Assembly (NCBI GenBank): GCA_965113315.1
Contig: OZ220363.1
Source of the DNA: Podarcis vaucheri
Lineage: Eukaryota
Reading direction: 5' to 3' (one strand)
Length of the DNA: 64,000 nucleotides
Made by a program: the position numbers and the translations under genes
The notes under the pieces: generated by a model
Database searches by the model: none
The model's input: only the letters and a program-made list of their open reading frames with translations
Told to the model about the DNA's origin: nothing
Shown here: positions 1-64,000 of the stretch, piece after piece
Layout: every line of letters starts with the position of its first letter
How positions within the stretch are numbered: the stretch's first letter is position 1

Positions 1-181
1 AATTAAAAATTGCTGCTGTTTTGTGATATTTAAAGCCAGCTGCCTGATTGGGCTGGTCCTGGAACTTTACTTGGTTGACTTAAAATAGTAGCTTTACTTG
101 TCTGGTGCCTTCTTAGCACTTACAGCATATTCTTTGTTAAACACTAGCATTGCATTCTTTTGGGGTTTCTGTATACTGCAG

Positions 182-957
182 GTTTTGCGGATGATGGTTG
201 GCGTAAACATCTCGGATGAACAGTTGGGCAGCATTGCTGACAGAACAATCCAGGAGGCTGATCAAGATGGTGACAGTGCAATCTCCTTTGCAGAGTTTGT
301 TAAGGTCAGGAAACAATGTTTAATATGGCAAACCTAATTAAGTGCTAGGATTGCCGAATCAGATGTGCAATCAAATGAATAGGAGGCTTAGGTGCATAAT
401 TTCTTCAGTTATTTTGCTATTTCCCATATCTGAACATAAATTGGCAGAGGTGTGCTCTTCAGCTTCATAACAATTGCAATTTATCTTATTTGCTTAAATG
501 ATTCTTGTTAGACACATTAGTTTTTCTAAATATTTTTAGCGTGTGACAACTTTGCATGCTGTTCCAAGGCATGGTCTGTGGGTAAATGATACAGGAGCCT
601 TTCTTGAAATTAAGCTGATTTGGTTTGGTCAGTGCTTTGATTAGCCCAGGGATAATCTTGAATTCCATAAATGCAATTAAATACACTCCAAATGCAAGTG
701 TTGCTAAGTACAGCTTTCATTTTCCATAAAATATATTACTGATGACCTCTAGGTCAAGATCTACAAAAAATAGTTCTGTAGCACAAGAGGATATGCAGTA
801 GGAAAGCTGACTAGAATGGCTTCCTAAGACAAGACTAAAGTCTAAATGTTGAGATAGAATTCGATTCCTGTGACAAATGGTTAACAATTCTACTTTTTTG
901 CAGGTTTTGGAGAAGGTGGATGTAGAGCAAAAAATGAGCATTCGATTTCTTCACTGA
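182..957 (+). CDS. CHP1: Calcineurin-like EF-hand protein 1, last two coding exons (182-304, 904-957); 5' part lies outside the window
   Basis: cag|182-304|gtcagg encodes [41 protein letters not shown] (EF-hand [12 protein letters not shown]). cag|904-957 encodes [17 protein letters not shown], the CHP1 C-terminus. Phase-0 junction. Confidence 0.97.
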
Positions 958-2550
958 TGGATCAAGGCCCATTCCTTGTTGTCCTGATATTTAAGGAATA
1001 TAGTTTGTTTTACCCTCTCCTGAGCATTCCTGCTGGTGCGTGTGAGGTACATCTCCAAACCCCCCTCAGTTTGTTCCATCGATGTGAACATTCCTTCTGC
1101 ATCAGAACAAAGGAACGTGGCTGCAGTGCAGCTTGGAATGGAACCTTGAAATGGCCTTTTCCTCACACTTCTCTTTGCTTTGTTTTCTGGTTATAAATTA
1201 TTTCTTCCCATGTTATTATAATCTTCTACTATTTTATGAACTATGACAACAAAAATCTGACTTGGTAGTATTTGTATTCTCTATTCGGTTTGTCTGGTTA
1301 ACAAACTGTTTTCTTCTGTCCTTGGTTTTGTTTAAATATAGATGTTTGCCACTCTTAACTTCACAGAGTAATGCAAGGCCAATGGTTTTGTTTTCGGAAT
1401 TAAGGCTTCGGAGCTTTGTCTTGCAAGTGTGTCAAATGTTATGAATTTGTCCACAGATGTGGGATGTCTGCCAAGAGAGTAACTTGCAGTTCTGAAAACA
1501 TAGTAATTGGGTACTTGAATGAAACTATTTCATAGCAAGCTGTTTCTTAACTGGAAAAAGTTGATTGCCTCTCTGCTGCCCACCCCCTGCCACCAGCTTT
1601 GTTTATGTAGACTATTTTGATTTGCATTATACTTAAATTACTCAAATTTCTTTCTTGTGCTTTTATTGTTTTTCAGTGAATGTTTGCAATACATAATTTT
1701 TGTTGCACAGCTTATAATGGAAGGCTTTTCATACCAATTATGCCAACTGGAACTTTCGTCTCCAACATGCATGTCAAAGTCCAGATTTGAGTAGTACTGT
1801 GTCCCTACAAATTATGTGGGAACACTAACAGTTTTAGGAAAATTCTTAGCACATGTGTACCTTTATTACTTCAGATTATATTTTGAAAGTTTTATTTTAA
1901 CCATACACAAGGATCAAGTAACATTGTGAATTTTGATGTAAGCAGCACAATACAGAACAGAGGGCTCAAAAGCAATGAATATGATGATCTTTTCAGGCTG
2001 GATTGTCTTTGCTTGTTAGTAAACAATTCTGTTGCACTGATTATCAATGAACTTTGACAACCATTTTTAACTGTGCAGTGTTGGCTTCCAAGATGCAGAA
2101 AAATACTTTGGTAAAAATCAGTGTTCAAATGCTCCTGACCCCTGCTATATGTCAGCATTTCTATAAGTATTGAGTGCAAGTTAATCTAGTTTACTTAAAT
2201 GCGACACAATTCAATGATCCTTAAGAATTGCACACTATCTTACATTTTAAAAAAAAAACTGCAGAAGAAAATCTATTCCTTCTTCAGACAAATTATAAAG
2301 ATGGGAACAAGATTAAAGGGTGATTGCTTACAAACACTTTAGAATTTTTGATCACAATGTAAACATAGGAATTTTATAAAGAGAATGAAAATGAAAGTAA
2401 CACCAAGTTGTTAGATTTATTGTTTGAAATCTGCTTATTTGAAAATAAGCAATCTTCCTTTGGCTATAGCGGTAATCCACAGGTGTGCCTTGTCAGATCT
2501 ATTATATTCATCAACTATCCATGAATAAAATCCTTCAACATACTGTGTTC
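958..2550 (+). other. CHP1: CHP1 3' UTR with candidate poly(A) signal AATAAA at 2524-2529
   Basis: AU-rich, repeat-free sequence after the stop; AATAAA followed by GT-rich tgtgttctgtg. The 3' end is inferred. Confidence 0.6.
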
Positions 2551-3689
2551 TGTGAATGAATGGAGGTTTTAAATAACACAAGGTGCCTGTAGAATGCTAC
2601 AGCTGAAAGACTTTATTTTCTCATATACTAATCTAGTTTTTAAGAGATTGGGTGACATCCAGTGCTGTCAACCCACTTGCACAACAGGACTTGTCTTTTT
2701 CGTCCCTGCTCAAAAGAAAGGAAAACGAAACAAAAAACCTGCTCTGCAGGCTCCTGCAACCTTCAAAAGATTTCGGAGAGCAAAGAGAAACCCAGCTGCA
2801 TAAGCAGATGTTTGCTCATGCAACTTTGGATCTCACCTCTTGTTTTCATTACTCAGGTTTTAAATGGCTTTGAATTTTCAACCTGCAGGCATTTAGAATG
2901 TTTTACAAGCAATATATATCAACTGGAATTTCCTGCTTTCTCTTAGGCCAGGAGTGTGTGGTCCTATTGCCCTTATATCTGTGGCTTAGCTATTTATCAG
3001 TTTAATGGTGGGAATAAATAGGAGTTTCCTGCCTTTTACTCAGAATATGTTAAGACAGAACAGATTTTAAAACTTCAGATAAAATTAGAAATAACGGGGA
3101 ATGGAGATGAAATACATGCCAGCTAATGTGTATTCTTAACTCTTGTTGTTAGTCCAGCTGTGCATTTTAACTCATATAAACTTCTCAACTTGATGGGTTT
3201 TGCTTAGGTTTCAGTAGCTGTACAATTCACTGTAGAGTGTAGAAACCTGAAGACTCATTTATTATGTTCCTAACTAAAGGGACTAAAGGTTGATTCTCAT
3301 GTTACGGTAGATGCAAATTCCCATTTGTCTACAAAAAAGAATACATTAAAGCACTGTAAGAAGTCTAATATCAATATGGAGTTACTGCAACTATTCATTT
3401 CCTGGCATGTCTTGTCAGAAAAACAACACTCAAGCCATTGTTATATATGTTAGTATTAATCTATATATTAAAAGTACATAATTGTAAATGTGAAGCTTCC
3501 CTAATATTAATTTCAGTTTGCCTTGATCCCACCTAAAAGACAGAGTAAGTTAATTGAAATGATGGATCCAACTCAAGATTATGATGAACGTTGGTTATCA
3601 CCCATACACAAAATATGAATGCATAACATGACATACCTTTTGGTGTGCTATGTTATCCAAACATAATAAACCTACTAAATTAGTACTGA

Positions 3690-3831
3690 CTCAGTTGGTA
3701 GAGCATGAGACTCTTAATCTCAGGGTTGTGGGTTTGAGCCCCACGTTGGGCAAAAATATTCCTGCATTGTAGGGCTCAGACTAGATGACCCTCGTGGTCC
3801 CTTCCAACTTGACAGTTCTATGATTCTATGA
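3690..3831 (+). mobile_element. tRNA-Lys(CTT)-derived SINE with CR1-like 3' tail
   Basis: 3690-3751 closely matches tRNA-Lys-CTT (ctcagttggtagagcatgagactcttaatctcaggg...ccccacgttgggc) but lacks the 5' acceptor strand. It continues into a CR1-type end (ggtcccttccaac...ttctatgattctatga). Confidence 0.85.
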
Positions 3832-3960
3832 CTAGGAGACAACAGAAAATTGTCCCATATAGCAAACACCTCTTCTGTTATGGTGCAACAACCAGAACAA
3901 CAATCTTAAAACTTGTGCAGGTCTCTAGATAGCTTCCTACAGGATATTCCCCCTAAAGTA

Positions 3961-4631
3961 CAGTTGTGCCTCGCAAGACGAAATTAATTCGTTCCGCAAG
4001 TTTTTTCTTGCGAGTTTTTCATCTTGCGAAGCACGGTTTCCCATAGGAATGCATTGAAAATCAATTAATGCGTTCCTAGGGAAACCGCTTGCCAGGCTGG
4101 CGGTGCGGAGAAGGGCTTTTCTCCCCACCGCAAGCTTTCAGGAGAGGTACGGGAACAGAGGGGAAGGCGCGCAGCGCTTTCCCTCTGTTCCCGGGGCTTG
4201 CGTGGGAGGAGGGTTTTTCCTCCCCACCGCCAACATTCAGAACAGCATTCTGAATGTTGGCGGTGGGAAGGAAAACCCTCCTCCCACCCCAAGTCTTCAG
4301 GAAAGCCATCCGAAGCTGGGCGGTGGGAGGAGGCGTCCCCCCCCGCCCGGCATCGGAGCTTTGTTCCGATGCCGGGCGGCGGGAGGAGGCGTTCCCCCCC
4401 CCCGCCCGGCATCGGAGATTCGTTCCGAAGCCGGGCGGCGGGAGGAGGTCCGAGGACAGTAGGGAAGACGCGCTGCGCTTCCCCGCTGTCCCGGAGATTT
4501 CCCTATGGGCTGTCATCTTGCGAAGCAAGCCCATAGGGAAATTCGTTTTGCGAAGCGCCTCCAAAACGGAAAACCCTTTCGTCTAGCGGGTTTTCCGTCT
4601 TGCGAGGCGTTCGTCTTGCGGGGTACCACTG
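3961..4631. mobile_element. Non-autonomous Tc1/mariner (Tigger/pogo-like) DNA transposon with GC-rich palindromic interior
   Basis: TA|cagttgtgcctcgcaagacgaa ... ttcgtcttgcggggtaccactg|TA: terminal inverted repeats and TA target duplication; no transposase ORF. Confidence 0.85.
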
Positions 4632-5439
4632 TATAGTCACAGTACCCACACCAGTATGAAACTAAGCTTTCAGGGTGCTATCATGCAGCCCAAACATGGG
4701 ACTTCAGAATTTTTATAGTGCCCCCCCCCCGAAAATTACTGTCAGATCATACCTGTACCCACTGATCACACCAGGAAAAAAGGGAGAGCTAGCAATTCAC
4801 AGCGCCACCTAGGAGCAAAAATGGAGAATCTGAGGTACAGATCCCATGTGAATATATATGATTCCTTCACAAGTTATTGATGGTGGTGGGTGACAAATCC
4901 CTTCTGAAAACCCAGAGGGTTTCTTTTTGAGATCTATTTTTGCAAAATGGTGGAACGAGGAAGTGCAAGATTCGGTCTGTGGAGACAAGTGTGATCTGAG
5001 TTTTGATGAGGGTTTTGGTCTACATTTTCTGTGCAGTTGTTCCAACTGTGTTTCAAGAAGGCATTCCCAACCTGCCAGAGCAAAAAGCTAAGCAGTCTGA
5101 TTTCTACTGAGGAAGCTCTTTCTTAAGTAGGGCTGGCGTGAATGTACCACCCTTTATATAATGCTTATTCTCCCCCGTGTAATTTGCAGGACACCCAGAA
5201 CTAAAGCTGAAAGAACTGTCTAGGTTGTAAGTGGCAGGGCCAACCCAAGACATTTTGGCATCACAAAATGGCACCCTCCCTCCCTGCCAGTGAAGAAGGG
5301 GTGAGTGAAGACCAGAAACGGGAGGAATCTGCCTGCCTGCCTCTATGCCTGAGGCGGTTGCAGCACCTTGCCTTGTGGGTGGGCCTGGTGTGTTTAGGAT
5401 TGAAGCCCGGTTATAGTTCCCTATCGGCCCATCAAGTAA

Positions 5440-6760
5440 GATCGCAAAAGATCCCGCTCTACATTCCCCATTCAATTTGGACGCGCTCACTTGAGCAAAT
5501 TAGTGGCAGCGGGCACGAGCATCCTACTGAGCGAGGAGGAGGAGGAGGAGCAGCTGCGGGGGGGAAATGTAACAGAATAAACAAAAGTACAATTTCCAAT
5601 TTGCGCATTCCCGCCACCGCGCACAACCCCTTCCTTCCTTTAGGAGGCGTCCTGAACGACTGAGTACACCGAACGCCTAACACTCGCCTCCCGGTCATCC
5701 CACTTCTTCAACGCGGTAATAGGACTCGCGCGGAGGAAGGCGTATACCACATCGCGGTTGGCCAATCGCCTCTCCGTGTCCAGCCGTTTGGGGGAAGCCT
5801 ACCCAATGGCAACCCAAAGCGGAGAAGTGAGTGACAGGAGAGCAGCCCACTCGGTGGGACCCGCGTTCTGTAGAACGGCCGCTGCGTCGCCCTGCGCCGG
5901 CCTCCCATTGGGCGCTCGAAGTAAGGAGGGGAAGATGGCGGAGTGAGGGGGAAGGAAGGAGAGCGCCGTGGGCTGCGGCCCTGGGGCCTTAACTGAGGTA
6001 AGACATGGCGGGCTCAGGGGCTTCGGTGGGCAAGGTCCGTGGGCACCAGGGCCCGCTGGACCGAAAAAACCAACCTGGAGCCTGGAGCTCACTTGGCGAA
6101 GCCCGTCCGTTGAGCCGGTCGGAACCTGCTCTCTCTCTACGTGCCTGTCCCGGTTCTGTGTCGCTGGAGAGAGACAAGTTCTGGGGTCCGGAGCGTATTC
6201 TTATTACCTCAGTTCTGGCCTTTTACCTCATAAGGGGCCTCCTTCCTCCTCCTCGTCCGGGGTTTGTGAGGGTGGGAGCAGCTCGCTTTTCTCTGCCTCC
6301 AGAGCCGCAAACTTGTAAGCGGGCTACGCCTGGAACAAGGGGGTCGAGAATCGCTGCGTGGCCTCGGTGGCCAAGCCAGGGCCACCCCCTCCTTTCCCCT
6401 TCTCCTACCTCCCCAAAGCTGGCAGGGAGCGACGGCTTGCTGGTGAGGCCCTGCACGGGCGAGGTGCTCCAGGCACCCGACGCTGTGCAGCGGCCAAGGC
6501 TGTGCACCGCCTCTCTAGTTCTCGAGCGGGTGGGGTTGGCGAGGCATTGCTGCGGGTACTTGGGCCTCACTGGACATCCCAGTGGCGAAACCATCTCCTG
6601 CCTTCTTTCCAGTGTTGAGAAGTGGGTTGGGGGTCGGTGCGCATTTTCCAGGGGGGTCCTCTGTAGCTCCTGTGCTTTTCAAGGGAAGGCTGGAGTTCGT
6701 CGTGCCTGCAGCCGACTAGCCCGGCCTCTAGTCAGCGTTACTGCGCAGGGCCGATTATGT
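5440..6760 (+). promoter_or_regulatory. CpG island / promoter of Cyrano (OIP5-AS1)
   Basis: CpG-rich island with no protein-coding exon. CCAAT at 5762-5766 and 5803-5807, ATTGG at 5907-5911, ZNF143/SBS-like motifs at 5459-5470 and 5561-5572, YY1/TISU GAAGATGGCGG at 5931-5941, strong donor gag|GTAAGA at 5998. Confidence 0.8.
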
Positions 6761-8775
6761 GTCCCCTTTTCTTTCTTGAGCTGACAGGGGTGCCAACTTG
6801 AATAAAATATCGTGGGGACCAGGTAAGCCCCACCCCACATAATCGATCACATGACGCATTTCCCACATGCTATTTGAATGGCGATGCTCGTCAACTTTGT
6901 GGGGCCCCGGCCCCCTCAAATATTTTATTGTGGGGTCCGAAGCCCCCAGGAGTTGGCTTCTGTGAGAGCTGTATCTCTTGTTGATTCAGCTCCCATTTTC
7001 CCTTGTCTTGCACTTCACAGCTTTCATGTGCCTGTGTGTATCAGAAATAGAACAAGCCATATGTTTTTGTGGGGATCAGGAAGGCTTTCGCTGTCCTGTT
7101 TCCATACTCTTATAAGTGGACATATTTCTTTCCATTATTGTTTACTTTTTCTGTGAATTTTGCTTTTTAAAAAAGAAAAACAACCCCGGGTCTTATTTGC
7201 TTCTTACAATTCTGTGTTTAATAAGTAACACATACAAGCAAGAATGACAGATCAGCTGTTTTCTTAAAGAAGTCAAGAAATAGGAGCCCATCTGCAATGA
7301 AGAAATAAATTATGACTAGCTTTGGGAAAAAACATTGAAACATACACTATGAACAAGCTGGCAGATCTTATGTAGAATTGCTGGTGAGCTTCAGCAGATG
7401 GCTGGAGTGCATTTTGAATGCATTAATTTGTATGCACTGTATCAATTGCTATATAGACAAAGAGCAGCTGCATCTTATTGAAGCAGATACTGCAGAAATA
7501 TATATTTTTTAATTGCATACTTAGGAGATTCTATTTATACAGCTGCCAAAATGTCTTTGAATGGAAAAGAGACAGATGTGAAGAAATGGAGGTCTAATTC
7601 AAACTGCCCCAAGTAAGGGTCTATCATTTTTGGCGAGCTTTACTGGCAGAGTCAAAAACTGTAGTTGCCAGCCCACTTTTCTATGAGCCAAGCCCCTTTC
7701 AAGCCTTTCCCAAGGGAAGAACTAGTGGAAAGAATGCCAGGTTGCTGTCACTGCTTGAAAATGTCCCAAACCTTCAAGCAACAAATCAAGCACCCTCCCA
7801 AGGGAAGGGCCTGAGGGTAATGTGGTCAAGGCTTGCAAGCCTTTCACACAGTGGTGCACAATGTACTCCACCTGCCTTTCCCAAGAGAAGGGTGGATGGG
7901 GAGAGTAGCCAGTTGGGTGCCACTGTTTGAATGTCCCCCAAGTGCCTTCAGGCCAGTGGCATAGCTAGCCACTTGGGCACCATGCGAGCAGGGCGAGCAG
8001 GGCACAAAGCCAGAATCCCAGCGCCTGAGGTGTTACGTTCTGCTCAGGCGTCCTGCAGGCCCGCGTTGCTCTTTCAAGCAGCGCAGAGCCTGCAGGAAGT
8101 CTGCCCAATGCTTCCCCCTCAGCTGGAGGGTAATTGAGAGGGAGGCAGTGGGCAGAGGCCAGTCCCACAGTGCTTTTTGGGGCGTCATGGTGTCTGCAGG
8201 CGCCCAAGACACCATGGCTCAGGTTCGCTGTGGGCCCAGCACTGCTCGTGGGGCCAGCTCGTGCCAGTTGCATCCTTCTCAGCTGCCCTCCGGCGGCTGT
8301 GGGGGATGCAGCAGCTTGGCACCCTGCAAGCACAGCCCTGGTCCGCACTGTGCTCTGGGGTGCCTGGATTTGGGTGTCACCTTGGGCTCCAGCACTCAAC
8401 ACAAATACACACCCCAGCTTCTGGCAAGGACACTGGGAAATACATGGAAAAGATGAAAGCACTAAAAACTGTTATTTTGGCAACCCAAAAACCTGGGTGT
8501 TAGTGATATAGACATTTCCCCTGGAAAAAATTAATTCCAGCTTTGAAACTGCCTTATTTGATAGATAATTGCTAATTCATTTTATAAAGCAAAGCAATGC
8601 ATTTTTATGGCCTTTCTGACACCAATGGGACTAAAATTCTAAAACTGCTGATCTCTTCCTAAGTCTATCTCCATCTTCTTGTCATCTTTGCTGGCATGAC
8701 ACAGACACCATTTTGCAGAGCTGGTGGTTGCTGTGTTGAGATTGGGCCTTGATCCAAGGCAATTGGGATATTACG

Positions 8776-8793
8776 ATATATACATATATACAT

Positions 8794-8831
<38 letters not shown>
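8776..8831. repeat. (AT)n / ATAC microsatellite
   Basis: Direct reading. Confidence 0.95.
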
Positions 8832-8834
<3 letters not shown>

Positions 8835-8920
8835 GGTTTTGGTATCTTCGGGTGTCTTCCCGTGTAAGAGTAGGGGTGTCTGGGCGACGTTTCGACGAGG
8901 TCTCACTCGTCATCTTTAGA
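8832..8920 (-). mobile_element. Penelope-like element terminal fragment with a truncated minimal hammerhead ribozyme
   Basis: Minus strand reads ctAAAGA-t-GACGAG-tgagac-CTCGTC-GAAA-CGTC-gccc: helix II, GAAA, palindromic ACGU helix III and a GUC cleavage triplet. It runs into an (AT)n tract. Confidence 0.7.
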
Positions 8921-9150
8921 GCCAATGAGATATCAGCATATGCACAAAACCCTCCACCTTTATCACTTGAGCAGTGATGAAAGCCACCACCAATATTAAT
9001 TGCCCATCCTCTCTCAATGGCCAGTTTCCCTGCCATTATTGTTCCTCCAGTTTGAGTTCTCAGGGGCCTCAGCACCTTTCTCTGAACAAGGAAATTGGGC
9101 AGAAAAAGAACAGGTGGGATTTCTGTAATTGTCGCCACAACAAAGGACCA
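8914..9150 (-). pseudogene. HDAC11: Processed (intronless) HDAC11 fragment, 79 codons
   Basis: Encodes WSFVVATITEIPPVLFLPNFLVQRKVLRPLRTQTGGTIMAGKLAIERGWAINIGGGFHHCSSDKGGGFCAYADISLALK, the class IV HDAC core including the GGGFHH motif. No introns, N-terminus or C-terminus. Confidence 0.92.
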
Positions 9151-9256
9151 CTGAATGAACTTGAGTTGAAAGACTGGGAGAAACTTGGTGGCTCGGAAAC
9201 CCTGTGGTTGCTTCAATTGCTCCCAAGGTTTTTGTTTTGCTTATATATATGTATGT

Positions 9257-9560
9257 ATTGTCCAGTAGCACCTTAGAGACCAACTGGGTTTGTTCTTGGT
9301 ATAAGCTTTCATGTGCATGCACACTTCTGGATATATGGACTCTGTTCTGAAACTGTATGCCATCAGTGATCCTAGCTACATAAGTGACACCACAAACTTT
9401 CTGAGGAAAATACAATCTTTGAACAGGTATCTGAAGAAGTGTGCATGCACATGAAAGCTTATACCAAGAACAAACTTAGTTGGTCTCTAAGGTGCTACTG
9501 GACAATTTTTTTATATATATTTTGAGTGCGTCAGACCAACACAGTTACCTACCTGAATCT
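9257..9560. mobile_element. Penelope-type non-autonomous element with 72-bp inverted repeats and a + strand minimal hammerhead (9426-9465)
   Basis: Arms 9257-9328 and 9435-9506 are reverse complements with 2 mismatches. GGTAT-CTGAAGA-a-GTGTGCatGCACAT-GAAAGCTT-ATACC has type I hammerhead topology. Confidence 0.8.
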
Positions 9561-12500
9561 AGAGGAATGGAGTATTACGTTGTACTGATATTGCAGCCAT
9601 TGCACTTGAGTCTCAGCGGTGCTGTTCCATTATTAGATCTTGCTTTAAATTAGATGAAGTACAGAAATTACAATTTCTATAACAGCCCTTTACTGTTGAG
9701 TACTGCCAAAGTACCTGTTATAAGTAATTACATTTTACTATCATTCACTTCATTGGTTTTATTTACTATTTTAAGAAAGCAGAATAAAACTGCTTGGTAC
9801 TAGAATCATTATAGCTGCTGACTAAACTGTGTCCTATTCCCCTGCTCTGCTCAGTGCAAAGTGATTATTTTAAAACATAGCTTCCAGTTTATATTTTGCT
9901 GAATGGAGTAGGGAGATAAAGCTTCAGATTCTTTTTTGGCCTTAGTCTTATTGATGACAAAATTCTGTAAATGAAGAAGCACTGTTCTGGGAAATTGATT
10001 TGCATCACAAAATAGTCCTGGGCACCCCCTTCCTCCAAGCTTTACATAATGCCATGTTAGCATCATGATAATGTATTAATACATTAAACATTTCAGTGTT
10101 GCTGTTCAGGGTGAAGGGGATTTATATTATTAATTGGGTGAGTAGACAACCTGCTTTGTGAATGTAGCAGTGATTTCAAAAACACAAACCTGTTTTTAAA
10201 CCTTGCATTACAGTTTCAATACCTTGACTTGCATCTTCACCTTCCATGGGTTTTCATGTGAGTTGGGTATAATTCCATCATGTCACTGGAAAATCTTGCA
10301 TTATTTTGTTATGAAAATACTCTCAGATATGTGGAGAGGTGACTAGAACTGAAAGTAGTACGTATAGCAGCCACGTTCTCCCACTCTCCCCTTCCTACTT
10401 TCTTATTAGTTAAGTAGCTCAGCATTTCAGTTACTGTAATTTATCATGAGAATTGTCAGAGAATTTAAATATGCTTTAAAAATTTCTTGAGTAGTTAATG
10501 CGGTTTTATTTTTAAAATGAAATTTCAGAGTGCAAGATGCTATGAGAATTTAAAGACCATCTTAAATGGCTAGAAATTTCTAAAGGTGCTCACACTTCTT
10601 TGCCTTTAAAAATATTGTGTATTGCAGAAAGTGAATAAGCACCAGAATGCTGCTGTTTGTGTGTTGTATGTGTGTGTTTAATTGTATGATGAGCACCCCT
10701 GCTCACAGGTGATCCATCATTCTACTGCTAGACTTGTCAGCTTTGCATTCTTAGGACCCGAGTGTAGTCCTTCCCTTTGAAATTTAATTAGAAATTGCAG
10801 ATTTTCTGATCTTCTCTATTTGAAACACTCCATTCTTTCCCCAAGAATTGCATATTACTTGATTAGATAGTAATTGGAGGGAAATGTAACCCTTTGTGCT
10901 TCTTTAGTTATGACTGCACTGTTATAAGCTGTTGAAGAAATGCAGAGGCTCTGAATGAAAAATGCATTCATTTGAGTATTGCATTTCTGACTGCTCAGTG
11001 AAGGCTAGGCAAATGTGATCTTGATGAATTATACCCTGATGTTAAATGCATTGGCTTGAAGATAAGAGCTCTTTCATGCCGTACACAGCCCGCTACCACT
11101 GTATGGAGCAATAAAGACAAGGTCCAAAGAAGGAATTGTAACTCCAAGCAAACAGTGGAAAGGTACCAGGAAGGCAAAATCAATTGGTAGCTCCTGTGCA
11201 CATGTCCCCAAGCGTTTGGGATTCGCCTGTACCTTTCTGATGCTGTACATTTCAGAAGTGGTGTGCATAGCTTGTTGGGTTTTAGAGACTGTTGTAAATC
11301 ATGGTTTGCCACTAATCATGGTTAGAAGCTTCTAGTTGTGTCACATTTGCCAGGGGCAGGATGAGAACAGGAGTGTGCAAGTCAGCTTCTTGTGGCATAG
11401 TTAGCATTGCATCTACGTAATCCCATTTATTACAATGAGCACTTCTATTTATTCCTTAAGACAAAATTTATGAGATAATTTATGCCTCATCGTGAAAGGA
11501 CATTGTCTGTTATACTAGCAGGCTGTGCATTGTCATCATGATTTATACGGGTTCTGGCACCTCTTTGGTACGTTCTGGCACCTCTGTAGCATTGCAGCAC
11601 GGGGGCACGCTGCTCAGGGCTGCGTGCCAGAGGCTGCGGGTGGCACTGCACTCCATGTTGAGCAACTGAGGCTGTGAGTGGCACAGTCTTTAGCGCAGTG
11701 GCAGTGCAGTGAGCGGGCAAAGAAGAGAGTCCCCCCCCCCCCATGGTCACCAACTTTGGCTGGGCACTCCCCTAAGAAAAGCTCAGCAAGTTCCGGCACC
11801 TCTTTTCCTAGAAGAAAAGCCCTGGGTGGAGACTTTTTTCAATACTAGGAAGCCCAGTATCTTAGGATAAAAAGAGGAACATGTGATACATTTTTTTTCT
11901 GTGGCCTGAATTTGAGTTTCTTTCCTGTTGTGTGCCATAGGTCCATGCATGCACCATCTTGATTGGCAGTCAGAATAAGAAAATTATCAGAAAGCCAAAG
12001 GCAAGAGTTCCTGGTGATAAAGAGTTTCTGCAGCCATAAAGCAAAAGGTAAGTGTTGGTTTAACCCTTCTTTGGATAATATGAAAGCCGTTTGCGGCCTA
12101 CCATCCTAGGAATAGTGTTTATGTTATACATTAAGTCTGCAACTTACACACATTTAACTAGTGTGCATTAAGCTTTACCACTTGGCAAAATAATAAAAAT
12201 AAGTAAAAGGAGATGCACATCTAAGAAAAAAGACTTTGGCAATTGCACCCAATGTGTTTTGACTATACATGGTTTTGGCTTTAGGCACAATTCCTGGAAC
12301 ATAACCCCCAGGTAAGTTGTGGGCTTACTGTTCTTGGTTCAGATGAGAGCATACCATTTGGAGTTTTTACTAAGAAACTTAGTAGTTTTGCTGACAACTC
12401 CCTTCTCATGCAGTTCTAAAACCAATAACTATAAATAACCCCTTCCAGAATAAAGACACCACCCATGGAAGTTAGCTTTTTATGATATTGCTTGACTGAT

Positions 12501-15500
12501 GTATGATTTTTAAAAGCTCTCAATCTTTTCTTACCCAGGGGAAAACATTCTTGTGGTTGCAGTCAAAGAATCAGGAGTCAGAAAATTACAGTAGTCTTAT
12601 GCAACAGTAAGTAAATATGGAAAGGCGGTGTTAAGCTGAATTGACAGAAATTATTTCAGGTCCTTGGATAGAAATCTATAAATGTATAAAGTCGGATAAA
12701 AGTATCTGGGTGTTTTCCACTACCCACTTGAAAGCTTTTTTCCAGCGGAGGAGAAGTGGAGTCTTGGATATGTTTACACTGCCCTGCTCGGTTACCTAAG
12801 TGGGCTCAGCAGCGTCTCTCCAAATTCACTTCCTGCCAGCTGGACTGCAGGTTGACAGTTATCACTCTCTCTCACTAGATGAACGCATGAGAGAATGGCA
12901 ACCCAGATTTTCCTTTTATTTTTTCTTCCATCAGTCTGCCTTTCTGTGCTCCCCCCTTTCTCCATCTTAGCAGGATGAGTCTGCCAACCCTCTCTGGAGT
13001 CATCCGACAAGGGGGGAAGGAAGCTGGGTCTCCCATTTCCCCTCATGACATGAAACCAACTCATAGTCTAAGTGTGCTGTATTGAAATGATGAAACACTC
13101 ACCAACTGCTCACAGTTTCTGTTTATTCTCTGAGGTTTTCTTCCTCTGGCAATCTTTTTATTCCATTGCAATATCTGAATTAATTAGCAGTTATCCCTGA
13201 AATAGGTTTATTTCATACATCTTGAATGATATACCAGGTAGACTTCTAGCATAATAATAACTTCTAGCACTGCTCATAATGTATTTAGCATTGGCCACAG
13301 CAATCAAGATCTGTTCTTGGTGTGTGAAACCTGAGGGGCCCCAGAATAAGAACTGCTTGGAATACTATGGGGGGGGGGCGGTCACAGGCACTGTAATTCA
13401 CCTGTAAAACAATTCCTCCACATCTTTAAAAGTTCCAAGGTTCCCATAAAATGTATATGTGAAGTCAGTTTCAACTTAATTTAGAGTGAAATTACTTTCT
13501 CTTTTAATTAGTTAATTTGTGTGTGTATGTTTCCAGGTCCTTTCCTGTCGACCCAACACAGGCTGCTAAAGGAGCTTTGACTGCTTCTGGTGAAGAAAAC
13601 TCCTTCCTTTATCTCCATGAGGGAAAATGAAGAAGCACTGCTTATTTTCTCCTCCACTCCTTAACATGAATTGGAGATGTAAAGCCTGTATTATAGAAAA
13701 AAATACTACTGTCCTTGCAGAGCAACTGAAATTAATGGCTGACATTTCACTGAAACATGCAAACTTTTTGTTCAGAGTTTTTGCACTCTATAAATGATTT
13801 TGCATATAGATAGAGGCATAACCCTAATTTGATTGGCATTTCCCCTTTCAAACTACCTTGGTAAAATAACTGCCTACTCTCAACATAGCATTTAGAGAAG
13901 CGAGCAAATTGATATATCCTTGAAACTTGTTACACAAACCTTTAAAGAAAATATTGTGCAGAAATAAAAGGATATACAGGTGTACTTAAAATGAGGAATA
14001 ACTTCTTAAAAAGGAAAAAAAACAGCTTGCGAAATTGCCCTGTTGGAATTTTTCTCCTTTTAAAAGTAGCCAATTTATAGGTGTCCATCTTGATGCCATT
14101 ATGCGAAGCAGTTGAAGCACAGTAGCATTTAGTAATTTTGTTCACTGTTTTGAGTAGACTATTAAAAAACAAAACTTGCATATATAAATTTACATAATTG
14201 CTGGAAAGGAGAGGTGATCCTATGAGTTGCTGCTTTTCTAGCAAGATCCTTCCCAAGGGGTTGAAATCTTGAAACCACCCCAGGAGCAATGGGTTTTACA
14301 TGGTATCCTCAGTCTTCCTAGGGAATTCAGCAACAAAAGGAATAATACCTTTCTCCAAGCTTTTATCCAAAGGCACCAACTGATAGTGTAAAATATATGT
14401 GAAATTTCCCACCAGTTGGATGAACAAAGACAACACATGCTCAGAAAGGGCTTCTTCACTAATTTTGTGGGTCACTCAAAGTTAAGGTGGAAATTCTGTT
14501 TCTAACATGTTTACAAAAGATGCTTTGTCTCAATTGCACATGATTCATATAGGACATTTTCTTTAGCATGGAATAATAGCTGATTTATTAGCCACACCTT
14601 GCAAGGGTAGATTGATTCCTGGTTTTAGAAAAGTCTCCCCCGCTTCCTTATGCTGAAGCCCTCAGCACTGCACCTTCAGTCTTACTGAAAATGTGAGTTT
14701 AAAATCTGCCAATGGCTTCAAAATATTTTCAATCTGGGTAAAAAAAATGGGAGTGCATGTTATAATGGTCAGTCTTGGTTATCAACATTTTCAGTGCTAC
14801 TTGATGTCTGGTTTGATAGTTTTGAAAGGAACATCCCAAGCTAAATACTGGTATTTGCTCATCACTTAATCTTATGTTCCTTTTATATAATAAAAGATTC
14901 ACATAAATACTTAGGAAAGCTTATTCAGATGCTTTCCTTAATTCAAATCAGGTTTTTTTTAAATGGGATGTTTAATTGAAGATTATCAAACAGGTAAATA
15001 TTTATAACTACTGAACATAATCATATTTATGACTTGGGTCAGCTTGCTGTGGGGAAATTGTCATGGTTGTCATTTAGATTGGCTTTGAAGTATACTTAAA
15101 TCCTAATTCAAATAGAAATCCAGAAATAAAAGTAGCTGGATTTCCTTCTAGGTTCTTCTGAACAGGAATTCCTGTTTAATTTATTGGGATTTTAGATATA
15201 GGGTTAGGCTTCTTAGTTAAACATTCTCTCATTCTGGAACTGAAAATTCAGAAGACATCAAGTGTAGTGATGATTTGCTTTTATGTCGGTAGACTTTATG
15301 TTGTCTTCCCTACGTACTTCTCTCAGATTTAATTTGTAAAAGAATATGCTGGCACAGAGTGAAAATGTTTAGTTTCCCTAAATTGTCAGGATAGATATAA
15401 GAGAAAGTGGCCATATCAGTTGCACAAAATTCCAGCAAAGAACAACTCCCCCATCCCCTTTCCCTCTAGATCCCCTGACTACATGAGGACTCAGTTTAAA

Positions 15501-15751
15501 AACTTGGAGAAACGAGTGCTGTACATGGCCCAAGAAACCCGTTTGTAGTACTTTTCCTGTAGCATCTTAAAAGTACTGTGTCAAGGCAATACTGCCTTAA
15601 TCTTTTTATTTTACATTTTGATCTGCATCTGTTTATGTTGGCAGGAAATCTTTCCCTTATGAAAAACAAATACCGGGCACGTGCAATAGTATAATATATA
15701 CATATAAATATATTTTAATACTTGTGGACAAAATGTTACAAGTTGTTTGAG

Positions 15752-15777
15752 AACAACAAAATCACCAATGTCTTCCA
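15752..15777 (+). promoter_or_regulatory. Extensively paired miR-7 site (TDMD trigger) of Cyrano
   Basis: The reverse complement of miR-7-5p (UGGAAGACUAGUGAUUUUGUUGUU) is AACAACAAAATCAC-TA-GTCTTCCA. The sequence reads AACAACAAAATCAC-CAAT-GTCTTCCA: 8mer seed, 14-nt 3' pairing and a central loop. Confidence 0.95.
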
Positions 15778-18700
15778 TTTTGAGATGTGTATAGTTCCAT
15801 AAGCATTAGTGCTTTGTAGCAAAACTGTAGTGCCATGTTAGGATCAGTGCATGAGCCTAGTAGTACTTTTTTTACAATTTCAGAGTGACAAATTAACAAG
15901 GCTGATGGTGTAATTCATAAGAAACTGACAAGATTATGGTTATGGGCTAAGGATGCAGTGTCCTTTCTAGGCAATGATAGCATATATTGGTGAATAAAAT
16001 CAGTAGCATGAGGAGTGCATGGATCTTGAATCTGTAAGCAGGTAGAAGTGCACTTCAAGGAAACTACAGTTGAAACAGTCCTTAACAAATCCTTTTTTGA
16101 GCAAATAATATTTTGCTGCAATGGGAAAATTCACTGATCTCTTGGACTAAGAAGTTGCACAGATTTAAGTGTGCATAAAGCTAATCTTTGCCACAACATG
16201 TTCTCATAAAATGTCCCTCATATATGACTGTTCTCCATTCAGAAGAGCCTATAAACTCTTACTCAGTTACCCACTAGTTGCATATTTGCTCATAAGTATC
16301 CTTATGTTAGAGCAGCACATCATCTATCAAGTTGAAAAAATGACTAAATTACAAATAATAACACTGCTACTACTATTCAAGATTGGTAGTATTCATTTTT
16401 GAAAGCAAATGATTCTCATTTTCCTACTTCCATAGAAAGCACCTGAAGGAGTTTGCTGTTTTAAAATTTTTTAAATCATTGCAGTACAACTATTTGGGTC
16501 ACTAAGATGTCTCCCTGCTTATATTATCAATTTGCTTTTAGTTCAAATAAGTGAGATCAGCAATTCAGGCACCTGATTTTTCTGTGCAGATCCTGTAGTC
16601 TGGACTGCTGTGATTCTGTTTTTAGAAAACAACTACTTGTAGCTTAAAGAGGATACTGCATCTTTTTCTTGGTCTTGTCTGTAAATGGCTACCTTGGCGA
16701 GGAAAAAAATATTTCTGGTTTTGGTTTACCATTGGCTAAAAATTCATAGGAAACATTTAATTAACCACAAAACAAGAGATCTATGTTTAAAGGTCTCTGC
16801 CTATTCTCCCTTGAAATTTGGGAAGGTGGGTTGTTTACAAATGAGCAGTGAGGACCTGAGCTCAGCCAAGGTTCTGTTGGAAAGAAATGTATCTGTCCCA
16901 TTGAATGAAATAGTTTTTAGTGCTTGGGAGAATCAATTGATGGAAAAATACCTCTGAAACTGGAATGCAAAATAGCACAGTATGTAGGGGGAAAGAATCC
17001 CTGATGCAAATAAAGCCATAAGATGACTTAATCAATAGAACTTTAGTAGCAATAACTGTTTGCATGTAATAGGAACTACTTGCATTAGCAAGTATTGTAT
17101 AATAGAATATATGGTACTAACCAAATAGGTTTGTGGTGCTCTGTGTTGCAGGGAGTTGCCTGACATGATGAGTTTCTCTTTAAAATGTTAGGAAATTCCT
17201 CAAAGGAAGTTGGCACTTGAATGCTTTATTGAGGAGCCTGTTTAAAACTCCTGCATAGCTCCCCCCCCCATTTGATGCAACTAGGGCAGAAACTTGTTGT
17301 GGTCATGGGCTAAAGATGCAGTGTGGATGAGAAAGTGGATGAACCCCTGTCCTCCTTGTCAATAGATAGCATGTAGTTGAACTTCTGGTGTGAAAGGGAA
17401 CTCTTCAGAGACTGTGAACAGGGCCAGGTTCAACCTAAACATGCAATTTAGATTTGATTGTGGAAACTTGTTGCCATTACCTAAAGCTGGTTAGATGTGT
17501 CAAATTTTTGAGGAATGTTGGCAAGGTACAAAGCATCCTAGCACCTAGCAAGTGTTGTGTCTCCTGAAAATGTTATTTTTCTCTTTAAAAAATTTTTTAA
17601 AAACTTGTACGCCTGTTACGTGGTTTCACTCTTAATTATAAAAGCTACTTTTGAGTTTGGAAGCTTCTATTCTAGATGGGTATGCCTGGCAATCTTACCC
17701 TCACCACTCTATAGAGTGCAGTTCATACCTCTTTAAAATGCAACTTGCACTAACCTAGTATGCATGTAAGACCATGTAAACTGTAAGCCTAATATGTAAC
17801 TGCCTTAAACAGGATTCCGCTGAAGTAGAACAGATTCATCTACAAGGTTGGGATGTATACTTGAAGGCTTTACCTTTATTGTTTTCCTTAATTGCAAGGA
17901 GTTATATCCCAGCTGGTGTGTTTCTGCCAATAGAAGGCTTTTGAATAGGGATTAAGGCTATTTTGGGTAGCTCCCCTTCCCTCAACAGCTGCCCATACTG
18001 TTCAAAGGGCCCACCAATTCTCCAGGTCAGATTTGAGTGGGAAGGAGGAATCACTGAAGAGTGCCTCAACCCTTTTTCCACTGATGGCTCCACTGTACTA
18101 AAGAGCCTTCCATAAGCAGAATATGGCCAGAGGGTAGCCAGTATCTACCATCAGTCTGATTAATACAGCCACGTGTTCAAGTGGATGGAAGAAGCCCATA
18201 TTTTAAAAGTAGATATATATTCTGTACAGAACGACCCCTATATATTCATTCTGTAATATGAGCTTTACTAATGGTTTCCAAAATAATGTTTGAAATCTGA
18301 ATTGAGGAGACTGTCCTTTATATGTGAAAAAACAGACAACAAAAACCTGTGACTATTTTGTTCACATCACAAAATATACAAGGCACTTTTTACTGTTTTC
18401 AAACAAACATGATTCTAGGGCTAAGGAAATTTGCACTTTGTTAACCATTCTGAGCAAACTGGCAGAATCCGAAAGGCGTATCTCGGCTATGCCACCAGTA
18501 GGACTTGCTTTGCTCTAAATTTATTTTGAGTTGCTGGTTTGCAGATACTTTTCAATTTGCAAAACTGGTGCTTGACTGACATAGTGCTGCTGCTACCCAA
18601 TTTAATAAATAATGAGCTTTTTAGCTTGGTATCTGGATAAGTGTGTGAGCTTCATACATGCAGGATTTGCTGTTGTGGTGCTTAGTCAGAAACATTTAGG

Positions 18701-21700
18701 ATGTGGTTAACTGTTTGAAGATGCTTGGCTATCTTGCATAACCTCATAATGGAGAGCTTTGCTGCCTAGATCTATAGAAATGAGGGGTTCTGTTGCTCTC
18801 CAGAGCAGCCTTTGCCAGCCTGGTGCCCTCCAGATGCTTTGTGCTGTAGGTCCCATCAACCCCAGCAGCACATCCAAAACAACTGGAGGACACCTGTGAG
18901 AGGCGGCTCCAACAAATTGCACTTAAGCAGTTTGCACCTCAGTAGCTGTGGTATTTAAACTCCTGAAGGTTTAGCACTGAAATTTGTTTCCATAAGCAGT
19001 TAATGAGGGGAAAGATCTTTCTATGAAGTGGCTCTTCATGGCACATAAGCAGCACTTGGGGTATGCATGGTGTATACACCACCACCTCGCTTCCATTTAT
19101 TCTCCTAACAGCCTTTATTCTATCAGTGGAGAACAGGATTTCATTCTAAGTATATTAGTGCCATTCTTTATGAATGGTTGCAGGGGGCTCTTCTTTAATA
19201 GTCTGTCTCTATTCTACATGTGCACTAGTTTTTATGATAAAATCCCCCTTACTTGACTTCTCCCTTTTAGACCTTTTATTCTTGCTTTGCACTTTGAAGA
19301 ACAGTAATTATTGAGCAGCACAATACATGGGTGCCAATAAATGTATTTTCCAAACAGGCTTCTGGGATATAGATGGTAAGTTTGCAAGTGGTAGCGTTGG
19401 ATCTTTGCAACAGGATTTGGAGGCCTAAGCTGAACTGAATTTTTGTACCATGCTTTATTAAGTACTTGAAGATTGAGGGTGGGGATGGAAGAAGGACAAG
19501 GAGATTATGCCCTCACCCTGTACACAGAAAGGCAATGAGTTCTCCCTGCCCTGAAATGTAGAGGAATGGTCAGCTAAGTGGTGCTCCCCAAAGACTGCAA
19601 GAATAAAAGCTTAATAGGGTCTCTGCTGAACAAAGAACTCATTTGTATGAAAGGACTCTTATGACAGGAATGTGGAAAACAAAATACTAGAGAATGAGAA
19701 TATGTCATGTGATGGGGCAGGGGAGAATGCTCCAAGGTGAAGATTTCCTACATAACTAGATGAGAAGGAAGCAGGTTTAGAGCTGGAGATTGGTTCTATC
19801 TGAAGGGGGGGGCAGGATGAAAGCATTCGAGTTTGATCACTTGCTAGTTGGTTTTAGATGGAATTGTCAACTTTCCCTAATTACAGCACAATGAACATTC
19901 CACAGAGTTTAGCATCTAAATAGTTGCAACTTATCTGTCCTCTGCCATCTTTGACAAACCCTTGGAAAGCAGATGAGGTTGTGAAACTCAAGTATGGAAA
20001 ACATACATGGAAAATTGACAATGGCACAAGCACATAGGCTCACAAACCAAGTCTTTTATGGAGGTAGTATTCTAATTATGCATGATTAAGATGTCTAGTG
20101 TTATAGTTATTACCAGTAAATTGATATATGCATTTATACATAATGAAGCAATAGGAACTAATATACCAATAGCTTGAACTTACTGCTTTGATTCTCAGAT
20201 TTTGATTTTAGAGAACATTCTGTCTCTTTAAAGGAGGCAGAATGTACAAATAAGAGAAGCATGACACCAAAACTGTGTATTTGAAAGAAGAATCAGCAGA
20301 ATGAGCCCTTTTGACCTCTTACCAGGTTCATTGTGTTCCCTTGAGCCTACATAATATGAGCATGGTTGGTGGTAAGATGGGTTTCTTGGCTGCTGCAATT
20401 GTACAAATAAAAAAGGTGCAGAGTTTCAGAGTACAGAGAAGGCACTAGATGAACGCCAAATAGGGCAATAGCAAAATGTTGTATGTAGTAGGAATTTTCA
20501 GGTAACAAGAAGGAAGGAACCTGGATCACAACCTGTTGGCTGCAAATAAATGAGAATTTAGGTGCATGAAATCATTAAGCAGTCCTTACTCTTCAGGTAT
20601 TGAGTTTAAATGACAGGTTCTCCTCGCCAGGTATCTCTCACCCTGTTAGGCAGCTATACCAAGATGAACTGGTTTCAGACCAGCATTAATATACCTTACA
20701 ATAACTAATCTGAAAATGGCAAAGTTTTGCTTTAGACACAAAGCAAGTTAAAGCTTGCTAAGTAGGAGTGGAGCTTGCTAACTAGATTCAAGAGAGTAAA
20801 TGGCACCCCCATAAAAATTATTGGTTTAGTTACAAAAAAAGTAAAAAGTGGGTGCATTTAATGGTAGAATATATATGCCGAATACATATTAAATATTAAG
20901 TAGAGGATGGTAGAAGCATAGCCCTTGTATCTAAACCTGGACTAGAAAATTATTTTCCTAATATGAAGGTGCTGCTTAAAATAAACACTGAGTTTAAAGT
21001 TCCTTAACTAGATTGTGGCTATACTAGTTTCTGCAGAGCAAGTTACAAACACTTCTTCATATCAAAGTTTGCTTTCTCATAGATCTGAAAAAGGATTTGT
21101 TATGGCAAATCTGCATTTTATGTTAGTGGTTATTTTCCCAATCATTTATTTTAAGCTTGTTATAGAGGCCATATTTTTTGCATTGCCAGTCTCAGTGATT
21201 AGTAGCTGCCAAATAGATGTATGAATATTGGAGACGTGAGTGAAGACTTGTAATGACATCAGTTTGACTTCCCCTCTGATTTCATGTTAACATGAAAAGA
21301 CTCCATAGTATTGTATCATTGAATTGTTTTTCCCAAACTCTGTCCCTCTTGTAGGTTGTGATTTAGGGCTCTGCTAATTAATTTCTTCTTTCAGAGCAAA
21401 GAAAAGATTGTCTTTGCAAATGCATAGGATAACTGATCATAATAAAAGGATTGTGAAAGCTAGAGTCTGGGAAAATGTACAGAAACATTGTATAAATTTT
21501 AGAAGTAGGCTGACATTTTGTTAACTCACTTGAACAAGCAGAACAGACAAGGAAGGTATATGCCACTGCAAACTATTTACTCCCATTGCACAATTATGTA
21601 ACAAATACCACAAATCTACCCCTGTATATATCTGAAGATTTCCAAAAGGCAGCTTGCTTTTATATCTATGCATCTTTTGGGGAGGGAAAGAGGGTGTTAA

Positions 21701-22061
21701 AATTATTCTTTTGACACTGTAAACAATAATTGTTCAAAACTGAACCTGGAAACTCTGCACCTGTATACAATTTTTTAGCAATAAAGCAGCATGGGCTGAG
21801 AATGCACTTAAAATGCCATTGTGTCATTTCTTCTAGGACGAACTCTTGAAACGATAGAAATGTAGGTTCACATATTTCAGTTTGCCTTCATTGTGGAGCA
21901 GGAGAAAGATGTTTAATCATTGCAAGCTTATATGATAGCGGTGAAACCCCAGCAGCTTTTTAGCACATCTGAGCCACTTCATACTCTCATGTATTTCTCA
22001 ACAATTATGTGATTGGTTGCCATGTGTTTTGCAGTGCCTCTTCTCCCTCCTCTTCCCAATA

Positions 22062-22261
22062 CAGTGGTACCTCGGGTTACAGACGCTTCAGGTTACAGAC
22101 TCCGCTAACCCAGAAATATTACCTCGGGTTAACTTTGCTTCAGGATGAAAACAGAAATTGTGCTCTGGCGGTGCAGCGGGAGGCCCCATTAGCTAAAGTG
22201 GTGCTTCAGGTTAAGAACAGCCCTCTGGAACGAGTTAAGTACTTAACCCGAGGTACCATTG
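22062..22261. mobile_element. Tigger/pogo-like MITE
   Basis: TA|cagtggtacctcgggtta...taacccgaggtaccattg|TA. Confidence 0.85.
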
Positions 22262-23032
22262 TACAGGGCTTTAAGTTTTTTTCTGAAAACTTATCAGGTG
22301 GTGAAACGAATAGGAAAGTAGTGCCATCAAACATAAGCTAACCGGTCAGTCCATTCTGTCAAATTTGTGTCTACACCATTTAAACAGCACTGGAATGCAC
22401 ATTCTTACATTGGACTTGAAATTGTTTTTATTGTTAAATTGCTTTGAGATGTTTCATAGGAAGCAATTCATAGTTAATAAGAGATACAGAAAAGCCTTTA
22501 TGTAGGCTGCCTCATATCTGTACAAGTTTCCTAACCTATGCTCCACCTTTGGTAGTTTAGGCAGCATTTTAAAAACCCTGTTGTTAGCATAGAATTCAAC
22601 TGGTGTTACAGTTAAGAATTCAAGTTTGATGAAATTTTAATAGTTTTTAAATTGACACTTTTAGTTTACACAACAGGTTACTGGGTAGACGGAACTGTCT
22701 CAAGCCAAATTTAAAATAAAATGCTGAATTGAAGCCACCAACAAAACTGTACAAGCTGTACATTTCCTCTAAACAGAGGCTGCAAATGCATTCACTGTAT
22801 AGTTTAGGATAGTATTAACAGATGCAACAATTCCAAAAAAATCCAGGCAGAACTATATGTGCACATATAAAAATATAGCAGTTCATATGCTTTGTGTAAT
22901 CCATTTGCCAGTCAAAGACACACTGCCATTTTCAAATACTGTACAACCAAAACAGTGGTTGTGTGAAGACAAGTTACAACCTCATGTTCATCACAGCCAA
23001 ATGCAGATATGTGACTGCAGAAATTCTACCAG

Positions 23033-26000
23033 TTAGTTGTTCAACTTCTTCCTTGTTCCCCCAGATGCTTGGCCATGTAGTCTTGCTTTGTAGATCTGCT
23101 TATCAGACATCAACTTCTGCTGGTTTCTTTCTTCGAGTTTCTCAATCAACCGTTCTATCCGTATGTGCGCTAAAACAAGGTTCTCCTTTAACTACAAAAA
23201 ATAATAATCACCAAGCTTAGATAAAATGAAGTGATGCAGAAAACCAATTATATCAGCCAAATCTTTTGTCAGTGAAAACAAAAAATTGTCCAATATTTTA
23301 AGTCCAGCGATACACCTTGTAGCTATGCATTTGAGAGGCATCTCTGTTAAAGGTGTGGGAGAAAATCAACATTGCACCAAGGCTATTCTGTCAGGTCAAG
23401 CATTTTGGCTTGCTAGATGAATCAATCCCCTTTACCTGTTTCGGGTGTTCTCTCAACCATTGACCCAATTATAGAGGGCACAGGGGAAGGAGGGGGGAAC
23501 CCCAGTGCACAAGCAGAAGTCCTTGTTCAGGGTATCTCTCATGTATCTTGGGAAAGTGACTAGGGCAGCTGAGCGCTCCTTCATGATAACTCTCCAAACT
23601 TGATTGGCATGAACCCAGCATGCTGACAACCGATCCTTCAAGAATCGTGTAAGACAGTTTGTCATGTGCAAATTTGGTTCCACTTGCTCCTCACCTTTTA
23701 GCCCACCTCACTGGCCTCAGATGAAAGCTGGTACTGTCAGCTGTGTAGTTTGACAATCATACTTGGGAAGATTTAAGCTCAGATAGGTCCCCTGTGGCCT
23801 ACCATAGCTGTTTGCTAGCACGGTCAAGGGTTGCTCATCCCTGATTTAAACAGTTCCACTTGATCTAAAGAAACAATGAAGCTGTACAGGGCCTGTTCCA
23901 AACCTCTCCAACTGCACAGAATCCACTGCAGCAGCTATTTCATTTGGCATTTGGGTAATGGCAGAAGCCTCAGAATATGTGAGAGGAGTCCACAATGCAG
24001 TTCCTACCAGAACTGGGGCAACATTAATGCAGGAAGAAGCCACGCTGTGGACTCCTCTTTTATAGCACAGGAATTCTCCTGTTTCCTCGAGTGGCACAGG
24101 AAAGTCAAGCTGGAACAGCTCCTATTTGTCTCAGATAAAGTGAGGACACACTCTCTGAATATCTTATTAGTAGAGTATACTATATTTGCCTTTGGTATTC
24201 GGCTGCCGAATGTGTTCATGTGCTCTTTGGTTTAAATGAGCAAAGGACTGCATTAAGCTCAATTTTATGGACTGCTTGTTTTGAAAAGCTTGTTTATGAG
24301 AACAGGATGCTGTAGTTAGTTTCCAGAAAATATTTATAATCTAAACTGAAAAATGTTAATATTTTACCAGTTTAAAGTATAAATATTTTCTGGAAACTAA
24401 CTACAGCATCCTATTTTCATACAACCATGTGCTTGAAAGAACAACCGGTGTTAGCTAAGTGTGCCTGGGAGCTATTTTTTCTATTTCACAGACTTGGAGG
24501 GTTGCCTTTGGTTTGCCAAGCCTCAAAACAGTTTGTGCCCATTATTATTACTAGAAAAGAGCCTGTGTTTCTATGTTCCATAAATGTCTGAAAGACTGCT
24601 CTGACTACTCCTTTTAAACCTCAGTTTAGTATATTGTGCAACAGTCTATAAGAGAAACCCAGGTTCAAATTCTGCCCTGTCAAAGACTATCAGCACAATT
24701 CTATCTATGTCTGCTCATAAGTAAGTCATACTGAATCGGTGATTTTAGTGGGCCTTATACTCCCAGGTGAATGGGGTTAGGATAGCAGCCTAAAAAAGTT
24801 CACAAGACGCTCTCTGTTGCAAGGGTTGCAAAGCTGATAAGAGCACTTAACATGTTTTGTAATGGTACATATTTTTGTACATTAGTCACATTTTTATCTG
24901 CCCAGTTCCCCTGTGAGAAGGGGAAAACAGTAGTTAACAAACACAAAATCAGAAGAACACTTACTTTCTGTACTTGTTCCTTTAGGCTCACAGGAGGACA
25001 GGTCATCATTGAGGCTTCAATTGTGGTTTTAGTTTTTAACAAGTAACTGAAAAACAGGTTAAAAGACAATACATTTTGAAATTAGCTGATCAGTCATAGG
25101 AATGTATGAATAAAGGAGAAGATAAACATAACTTATATTGCAATTTTTCAGAATATTGCGTTCACTTTTTTCAACATTTTATGTCTACTCCAGCAAGAGA
25201 AATCTAAATATTCAAAAGTGAAGATTATTAATAATAACAACCATGTAATAGTATTTTGCCAGCATCCTGATTTCAATGATTATATCCTAACGTGATATAA
25301 TCTCCTGAAATTAATAGGTTTCCACAATCTCATACTGCAGTACATTTCAGATTCTTAACAATGTATTTTGAAGGACCTAATTATTCAATATACAACACTT
25401 ATTTTATTTTCAAGAAAATAACTTCTCGCCTCTCCTGTCCCTTCCTCAAGTAGGCTAAACTTTTGTGGTCATAGATCACTTCTATTTTATAGCCAAGTTT
25501 TAAGCCCTTTCACACAGCATATTCAAAGGTCAATGCCTTATCATGAAGTAATACTTAAGCAGCCAATCAACAAGTAAATGTCATCCACTGAAAAGCACCG
25601 TCTTGAGCTGTGACAATACGGTTTCTCATTCACAAGTCAAGACACAAGACTGCATGATCATTGTTTAGCATAATAGCAAAGCTATTCAAATCCCAGGTCA
25701 GCTGTGAAGCTCACTGGGTGACTTTGGACCTGTACTTCCCACTAACCATATAATACTGGGCTGTTGGGAATCTAAACTGGAAGGGAAGCAGTCCCCTGAG
25801 CTCTTTGTAGAGGTGATGGGATAAAAAAGGGGGGGAACAATTAAGTGAAATCACCCTTAAGATCCAGAAAATATGAATGGTACTTTCCAGTGGCTAATTG
25901 AATAAATCTCCTAAACTTTTATTCCCACTGGAAAATTAGTTTTAGATCAGCTCTCATAACAGCATGGTGTTACTATTGGAATAGTTATTTTCAGTTGTAT

Positions 26001-28987
26001 TCTGCTTCAGTTGTACGCCCAAACATTAGCTACATGTTGTGCTGCTGTAACTACCACAGCATAGTGTCTACAAATGATGCCATCAGCCAGTATCTCTTTT
26101 GGAAAAGCCTTTTTTAATCCTTTGCATGCCTTTTTATGAAACCTTCATATATAAACTTATACAGGATGTCTTGTATGTGTCAGTTTGTTACCCTTCGTTT
26201 TACTGGAGTTTATCTGTATGACTTAACCATCCAATCAGTTCAACATGCATCTGGACACTAACCATATGATGTTGTCCTTCAAAAGGCAAAAGAAGCCTCG
26301 CAGGTGAGCCAGAGGTTTTGAACAATAGAGTCTGAAACCTATTCCCGCTTTACATTCTCGACAGTACAACATGTTGTAGGTGCTGGGGAGAAAAGACCAT
26401 GTGTGAAGTCAGCATTCCATAATCTGCTTTATGACCAAACTAGGGGCTTCAGACACCATAAGCAACATTTTTGGAATTTGCCCTAGAAAATCCAGAATTA
26501 TTCAGTTATAAAAACCAAATTTAGAGTATGTATCTTTCCATTAGTAGATAGCGGGCATAGGCAAACTCGGGCCTCCAGATGTTTTGGGACTACAATTCCC
26601 ATCATCCCTGACCACTGGTCCTGCTAGCTAGGGATCATGGGAGTTGTAGGCCAAAAACATCTGGAGGGCCGAGTTTGCCTAGCTTGGTATATAGCTTCCA
26701 AATTTACAGGGGAGAGGGGTGTTGCAAAAACCTGTATGAACATATTCCTCGTGATAAGAATGCAGCATGGTTTCCTTACTACAGAATATGCATCCTTAAA
26801 CAAAATATGCTGCATTCATCCAAAATATTTACAAAGAAGTCCTATGGGGGCAGCGGTGGGAGAATCCAAGGTGGAGGAAAAACCAAATTGAAAGCTCTGC
26901 AGAGCTGGTAGGGCAGAAAATTGGGGTGGGGAACAAGGAGGATGTTTCTGAATTTCTTCTTTCACTGGTTCCCATAACATCTTATTGTTTTCACAGTCAG
27001 AAAGCTAGAGAAGGCAGAAACCCTTCTCTGCCCAGATCTTTCTCTATCTATACTCTTTTAGGACCCCAGGATACCCGCCCCAGGAAACAAAGGAAAGAAG
27101 AGATGCAAAAAGAGCCATTTCTCGGAGACAAAGGATGCTCATTGGGAATGAAATAAACATTTACTTAAGCCAGGCATTTTATTTTGAAAAAGTACTAAAA
27201 AAAACAAGTCTGGCAAATAAAGTATTATTTATTTCATTAGCCACCTTCCCCAAGTCACATGCAAATAAAACAAAAAGGTGGCATAGGGTTCCAAGATATG
27301 CTTGCTCTTCTAAGCATCTGATGTAGTACATTTTAATTAAAAAAACTACAACTCACCATCCTTTGAGGTCTCCCTCAATACAGACCATCAAGTTATCTTC
27401 CACTACAACATCATTTGTAACCTCTGAAAAGAGAAGCAGAGCTTTTGCAGATTGAATAAAGCTAAGCATTCATCAATGAATTACATTCAAACACTTTATT
27501 TCATTTAATATTTATTCAGGGACCTGTTAAGACACCTGTAAATTATTCAGATAGATCTCATAGAAACAATTTATTTTCATGCTTGAAAAATAAGAGATGG
27601 CTAGTGCTAGAATCACTGCAACATGCACTTTAGGTTTAATATATATTATTACAGGCATATTTAAATTGGTACTGAAGCATTTTACACAAGCTAAGATCTA
27701 AATTTAAAATGTCACTTTCAGAAATCATAGTAGAAAAGGGACTCTCATTGAAGATTGCAAAAGTGGATTCCTGTTATGATAGAAATTAATGCTGTACTTT
27801 GGAATTCACACCATTCTTTATTTAGATCATGGCTTGTTGTTGATTTATTTAACATCAGTTAAGATTAATATTAACATTGGTTAAGATGGCGTGCTCTGGT
27901 CCATGGGGTCACAAAGAATCGGACACGACTAAACAACAACATTAACCAGTTTATTGGTTTGGAAATGAAAGCTTCTGAACTCCTTGTGGCTATGCCACAT
28001 GAGGGGAAGAGGCGGGAATCACCCCAACAGAAGGCTCTCCACAGCTTATTCACATCACACTAAATTGGTTTAGTGTGTGAATGTGGCCTTCTCAGCCTCA
28101 GAATGGTTGTGGGAGTAAGGGCAAATAGAGTGTCATATATGGCCTGCGGTCTACATTCATGCTTGGCTAACCCTGTAGGGTCTCTCTCTCACACACACTC
28201 TATATATATATATATATCTACTGCTGCCAATACTGGCAAGGTCTCATGGAACTACATCATTTTTGTTTTTTAAATGTATTTTTATTGCTTTTATTTCTTA
28301 TGCATTACATTTCAGTTTGAATTACAAGAAAATACAACATAAGAAATGAAAGCAATCAAAATCAAACAGTACCTGGCAGAAGACATCACAGAAATCATGA
28401 GCCACGACCAACATTTTTCAAGTGGCGGGGGCGGGGTGGGTTTGACCATCGGCTCAAATCTTTTAAATTCCATGTTTTGAGCTTCGCACGACCCCTACAC
28501 GAATGTAACAGGTGTAATGATAACCCGTGTACATTGCCACGTGCGACAACAATCCTGCGTGTATTTAGTTGAACATCTGTGCAGCCTGATTGATGAAGAG
28601 CCCGGTGTAGCTCGAAAGTTCGCGCCTTTTCTTTTTCTAAAGAAAAAAAAGCGCCTTTCCTTTTTCGCTCCGAGGCTGCCAACCCAACACTCAAAAGAGT
28701 GCGACCCACTCACTGAAGCAAACGAGAAGGCGGAGCTTCTCCTCCTGGGCGCAGAGATGAAGCGAGTCGCCCAGCACCGAACGGCAACCGCGGCACTGGT
28801 AAAGCACGCAGTCCTCCAGCCTGAGACTCCGGGAGCCCGGAAGCCGCTCCCCGGGGTTCTCCGGAGGCTTTGCGCTTTGCTGACCATGGCGGCAGCTCTT
28901 CGTCCCGGGTTCCGCCCGATCCACCCTGATCACGCCTCCCAGTCGGGGCTCTTGGAAGAAAAGCTCCAGCTGCCGCCGCACGGCCAT
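23033..28987 (-). CDS. OIP5: Opa-interacting protein 5 / Mis18-beta, 5 exons, ~233 aa
   Basis: Exons 28987-28714, 27423-27357, 26382-26263, 25046-24965, 23191-23033; all GT-AG with consistent phases, 702 nt in total. Yippee/Mis18 CxxC pairs (CRGC, CREC), LRGFFCL, YLLKTKTTIEAS and a C-terminal coiled coil LKENLVLAHIRIE. Candidate AATAAA on the minus strand at 22432-22427. Confidence 0.95.
26552..26686. mobile_element. Palindromic hAT-type MITE
   Basis: ggcataggcaaactcgg...ccgagtttgcctagcttg with imperfect 8-bp TSD gtagatag/gtatatag; same family as 62000-62378. Confidence 0.8.
27887..27940 (+). mobile_element. BovB/RTE LINE 3' tail fragment
   Basis: ggcgtgctctggtccatggggtcacaaagaatcggacacgactaaacaacaac is the typical BovB 3' end with a (CAA)n tail. 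Confidence 0.75.
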
Positions 28988-29447
28988 GTTGCTTCCCGCC
29001 AACTTTTCAAACCTAGTCCCCACCCCCTGGGGCGCCTATTGGGGCAGTCCCTCATGACGCTAGCAGGCTTTCCCCCCTCCGATTGGGTGCCGCTCTTACT
29101 CCTCAAGCTTTCCCCAACCAATCGCGTTTTCAACCCAAAGGGCGCTTTTGTTTTACCTCGGAGCGTGTGGAGAGCCGGAGAAGCCTTCGCGCCTTTTCGA
29201 AACAAGGGAACGAAACGGTGGTGGGGTTGGCTTGTTGTTGTTTTAATTATTTATTTATTTATCTATCCGGGGTTCCTATTGGCTAGGAGCCTCCTTCGAG
29301 CACCACCCACTTTCGCTTGCGGCTCGACCAATGAGACGGCGCGAGAGGTGATTTCGAAGGCGGCGCGGCGGGGAGGAAAGACGGCGAGCGCTGAGCGGGC
29401 GGGTTTGAAGTGCGGCGGTTGGAACGGTCGGTTGGATAGAGGCGAGC
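28988..29447. promoter_or_regulatory. Bidirectional cell-cycle promoter shared by OIP5 and NUSAP1
   Basis: The two ATGs are 461 bp apart. CHR TTTGAA faces each gene (29011-29006 minus; 29404-29409 plus). E2F-like TTGGCGGGAA at 29002-28993, five CCAAT boxes (29038, 29082, 29118, 29278, 29328), MYB-like CGGTTG at 29416 and 29429. Confidence 0.85.
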
Positions 29448-32400
29448 ATGGAGGCTCCTTCCGCGCAGCAGCTGGAGGCGCTCAAGTACGGCGAGCTGAG
29501 GCGCCTGGCCAAGAGCGCGGGGCTGAAGGCCAACCTCAAGGTGCGGGGGCTGCGCGCAGTGAGGCGGCGTTGGGGCTGGGGGGGGGGGCGAGGCGAAACG
29601 TGAGAGGGCCGTTTTTCGGAACGAGAGTCGTTTTCGGCACACAGGTCGGGTAACATGGCCGCCGTTCTTTAGCCGTCTAACTTGCCTTGTGAGCCTCAGA
29701 GGAGCTCGCGCGCCCAGGACGAGCTAATTAACTTGACACAAGCTATAGCTTAGGGCCCCACTCTCTTGGGCCCCTCCCTAAAAAAATGAAAGGAAAGAAA
29801 CTTGGATTTCAAAAATATAAGATAAAAAACCAAATAAAATAAAACCTACATGCAGCAACAGTGTTTTGTGTTGTGTATGGACCAATTAGGTTCCTAAATT
29901 ACCATATAGCATATATTCAACATAAAAAACAGCTACAATTTGTTGTTGACAAAGGACAGCTGGACATATAAAGGCCCCCGCTTACCTTCAGTTGCTTAGG
30001 GCCTCATCAAACCTAAATCTGGCCCTGCAAACACTAGTGGCCAAAATTGGGGAAAGTATATTTCTGAGGTTTGACCGCTCATAACACCACCTTTTTTTCG
30101 AGCAATACCGTAAAATTATGTATCAATGGAAAGATAATTTAATGAAGAATATAATGTAACAAAGTTTGTTTAGTTATCTGTATTCTATCAATACAGTTCT
30201 ATCAGCTGAAACGTTAAATCGCGACCTGCTCATGCACTGACGCGGCACTGTGGGTTGCGAACGTGCATGGATCGCATTCGCTACCCGAGGTTCCACTGTA
30301 CATCGGAGGCACTAGTCCATATGAACTGTGCCTGCTCAAGTTGCCTAGTCAATTTGAAACGGGCGCCCTACTCAAAACAATTATGCCAGAGGGCGATCTT
30401 TTCTAGATTGCTTTCCTGTGGTGCATTTAACTGGCCGCAAACAAACACCAACTGGCACCAGCTTTGTAGCGAGTGCTTCTAGATAGCTTTATTGTGGGAT
30501 CAGGGCTTACCCGTTGCACCCCTTTGTATACAAATTGGGTTTGGCTTTTGCTGTCCAACTCCCCAAGGATATTCAAGTGCCCTGAGTCCATGATGGGTCA
30601 GAGAAGAATAGCCCACATACTTTCCATCAAGTTCTGCCTGCTGTTGTGAACAGCAAGTGGTGGAACAGCAGTGAATGTTATCACTACAAAAACAGTGTAT
30701 GGAAGCTAATGTGCCAAAGACACAGAAAAATCTGGTCTGAATGACTTCTTTGTGATATTAAATATCCTTTCCTAGGAGCACCCAGTATGTTCCTCTTTCT
30801 CAAATACAGGATCCCCAATTCTGTTAGCTGAACATAGCAGTGAAAGACTATGTAACCTATTTCTATACCTAATGTTTTGCCAACTTGAAAAGACTGCCCA
30901 TTCTTATTACTCAATATAATCTATCAGTATAATCTATCATGACATGTCTATTTAATTTAAAGTGACTTATAATGGTGTATTCTCTAATTTTATATGAAAA
31001 AAACCTGGTGAAATGAAACCTTGTGTACACTGATCTCACATTATTCTGTAACTGTTTTGTAGGCAGACAAGTTGTTACATTTGTTGAAGCAGCACTTCTT
31101 TGCAGCAGTAAAGGAAAATGGAAGTATGGTAAGCACAAAATATATTTTGCCTATCAATTTCTGTGTTTTTCATTGCCTTTAAAACACCCTGCTCACTTGT
31201 TAATTATGCATATGCTGGCACAGAAGTGATTCTCACCTGATTTTTATCAGAATTATTCTTGGGGTATAAACTGTAAGCCATTTTCTGAAATCACCAAATA
31301 AGTGATTGAGTTTCAGCTAGGTGGGAAAATCTCCCCATGTTGCTTCTTCAATGTTTACAAATAATTTGGAAATAAGGATGTGGTCCAATTTGCTTGGTAC
31401 AGGTAAACAAAAGAAGCTTATCTACAGATACAGATGAGCTGGACAGCAGTCAAAGGCTTGTAAACGAGTCCATGGTGACTAAAAGGCGTAGAAAACAGAA
31501 ATATGATGATACACAGGGAAACCCAGAAGGAAAAACAGAACTTCCAGAGAAAGAGGTGACTTTATGTATCATTGAGTCTTTGTATTGTAAATATTTACCT
31601 GCTGCTTTTGGAAGTTTATACTGGTATTTTGTGCTTTTGAAAAGCGTTTTATATGAAAAGGCTATAGTGCTTTATGCGATGATCAAAAGGTAACAACATT
31701 TATGAGTTGTGTGTACTATGTCCTTCAAAAAGGTGTCAAGAAATGTCTGATCCTGAACCCTGTATAAATTAGGTTATGAATATGTTACTTTGTAACATTG
31801 TTAGTTATTGGGTGCAAAGAACTATTCAGTGTACTCTCCAGCTTTTGAAATCCATGTTCTGATCTTTTGCCTGTATATTTACAGGCATGCATTGAAGCCC
31901 TAAGGCTTTCTTTTACTGTTCTACTGTAGCAGGAAAGCAAAATGCTTATTTACAAGTTTAATTTTTTGAACTTCAGATTCTGACAGAGGTGACAGAATGT
32001 GAAGAGGCCCAGGAAGTTGAGTCCAGAAAAATGCTGAAGACCAGCCAAAACAAGTGTCTGTTGAACAGTGGAACTGTAGAAAATTTAGTAGATAACTCAG
32101 ATACTGAAGATCAACAAAAAGAGAAAAAAACCAGAAGAAAAGGAGGTAAAGTAACTTGTACTTTTAAGTAAAATGCTTGTTTTGTACTAGTTCAGTACAG
32201 TGGGGGGGGCAAGCTGTTGTCTGTATTTTCACACTCAGTAAAATCTAGGATTCTTGGGAGCTGAACAATAGTTTGTAGACAGTAAGATTCAGGGGCAGCA
32301 GTGTGCAGTCTCATGAAGGGTCTAATGTGAGAAGACCTTTAATGTACCATGTCATCAGCATGCTCAACAAAATCGCCACTGCACAAAGTCATTAGTAGAA

Positions 32401-33121
32401 AGCCTTAGCAAACATTACACTCATATGAAAGATTATCTGATGGAAACTTGAATAGCTAAATTTGTCCTGCTTAACTTAAGAAATATGAAAATATTAAGAA
32501 CAGTTTGAAATTGTAGCACTATTGTTGCCCAATAATTTTCAAGTTTTCTCCCATATCTGTTTCCATCAGGTAGGATTCTTGTGGATCCTGTCTCTGAAAA
32601 GAAACCTGGGAGAAAAGGATTTGCTTCTACCACACCAAGTAAGTAGCATTAATACAACTGACCTGCAATAGAAGGATAAAATATTAACCTATTTGTACAT
32701 GAATCTAAATGTTTAAACGTGCAGGTGCTTTTTTATCCTTCGCTTTGTCATTTGTTTGGCTGTTAAATCACACTGATGTGCTTATTTTAAAAAAATATGT
32801 GGGAAAGATTTTTATGGAAGAATTTTGCAGCAAATCTTCAGAGCCACTGATATGGTAACCAGCAACTATCCTTGCAGTTGAATTCCTCGTCTTGACTACT
32901 GAAAAGTATCTTATGTGACACATTGATGCTTGCTATTTCTGTTTTGCCTTCTGTGTAACAGTTCAGATGGAACTCACACAATTCCATGTATGTGGGATTT
33001 CTTTGTGCAAAGGGTTTTAACCAGAACAAAACATCTTTTGAAGGGCATTTGAAGGCTGATATGTAGAGGAGCATGGGGAGACTTGGAAATAAATTTAAAG
33101 CTTCATACTAATGAGTACAGC

Positions 33122-33154
<33 letters not shown>

Positions 33155-35533
33155 CTTTTCTTTTTGATGTACTAGTATTCTGCTTATATTTCATATGTAC
33201 CAGCTCATTTTCTTGAGTTGCATCTGCTACATGTGCTTGCATCTTAAAATAACCATGCTTTCTTACTCTGATAAGCTGTAATAAATGTGCAAATACAGTG
33301 GTGCCTCGCAAAACGAAAAACATGCAAGATGAAAGGGTTTTTCGGTTTTTGCGTCGCTTTGCAAGACGATTTTCCCTATGGGCTTGCTTCGCAAGACGAA
33401 ATTTCTTGCGAGTTTTTTTTCCTTTTTCTCAAAGTTACCACAAAGGCGAGCTCCGGTCGCGCAGCCGAGGGAAGCCCCGCTGTGGGTCGTCCAAAGTCAG
33501 CCCAAGCATGCCACTCACCTAAAAGGCATGGAGAGACGGAGGGAGTGCGCGAGGATCCCGGTGCAGAGGAGGCTCCTGCAGCAAAATAAAGGCAGTCGGC
33601 AGCTGGAGGGCTCCAGGACCCAGTGCTGCAGCGGGGCCGTCGATGGCGTTGCCGGAGACTCCTCCCTCTGGGGCTCGCTCGCTCCGCTCTGCAGAGCGCT
33701 GCGCAAAGGCGCGGCGGGACAGGTGTCCGGGGATGCTTTGGCTGAGCGCGCCCCGGGATCGGAGGTGCGGGGTGCCTGCTGCAGATCTTATCTTCCGGGT
33801 TCGCTGGGATGGCAGCGGTCGGGGCTTGTGTTATGTAAGCGCGTCAGGAGGGACTGCTTAAGAGACCGGACAAGGCTTATGCAATGGCCAGATGCTCCCT
33901 AGGGGTCGAGGCTTGCAGTTGCGGGAACGAGTTTATACCTGTAGCCGTTAATAGCCGTGCTTCGCAAGATGAAAAAACCGCAAGACGAAGAGACTCGCGG
34001 AACGGATTAATTTCGTCTTGCGAGGCACCACTGTATTTCCAAGTTTTCCCATGCTCACAGGTAACTGTCCATGAAGACACTAATATCTGGTACAAATCCA
34101 ACTGATTAATACATGCTTCCATGACATTACATGCAGATAACCTGTAGTTACTGGCATGTTAGAGAGGGAAATGTGAGGAAACTGTCAAACTCATACTTCT
34201 AGAACATTGCTGTGAAAAAGCAAAATTCAAGTTTTGACATCTGAAAACATTTGGAGATTACATTTTTACATACCCAGTTAACAGTTCTCTTAAGCTACTG
34301 TTTGTTGTATACTGTACCAAAACTTAGAGGCACGAATGATATTCTATGCTGCAAACATAAATGAGAAATCAAAGCTTTTCAGCATTTGTGGTAGACTTGT
34401 TATTTTCTTAAAAATATTACTCTGATTTATCAGCATGAATAACAATAAGGAAGATCTCATGAATCTGATATTTTTACTGACATTCATGAAGCTAAAAAAT
34501 AGATGTCAAAACCTTGGGTGATAACAGAAGCAGGAATGGTTTGTGCAAATACTGAACGAAAGAGACTTTACAACTAAAAATGGGAGAATAAATTTAATAA
34601 GGGTACAATTACAGATAATTAACACAATGCTAAAGAACTAGAGGAGGAAGATAGCTGTCACTTTAATTTTTTAAAATGGCAACTTTATTTCGGAAGCAAC
34701 AAAGCACCTATTCAAAACAAATGTCTGTTCATGTATTGAATCCACTATAGAAATTCAGCAGTAAATCTTGTTATACATATTTGTATCCAGTGCTGCACAA
34801 GTGGAGTTACACTCACACAATGATATTTCGCCTTCCTCCTCTGTTCATCCACAGAATCTTCTCTGGAGCAGATGTTCTGGTATGTGGGGTGGGGCTGTAT
34901 GGGGCAGGAGAAAAGGAAGTTACTGTGCAAATGGAACAGCAATGTTGGACACAACCTTGTAAAGTTACTATTTGCAAATAGAATAGCAATCCTTGACTCC
35001 CAACTGCAGCAGTCTGCTGCATTTCTCTGCTGGGTGCAGATAAGGGAACTGAGTGCTCCATTTCTCTTCTAGCACACTCACCTGCATGATTCTTGTTGAT
35101 TTATAGGGGGCTGCAAACTAGCAATTAAATTGGTATGTGTACTTTTAAAGAAAAATATTGGTAACAATGTTCTTTTTAATTCTGAAGACTTTAAGAAAAT
35201 TCACGAGGCTCAGTTCAAGAAAATGCAATCTATTGATGAATACATTGAAAGGAAAAATAAAATGATTCGCAACTTCAGCAATTCAGTTAATGAGGTCAAG
35301 GTAAGGATTAACTTTCTCCACCCCACCCTATATGCAGAGTATTTAGAATGAAACCTACATTCACTCATAGTAATTAGGGTGCATGTCATAAATTTAGCCC
35401 TCCTTTCTTCCAAAGACCATCTCACCAATCATTCCCTGCGTACTGTGACGTTCTTTCATACATTGTATTCTGACCCACAGAGTAGCTTGGCCCATTCCTA
35501 ATTGCCCTGCATTCCCCTTACCTTTCTTTTGCT

Positions 35534-35565
<32 letters not shown>

Positions 35566-38500
35566 TTGTTAGAGCCTCCTTAATCTTCAGAGGACATTCT
35601 TACCAGGGTTGAAACAAACTTGTCCCCATAAGTCTTGCGGAGATTGACTTTTTAAACATTTGTATTTTATAATCACCAGGTATTTCAGCATTATGACTGC
35701 AGGACTATTAAAGTATTCTGCGCTCCTACTCACTCCCCTCACCAACTCCACAATCACTCCAGCATCAACATCCTAGAGCTCCTTCCCACCCCATGCAGTG
35801 ATAAAGCTCGCTTTTCATATCTCCAACCCCATTCAGGATAGAAGTCACTTCTATTCTGCAACCCTGCTTTGCACCAGTTTTCGCATTCACCCCCACGTCC
35901 ATGCTGCCTCTTCCTTACTTTTTTATGCACGCTCCCTGCACACAGACCCACCTACATTCTCTTCCCAAACATTGCAGCTACTAATTACTCTTGTCTTCTG
36001 CCAAATTATGAAGCCACTATCCCCTCCTATTCAGTAGCCCCTTTTGTACCCCTACTTTTTTGTAGCCCCTTTTGCACCAGTTTTACCATCACCCTCTACC
36101 TTCCCCCATCCCTTTCCTTTTCTCAACTCCTGCTTGCACACAGACCATGCTTCAATGAACAGCATTGCATGAAGGTACTATGGAATATTTGAGGGCTCCA
36201 CATGCATCCTCTATCTTTCTCATATTAGGCAGCTGAAGAATGGAAGAGGGATAAATTTGACTACACTATGAAGCAAGGGACACTGACATATTCCCCTTCA
36301 TTTCCCTCAGTGCTCCTTCCACCACAGCACTGCAAATGCCCCATTTAAATCCATCCACTTTCATCTACTCCCAAATTCCTCCTCGGCAGCCTTCCCCTCC
36401 CCCCTCTGCCACTAGTGCCCTAAAATTGTGTTTCTCTCACAGTTACCTTTCTTTCTATTCCCCTCATTCCTCCAAATGCCACCTTTACCCCCACCCAATC
36501 CCACCTACCCCGTCCTCTTCTCTTCTCCACCTCACACACAGAAAGACTTCCCCTTCCCCACCAAGTCATTTACAATAGTGTCTTCTCCCTTTTCTCCCTC
36601 TTCCTCCTCCTGCCCCTGCTTTAGAAAGTTAGGAATCAGCCCCCGAAAACAACACAGAGGTGGGCTAGTGCAAATATAATTTAGATGTGAAAGTTTGCTA
36701 GGCATCATAGCCAATGTGATAAGCTAACAGCTTCAGATAACATTCCAATTGAGACCCACATGATCTCTGCCTGCTTTTCAGCAGGCAATGAAAATGTGGC
36801 TCTTTAGCTTAGGGCACTAGATACTGCCTGGTTTTGGAGTTTGGTTTTGTGTTTATCACTTGGTTTAACTTTGTAAAGCACTAAAATATCCTAATGGACT
36901 GAAATGCACAGAAGTATTGACAAATTAAACTTTAAAGCAATCATATTTTGAGGTTCATATACTGATTTCAGCGGTTTTTCATCTCCTGGTATAGTAGCTT
37001 TCCTAATGCCTGCCTAGGGCTCAGACAGACAGCAATAGGCAGTGTCTGCTTATGTCAATTTTTGTGGGATTTCTTATTTTGGCTAAAGCAAGCCATATTT
37101 GCTTTTAATTTGGCAATGTGTTCATCTTGGGGAACTAGAATAACTCCCATAGAAATGATACAGTTTATTTTCAAATGTTGGCAGATGCTGGCTCAGAAGA
37201 CATCTCAAAACAGTAGTTCCAAGGTGAGAATAAATTATTGGTTTTCAGCTAACCTTAAAACTTTAATGATCCCTGACTTACTCCAAATCACCGTGCAGAC
37301 TTGAAAATATGCTAATATCCCTCATATTTGCAGAAGCGTTCCAGTTCCAGAGGGTTTTTATTAAGCCCTTATCCTCAAAGGAATAAGCAGTCTGCTGTGT
37401 GTACTCCCGTAAACTTGCGACACTCACCACGCAATTCTTCTGGCACTGCAAACAAAAGCATTTTATCTCAAAAATCAATATTCAGCTCAACCTGCCTCTC
37501 TACCACCAAGATGAATGTCAGGTAAAGGCACTATAAGTAGCAACAGCTAATAAAATGTTAGTATTGTGAGATTGTGACATTTATAGAATGCTACACAGTT
37601 GAAGCATGTGTATATTTAATTACAACAATGGATGAAGGGTTGATATACACATCTAATAAACAAAATAAAAATAAACACTACTTTAAAAGATTGTGGGGGG
37701 TTAGTAGTTCGGGCTCTCTTGCATGTTTTCAGTGTTTATTTGGAAGAAAATTGATTTAAGGAATAGCTGAAACTCGACCATTAAATACTGAAAATAACTG
37801 TTTTGCTCAGATTCTCTACATCTACAAAGGATAACGAGCACAAGCGCTCCCTTACCAAGACGCCATCTAGAAAAACTCCTTTCCCGAACGTTGGTACCCC
37901 AGCCAGCCAGGAGAGCAATAAGTCAATAACTATGACAAATTCCAAAGGAAGTGCAACAAAGCATCAATCAGCAGAAATCCCAACAAACTCTGGTAACTGA
38001 TGAACTTAATTTGCAAATAAACACAGTAGCAATTGTCTATACTTGATTCTACAAGGACGAGGTAATTCTTGCAGTGTAGGCATCTGGTGCAGAATCTGTG
38101 GGCTATTGTTGAATAGTCAGGATTGGGTTCTCTCAGTGTCTAAGGTACTGAAATAGCTACACTGATGGAGTGGGCTACAAGAAGGGAAAAATTAATTCAG
38201 CATGAAAAGCTGGAACAGCATTGCCCTCCAATATGCAGTCCAGTGTGTTATAAGTAAACTGTCTCTGGAGACAGGTCTTTCCTCATGCCTTCCTTGGTTT
38301 GTCTCTTGAAGCCCCATGTGGTGTCCTGTCTCGTCACTCTTCACCCCCTGCGACTCATATTCTTAATGGAAATTTTCTTTCCTTTAATAAATACTTGTCT
38401 AATTGAAAGGCATTCATGCTCCTTTGGAATAAAGGCAGTTTTATAGTGTAACTATATTTGTAATTTATTTGTTCGGTACATTAGATGACTGAAAAACTCA

Positions 38501-41500
38501 AGCCGACTTTTTAGTTTAAAAAAGAGCAACTTCATCTTTTTAACCTTTTGCTTTTGCTCCGGGGAGTTCAGTATTTAGTCTAATTACTACTAGAATCCAA
38601 ATGGAAGTGTAAGGGTAATTGGTTTTTCATCAAATTTACAGCTCGGTCAAGCTTCTATACATAACTTCTATACACTTTCAAGCAGCAAACAGTTTAGCTG
38701 GTATCATTTGCTAAGTTTTACCTGCCCGTCACTGGTGTTCATATGCGGTCTTCTTTTAATAGCCGTTACGCCTTTCAAGTTTGAAGCCACCAGCGCAAAG
38801 AAACCAGTATTTGATCTACAAGCAAGTCTGTCAAGACCTCTTAGCTATGAGCCACACAAAGGTATTGAAAATTGGCATGCCAATATAGTTGCAAAATGTG
38901 TGTTTTCCTAAAATGGCCCCAACTTTCAGTGTACATAGAATCATAAATTTGTAGAGCTGAAATACACCACAGGGTCATCTAATCCAACCCCCTGCAATGC
39001 AGGAATCCTTTGCCAAACATGAGCCTTGAACCTACGTCTCTGGGATTAAGAGTCTTGTGTTCTACCGACTGAGATCATACCACTTGGATCAATAAATTTT
39101 ATGTACATCATTTAGAAATCTTATTGAATTTGTCTTTTCTAAATCATATTGAAATGAGTTCATTCTTGATTTGTGAAGGCCATGACGCAGACCTTTAGAC
39201 AAAGTAGAAAGCACTACCAATCCTAGGGATTTTTGCCTGTTATATACAGAGGTAGGGAAAGTGCATTTCTGTCTAGTTCTGTTAACTGCAAAGGATAGCA
39301 AGTAAAATAACCCATCTTGCAGCTTTTCTTGAATTCCTATAACAATTATGCTTTACTGTATTAGTACTGTTCGCTAGTTTCTCACAGAAGACATACAGTA
39401 GTTGTGTGAGTAAAACCCACTACTGATAGGCTTGAAAAAAGTTACCTGATCTAATCATTCCTTGATCATAAAATTCCATGTGTTCAAGCTTAGGTAGGTC
39501 AGCACTGATTTCTAGATGAATTTTGCCTTTCCAGAGTAATAATACACTGCAAGTAGTAAGTGCTAATGTGCAGACTGAAATTGGAATATACTTAATTATC
39601 TTCAAGTTCACTCAAACAATTTGTGCTATATACAAAAGCTAAATCTTGGTATATTTTCCTTCTATGTAAATATAGGAAAACTGAAACCTTGGGGCAAATC
39701 AAAGGAGAATCTCCAGTCTCCATGTTCACACAAGAGAAATTATAAACAGCCACTTCTTCAGACTAGGCAAGTATATGACTTAAGGCTGCCATACAGCCTA
39801 CCATAAGCTGTTTTCAGATGTTGTGACTACTCTCATAACTTTACCTCACTTCACTTCACTCCACTCACATGTGTATGCTTTGGAAATCATAAAAGAGCTC
39901 AAACAGTGGACCAATCCTAGTATGGGCCACCTTACCTACCCTCTAGTAGCAATGTTGGCGGCCCCATGCCATCCAGTGAGGTCTCCTATAGACAAAGTAA
40001 GGATTTGATAGTTCTGCAATAAGACTGCTGTGTATAGAAGTGATCAAGCAAGCAGTGTCACACCTGCGGGCCATACACATGGCAAGTGAAAAGGGTTTTG
40101 TGCATATACTAACATACTTGGCAAAGTATTTTTATATTGTGGGTGGATGTTATGTATTACTTTACTTAAAATATTGCCTAACACAAGTATGTGCCTAACA
40201 TACGGTATGTGTAGAAATTCTCCCCATGAGACGGGATACTGAGCCACTCGAGATCTCCCTCTCCCATGGATGAGCTCTTTGCACACATTAGTGTGCATGC
40301 CTTCTCACCCTCACAAAATATGCAGGGAGGGAGGTCTGGCCACCTTTCATAGGCTTTCAACTTAGGAAGCTCATCTGAAGTCACTTGATAGAAAACATTG
40401 AAAGCCCTGACAAAAGCAAAGGGAAGAACTTGATTTAAGAGAGGGACATGAAAATAGGTGATATACGTTTAAGTTTTAATTGTGTGAAGCATAAAAGACA
40501 GCGACAGGTCCTCAGGCACCCTTAGGTTGGAGATACAAATAATGAAAAGTGGTCCCCCATTAAGTAAGGGTTCCCCCTGAAGTGTACTCTTGGGTTGAGA
40601 GCTGAAACATCCGCCCCCGCCCCCCAATACTTCTGTCATTCTGCAGCATGAGGTTTGGGGCCAGCAGTACAGCTTGTGGATAGGGGAAAGGGAGGTATAA
40701 AATAAACCATAAGGTGTGTTGTTCATGGTGGGGAGCCCGCCCTGTGAAATGCCCTCCCATCAGATGTCAAGGAAATAAGCAACTATCCTATTTTTAAAAG
40801 ACACCTGAAGGCAGCAGGCCTGTTTAGGAAAGTTTTTAATATTTAATGCTGTATTGTTTTTAATACTCGATTGGGAGCCATCCAAAGTGGCTGGGGAAAC
40901 TCAGCCAGATGGGCGGGGTATAAATAATAAATTACTATTATATTACACACTCAATTTAAACTTGCTTTAGGGATGAAGGAAGGCCAAGTACTTCTGTCCT
41001 TGCAGGCCCCTGACTAATACTGCCCTTTAAAGAGATGAAACTGTCTTCAGTTTTCAAGCCTCCCATTATGCTACAAATAATCTTAAGTGGCAGCTGAAGC
41101 TACTTATCAGTATTAAAAATCTTGTATATAGTTTATGCAATTTAAACCCCAATCTGGATTGAAACCTTTCTCCAGTGTATCCAGTATTATTCTCAGAGCA
41201 GTCATTCAGAAATACAAATACTTGATTTCTAGGCTGAGCTAGCAAGTAGATATGGAAAGCAGAGAAGTAACTACAGCAATTTCTTATTTGCCTATCTTCT
41301 GAATGGGGTCATACTTATTTTCCCAAATATTCTCAAAGACGACTTAATTATTTCACATATGACTGGAATTCAACCATGCAACTTTATAGTCGAGTATGGT
41401 CCGTCCCCCGTCCCCCCCGAAAATGTAATGCCTCCTTCCAGATGTAAAAATGGATGCAGCAACAAAAGAACACTGAGCGGTTTGTCTTTACAGTGGTACC

Positions 41501-41851
41501 TTGGGTTAAGAAATTCGTTCTGGGGGTTTGTTCTTAACCTGAAACTGTTCTTAACCTAAAGCACCACTTTAGCTAGTGGGGCCTCCTGCTGCTGTGCCGC
41601 CACTGCACCATTTCGGTTCTCATTCTGAACCTGAGGTACTATTTCTGGGTTAGCGGAGTCTGTAACCTGAAGCGTATGTAACCCAAGGTACCACTCTATT
41701 GGCTTTGTGTACTTGTTAGCACTGGTGCATGAGTTAATCTAATATGTTATGTTTTGCTTACAGAGAAGAGAGGAGGGAGAGGCATGTCCAGGAAAGAAAA
41801 CAGAGAAAAGACGAAGTGCTTAGATCCCGGAGAGGATTAACTGTTACTTAA
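29448..41851 (+). CDS. NUSAP1: Nucleolar and spindle-associated protein 1, 12 predicted coding exons, ~449 aa
   Basis: Exons 29448-29540, 31063-31128, 31403-31555, 31977-32145, 32570-32638, 35188-35300, 37185-37223, 37334-37521, 37811-37992, 38763-38861, 39676-39766, 41764-41851; phases consistent, 1350 nt. N-terminal SAP-like [86 protein letters not shown] and a KEN box. ATTAAA at 42258-42263. Confidence 0.93.
33122..33152. repeat. (AAT)n microsatellite
   Basis: Direct reading. Confidence 0.95.
33296..34033. mobile_element. Tc1/mariner-type MITE (same termini family as 3961-4631) with an unrelated CpG-rich interior
   Basis: TA|cagtggtgcctcgc...ttcgtcttgcgaggcaccactg|TA. Subterminal motifs (tttccctatggg, cttcgcaagacgaaa) are shared with 3961-4631. 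Confidence 0.85.
38934..39073 (-). mobile_element. tRNA-Lys-derived SINE with CR1-like tail (second copy)
   Basis: Reverse-complement similarity to 3690-3831 (ctcagtcggtagaacacaagactcttaatccc... tail ...atgattctatg). Confidence 0.75.
40590..40945 (+). mobile_element. L2-type LINE 3' end
   Basis: Ends ...gggagccatccaaagtggctgggg...gatgggcggggtataaataataaattactattat, a squamate L2-like terminus also seen near 54935-54980. Confidence 0.6.
41491..41696. mobile_element. Tigger/pogo-like MITE (family of 22062-22261, opposite orientation)
   Basis: TA|cagtggtaccttgggtta...taacccaaggtaccactc|TA. Confidence 0.85.
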
Positions 41852-44560
41852 GGCCAACTCAAAAATGACTCTGTAAACAGCATTTTTATTCAAAACATTT
41901 TCTTTCCTGTAAATACATTTACTTATTTCCTATGCAGTTATATTCTTAAGTCAATCTGTTGTCTTGTACAGAACTAGCTTCATCTAATGAGAAAATATAG
42001 GGCACTGGTGTCAGCTAATTCAGTTTTAACTATCTGAAAAGGGGTTGTTAACAGCTTCAAACCTGCAACTTGTAATAATTAACTTCTGTTGTGAATGTCT
42101 TCTCTAGATTCACTTACTATCTTCTGGAGTAGCTGAAAACTAAAAAATTATTCCAGCTGTGGACCAAAAAAGTGTATTGTATAAGATAAAAGGAACAAAA
42201 TTAAGTTTTAGATACATTTAATTGAGTGTTTTTATATAACTTTGTTTTACTAATTTCATTAAAGCAATATTGTTGACAGTATGTTGTGCAACTTGGATAA
42301 AAGTTAATTTTAAATCAGTGAACACTATCACACAGCTCTGCCACCACAGCTATTCTCTACTGCTGTAGGTGCTCTGAACCTCAGTTAGCAACAACAATCG
42401 TTCATGTGGTGGTTAGCTGTATATTCTCTACAGCAAATGTTGCAAACCTTTTCAGATCCATGAACATCTTTTAATTTCTGAGTCTGCTTCTCTGTTTATT
42501 TTCCAGCTGCAGACCATGGGAAAGGTTTCAAATGCTACACTTTTCAGATGGCTAAGGGTGCATTTCCAAGTGCTATGAGGTTTCTAGTTCTGGCTGGCTG
42601 GGGTCACTACTCGCTTCCCTGCCATTGGCACCTCAGCACTTTTGGGGGATATATTTGTAGGGCAGCCATCTAGTCTTCTGTGTCTACATTTGTGAGACAT
42701 TACAGAATTAATGCCTATTCAACTGCTGGAGCTTCTTCTGGTAGGAGAGTACTGCAGCAGGTACCAGTAAGAGTAGGGTCCATAGCTGGTCCCACTCATC
42801 TGAGTAGCTTTGATACATCACATCCAAGAATCCCCTCCCCTCTGCATGAAAATGTGACATTGGACCTCCTATAAAGGTCTATTTCCTGCAGGGGCAGGGG
42901 GACCCTATCCGCCCTAGGTTAGTTTGGGTCACTGGCTGTGGGTTGGACAAATTTATATATATTTTTAGTATTCTCTCAAATTGAGTACCCTCTAGTTCAG
43001 TTCAAAATTGTACTGGTTTTATACTGGACGTTCTTCCTCAAGTCTTGTTTTGCACGTTGTGTCTGAGCTGCAGTCCTTTTCTCCAAGGTTAACATTCTTT
43101 TCTTCCGAGCTGGATGACCTTGTCTAATTCACATATTTTGCCTGTGTAGCAAATTGGAGGGACAACCCATCTGAGGATCCACTCCATCCCTCATGGGAGG
43201 CCCAATGTCACATTTTCAATTGAATACAGGAATTCTTAAATAATGAATTGGGAATTTTCTGACTTCCTACATGAAAAAGTAGTATTGTACTGTTGCCTGA
43301 TCAAGACCACATAAGCTTAATCTACGTCCTGGCTGGTGATCAGTTAAGTGTGGGAATACATTTCATCACCAAGTCTGTCCCCACCCCCTTCAAGCGTATA
43401 CTATAGCTTTAATCAAGGACACTGGAGGATGAGCAGACACAATACATATTTATTTTCTAAATTTATATCCCATTCATGGCAAAACAGCACCCAGGAAGGA
43501 TCACAACATGCATTGCATAAAAAACTACTAAAACATGTTCTTCCACCTGTCCTAAATGTCTTCAGTCAAGGCTGATCTTCAAAAGTTGCAGAAAAACATT
43601 TTCACCTTGCTCCAAAATTAATTGATGTTGGTACCAGCCTGCAGGGAAGTGTGTTCCTTCTATGGGGTACCACCACCAAGAAAGCCTCAGAGGCCCAGGC
43701 ATCTAGAACTCATCATGATTTGACCAAAAAGACTTTAGTCACAGGCAGGACATAGTAGAGACAAGGAGGGTTGAAGGAATAGCCCCTAGTGGTATTGTCC
43801 TTACATTTGACTGATAGCAGGTGCACACTTCCCCGTTTCCTACTCCATTATGAAGAGTTCTGATAACAGATTCTTCCCACCTAAACGGAATGGAAGAGGA
43901 TCGCTTTCTGCTATTGGATGTGTAGCTTGTTTTGCAAGCCTCTTCCAATGAAGGGCTTCTAAATGGGACAGACTAAGGTCACAAAGGAATCTCTTACTCC
44001 CTCCAAATGGAATTGCAACTAATCTGCACGCTAGAGGCTTGGGTCACAGCATGGATTGCATTTTTGATCTCACTCATTGGGACCCATTTCTAACAAGCTT
44101 TGGCATGTCTGCAAATTAGCTCATCCTGCGTGTGATGGATGGTAGCTACAAAAAAAAAAATCACAAAGAATGCAGTAGCCAGAAATGAGTTTAGGGTAGA
44201 AATTTATTAGGTAGCCCAACACACAAGCCCCCAAAGCCTTCTACATCACTCATTAGTTAGCTATTTGTTTCCCATAAAATACCTGCTTCTTTTTCTTCAA
44301 GTGAAATGGATATTTCAATGTAATTTTAGACCTTTGACCTGTTGACTTTATTCCAACTTAGTAAACCATTAGAATGCATCCAGTCACCTATCCTTGAAAG
44401 CCATTAACTTTCAGCTACTACTGTCTTTCCACATGCTATTTTAGCAGGCCACGGTTTTCCCCCTCCCCCTGCTGTTTGCAAATTTTGTGTAAGGGGGGGG
44501 AGGGATGGTGGAAGTTTCCAGTTTCAGATGAATAGCAGTCCTCCAAATGTTCAGTAAGTT

Positions 44561-47500
44561 CTACTTCTTGGGATTCTTGGGATTTCTTTCATATAGCTCA
44601 TAGGCAGTTTCCTCTGAATGGGCTGCATCATAGAACAATCCAATGAAGTCAATCTCCAGCTGAAATGGACCATTTACTTGGTCAGCTATGGTGAATCCTA
44701 AGGTACTTATCTGTTTAAAAACAACAACAATGCATAATTTGTAATGGCATTTTCCAAATTATTCCTCGAATTAATAGACTTGTGAAGGCCAGAACATTTC
44801 TCTACAAAGATCCATTCATATTTTTTAATGGTCACTGATTGTCAGCTTATAATCAGAAAACTGGTCTTGGTTTATTGGTAACTAGAAAGTATACAAATGT
44901 ATGGCAAATAGCCTTGGCTGAGAAGCTAACATAGGTTAGAAACAGGACAATTTCAATACAGACTGGTATTGCTTCATTGCACACATCAACAGTCACTAAA
45001 ACTACAACAAACTCCAAGCCAAACCCTACGTTTGGTTCTCCAGCTTTGCCTTCTCTTCTGACTCTACAGCAGAGGTTCCAACAGGAAAGAAGGACCCGTA
45101 TGAGATGAGTTCCTCTCATCACATACTCTAGTTCAGGTACAGCCCTCCTGGGACTTTTCAATCTCTCTGGTTCTGTTGTAGGCCTTCACTGGGAAGGTAC
45201 TTGAAGGACTTGGTACTGGTGAGCGCATAAGCTCCCTGCACTTTTTCTTGGAGAGCAACAGGGCAGCTCTACAAGTTAGCCAAGAGCTAAGTGCAGGTTT
45301 CAAACATGGAATTTGTATAAAGCACTGAAAGCTTTTGTCATTTGTCTCTGTAGAGCAGGGGTGTTCTGCAGTTCAAAAGTTCTTTGCAGTTCACAATTAG
45401 TCTAAAGAGGATGGGGTATGGAGGGAAATTCCGAAAGAGCACCATCAGCATACAATTTGCGGACTTGTTTCATTGGACCATATAGTTAAAATCTTGCACT
45501 TTCAAGTAGCAGATTTAAGTGCAAGAATATTTACCTTATCTAACCAGAGTGCATGTTGGTTATCCTGGATTCTCCCCCGGCTTGTAAAAAAGAACTTAGA
45601 AAATGGAACCTGCCAATAAGAAATTATTTGTTATTATTGTTTATTAAATTTATATACTGCTCTTCACAAGATCTCAGGGCTGTTCACAGAATAAAATACA
45701 AGATAAAAACACAAGTAAATACTTAAAACAACAACAATAACCTCCCCCGTCTCCCTTTAGTCAGAAGCAAGCATATTTTAGGTAACTGGTAGCAAGTGCC
45801 TTCATGCAGCTCATAATTTCATATTGTGATTTTCATAGTGGTGCTGGCTCTGGATACAAAGCAGGTGTATATATATATGTATGTGTGTGTACTCACTGGG
45901 ATGGCTATGTAGTTAAGTTTTTTCCTACCCATTACTATTTATAATCCCTGTCACTTGTGGATAATGCAGCATTCTCTCAACTGATTAGAACTGAAAGCAC
46001 AGTTATGTACAAGAACAGGAAGATCTTTAAAAGAACAAAATAAGTTATGGAGCAGCTAGAATGAAGGATTGGTCAAGCTATCTGTCTAGGAGGAATTACC
46101 ACAGGTAAATGGAAATCTGCATGACAAAGACACATATTAACACTTGAGATTTTCAACACTATATAAACTCAACAGAATAATGCTGCATTCATGATGCAGT
46201 AGTAGCAGAATACTTTTCAATAAAGCTTCATTTTTTAAAACCATATTACTATTAACTATGCAAGCGCTTCTATAGTTTCATAATGCTTAGCCTGCAAATC
46301 AGGAGAAAAATAACTGAAAGCAATAATTCTGAAAATACAACTCCATGTGACCACAGTCACTCCTGTGCCAAATACGTATCTCCCAAAATAGCCTTGTCAA
46401 TAGTTTGCTGAAGTCTGCAAAGAAGATACAATTGTGTACAGGCTACCTATATGCTTAATTAGCTATTATTATTTTAAAAATTTGTAAGGTAAAGGTACCC
46501 CTGATTATTAGGTCCAGTTGTGGACGACTCTGAGGTTGCGCGTTCATCTCGCTCTATAGGCTGAGGGAGCCAGCGTTTGTCCACAGACAGTTTTCCGGGT
46601 CATTACTAAGCTGCTTCTGGAGAACCAGAGCAGCGCATGGAAACGCTGTTTACCTTCCCCCTATTTCTCTACTTGCACTTTTGGTGTGCTTTCGAACTGC
46701 TAGGGTGGCAGGAGCTGAGACAGAGCAACAGGAGCTCACCCTGTCACAGGGATTCGAACCGCCAGCCAACCTTCTGACTGGCAAGCCCTAGGCTCTGTGG
46801 TTTAGACCACAGCGCCACCCACACGTGTAGACTGCCCTTAATCCATACAGGTACTAGGGCATGATACAAATAGGTATAAACAAACTTAAGCATACCAGAA
46901 AACCAGAAAACATCGTAAAACAATAAGAAGTAACCAAAAACAGTAAGAGAAGACTAAAATGCCAACATTAAAATACCTAGTTAAATAGATATAGACCTGC
47001 TGCAAAAATGAATGGAAACTACAGAAAACCAGTTCTTTCAGGGTGGGTGCAACCTCATGTATAAATTATACACCTAACTCCTGGACACAAACCAGCTACC
47101 TACAGAACCTCCTTCTTGTCAGGTTTCCGCCTCATTTACTGGCCCTCATCCAGCTGACTATCAAACCCCAGCACCTTGACTAGCCGCCCTCACAACTATG
47201 AGTTTATTTATCTAGAAACTGCCTCCATTTACCTTCAGCAGCCTTCTATGGGTTTCCACTTATCTCTCAAACGCTTAAAACTTGAAAGCCTGAAACCGGT
47301 GTGGAGGTACCCATAAAATCATTCTGTTTTTCACTTTTATAATTATTCCTTCTACATGTTTAAGTTTGTAAAGCCTAAAAAAATCCATTTGGACTTATTT
47401 TCTGTGTCCTACATATTATTTGATTTAAATAAATAGTTTGTCAGCTTACATTTCCTTTAAACTACAGAAGAGGGACAGATGGGACTGTAGGGCCTCTTTA

Positions 47501-50365
47501 TCAGGTCCGCTGAGAGACCAGCTCCCTCAGCTATCATTATTTACAACCATTCTATCAGACTATAAAAGTGGGAAAGATGGAAGTGCAGGATCATTTCCAT
47601 AGGTTTTGGTGAAAAAACTGGAACTTTTGGCTTTTCCTCTTTACATCTTTCCATTCCATCTGATCCCTACAAGAATTTTATAGCCTGAGCTTGCTTTCCC
47701 GCTTTTTATTCCTTTTCCTTTTATGTTGTCTCTTGGATTGTGAGCATACCTGTAACTCACTCTGGGAACCTTTTTTTGGCTGAATAGTGGGATGAAATGT
47801 TTTTAATAATAACAGCCCATGTCTATTGAATTTTGGACAATTATTACTGGTAAGCCAGAGGTCCTTCAGTTGCTTATTTTCCACATGACAAGTAATACAT
47901 TTTTTACACACTTATGGAAATACTCATTGTATTACCTTGATTTCCTCCCAATACGGGCCCCCACGTGTGAACATGAAGTAATTATAGATGTCATCCTTCT
48001 GATGAGAGAAGTATGGGTCTGTATAGATGTTTATCATCCAGGGTCTACCATCACCACGAACACGCAGGACCAGGGTATTGAAATTTGACCAATCATAAGG
48101 CTTCTTTCGATCAAAAGCCACCTACCAAAATACAAGATATTGCTCTAAGCCAGAGCTTCCCAAACTTCTCATGTTGGTGACACATTTTTCAGACATGCAT
48201 CATTTCGTGACATAGTAATTCAGTTTTACTAGCAAACTAACCCATTCCCAGCCCCAGGAGGAGCGTGGGGAGAATTTTTGCATGAAACATCTGTACACTG
48301 CAGCCAACACACTAACATGTCGCAATGCACAATTTGAAAAGCTCTGTTCTAAGCCTTCCACAGAGTCAAATTTGACTTCCCCATCCCAACTAAGCTGTTT
48401 CAGTGCACTCTGAACACGTTTACACACTTTTATTGTATTGTTAATGAACTTTAGTTCTTCCAGGAAGTTAAATAAATATATACAATTTTACCAGATTTTG
48501 GAAGGGAAGATAAAATTACATTACAAATTCACATTTAAGACCATGTTTTAAAGTATTTACATTTAGTTTTATTTAAGAAGCACATAATTAAAAATTAGTA
48601 GGTAAAGGCTTTGAGGAAATCATGCTTTATGCCTTATGCTTTACTCACTATCCATGTAATTTGTGTGACTGAATAACATGCCTCAAACATACTATTCTTT
48701 TTCAAAAAGTGATAAAAAAAGCTGGAATAGAACTTGGTCAAAAACTGAGACGCATGTCCTAACACATAGAACTCAAAAGACATATCTTTAAAATGGCATT
48801 TTTGTATACTGTATTCACCTTCTCACAGTTGTGGCAGCAGGAAGAGTGTTTGGTTGACTACACAATGCTGAGCACGCTCTATAAATCAAGGTCAGTACAA
48901 TTTTAATATATCTGTACATTAAGCAAACACTGTTGCACACAGACCAACAACAAATGTATCTCAGATTTATACCCTCCTCCCCTTATACCAGTGGTGTCCA
49001 GACTTTTTTCAAAGAGGGCCAGATTTGATGAAGTGAAGGACCGTGAGGGCCGACCAAAGCTGTTGAGCTTTTTTTAGGGTTTAAGTTGTTGAGGTTTTTT
49101 TTAGGATTTTTACCCCAGGAAATAAACTGCCACAGGGGCCAGATTAAACCCCTGAAACAGACTTTGGACTTGCCTGCCTTATACAGTTGTACCTCAGAAG
49201 TCCGTTCCAACTTCCAAAACGTTCAGAAACCAAGGCACAGCTTCCAATTGGCTGCAGGAAGCTCCTGCAACCAATTGGAAGCTGCAGAAGCCGTGTCGGA
49301 TGTTCGGGTTCCAAAGAACATTCACAAACCAGAACACTCTGGCATTCGGGAGCCAAAACGGTCGCCTCACAAAGCGTTTGGGATCCAAGGTACAACTGCA
49401 CTGTATACAACAGTAATGTTTTATATCAAATATAATTGATCTGTAGAAAGGACTTTATGATCTGAAAATAGAGACAATGTATGTACAGTCATACCTCGGG
49501 ATATGTGTCCTTCAAGTTAAGTATTTTTGGGTTGTGCTCTGCGGCGACCTGGAAGTAACGGAGCGCATTACTTCCGTGTTTCACCACACGCGCATGTGCA
49601 GACGGTCAAAATAACGTCACGCGCATGTGTGGAGAAAGGCAACCCACGCACGCACAGATGCGAGTTGCGTTCGCTTCAGGACGCAAACGAGGCTCCGGAA
49701 CAGATCCCGTACACGCCCCAAGGTACCACTGTACTTTTGTAACACACACACTCTCTCTATATAAAGAGCTTTCATCACTAAAAACTAATTCCACTCCTGC
49801 TTAAATAGTGCTCCTAGTTTGAAGCAAAATGACTATTACTATAATATATACTCACCAGTCGAGGTTTAGATCTCATGGAGCAGTAACCACTATACCTGGT
49901 CTCACCATCACGAGGTACTGTAGTATTAATGTTCCCATACACCAAAGCAGACTGGTTGTTCTTGCCCAGCTGCATATAGATTTCACTTTTCCCTCCAATT
50001 TCAACATCAGATGAGATTACCCATTTTTCCAAGTCTTCTTGACTACGAAACTCCCAAGCCACTTTTGTCTGTTCCAGCATGTATTGCTTTAGTGGACGTC
50101 CCTCGGGCCCTTTCACATGATCTGTTACTTCTTTCACTAATCGTCCAAAATGTGTCTTGATTCCTTCCACTCCCTTCTGAAAGCTGAAGTCTATTTTCTT
50201 CCAAGGCGGGGTTCTGTCAGGAGGTGTCCCTGGTCTCCTGTAGCTACTGTACCATTTTAGACTGCAACTATCAACAAGAGGTCTAAACAAGGGACACAAG
50301 CCATTTTGCCAGTGACATTTCTTTAGAAGACAGGCAGCATCCAAAATCTTGAGGGATGAAGCCAT
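44561..50365 (-). CDS. NDUFAF1: Complex I assembly factor NDUFAF1 (CIA30), 4 coding exons, ~306 aa
   Basis: Exons 50365-49856, 48121-47936, 45609-45535, 44710-44561; all phase 0, GT-AG, 921 nt. CIA30 motifs [77 protein letters not shown]. The first coding exon's acceptor is at 50465; a non-coding exon 1 is expected in the 52-kb CpG island. Confidence 0.96.
46485..46821 (-). mobile_element. Sauria SINE (Squam1-type)
   Basis: Reverse complement of a gggtggcgctgtggtctaaaccac head, a B box and a ggggtacctttacc tail; homologous to 59385-59769. Confidence 0.85.
48151..48346. mobile_element. hAT-type MITE
   Basis: cagagcttcccaaact...aatttgaaaagctctg with 8-bp TSD ctctaagc/ttctaagc. Confidence 0.75.
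48989..49176. mobile_element. hAT-type MITE
   Basis: cagtggtgtccagact...actttggacttgcctg flanked by a perfect 8-bp TSD ccttatac. Confidence 0.75.
49184..49398. mobile_element. Tigger/pogo-like MITE
   Basis: cagttgtacctc...aggtacaactg TIRs; the interior (gcaggaagctcctgca) is shared with 57371-57590. Confidence 0.75.
49486..49731. mobile_element. Tigger/pogo-like MITE
   Basis: TA|cagtcatacctcggg...cccaaggtaccactg|TA. Confidence 0.75.
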
Positions 50366-51466
50366 AATAATATTCACAGAAAACTAGAATCTTTTGCTTT
50401 CCAACAAACTTTTATTTAAATGAAAATAGTGCTTTCAATCCCTGATTAATGTTGTTTGCTTCCATCTGTAAGAAAAGGAAATGAAATATTTTTCGAGCAT
50501 ACATGTTGGCTTAATTTATTTTCCAAAGCTACTAAGATTTGGGTATATGCTTAACTTTATTACCTTAAGTAGAATTATTGGCACAGAGTCTGAGGATAAT
50601 CCCTGCCTCATAAATAAGAAACAGGTATCACATTGCCCTAGTTCATTATTATTATTTTAATTGAGTGTAATAAGTACTGGTATATTGTATCCAATTAGAA
50701 GCAGATTGTTTTTCTCTTTAAATGCAAATAGGGAGTGCACACCCATTGCACACGCATACTCTTAGCACCATGGAAAGCTTTTTTGAAATGTACTCCAGAG
50801 CTGGCTAAAAAGCAGAGATGACAATGGCAGTCATGCCCATTCAACAAAAACTCTTGGTTCAGGAATAAGCTCTTTAGGTGGCCTTAAGAAAGCCATTAAC
50901 AACTCATCTTCCATGTGCAATATGGGAATATTAGCCTATTTTCCGTGGTTGTTGTAGGGGATGCTGAAATAGCATACATGAAATACTTTGAAAACTCAAA
51001 AGGTATCACTACTAAATCCTAATCATATAGAAAATTAGTTTATAATCTTAAAATTTTGACAGAACAGTTTTAGCTTCTGCACCATCTAGTCACCAAGTCC
51101 ATTATTTATTGTTGGCTTTTTCACTGTATCTTGTAAGTTTAAAAGGATTACTTTTAGTAATAAAGAGCAGACTAGAAATGTTTTAAATAAATGACAACTT
51201 TAGGAAAACTTGAATCTGAGGAAACAACTTAGTTCTAATTGGAAATACCAAATGAAAAACTATGGAATGTTCACCCAAGAACATCCTTCACATTTACAAA
51301 TTCAGAACAGAAGTCGATCAGTAAGTCTTCTGAAACTGTGAATAAATAACACACTAGACGTGGCATGTGAATATACATAAAAGAACAGGCAAAAGCTAAG
51401 TACAGCGCTATCACTATGCAGCTATATCCAGACTATCAACGGAATTGAGAGAGAATTCTTCCTCAA

Positions 51467-51710
51467 GAGCCAGTGTGGTGTAGTGGTTAAGAGCAGTAGT
51501 CTTGTAATCTGGGGAACCGGGTTCGCGTCCCCGCTCCTCCACATGCATCTGCTGGGTGACCTTGGGCCAGTCACACTTCTCTGAAGTCTCTCAGCCCCAC
51601 TCACCTCACAGAGTGTTTGTTGTGGGGGAGGAAGGGAAAGGAGAATGTTAGCCGCTTTGAGACTCCTTAAAGGGAGTGAAAGGCGGGATATCAAATCCAA
51701 GCTCTTCTTC
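51467..51710 (+). mobile_element. tRNA-derived squamate SINE (Squam3-like) with (CTT)n tail
   Basis: A box gtgtagtggtt, B box gggttcgcgtcc, core gggtgaccttgggccagtc and tail ctcttcttc; near-identical copy at 62106-62352. Confidence 0.8.
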
Positions 51711-52913
51711 AAGTCGACAGTTTCCGCGCATGTTAATAACCAACAGACGACAACGGACGCCAGCAGTACTCGCCATACCACCCTTAGAGCCTGTATACCC
51801 TAACCTAAGGTTTTAATGCTGCCTGGTTTAGCTGAATAGTTGTGCCCTGTTTGTAAAATGAGAGGTCCCAGGGCATAAGGGTGCGCGAATCGGATGCCCT
51901 TTCGTTTGCTAGTCCGGGAGTTTCCTGAGCTAAACCACCCGGGAAATGTAGCGGAACATTTAGCAAGGAAAGCCCGCCGTGCTTGCATGCAGGCAAAAAC
52001 GGCCACAGAGTCACCTCTGACATCCCCGCTTCACGCTCACCGTAAGACCCTCACCTGCCTTCTGCGATGCCTCCACGCTCCGCGAGTCCGCCGCCGAAAG
52101 CCGTCCGTATGACCCCCGAGACCGAGTGCAGCTGGCTCCGCTCTCCAAGGAAACAAGAGCCTCACACTCAAGGTTCCGCGCTGCACACGGGAGAGTTTCT
52201 GGCCAAGCGCCCCCGGAACAAAAGCTCTCCCTCCTTCGGGTAAGAATTAGCCCAGAGACGTTATCGGCCCCCTGAGAAGGACGAGGGACACTGTCGCGTC
52301 ACCCTCCTCACTTCGCTATAAGGAACGGTCGCAAATCAGTCTCATGTAGGCCTACGAAGTACAACAGGCTTCAGGAAGTCCCAGTAGGCCAAAACCTAGT
52401 AACGGCCGTTTAAGGAGAGCCCGGCTCACAGAATGCTTTTACAGTACGACTGAGGGCTCGTTTATTCCCAAAATGCTGCTTTCATTTCTTCAGGTGAAAC
52501 AATACCCATCGCACTCCCTGCCGGGCCCCCCCGCCCCCCTCTCGCCCGCGCGCCGCTTCCTCGCAGCGCCATCTTCGAGGGCCAGGGGCCGGACCCAACT
52601 GACGCGGGACCGCCTCTTTGTTCCACCACAACGCCCGCCCCCTCCCTCCCCGTTCCGACTGGCCACTGGCCCGCCGCTCCTCGGCCCCGCCCCCATTCGG
52701 CGCCAGGCCCTTCGCCCCGCCCCGGAAGGCGGGGCGTCGCATGGCGCATGCTCGGTGCCCTTTGTGTCCCGGGCTCGCTAGCTGGCGGGCGAGCGGCTGG
52801 CTCGGCAAAGGCCCGGCCGCTCCGAGTGTTTCGCCGCTCGCGCCTGCGGGGCCCGCCGTGAGGAGCAGCGGCAGGAGCAGCGGCAGGAGCAGCAGAGCGC
52901 CGCCAACGCCGCC

Positions 52914-63401
<10,488 letters not shown>

Positions 63402-64000
63402 TGAGGTTTATGATTAAAGGCTAACTTAAATAACAATTTCAGTGCCCTCTACATATGCAACACGCACCCTCATGTCCGTATTTCTAGTAAGTTTGCTAGT
63501 TTTCATTTTGGTCAATGCCTACTTGTGCTCAGTATTGGTAGGATACCTGCAAATCATTTCCCAGCTGGTTTGGTTTCAAAAAAAAGGACAGAAGTGGAGT
63601 TAATGCAGATTATAAAATTATCCTTTGCAGGGTGCAAGAAATTGTCAGAATGTGTTGTTTTCGTTTCCTATCTATATTAGATATAGATACACACTACACA
63701 CACATATACATATACACACTACACACGCATATGCATATAAAAACACAAACAAATAGTGTCCTACCACCATATCTCCAACCTACTGAAAATGAAATACAGG
63801 AAGAGGATAGAAAAAATTACACTGCCCTCAATAAAAGTGCTTTTCAATTCCTCCCACTGTCCTAGAGTAGTCATGCTTTAAAGTGATCAATCCCATCAAC
63901 TCAAACACTTAGGCTCACCTGCCAGCTTCTAGATCTGGTATTTTGCTTTGAAACTGAGCAACAAGTCACCTGATTTTGCCAGTAATTTGCCTAGTCTGTA

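Follow-up and report, generated by a model that had tools for sequence, protein, structure and literature searches.

Three intron-free HDAC11 exons joined to a Penelope-type hammerhead module in a lizard microsatellite: a probable product of splicing and retroposition

We found an insert of ~410 bases (8832-9242, minus strand) inside a (TA)n microsatellite, in which three consecutive exons of HDAC11 are joined directly to the terminal module of a Penelope-type hammerhead repeat. All positions are those of the window, the 64-kb stretch of Podarcis vaucheri DNA that was analysed. We consider it likely that the insert is a copy of an RNA in which a host exon had been spliced into an intronic Penelope module, and that this RNA was retroposed by Penelope machinery.

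On the minus strand the insert reads ...ttcattcag|TGGTCC ... GCTCTAAAG|ATGACGAGtgagacCTCGTCGAAACGTCgccc..., followed by a short tail to ...aaaacctgc at 8832 and then by (AT)n (Table 1). A single open reading frame crosses the 92-nt upstream piece and continues through the HDAC11 part and the 82-nt module. Four splice-type joints can be read along the insert, one between the upstream piece and the first exon, two between exons, and one between the last exon and the module, with no filler bases at the join of host and module. The 5' edge of the insert falls at 9240-9242, where AA also belongs to the microsatellite and makes the edge ambiguous. Since (AT)n flanks the insert on both sides and both of its ends lie in this low-complexity DNA, a target-site duplication is undefinable. 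Poly(A) and a 3' UTR are absent: the host part stops where an internal exon stops, and what follows it is the module and, after that, (AT)n. These features match the preliminary description, which had placed the insert in an AT microsatellite without a 3' UTR or poly(A) and had judged its pattern to be unlike that of an L1 retrocopy. Self-comparison of the window detected only one copy each of the tail, the HDAC11 part and the upstream piece.

Table 1. Features of the insert and of the microsatellite that surrounds it, with the evidence for each.
Feature	Positions	Strand	Evidence or remark
(TA)n/(TATG)n remnant	9243..9258	.	target DNA, 5' side of insert
Upstream exon-like piece, 92 nt, non-coding, ends ...TTCATTCAG	9151..9242	minus	relatives' contigs, isoforms
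HDAC11 exon, 117 nt, encodes WSFVVATITEIPPVLFLPNFLVQRKVLRPLRTQTGGTIM	9034..9150	minus	relatives' contigs, isoform breakpoints
HDAC11 middle exon, ~43 nt, encodes AGKLAIERGWAINI(G)	8991..9033	minus	isoform insertions, empty depth bin
HDAC11 exon, ~77 nt, encodes (G)GGFHHCSSDKGGGFCAYADISLALK, ends CTA AAG	8914..8990	minus	isoforms, Pfam match
Penelope-type terminal module, 82 nt, begins ATG	8832..8913	minus	repeat depth, motif layout
(AT)n/(ATAC)n microsatellite, ~55 nt	8776..8831	.	target DNA, 3' side; all contigs break there

The HDAC11 part (9150-8914, minus strand) is 237 nt long and holds 79 uninterrupted codons ending ...GCT CTA AAG. These codons matched the Pfam Hist_deacetyl profile (E 4.5e-09, profile positions 72-132 of 298), and a word search returned vertebrate HDAC11 proteins at E ~1e-45, the HDAC11 query being one contiguous stretch of the window. 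Protein identity over the 79 codons was 100% to Zootoca vivipara HDAC11 isoform X2 and 99% to Pogona, and bacterial deacetylase structures matched them as well. The Pfam and protein matches thus agree with the 237 nt of uninterrupted HDAC11 coding sequence reported in the preliminary description. A tblastn search with three squamate HDAC11 proteins gave no further HDAC11 exons within the 64-kb window. Only 79 of the ~347 HDAC11 residues are present, and both the full deacetylase domain and the remaining exons are absent from the window. The HDAC11 block is a displaced fragment and not a functional HDAC11 gene.

We read the exon borders from 120 HDAC11 isoforms and fragments returned by the word search. 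Many vertebrate isoforms carry unrelated sequence immediately before WSF, among them Zootoca X2 (MSRKGT|WSF), a Varanus isoform with a 66-aa alternative N-terminus, and isoforms of Macrotis, Sander and a ray. Past ...LA(I/L)K, isoforms run into V..., the reading of a GT intron start (VRMLL, VVICV, VKLRK, VRTSP, VCNT, VSTQ), and others jump from the same point to GNGHERDF or AIRRKVE; this read-through or skipping places the end of the exon after the K codon. Internal insertions occur at GGTIM|AGK, where the inserted sequence again begins with V, and at AINI(G)|GGFHH, and the border between the middle exon and the next was placed to within 1-2 nt.

Genomic support for these borders came from Logan contigs (contigs, not raw reads) of four lizard samples, here called A, B, C and D, which were aligned to 8500-9700 with a similarity threshold of 85%. 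Three long contigs, of 1827 nt in B, 1824 nt in C and 870 nt in D, have 9033-9153 as their only matching segment and show 0, 1 and 0 differences there, respectively. They contain the parental WSF...GGTIM exon within unrelated (intron) sequence and fix this exon at 9150-9034. In B and C no contig falls in the depth bin 8992-9032, which covers the middle exon with its two junctions, although the adjoining bins have single-copy contigs; in D the bin contains just one piece, and this ends at the exon border. The block therefore consists of three consecutive HDAC11 exons of ~117, 43 and 77 nt, free of introns and with both ends on exon borders. Spliced internal exons that end on exon borders had been proposed from the sequence of the insert, and the isoform breakpoints and the single-exon contigs of the relatives agree with that proposal.

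The 92-nt piece upstream of the exons has a separate origin in the parental genome. In C, a contig of 2881 nt has its sole match at 9151-9242 (contig positions 1364-1455), with 1 difference, and the depth of the piece is that of a single-copy sequence in B, C and D alike. The contigs that carry the parental WSF exon cease to match at 9153, so the 92-nt piece and the WSF exon are non-contiguous in the parent. This rules out 9151-9242 as the end of intron 3, and the preliminary description's view that the HDAC11 exon follows an intron AG has to be given up: the CAG at 9151-9153 closes a separate exon-like piece on its 3' side. The segment 9151-9240, for which the end of intron 3 or a repeat had been suggested, is instead a single-copy segment that lies apart from the WSF exon in the relatives. 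The piece contains no ATG, has an in-frame stop at its start, and ends in CAG, which resembles the donor side of a splice junction. The first exon of Zootoca isoform X2 was also considered and is ruled out, as the coding sequence for MSRKGT is absent. Because several vertebrate HDAC11 isoforms splice alternative upstream exons onto the WSF exon, the parental transcript probably had the 92-nt piece as an alternative, non-coding 5' exon, and we infer on the same grounds that it belongs to HDAC11.

The 82-nt module on the other side of the exons has the layout of a minimal hammerhead. It begins ATGACGAG-TGAGAC-CTCGTC-GAAACGTC-GCCC and ends ...GATACCAAAACCTGC (+82). Its ATG lies at 8913-8911, and the stem II strands GACGAG (8911-8906) and CTCGTC (8899-8894) enclose a loop at 8905-8900; GAAA follows at 8893-8890, and the ACGU palindrome and the C17 end at 8886. 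The 6-bp GACGAG/CUCGUC hairpin, also predicted by folding, and the GAAACGUC that follows it thus supply helix II, G12-A13-A14 and the GUC triplet, and the ATG of the module coincides with A9-U-G10.1 of the hammerhead. An ACGU palindrome is typical of minimal Penelope hammerheads. The predicted ribozyme cut falls between 8886 and 8885, and the AC-rich tail of the module ends ...AAAACCTGC at 8832, directly against (AT)n.

The 5' part of the ribozyme is missing from this copy. The core reads CUAAAGA, made by the end of the HDAC11 exon, so that G5 is an A and the conserved C3-U4-G5-A6-N7-G8-A9 is broken, and helix I is lost, its 5' strand being replaced by HDAC11 exon sequence. Judged by its sequence, the hammerhead copy is a remnant comprising the 3' two-thirds of the minimal module and is predicted to have no active ribozyme. 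No Rfam hammerhead was found over 8000-10000 at E<=10, and the same scan also misses the complete motif at 9426-9466 described below. This negative is uninformative for minimal Penelope hammerheads, a class to which the scan is blind. The Rfam matches returned over 8000-10000 are artefacts, with MIR1222 falling on the neighbouring fold-back and mir-297 and mir-1277 on (AT)n. Of the minimal hammerhead proposed in the preliminary description, stem II, GAAA, GUC and the replaced core and helix I could all be located; an Rfam match was not obtained.

Searches with short parts of the module were negative. Its 27-aa reading MTSETSSKRRPDTPTLTREDTRRYQNL returned nothing in a word search covering proteins of 100-320 aa, and a phmmer search with 30 aa against 1.84 billion representatives returned nothing, a result that does not speak for absence because the query is too short and the region poorly conserved. 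A pattern scan of metagenomes with the module also gave nothing. Penelope-like families encode a reverse transcriptase plus a GIY-YIG endonuclease, and these searches linked neither domain, nor any other protein, to the module. GAAACGTC occurs once in the 64-kb window, a count that is meaningless on its own because one match is often expected by chance.

The same microsatellite also holds a fold-back element with a complete minimal hammerhead at 9259-9505. Its motif, at 9426-9466, reads GGTAT-CTGAAGA-...-GAAAGCTT-ATACC. The presence of this second hammerhead element indicates that the site is a repeated Penelope-type target.

Contig depth separated the module sharply from its surroundings. Coverage of sampled words over 8400-9700 was 0.82 and 0.77 in two runs of A, which as the best-covering runs may be the source sample of the assembly, and 0.53-0.59 in B to F. 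Over the module (bins 8828-8909), summed depth reached 3.3e5-6.7e5 in run X1 of A versus ~44 in the unique flanks, and 2e4-4e5 in the B, C and D runs versus 9-33 in their flanks; these values are sums over contigs and not copy numbers. The module is a very high-copy dispersed repeat in all four lizard samples. The preliminary description had identified the tail as a Penelope-type hammerhead repeat, and this is borne out by a summed depth that in each of the four samples is thousands-fold higher than in the flanks. Its further suggestion, that the insert may be one copy of a multi-copy family carrying gene fragments, is not supported by contig depth, as the HDAC11 and upstream parts are single-copy in B to D and low-copy in A.

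Comparison with ordinary copies of the repeat located the join to the base. Homology of the ordinary copies stops at 8916, and beyond this point their loose ends read CAGGCTGGTGCTTTCG on the plus strand, which on the minus strand gives ...CGAAAGCACCAGCCTG, then AAG ATGACGAG. Ordinary copies therefore read CCTGAAG|ATGACGAG, with an intact CUGAAGA core and the usual upstream sequence CGAAAGCACCAGCCTGAAG. In the insert, the HDAC11 end ...GGCTCTAAAG abuts ATGACGAGTGAGAC... of the module; the host part ends exactly at the ...LALK exon end, and the next base is the A of the module ATG. The host exon replaces the 5' half of the ribozyme right after the AG of the core, as the preliminary description had inferred.

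These features constrain how the insert arose. Three intron-free HDAC11 exons, together with an upstream piece that is not contiguous with them in the parent, point to a cDNA origin. The join lies 28 nt upstream of the ribozyme cut site, which rules out self-cleavage as the way in which the junction was made, and the absence of poly(A) and a 3' UTR rules out a LINE-type processed pseudogene.

We propose that an HDAC11 transcript that started at or included the alternative upstream exon would have had its three internal exons spliced normally. The donor ...CTA AAG|gt would then have been joined to the AG in the CUGAAG|AUG core of a sense-oriented module further down the gene, a splice that would strip helix I and the 5' core and leave an RNA unable to cut itself. 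The ATG-proximal region, which the splice would retain, may be the part that the Penelope reverse transcriptase binds and at which it initiates internally. Nicking of the (TA)n microsatellite by Penelope machinery would be followed by cDNA synthesis from ~+82 of the module, which would proceed across the host exons until the RNA's 5' end was reached. Three elements of this route are inferred: a donor copy within an intron, AG|ATG serving as acceptor, and the enzyme itself. The putative acceptor reads AAG|, with A at -3, and a CAG lies 7 nt upstream in the consensus of ordinary copies. A at -3 of an acceptor is rare, and the AAG| of the module would not obviously make a good splice site.

A route that requires neither an intronic donor copy nor this weak AAG acceptor is a template switch, the main rival, which we regard as unlikely. 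The Penelope reverse transcriptase would start at +82 on an ordinary element RNA, pass the ATG, jump at the AAG (CT-AAG) microhomology to a mature HDAC11 mRNA, and copy it to its 5' end, so that host and element would never have been spliced together. AAG is identical in the exon end CTAAAG and in the element's CTGAAG, which agree at 5/6 bases overall, and the spliced exons and the upstream exon are accounted for equally well. Complex tandem and inverted arrangements are a known feature of Penelope insertions, and this, with a fold-back copy next door, suggests that templates are easily changed. The jump must, however, strike an exon-exon junction by chance. We put this at ~5-6%, with ~2-3 of ~40-50 AAG sites at exon ends, as a rough inference not computed on the real mRNA.

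A contig of run X1 of A matches 9005-9153 without difference and so crosses the exon-exon junction by 29 nt, and 9151-9242 is also matched without difference. We saw no contig spanning the exon junction in B, C or D, where contigs show presence and not absence. Every contig breaks at (AT)n, so no empty site is visible. Over ~440 positions of unique flanking sequence, B, C and D show only 2-3 differences from A. The intact frame and the 0-1 differences from the parental exon argue for a single recent event, and together these data suggest a recent retrocopy that may be confined to A. The preliminary description had likewise taken the copy to be young, in keeping with its near-identity to the relatives' parental exon and with the lack of junction-spanning contigs in three related samples.

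It is very unlikely that independent events produced the arrangement, with an older partial HDAC11 retrocopy hit by a 5'-truncated Penelope element, or trimmed by deletion or microsatellite rearrangement, and the exon borders reached by accident. The microsatellite did take at least one other insertion, the fold-back element, and the unreadable target-site duplication at insert ends in low-complexity DNA leaves room for such a history. That history needs a retrocopy cut exactly at an exon end and an element cut exactly after AG, with neither filler bases nor a remnant of poly(A), and the intact frame and near-identity to the parental exon favour one recent event instead. Least probable of all, with only a very slim chance of being correct, is an assembly artefact in which a cDNA contaminant or collapsed repeats made a chimeric join of HDAC11 cDNA-like sequence, module and microsatellite: the stretch is not spanned in full by any listed contig, the short-read contigs all end at (AT)n, and the best-covering runs may share their sample with the assembly, but the X1 contigs across the exon-exon junction and over 9151-9242 match without difference, the unique flanks are at normal depth, and the microsatellite target and the +82 end are biologically coherent.

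Taken as a spliced and retroposed RNA, the insert is most likely a dead, recent retrocopy without a function of its own. A broader reading, which we put forward tentatively and hold to be possible rather than likely, is that Penelope-type hammerhead modules of lacertids act as mobile exon traps: the core AG, and other acceptors in the terminal repeat, would capture upstream host donors, the ribozyme would lose its 5' half and with it the ability to cut the chimera, and the Penelope enzyme, recruited by the ATG-proximal region that is left, would copy the trapped exons into (TA)n. If true, this would amount to recurrent splicing-dependent exon shuffling by a third class of retroelement. The signature to search for would be a host exon end joined to ATGACGAG..., or to an acceptor in the terminal repeat, with +82 as the last position before (TA)n. 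Counting this signature across the genome would gauge how frequent such events are, and would test in vivo the internal-initiation model obtained in vitro for Anolis.

Several known systems share parts of this arrangement. In LINE-1 retroposition, host or chimeric RNA is reverse-transcribed to give intron-free copies, and chimeras arise by template switching or read-through. The lizard insert differs in having no poly(A) or 3' UTR, a putative internal start of reverse transcription, a (TA)n target, and a Penelope hammerhead module. In exonisation and gene trapping, a cryptic acceptor in an intronic element captures an upstream donor; here, the machinery of the element seems in addition to have returned a copy of the trapped transcript to the genome. 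We found no closer Penelope-linked retrocopies or chimeric transcripts in the literature. Among the classes of eukaryotic retroelements, Penelope-like elements are the one least understood, and they have been called unusual for carrying introns when they move host genes. A young insert with spliced host exons that meet, at an exon end, the very first base of a module thought to be the entry point for reverse transcription would show the opposite route, a splicing trap followed by retroposition.

Penelope cleavage is directed to AT-rich DNA, with a bias to (TA)n insertion and with complex tandem and inverted insertions (PMC11167929, PMC8557442). The closest mechanistic parallel to the module comes from Poseidon_Ac of Anolis carolinensis, whose ORF starts at the hammerhead stem II (...CTGAGG ATGCC...GGGC GAAACGTC^AGG) and is preceded by CUGA-R-GA (Frangieh et al. 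2024, PMC11167929). Its ribozyme cuts 25-26 nt after the start codon, its protein requires the first 172 nt of the ORF as RNA, and reverse transcription starts internally at an AC-rich stem-loop, at ~+85 and +119, two positions that bound a 34-nt 'tail'; its targets are AT-rich (PMC11167929). The lizard module likewise has its ATG at the start of stem II, contains GAAACGTC and lies in an AT-rich target, and it ends at +82, close to ~+85, as judged by eye from position and short motifs (last 30 nt). The stem II and tail sequences differ, which makes the lizard module a member of another family, and the lizard insert retains only +1 to +82, with host exons in place of the terminal repeat and the 5' core.

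Host genes of the rotifer Adineta vaga are mobilised in trans by Penelope enzymes and keep their introns (Arkhipova et al. 2013, PMC3846280; restated in PMC8557442), and these genes are framed by terminal repeats on both sides and have a clear target duplication (PMC3846280). As in that system, host sequence in the lizard insert has moved together with Penelope terminal sequences, and trans-acting enzymes would have moved it. The lizard host part differs in being spliced, in having the element on its 3' side only, and in meeting that element at a splice-type junction.

An open frame runs through the HDAC11-Penelope insert, passing from the exon-like upstream piece through the spliced HDAC11 exons and into the frame of the Penelope module's own ATG, with the joint between host and element reading …LALK-MTSETSS…. 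Because this frame is continuous, the host exons are in phase with the element's presumed ORF, although this shared phase may be due to chance, which would produce it in 1 in 3 cases.

Features in and around the HDAC11-Penelope insert, in window coordinates
Feature	Position	Strand	Details
Open frame	8665-9216	minus	183 codons
Fold-back (inverted-duplicate) insertion	9259-9505		different repeat from the Penelope module of the insert
Fold-back arms	9243-9335 / 9428-9520		complementarity 89%; spacer 92 nt
Complete minimal hammerhead	9426-9466	plus	GGTAT-CTGAAGA-AGTGTGCATGCACAT-GAAAGCTT-ATACC
MIR1222 match	9282-9483		49.5 bits; gathering score 90
mir-297 and mir-1277 matches	8765-8836		
Flank differences	8623; 8627; 9670		C>T; G>A (D only); A>T
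Module variants, run X1	8872; 8883	plus	A>C; G>T
GC-rich island	7700-8450		GC 0.51-0.66
Cyrano miR-7 site	15752-15777	plus	

A single (TA)n microsatellite hosts both the insert and a fold-back repeat. The minimal hammerhead of this repeat is complete in the plus-strand arm; in the second arm the hammerhead core is damaged. The fold-back repeat is more abundant still than the Penelope module, with a summed contig depth (a sum over contigs, not a copy number) of up to ~2.8 million in run X1, from organism A. Rfam matches to microRNAs were rejected as microRNA genes: the MIR1222 match, which scored below the gathering threshold, corresponds to the hairpin of the fold-back repeat, while those to mir-297 and mir-1277 correspond to the (AT)n microsatellite.

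Comparison of organism A with the other lizard samples, B, C, and D, revealed fixed-looking single-base differences at three positions in the unique flanks, which shows that all four are very close relatives, ~0.5% apart. Within the module, the majority of copies in run X1 differ from the window at two positions. Neither variant was detected in the other three runs, and the X1 variants probably stem from a small number of contigs with very high depth.

The miR-7 site of Cyrano lies on the plus strand, and the insert is therefore antisense to Cyrano. Just below the insert is a GC-rich island that is likely a promoter island, which would place the insert a few hundred bases downstream of it.

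What the first reader, a model, noticed from the sequence alone, without database searches (positions are those of the whole stretch)
15752..15777. Cyrano miR-7 destruction site: a hidden lncRNA gene in the ORF-less gap between CHP1 and OIP5
Seen: AACAACAAAATCAC-CAAT-GTCTTCCA pairs miR-7 nt 1-8 and nt 11-24, with an internal loop (4 target nt against 2 miRNA nt) over the slicing position. Established: this architecture in Cyrano/OIP5-AS1 triggers ZSWIM8-dependent target-directed degradation of miR-7, which regulates Cdr1as and other miR-7 targets in mammalian brain. Inference: the lizard keeps an intact Cyrano-miR-7 circuit. The system is known in mammals and fish but is invisible to ORF-based annotation and, to my knowledge, uncharacterised in lizards.
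Basis: partly seen in the sequence, partly recalled or inferred. Interest (0 to 1): 0.85.

Follow-up and report, generated by a model that had tools for sequence, protein, structure and literature searches.

The report
Lizard Cyrano lncRNA miR-7 destruction site
The 26-base site is real and marks the lizard copy of Cyrano, a non-coding RNA gene already known across vertebrates that destroys the microRNA miR-7, so this is a sound but expected orthologue, not a discovery.

Summary
Observation confirmed. At 15752-15777 (+) a unique 26-nt site pairs with miR-7 nucleotides 1-8 and 11-24 across a loop of 4 target nucleotides against 2 miRNA nucleotides. No shuffle gave a match.

Interpretation largely supported. 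The site lies in the position of Cyrano/OIP5-AS1: downstream of CHP1 (+), tail-to-tail with a Mis18-family gene (OIP5, -), then NUSAP1 (+) and NDUFAF1 (-). All nine ordered Cyrano motifs published for 18 other vertebrates occur here in the same order. They run from a TISU start motif in a CpG island (5935) to the poly(A) signal (21778). The four motif conditions tested beside the site never co-occurred in 2000 shuffles. The 4-nt loop equals the wild-type length needed for ZSWIM8 recognition.

The only expression hint is that 14 small assemblies, guessed to be RNA, from related lizards hold 61-71% of the terminal-exon words.

The Cdr1as part of the reading does not transfer, because Cdr1as is reported only in placental mammals.

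Cyrano is already described as vertebrate-wide, so novelty and interest are low.

The parts
15752..15777 (+). miR-7 target-directed-degradation site: 14 nt pairing to miRNA nt 11-24, a 4-nt target loop, and 8 nt pairing to nt 1-8
   Evidence: architecture as described for Cyrano in 10.1101/279687 and PMC13083262
15681..15688 (+). miR-25/92 8-mer seed match (LncLOOM element 2). The base before it is C, where the published 9-mer has U
   Evidence: PMC7798263; present in 3 of 2000 flank shuffles
15788..15794 (+). Pumilio recognition element UGUAUAG (LncLOOM element 6)
   Evidence: present in 4 of 2000 shuffles
15848..15854 (+). Rbfox motif UGCAUGA, 60 nt downstream of the Pumilio element (published spacing about 55 nt)
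   Evidence: present in 44 of 2000 shuffles
21666..21672 (+). miR-153 seed match CUAUGCA, 112 nt upstream of the poly(A) signal (published spacing about 100 nt)
21778..21785 (+). GCAAUAAA: Cyrano poly(A) signal and miR-137 site. The predicted 3' end is near 21800-21810, followed by a U/GU-rich stretch
   Evidence: the pairing with the miR-153 match occurred in 7 of 2000 shuffles
5500..6500 (+). CpG island, the predicted Cyrano promoter (GC 0.61-0.64, CpG observed/expected 0.63-0.89)
5925..5997 (+). Predicted exon 1. It holds the TISU/YY1-like motif AAGATGGCGG (ATGGCG at 5935), a 3-codon ORF and the splice donor GAG|GTAAGA at 5997|5998. The 5' end is not determined
   Evidence: LncLOOM element 1
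13500..21805 (+). Predicted long terminal exon. Its start is not determined; candidate acceptors lie at 12539, 12935, 12971 and 13622. None of the five ORFs of 71-115 aa tested has a Pfam match
182..957 (+). Upstream neighbour CHP1: last two coding exons (about 182-304 and 904-957, with the stop codon)
   Evidence: E 4e-22, 47 of 48 residues identical to human CHP1 residues 135-182
23033..29035 (-). Downstream neighbour OIP5 (Mis18-beta), convergent with Cyrano. Last coding exon 23033-23191, Yippee-Mis18 exon within 26238-26408, first exon within 28694-29035
   Evidence: PF03226, E 2.4e-4 and 1.7e-6, profile positions 2-30 and 54-93

Best explanation
This is the lizard orthologue of the lncRNA Cyrano (OIP5-AS1), and 15752-15777 is its miR-7 site.

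Inferred gene model: transcription starts at a CpG-island promoter near 5.93 kb on the + strand. The RNA is spliced, carries the site in a long terminal exon, and is polyadenylated near 21.8 kb, tail-to-tail with OIP5.

Inferred mechanism, taken from mouse and human work: AGO-loaded miR-7 pairs through its seed and its whole 3' half. The 4-nt/2-nt internal loop blocks slicing and bends the duplex. The miRNA 3' end leaves the PAZ pocket. The ZSWIM8-CUL3 ligase recognises this conformation together with at least 25 nt of flanking RNA and polyubiquitylates AGO. miR-7 is then exposed and degraded. The neighbouring miR-25/92, Pumilio, Rbfox, miR-153 and miR-137 motifs probably regulate Cyrano itself.

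Shown here: the sequence, the site architecture, the synteny and the motif order. Inferred: transcription, strand, splicing, and any effect on miR-7.
For: Site: it is exact and unique, with 0 matches in 100 shuffles. Pairing covers nt 1-8 and 11-24 with a 4/2 loop. [quoted passage not shown]

Synteny: CHP1 (+), Mis18/OIP5 (-), NUSAP1 (+) with four exons matching PF16006 at E 3e-17 to 3e-8, and NDUFAF1/CIA30 (-).

Motifs: all nine LncLOOM Cyrano elements are present in the published order and with similar spacing. Using only sequence beside the site, the four conditions (three motifs near the site and the 3'-end pair) occurred in 3, 4, 44 and 7 of 2000 shuffles, and never together.

Gene features: a CpG island with a TISU-like start and a consensus donor, and a poly(A) signal with a downstream U/GU-rich stretch. 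None of the tested ORFs has a Pfam match.

Expression hint: 14 small assemblies (39-153 M letters, guessed RNA, 4 studies) from two related organisms hold 0.61-0.71 of the words of 13500-21800. Genome-sized runs of the relatives hold 0.69-0.77.
Against: The strand is inferred only from motif orientation.

The exon 2/3 structure is undetermined. The local MFE fold is no more stable than shuffles (z -0.2 to -0.6), so the published cloverleaf is neither confirmed nor refuted. The miR-25/92 9-mer, reported invariant in 18 species, has C for U at its first base, although the 8-mer seed match is intact.

miR-7 and ZSWIM8 of this genome lie outside the window.
Confidence: 0.85

Rival explanations
1. 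Cyrano is present and transcribed, but in the lizard the site acts mainly as a high-affinity miR-7 binding or sponge site, or as a site that regulates Cyrano itself, and does not drive ZSWIM8-dependent miR-7 decay.
For: TDMD by Cyrano has been shown experimentally only in mammals. A retargeted Cyrano-type site in 293T cells repressed miRNAs without clearly engaging ZSWIM8. Cyrano levels fall when ZSWIM8 is lost, so the site can also mediate repression of Cyrano.
Against: Every architectural feature shown to matter for ZSWIM8 recognition is kept unchanged: seed pairing, a 4-nt loop, full 3' pairing and long flanks. Conservation this strict fits the TDMD geometry better than plain binding.
Confidence: 0.08
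2. The site is a conserved DNA relic or a non-RNA element (for example an enhancer), and the locus is not expressed as a + strand lncRNA in this species.
For: No reads could be laid, and no run is on record as RNA.
Against: All nine strand-specific RNA motifs survive in order, from the TISU start to the poly(A) signal, over 16 kb. An unexpressed locus would not keep them. The small assemblies hold nearly as many of the 8.3-kb stretch's words as genome-sized ones do.
Confidence: 0.04
3. The stretch is foreign (human or mammalian) DNA in the assembly, which would explain why the read filter called it human-like.
Against: The tool itself says the filter 'also trips by chance; no evidence of anything'. 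Only 42 bases were flagged, which is what a vertebrate-wide core would give. The surrounding 8.3 kb is held by 20 runs of the source organism and three related ones. The flanks carry a repeat also present elsewhere in the window, which earlier notes on this genome class as a lizard hAT transposon.
Confidence: 0.01

Closest known systems
Cyrano / OIP5-AS1 lncRNA of mouse, human and zebrafish (Ulitsky 2011; Kleaveland 2018, preprint 10.1101/279687)
   Same: Position between CHP1 and OIP5, convergent with OIP5. [quoted passage not shown] The same ordered accessory motifs: TISU, miR-25/92, Pumilio, Rbfox, miR-153 and the PAS/miR-137 element. An inferred terminal exon of roughly 8 kb, similar to the roughly 8-kb mammalian transcript.
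   Different: The species is a squamate, a group absent from the 18-species LncLOOM set. The first base of the 'invariant' miR-25/92 9-mer is C, not U. The short ORF at the TISU start has only 3 codons. With the nearest OIP5 poly(A) signal (22427, - strand), the two genes would not overlap. Transcript and function are untested here.
ZSWIM8-CUL3 TDMD triggers in general (NREP/libra-miR-29b, HSUR1-miR-27a; PMC13083262, PMC10620050)
   Same: Seed pairing, an internal loop and extensive 3' pairing, set within longer flanking RNA.
   Different: This is not a new trigger-miRNA pair. It is the orthologue of the best-studied one.
Mammalian Cdr1as-miR-7-miR-671-Cyrano network
   Same: It shares the Cyrano-miR-7 arm.
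   Different: Cdr1as is reported only in placental mammals, and miR-671 only in marsupials and placentals (PMC13125240). A lizard would have at most the ancestral two-part arm.

Membership tests
Cyrano/OIP5-AS1 orthologue | Lies between CHP1 and OIP5, on the CHP1 strand and convergent with OIP5 | tested here: met
   CHP1 exon at E 4e-22; Yippee-Mis18 exons on the - strand; NUSAP1 and NDUFAF1 beyond. The human gene order is from my own knowledge.
Cyrano/OIP5-AS1 orthologue | One site pairing to all miR-7 nucleotides except 9 and 10 | tested here: met
   definition
Cyrano/OIP5-AS1 orthologue | Nine ordered LncLOOM elements (PMC7798263) | tested here: met
   All are in order. Element 2 matches 8 of its 9 bases, and those 8 are the seed match.
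Cyrano/OIP5-AS1 orthologue | Spliced, polyadenylated, non-coding + strand transcript with the site in the terminal exon | tested here: inconclusive
There are only indirect word shares in runs guessed to be RNA, a donor, a PAS and a CpG island, and no Pfam match in the tested ORFs.
Cyrano/OIP5-AS1 orthologue | Alignment to the 67-nt core and the 300-nt tetrapod block of other species | not tested
   No reference Cyrano sequence was available in the tools. After, the letters of 15740-15781 could not be sent to any search.
Cyrano/OIP5-AS1 orthologue | Cloverleaf of about 100 nt around the site (Jones 2020, PMC7430676) | tested here: inconclusive
   The local MFE shows a multibranch fold with the site partly paired, but z is only -0.2 to -0.6 against shuffles. 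It was not compared with the published structure.
ZSWIM8-dependent TDMD trigger | Seed pairing, internal loop and extensive 3' pairing, with the wild-type loop length of 4 | tested here: met
   requirement
ZSWIM8-dependent TDMD trigger | At least 25 nt of flanking RNA on both sides (sequence-independent) | tested here: met
   The site lies kilobases from either predicted transcript end; requirement. This holds only if the region is transcribed.
ZSWIM8-dependent TDMD trigger | Site-dependent and ZSWIM8-dependent loss of the miRNA | not testable with these tools
   This needs small-RNA data or an experiment.
Cdr1as-centred four-RNA network | Cdr1as circRNA and miR-671 present | not testable with these tools
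   Both lie outside the window. The literature places them in placentals and in therians only.

The most novel reading that the evidence does not exclude
A squamate runs the bare ancestral Cyrano-miR-7-ZSWIM8 arm without Cdr1as or miR-671. The lizard could then serve to ask what Cyrano-directed miR-7 decay is for when the mammalian circRNA partner is absent. The C-for-U change in the otherwise invariant miR-25/92 9-mer would be a squamate peculiarity.
Probability: 0.6. Interest if true: 0.25.

Novelty: already known. Interest (0 to 1): 0.15.

Why it matters
It matters little beyond annotation. The result confirms that the Cyrano gene and its unusual miR-7 site, with all accessory motifs, are intact in a squamate. 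That fills a gap between chicken and mammals in the published 18-species set and gives a firm anchor for naming this lncRNA in lizard gene sets. It also corrects the idea that the mammalian Cdr1as circuit can be assumed in lizards.

Tried and rejected
- **Read laying.** It was counted, nothing was laid, and the cap is 1. Later work either used sequence beside them or read them only in local scripts:
  - the flank-only shuffle test used only sequence beside them;
  - the local blastn had them masked;
  - one local script (not a search) read the window file to check pairing and fold.
- **The look-up of encoding contigs.** I tried an ORF well beside the site.
- **Rfam at gathering thresholds.** It found no lncRNA family, only a tRNA-like hit at 3685-3746.
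- **PDB sequence searches.** Searches with OIP5 and NUSAP1 exons gave nothing useful; the PPR and PsbY hits are repeat noise.
- **Papers not held.** Kleaveland 2018 (Cell), Ulitsky 2011 and Hezroni 2015 were unavailable. The Kleaveland preprint was used instead.
- **Steps not attempted.** I made no comparison with human sequence.
- **Readings rejected.** A CHP1 3'UTR extension is unlikely, because a separate CpG island and TISU start lie after the CHP1 poly(A) signals. Contamination is also rejected; see the rival explanations.

Full report
**Observation**

They occur once in the window. No dinucleotide-preserving shuffle gave a match, even with three mismatches allowed. The 8-mer seed match alone is at chance level, with 2 found against 2.26 expected, so the signal lies in the extended pairing.

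Nucleotides 1-8 and 11-24 are all Watson-Crick paired. The loop is four target nucleotides against miRNA nucleotides 9-10. The duplex energy is -28.6 kcal/mol.

**Gene neighbourhood**

- **CHP1 (+).** The ORF piece at 92-334 matches human and rat CHP1 at E 4e-22, with 47 of 48 residues identical to residues 135-182. The last CHP1 coding exon, ending ...KMSIRFLH-stop, is at about 904-957.
- **OIP5 (-).** Two exon-sized pieces (within 28694-29035 and 26238-26408) match Pfam Yippee-Mis18 at profile positions 2-30 and 54-93, with E 2.4e-4 and 1.7e-6. A terminal coding exon with a good acceptor lies at 23033-23191.
- **NUSAP1 (+).** It lies head-to-head with that gene. Four exons match PF16006 at E 3e-17 to 3e-8.
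- **NDUFAF1 (-).** A CIA30 exon lies on the - strand at 49814-50377.

The order CHP1, gap, OIP5, NUSAP1, NDUFAF1 is the human 15q15 order, which I state from my own knowledge. Between CHP1 and OIP5, none of the longest ORFs has a Pfam match.

**Independent test of identity**

Ross et al. (LncLOOM, PMC7798263) curated Cyrano from 18 vertebrates: eight mammals, chicken, Xenopus, seven fishes and elephant shark. No squamate was included. They found nine short elements in a fixed order. All nine are present here on the + strand, in that order:

| Element | Position | Note |
|---|---|---|
| ATGGCG (TISU/YY1 start) | 5935 | context AAGATGGCGG |
| miR-25/92 site | 15681 | 8-mer seed match intact; base before it is C, where the published 9-mer has U |
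| two miR-7 elements | 15752-15777 | the site itself |
| UGUAUAG (Pumilio) | 15788 | |
| UGCAUGA (Rbfox) | 15848 | 60 nt after the Pumilio element; published about 55 nt |
| CUAUGCA (miR-153) | 21666 | 112 nt before the poly(A) signal; published about 100 nt |
| GCAAUAAA (poly(A) signal, miR-137) | 21778 | |

I then shuffled only the sequence beside the site. The four conditions were met in 3, 4, 44 and 7 of 2000 shuffles, and never together.

Other gene features agree. The TISU motif sits in a CpG island (5500-6500, GC 0.61-0.64, CpG observed/expected 0.63-0.89). A consensus donor GAG|GTAAGA follows at 5997|5998. The poly(A) signal is followed by a U/GU-rich stretch.

Identity as the Cyrano orthologue is therefore secure on sequence grounds.

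**Mechanism (inferred from other species)**

In mouse, the site directs ZSWIM8-dependent loss of miR-7, by more than 97% in some tissues.

The 2026 structural study (PMC13083262) reports the following:
- The internal loop bends the duplex.
- The wild-type target loop length is four, and changing it reduces ZSWIM8 binding and AGO2 polyubiquitylation.
- About 25 nt of flanking RNA on each side is needed, but its sequence is not.

The lizard site meets each sequence-level requirement. Nothing here tests function.

**What could not be shown**

- Later work used sequence beside them, except. That was a local script, not a search, and it read the window file for the pairing and fold check.
- **Indirect hint only.** In one search, fourteen small assemblies (39-153 M letters, marked 'RNA? 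a guess', four studies, two related organisms) hold 0.61-0.71 of the sampled words of 13500-21800. Genome-sized runs of the relatives hold 0.69-0.77, and the presumed source holds 1.00. Such small assemblies holding almost the whole 8.3 kb suggests an abundant transcript. It proves neither RNA origin nor strand.
- **Exon structure.** Internal exon boundaries are unknown. Strong donors lie at 12047 and 12311, and candidate acceptors at 12539, 12935, 12971 and 13622.
- **Cloverleaf.** The published cloverleaf (PMC7430676) is neither confirmed nor refuted, because the local MFE z-scores are only -0.2 to -0.6.

- **Cdr1as.** It is reported only in placental mammals, and miR-671 only in marsupials and placentals (PMC13125240). 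The lizard can have at most the Cyrano-miR-7 arm.
- **Novelty.** The papers read here call Cyrano broadly conserved in vertebrates, 'from human to lamprey', with a 300-nt block shared from Xenopus to human. A squamate copy is expected. I found no paper that describes it in a squamate, so it is undescribed but not new in kind.
- **Species.** That the genome is a wall lizard comes from other agents' notes. I did not test it.

**Verdict**

The function is inferred by orthology, and transcription is unverified for technical reasons. The finding belongs to an already known system, and interest is low.

Noticed in passing
window 3955-4608 and 33303-34038: The GC-rich block just upstream of the Cyrano CpG island shares two arms of about 85-94 bp (85-88% identity, inverted orientation) with the element at 33.3-34.0 kb, which another note calls a Pack-type transposon. 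It also has internal inverted repeats. It looks like a sibling copy with different inner content, so the high GC at 4.0-4.6 kb is a repeat and not the Cyrano promoter.
   Followed up: partly
window 3685-3746 (+): Rfam tRNA hit (38 bits, model positions 6-65) in the CHP1-Cyrano spacer. It is most likely the head of a tRNA-derived SINE and not a tRNA gene.
   Followed up: no
window 8665-9216 (-): An ORF with a histone-deacetylase domain fragment (PF00850, E 4e-9) lies inside the predicted Cyrano intron, on the opposite strand.
   Followed up: no
window 15680-15688 (+): The miR-25/92 9-mer reported as identical in all 18 LncLOOM species has C instead of U at its first base here, while the 8-mer seed match is intact. 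That base faces miRNA nt 9 (U) and would pair in neither form, so the change is probably neutral.
   Followed up: partly
window 5935-5946 (+): The short ORF that starts at the conserved TISU ATG is only three codons long (Met-Ala-Glu-stop) in this lizard.
   Followed up: no
window 21145, 22427 (- strand signals): After the OIP5 stop near 23033, the nearest - strand AATAAA is at 22427. That would leave about 600 bp between the 3' ends of OIP5 and Cyrano, with no antisense overlap. A distal signal at 21145 would give about 650 bp of overlap, as in the human 'AS' arrangement.
   Followed up: no
window 28517-29653 (+): A 378-codon ORF with no Pfam match spans the OIP5/NUSAP1 bidirectional CpG-island promoter. 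It is almost certainly a GC-rich artefact that overlaps the first exons of both genes.
   Followed up: partly
window 53959-53966 (+): The only other miR-7 8-mer seed match in the window lies in the GC-rich island at 52-54 kb, beyond NDUFAF1. The count is at chance level.
   Followed up: no
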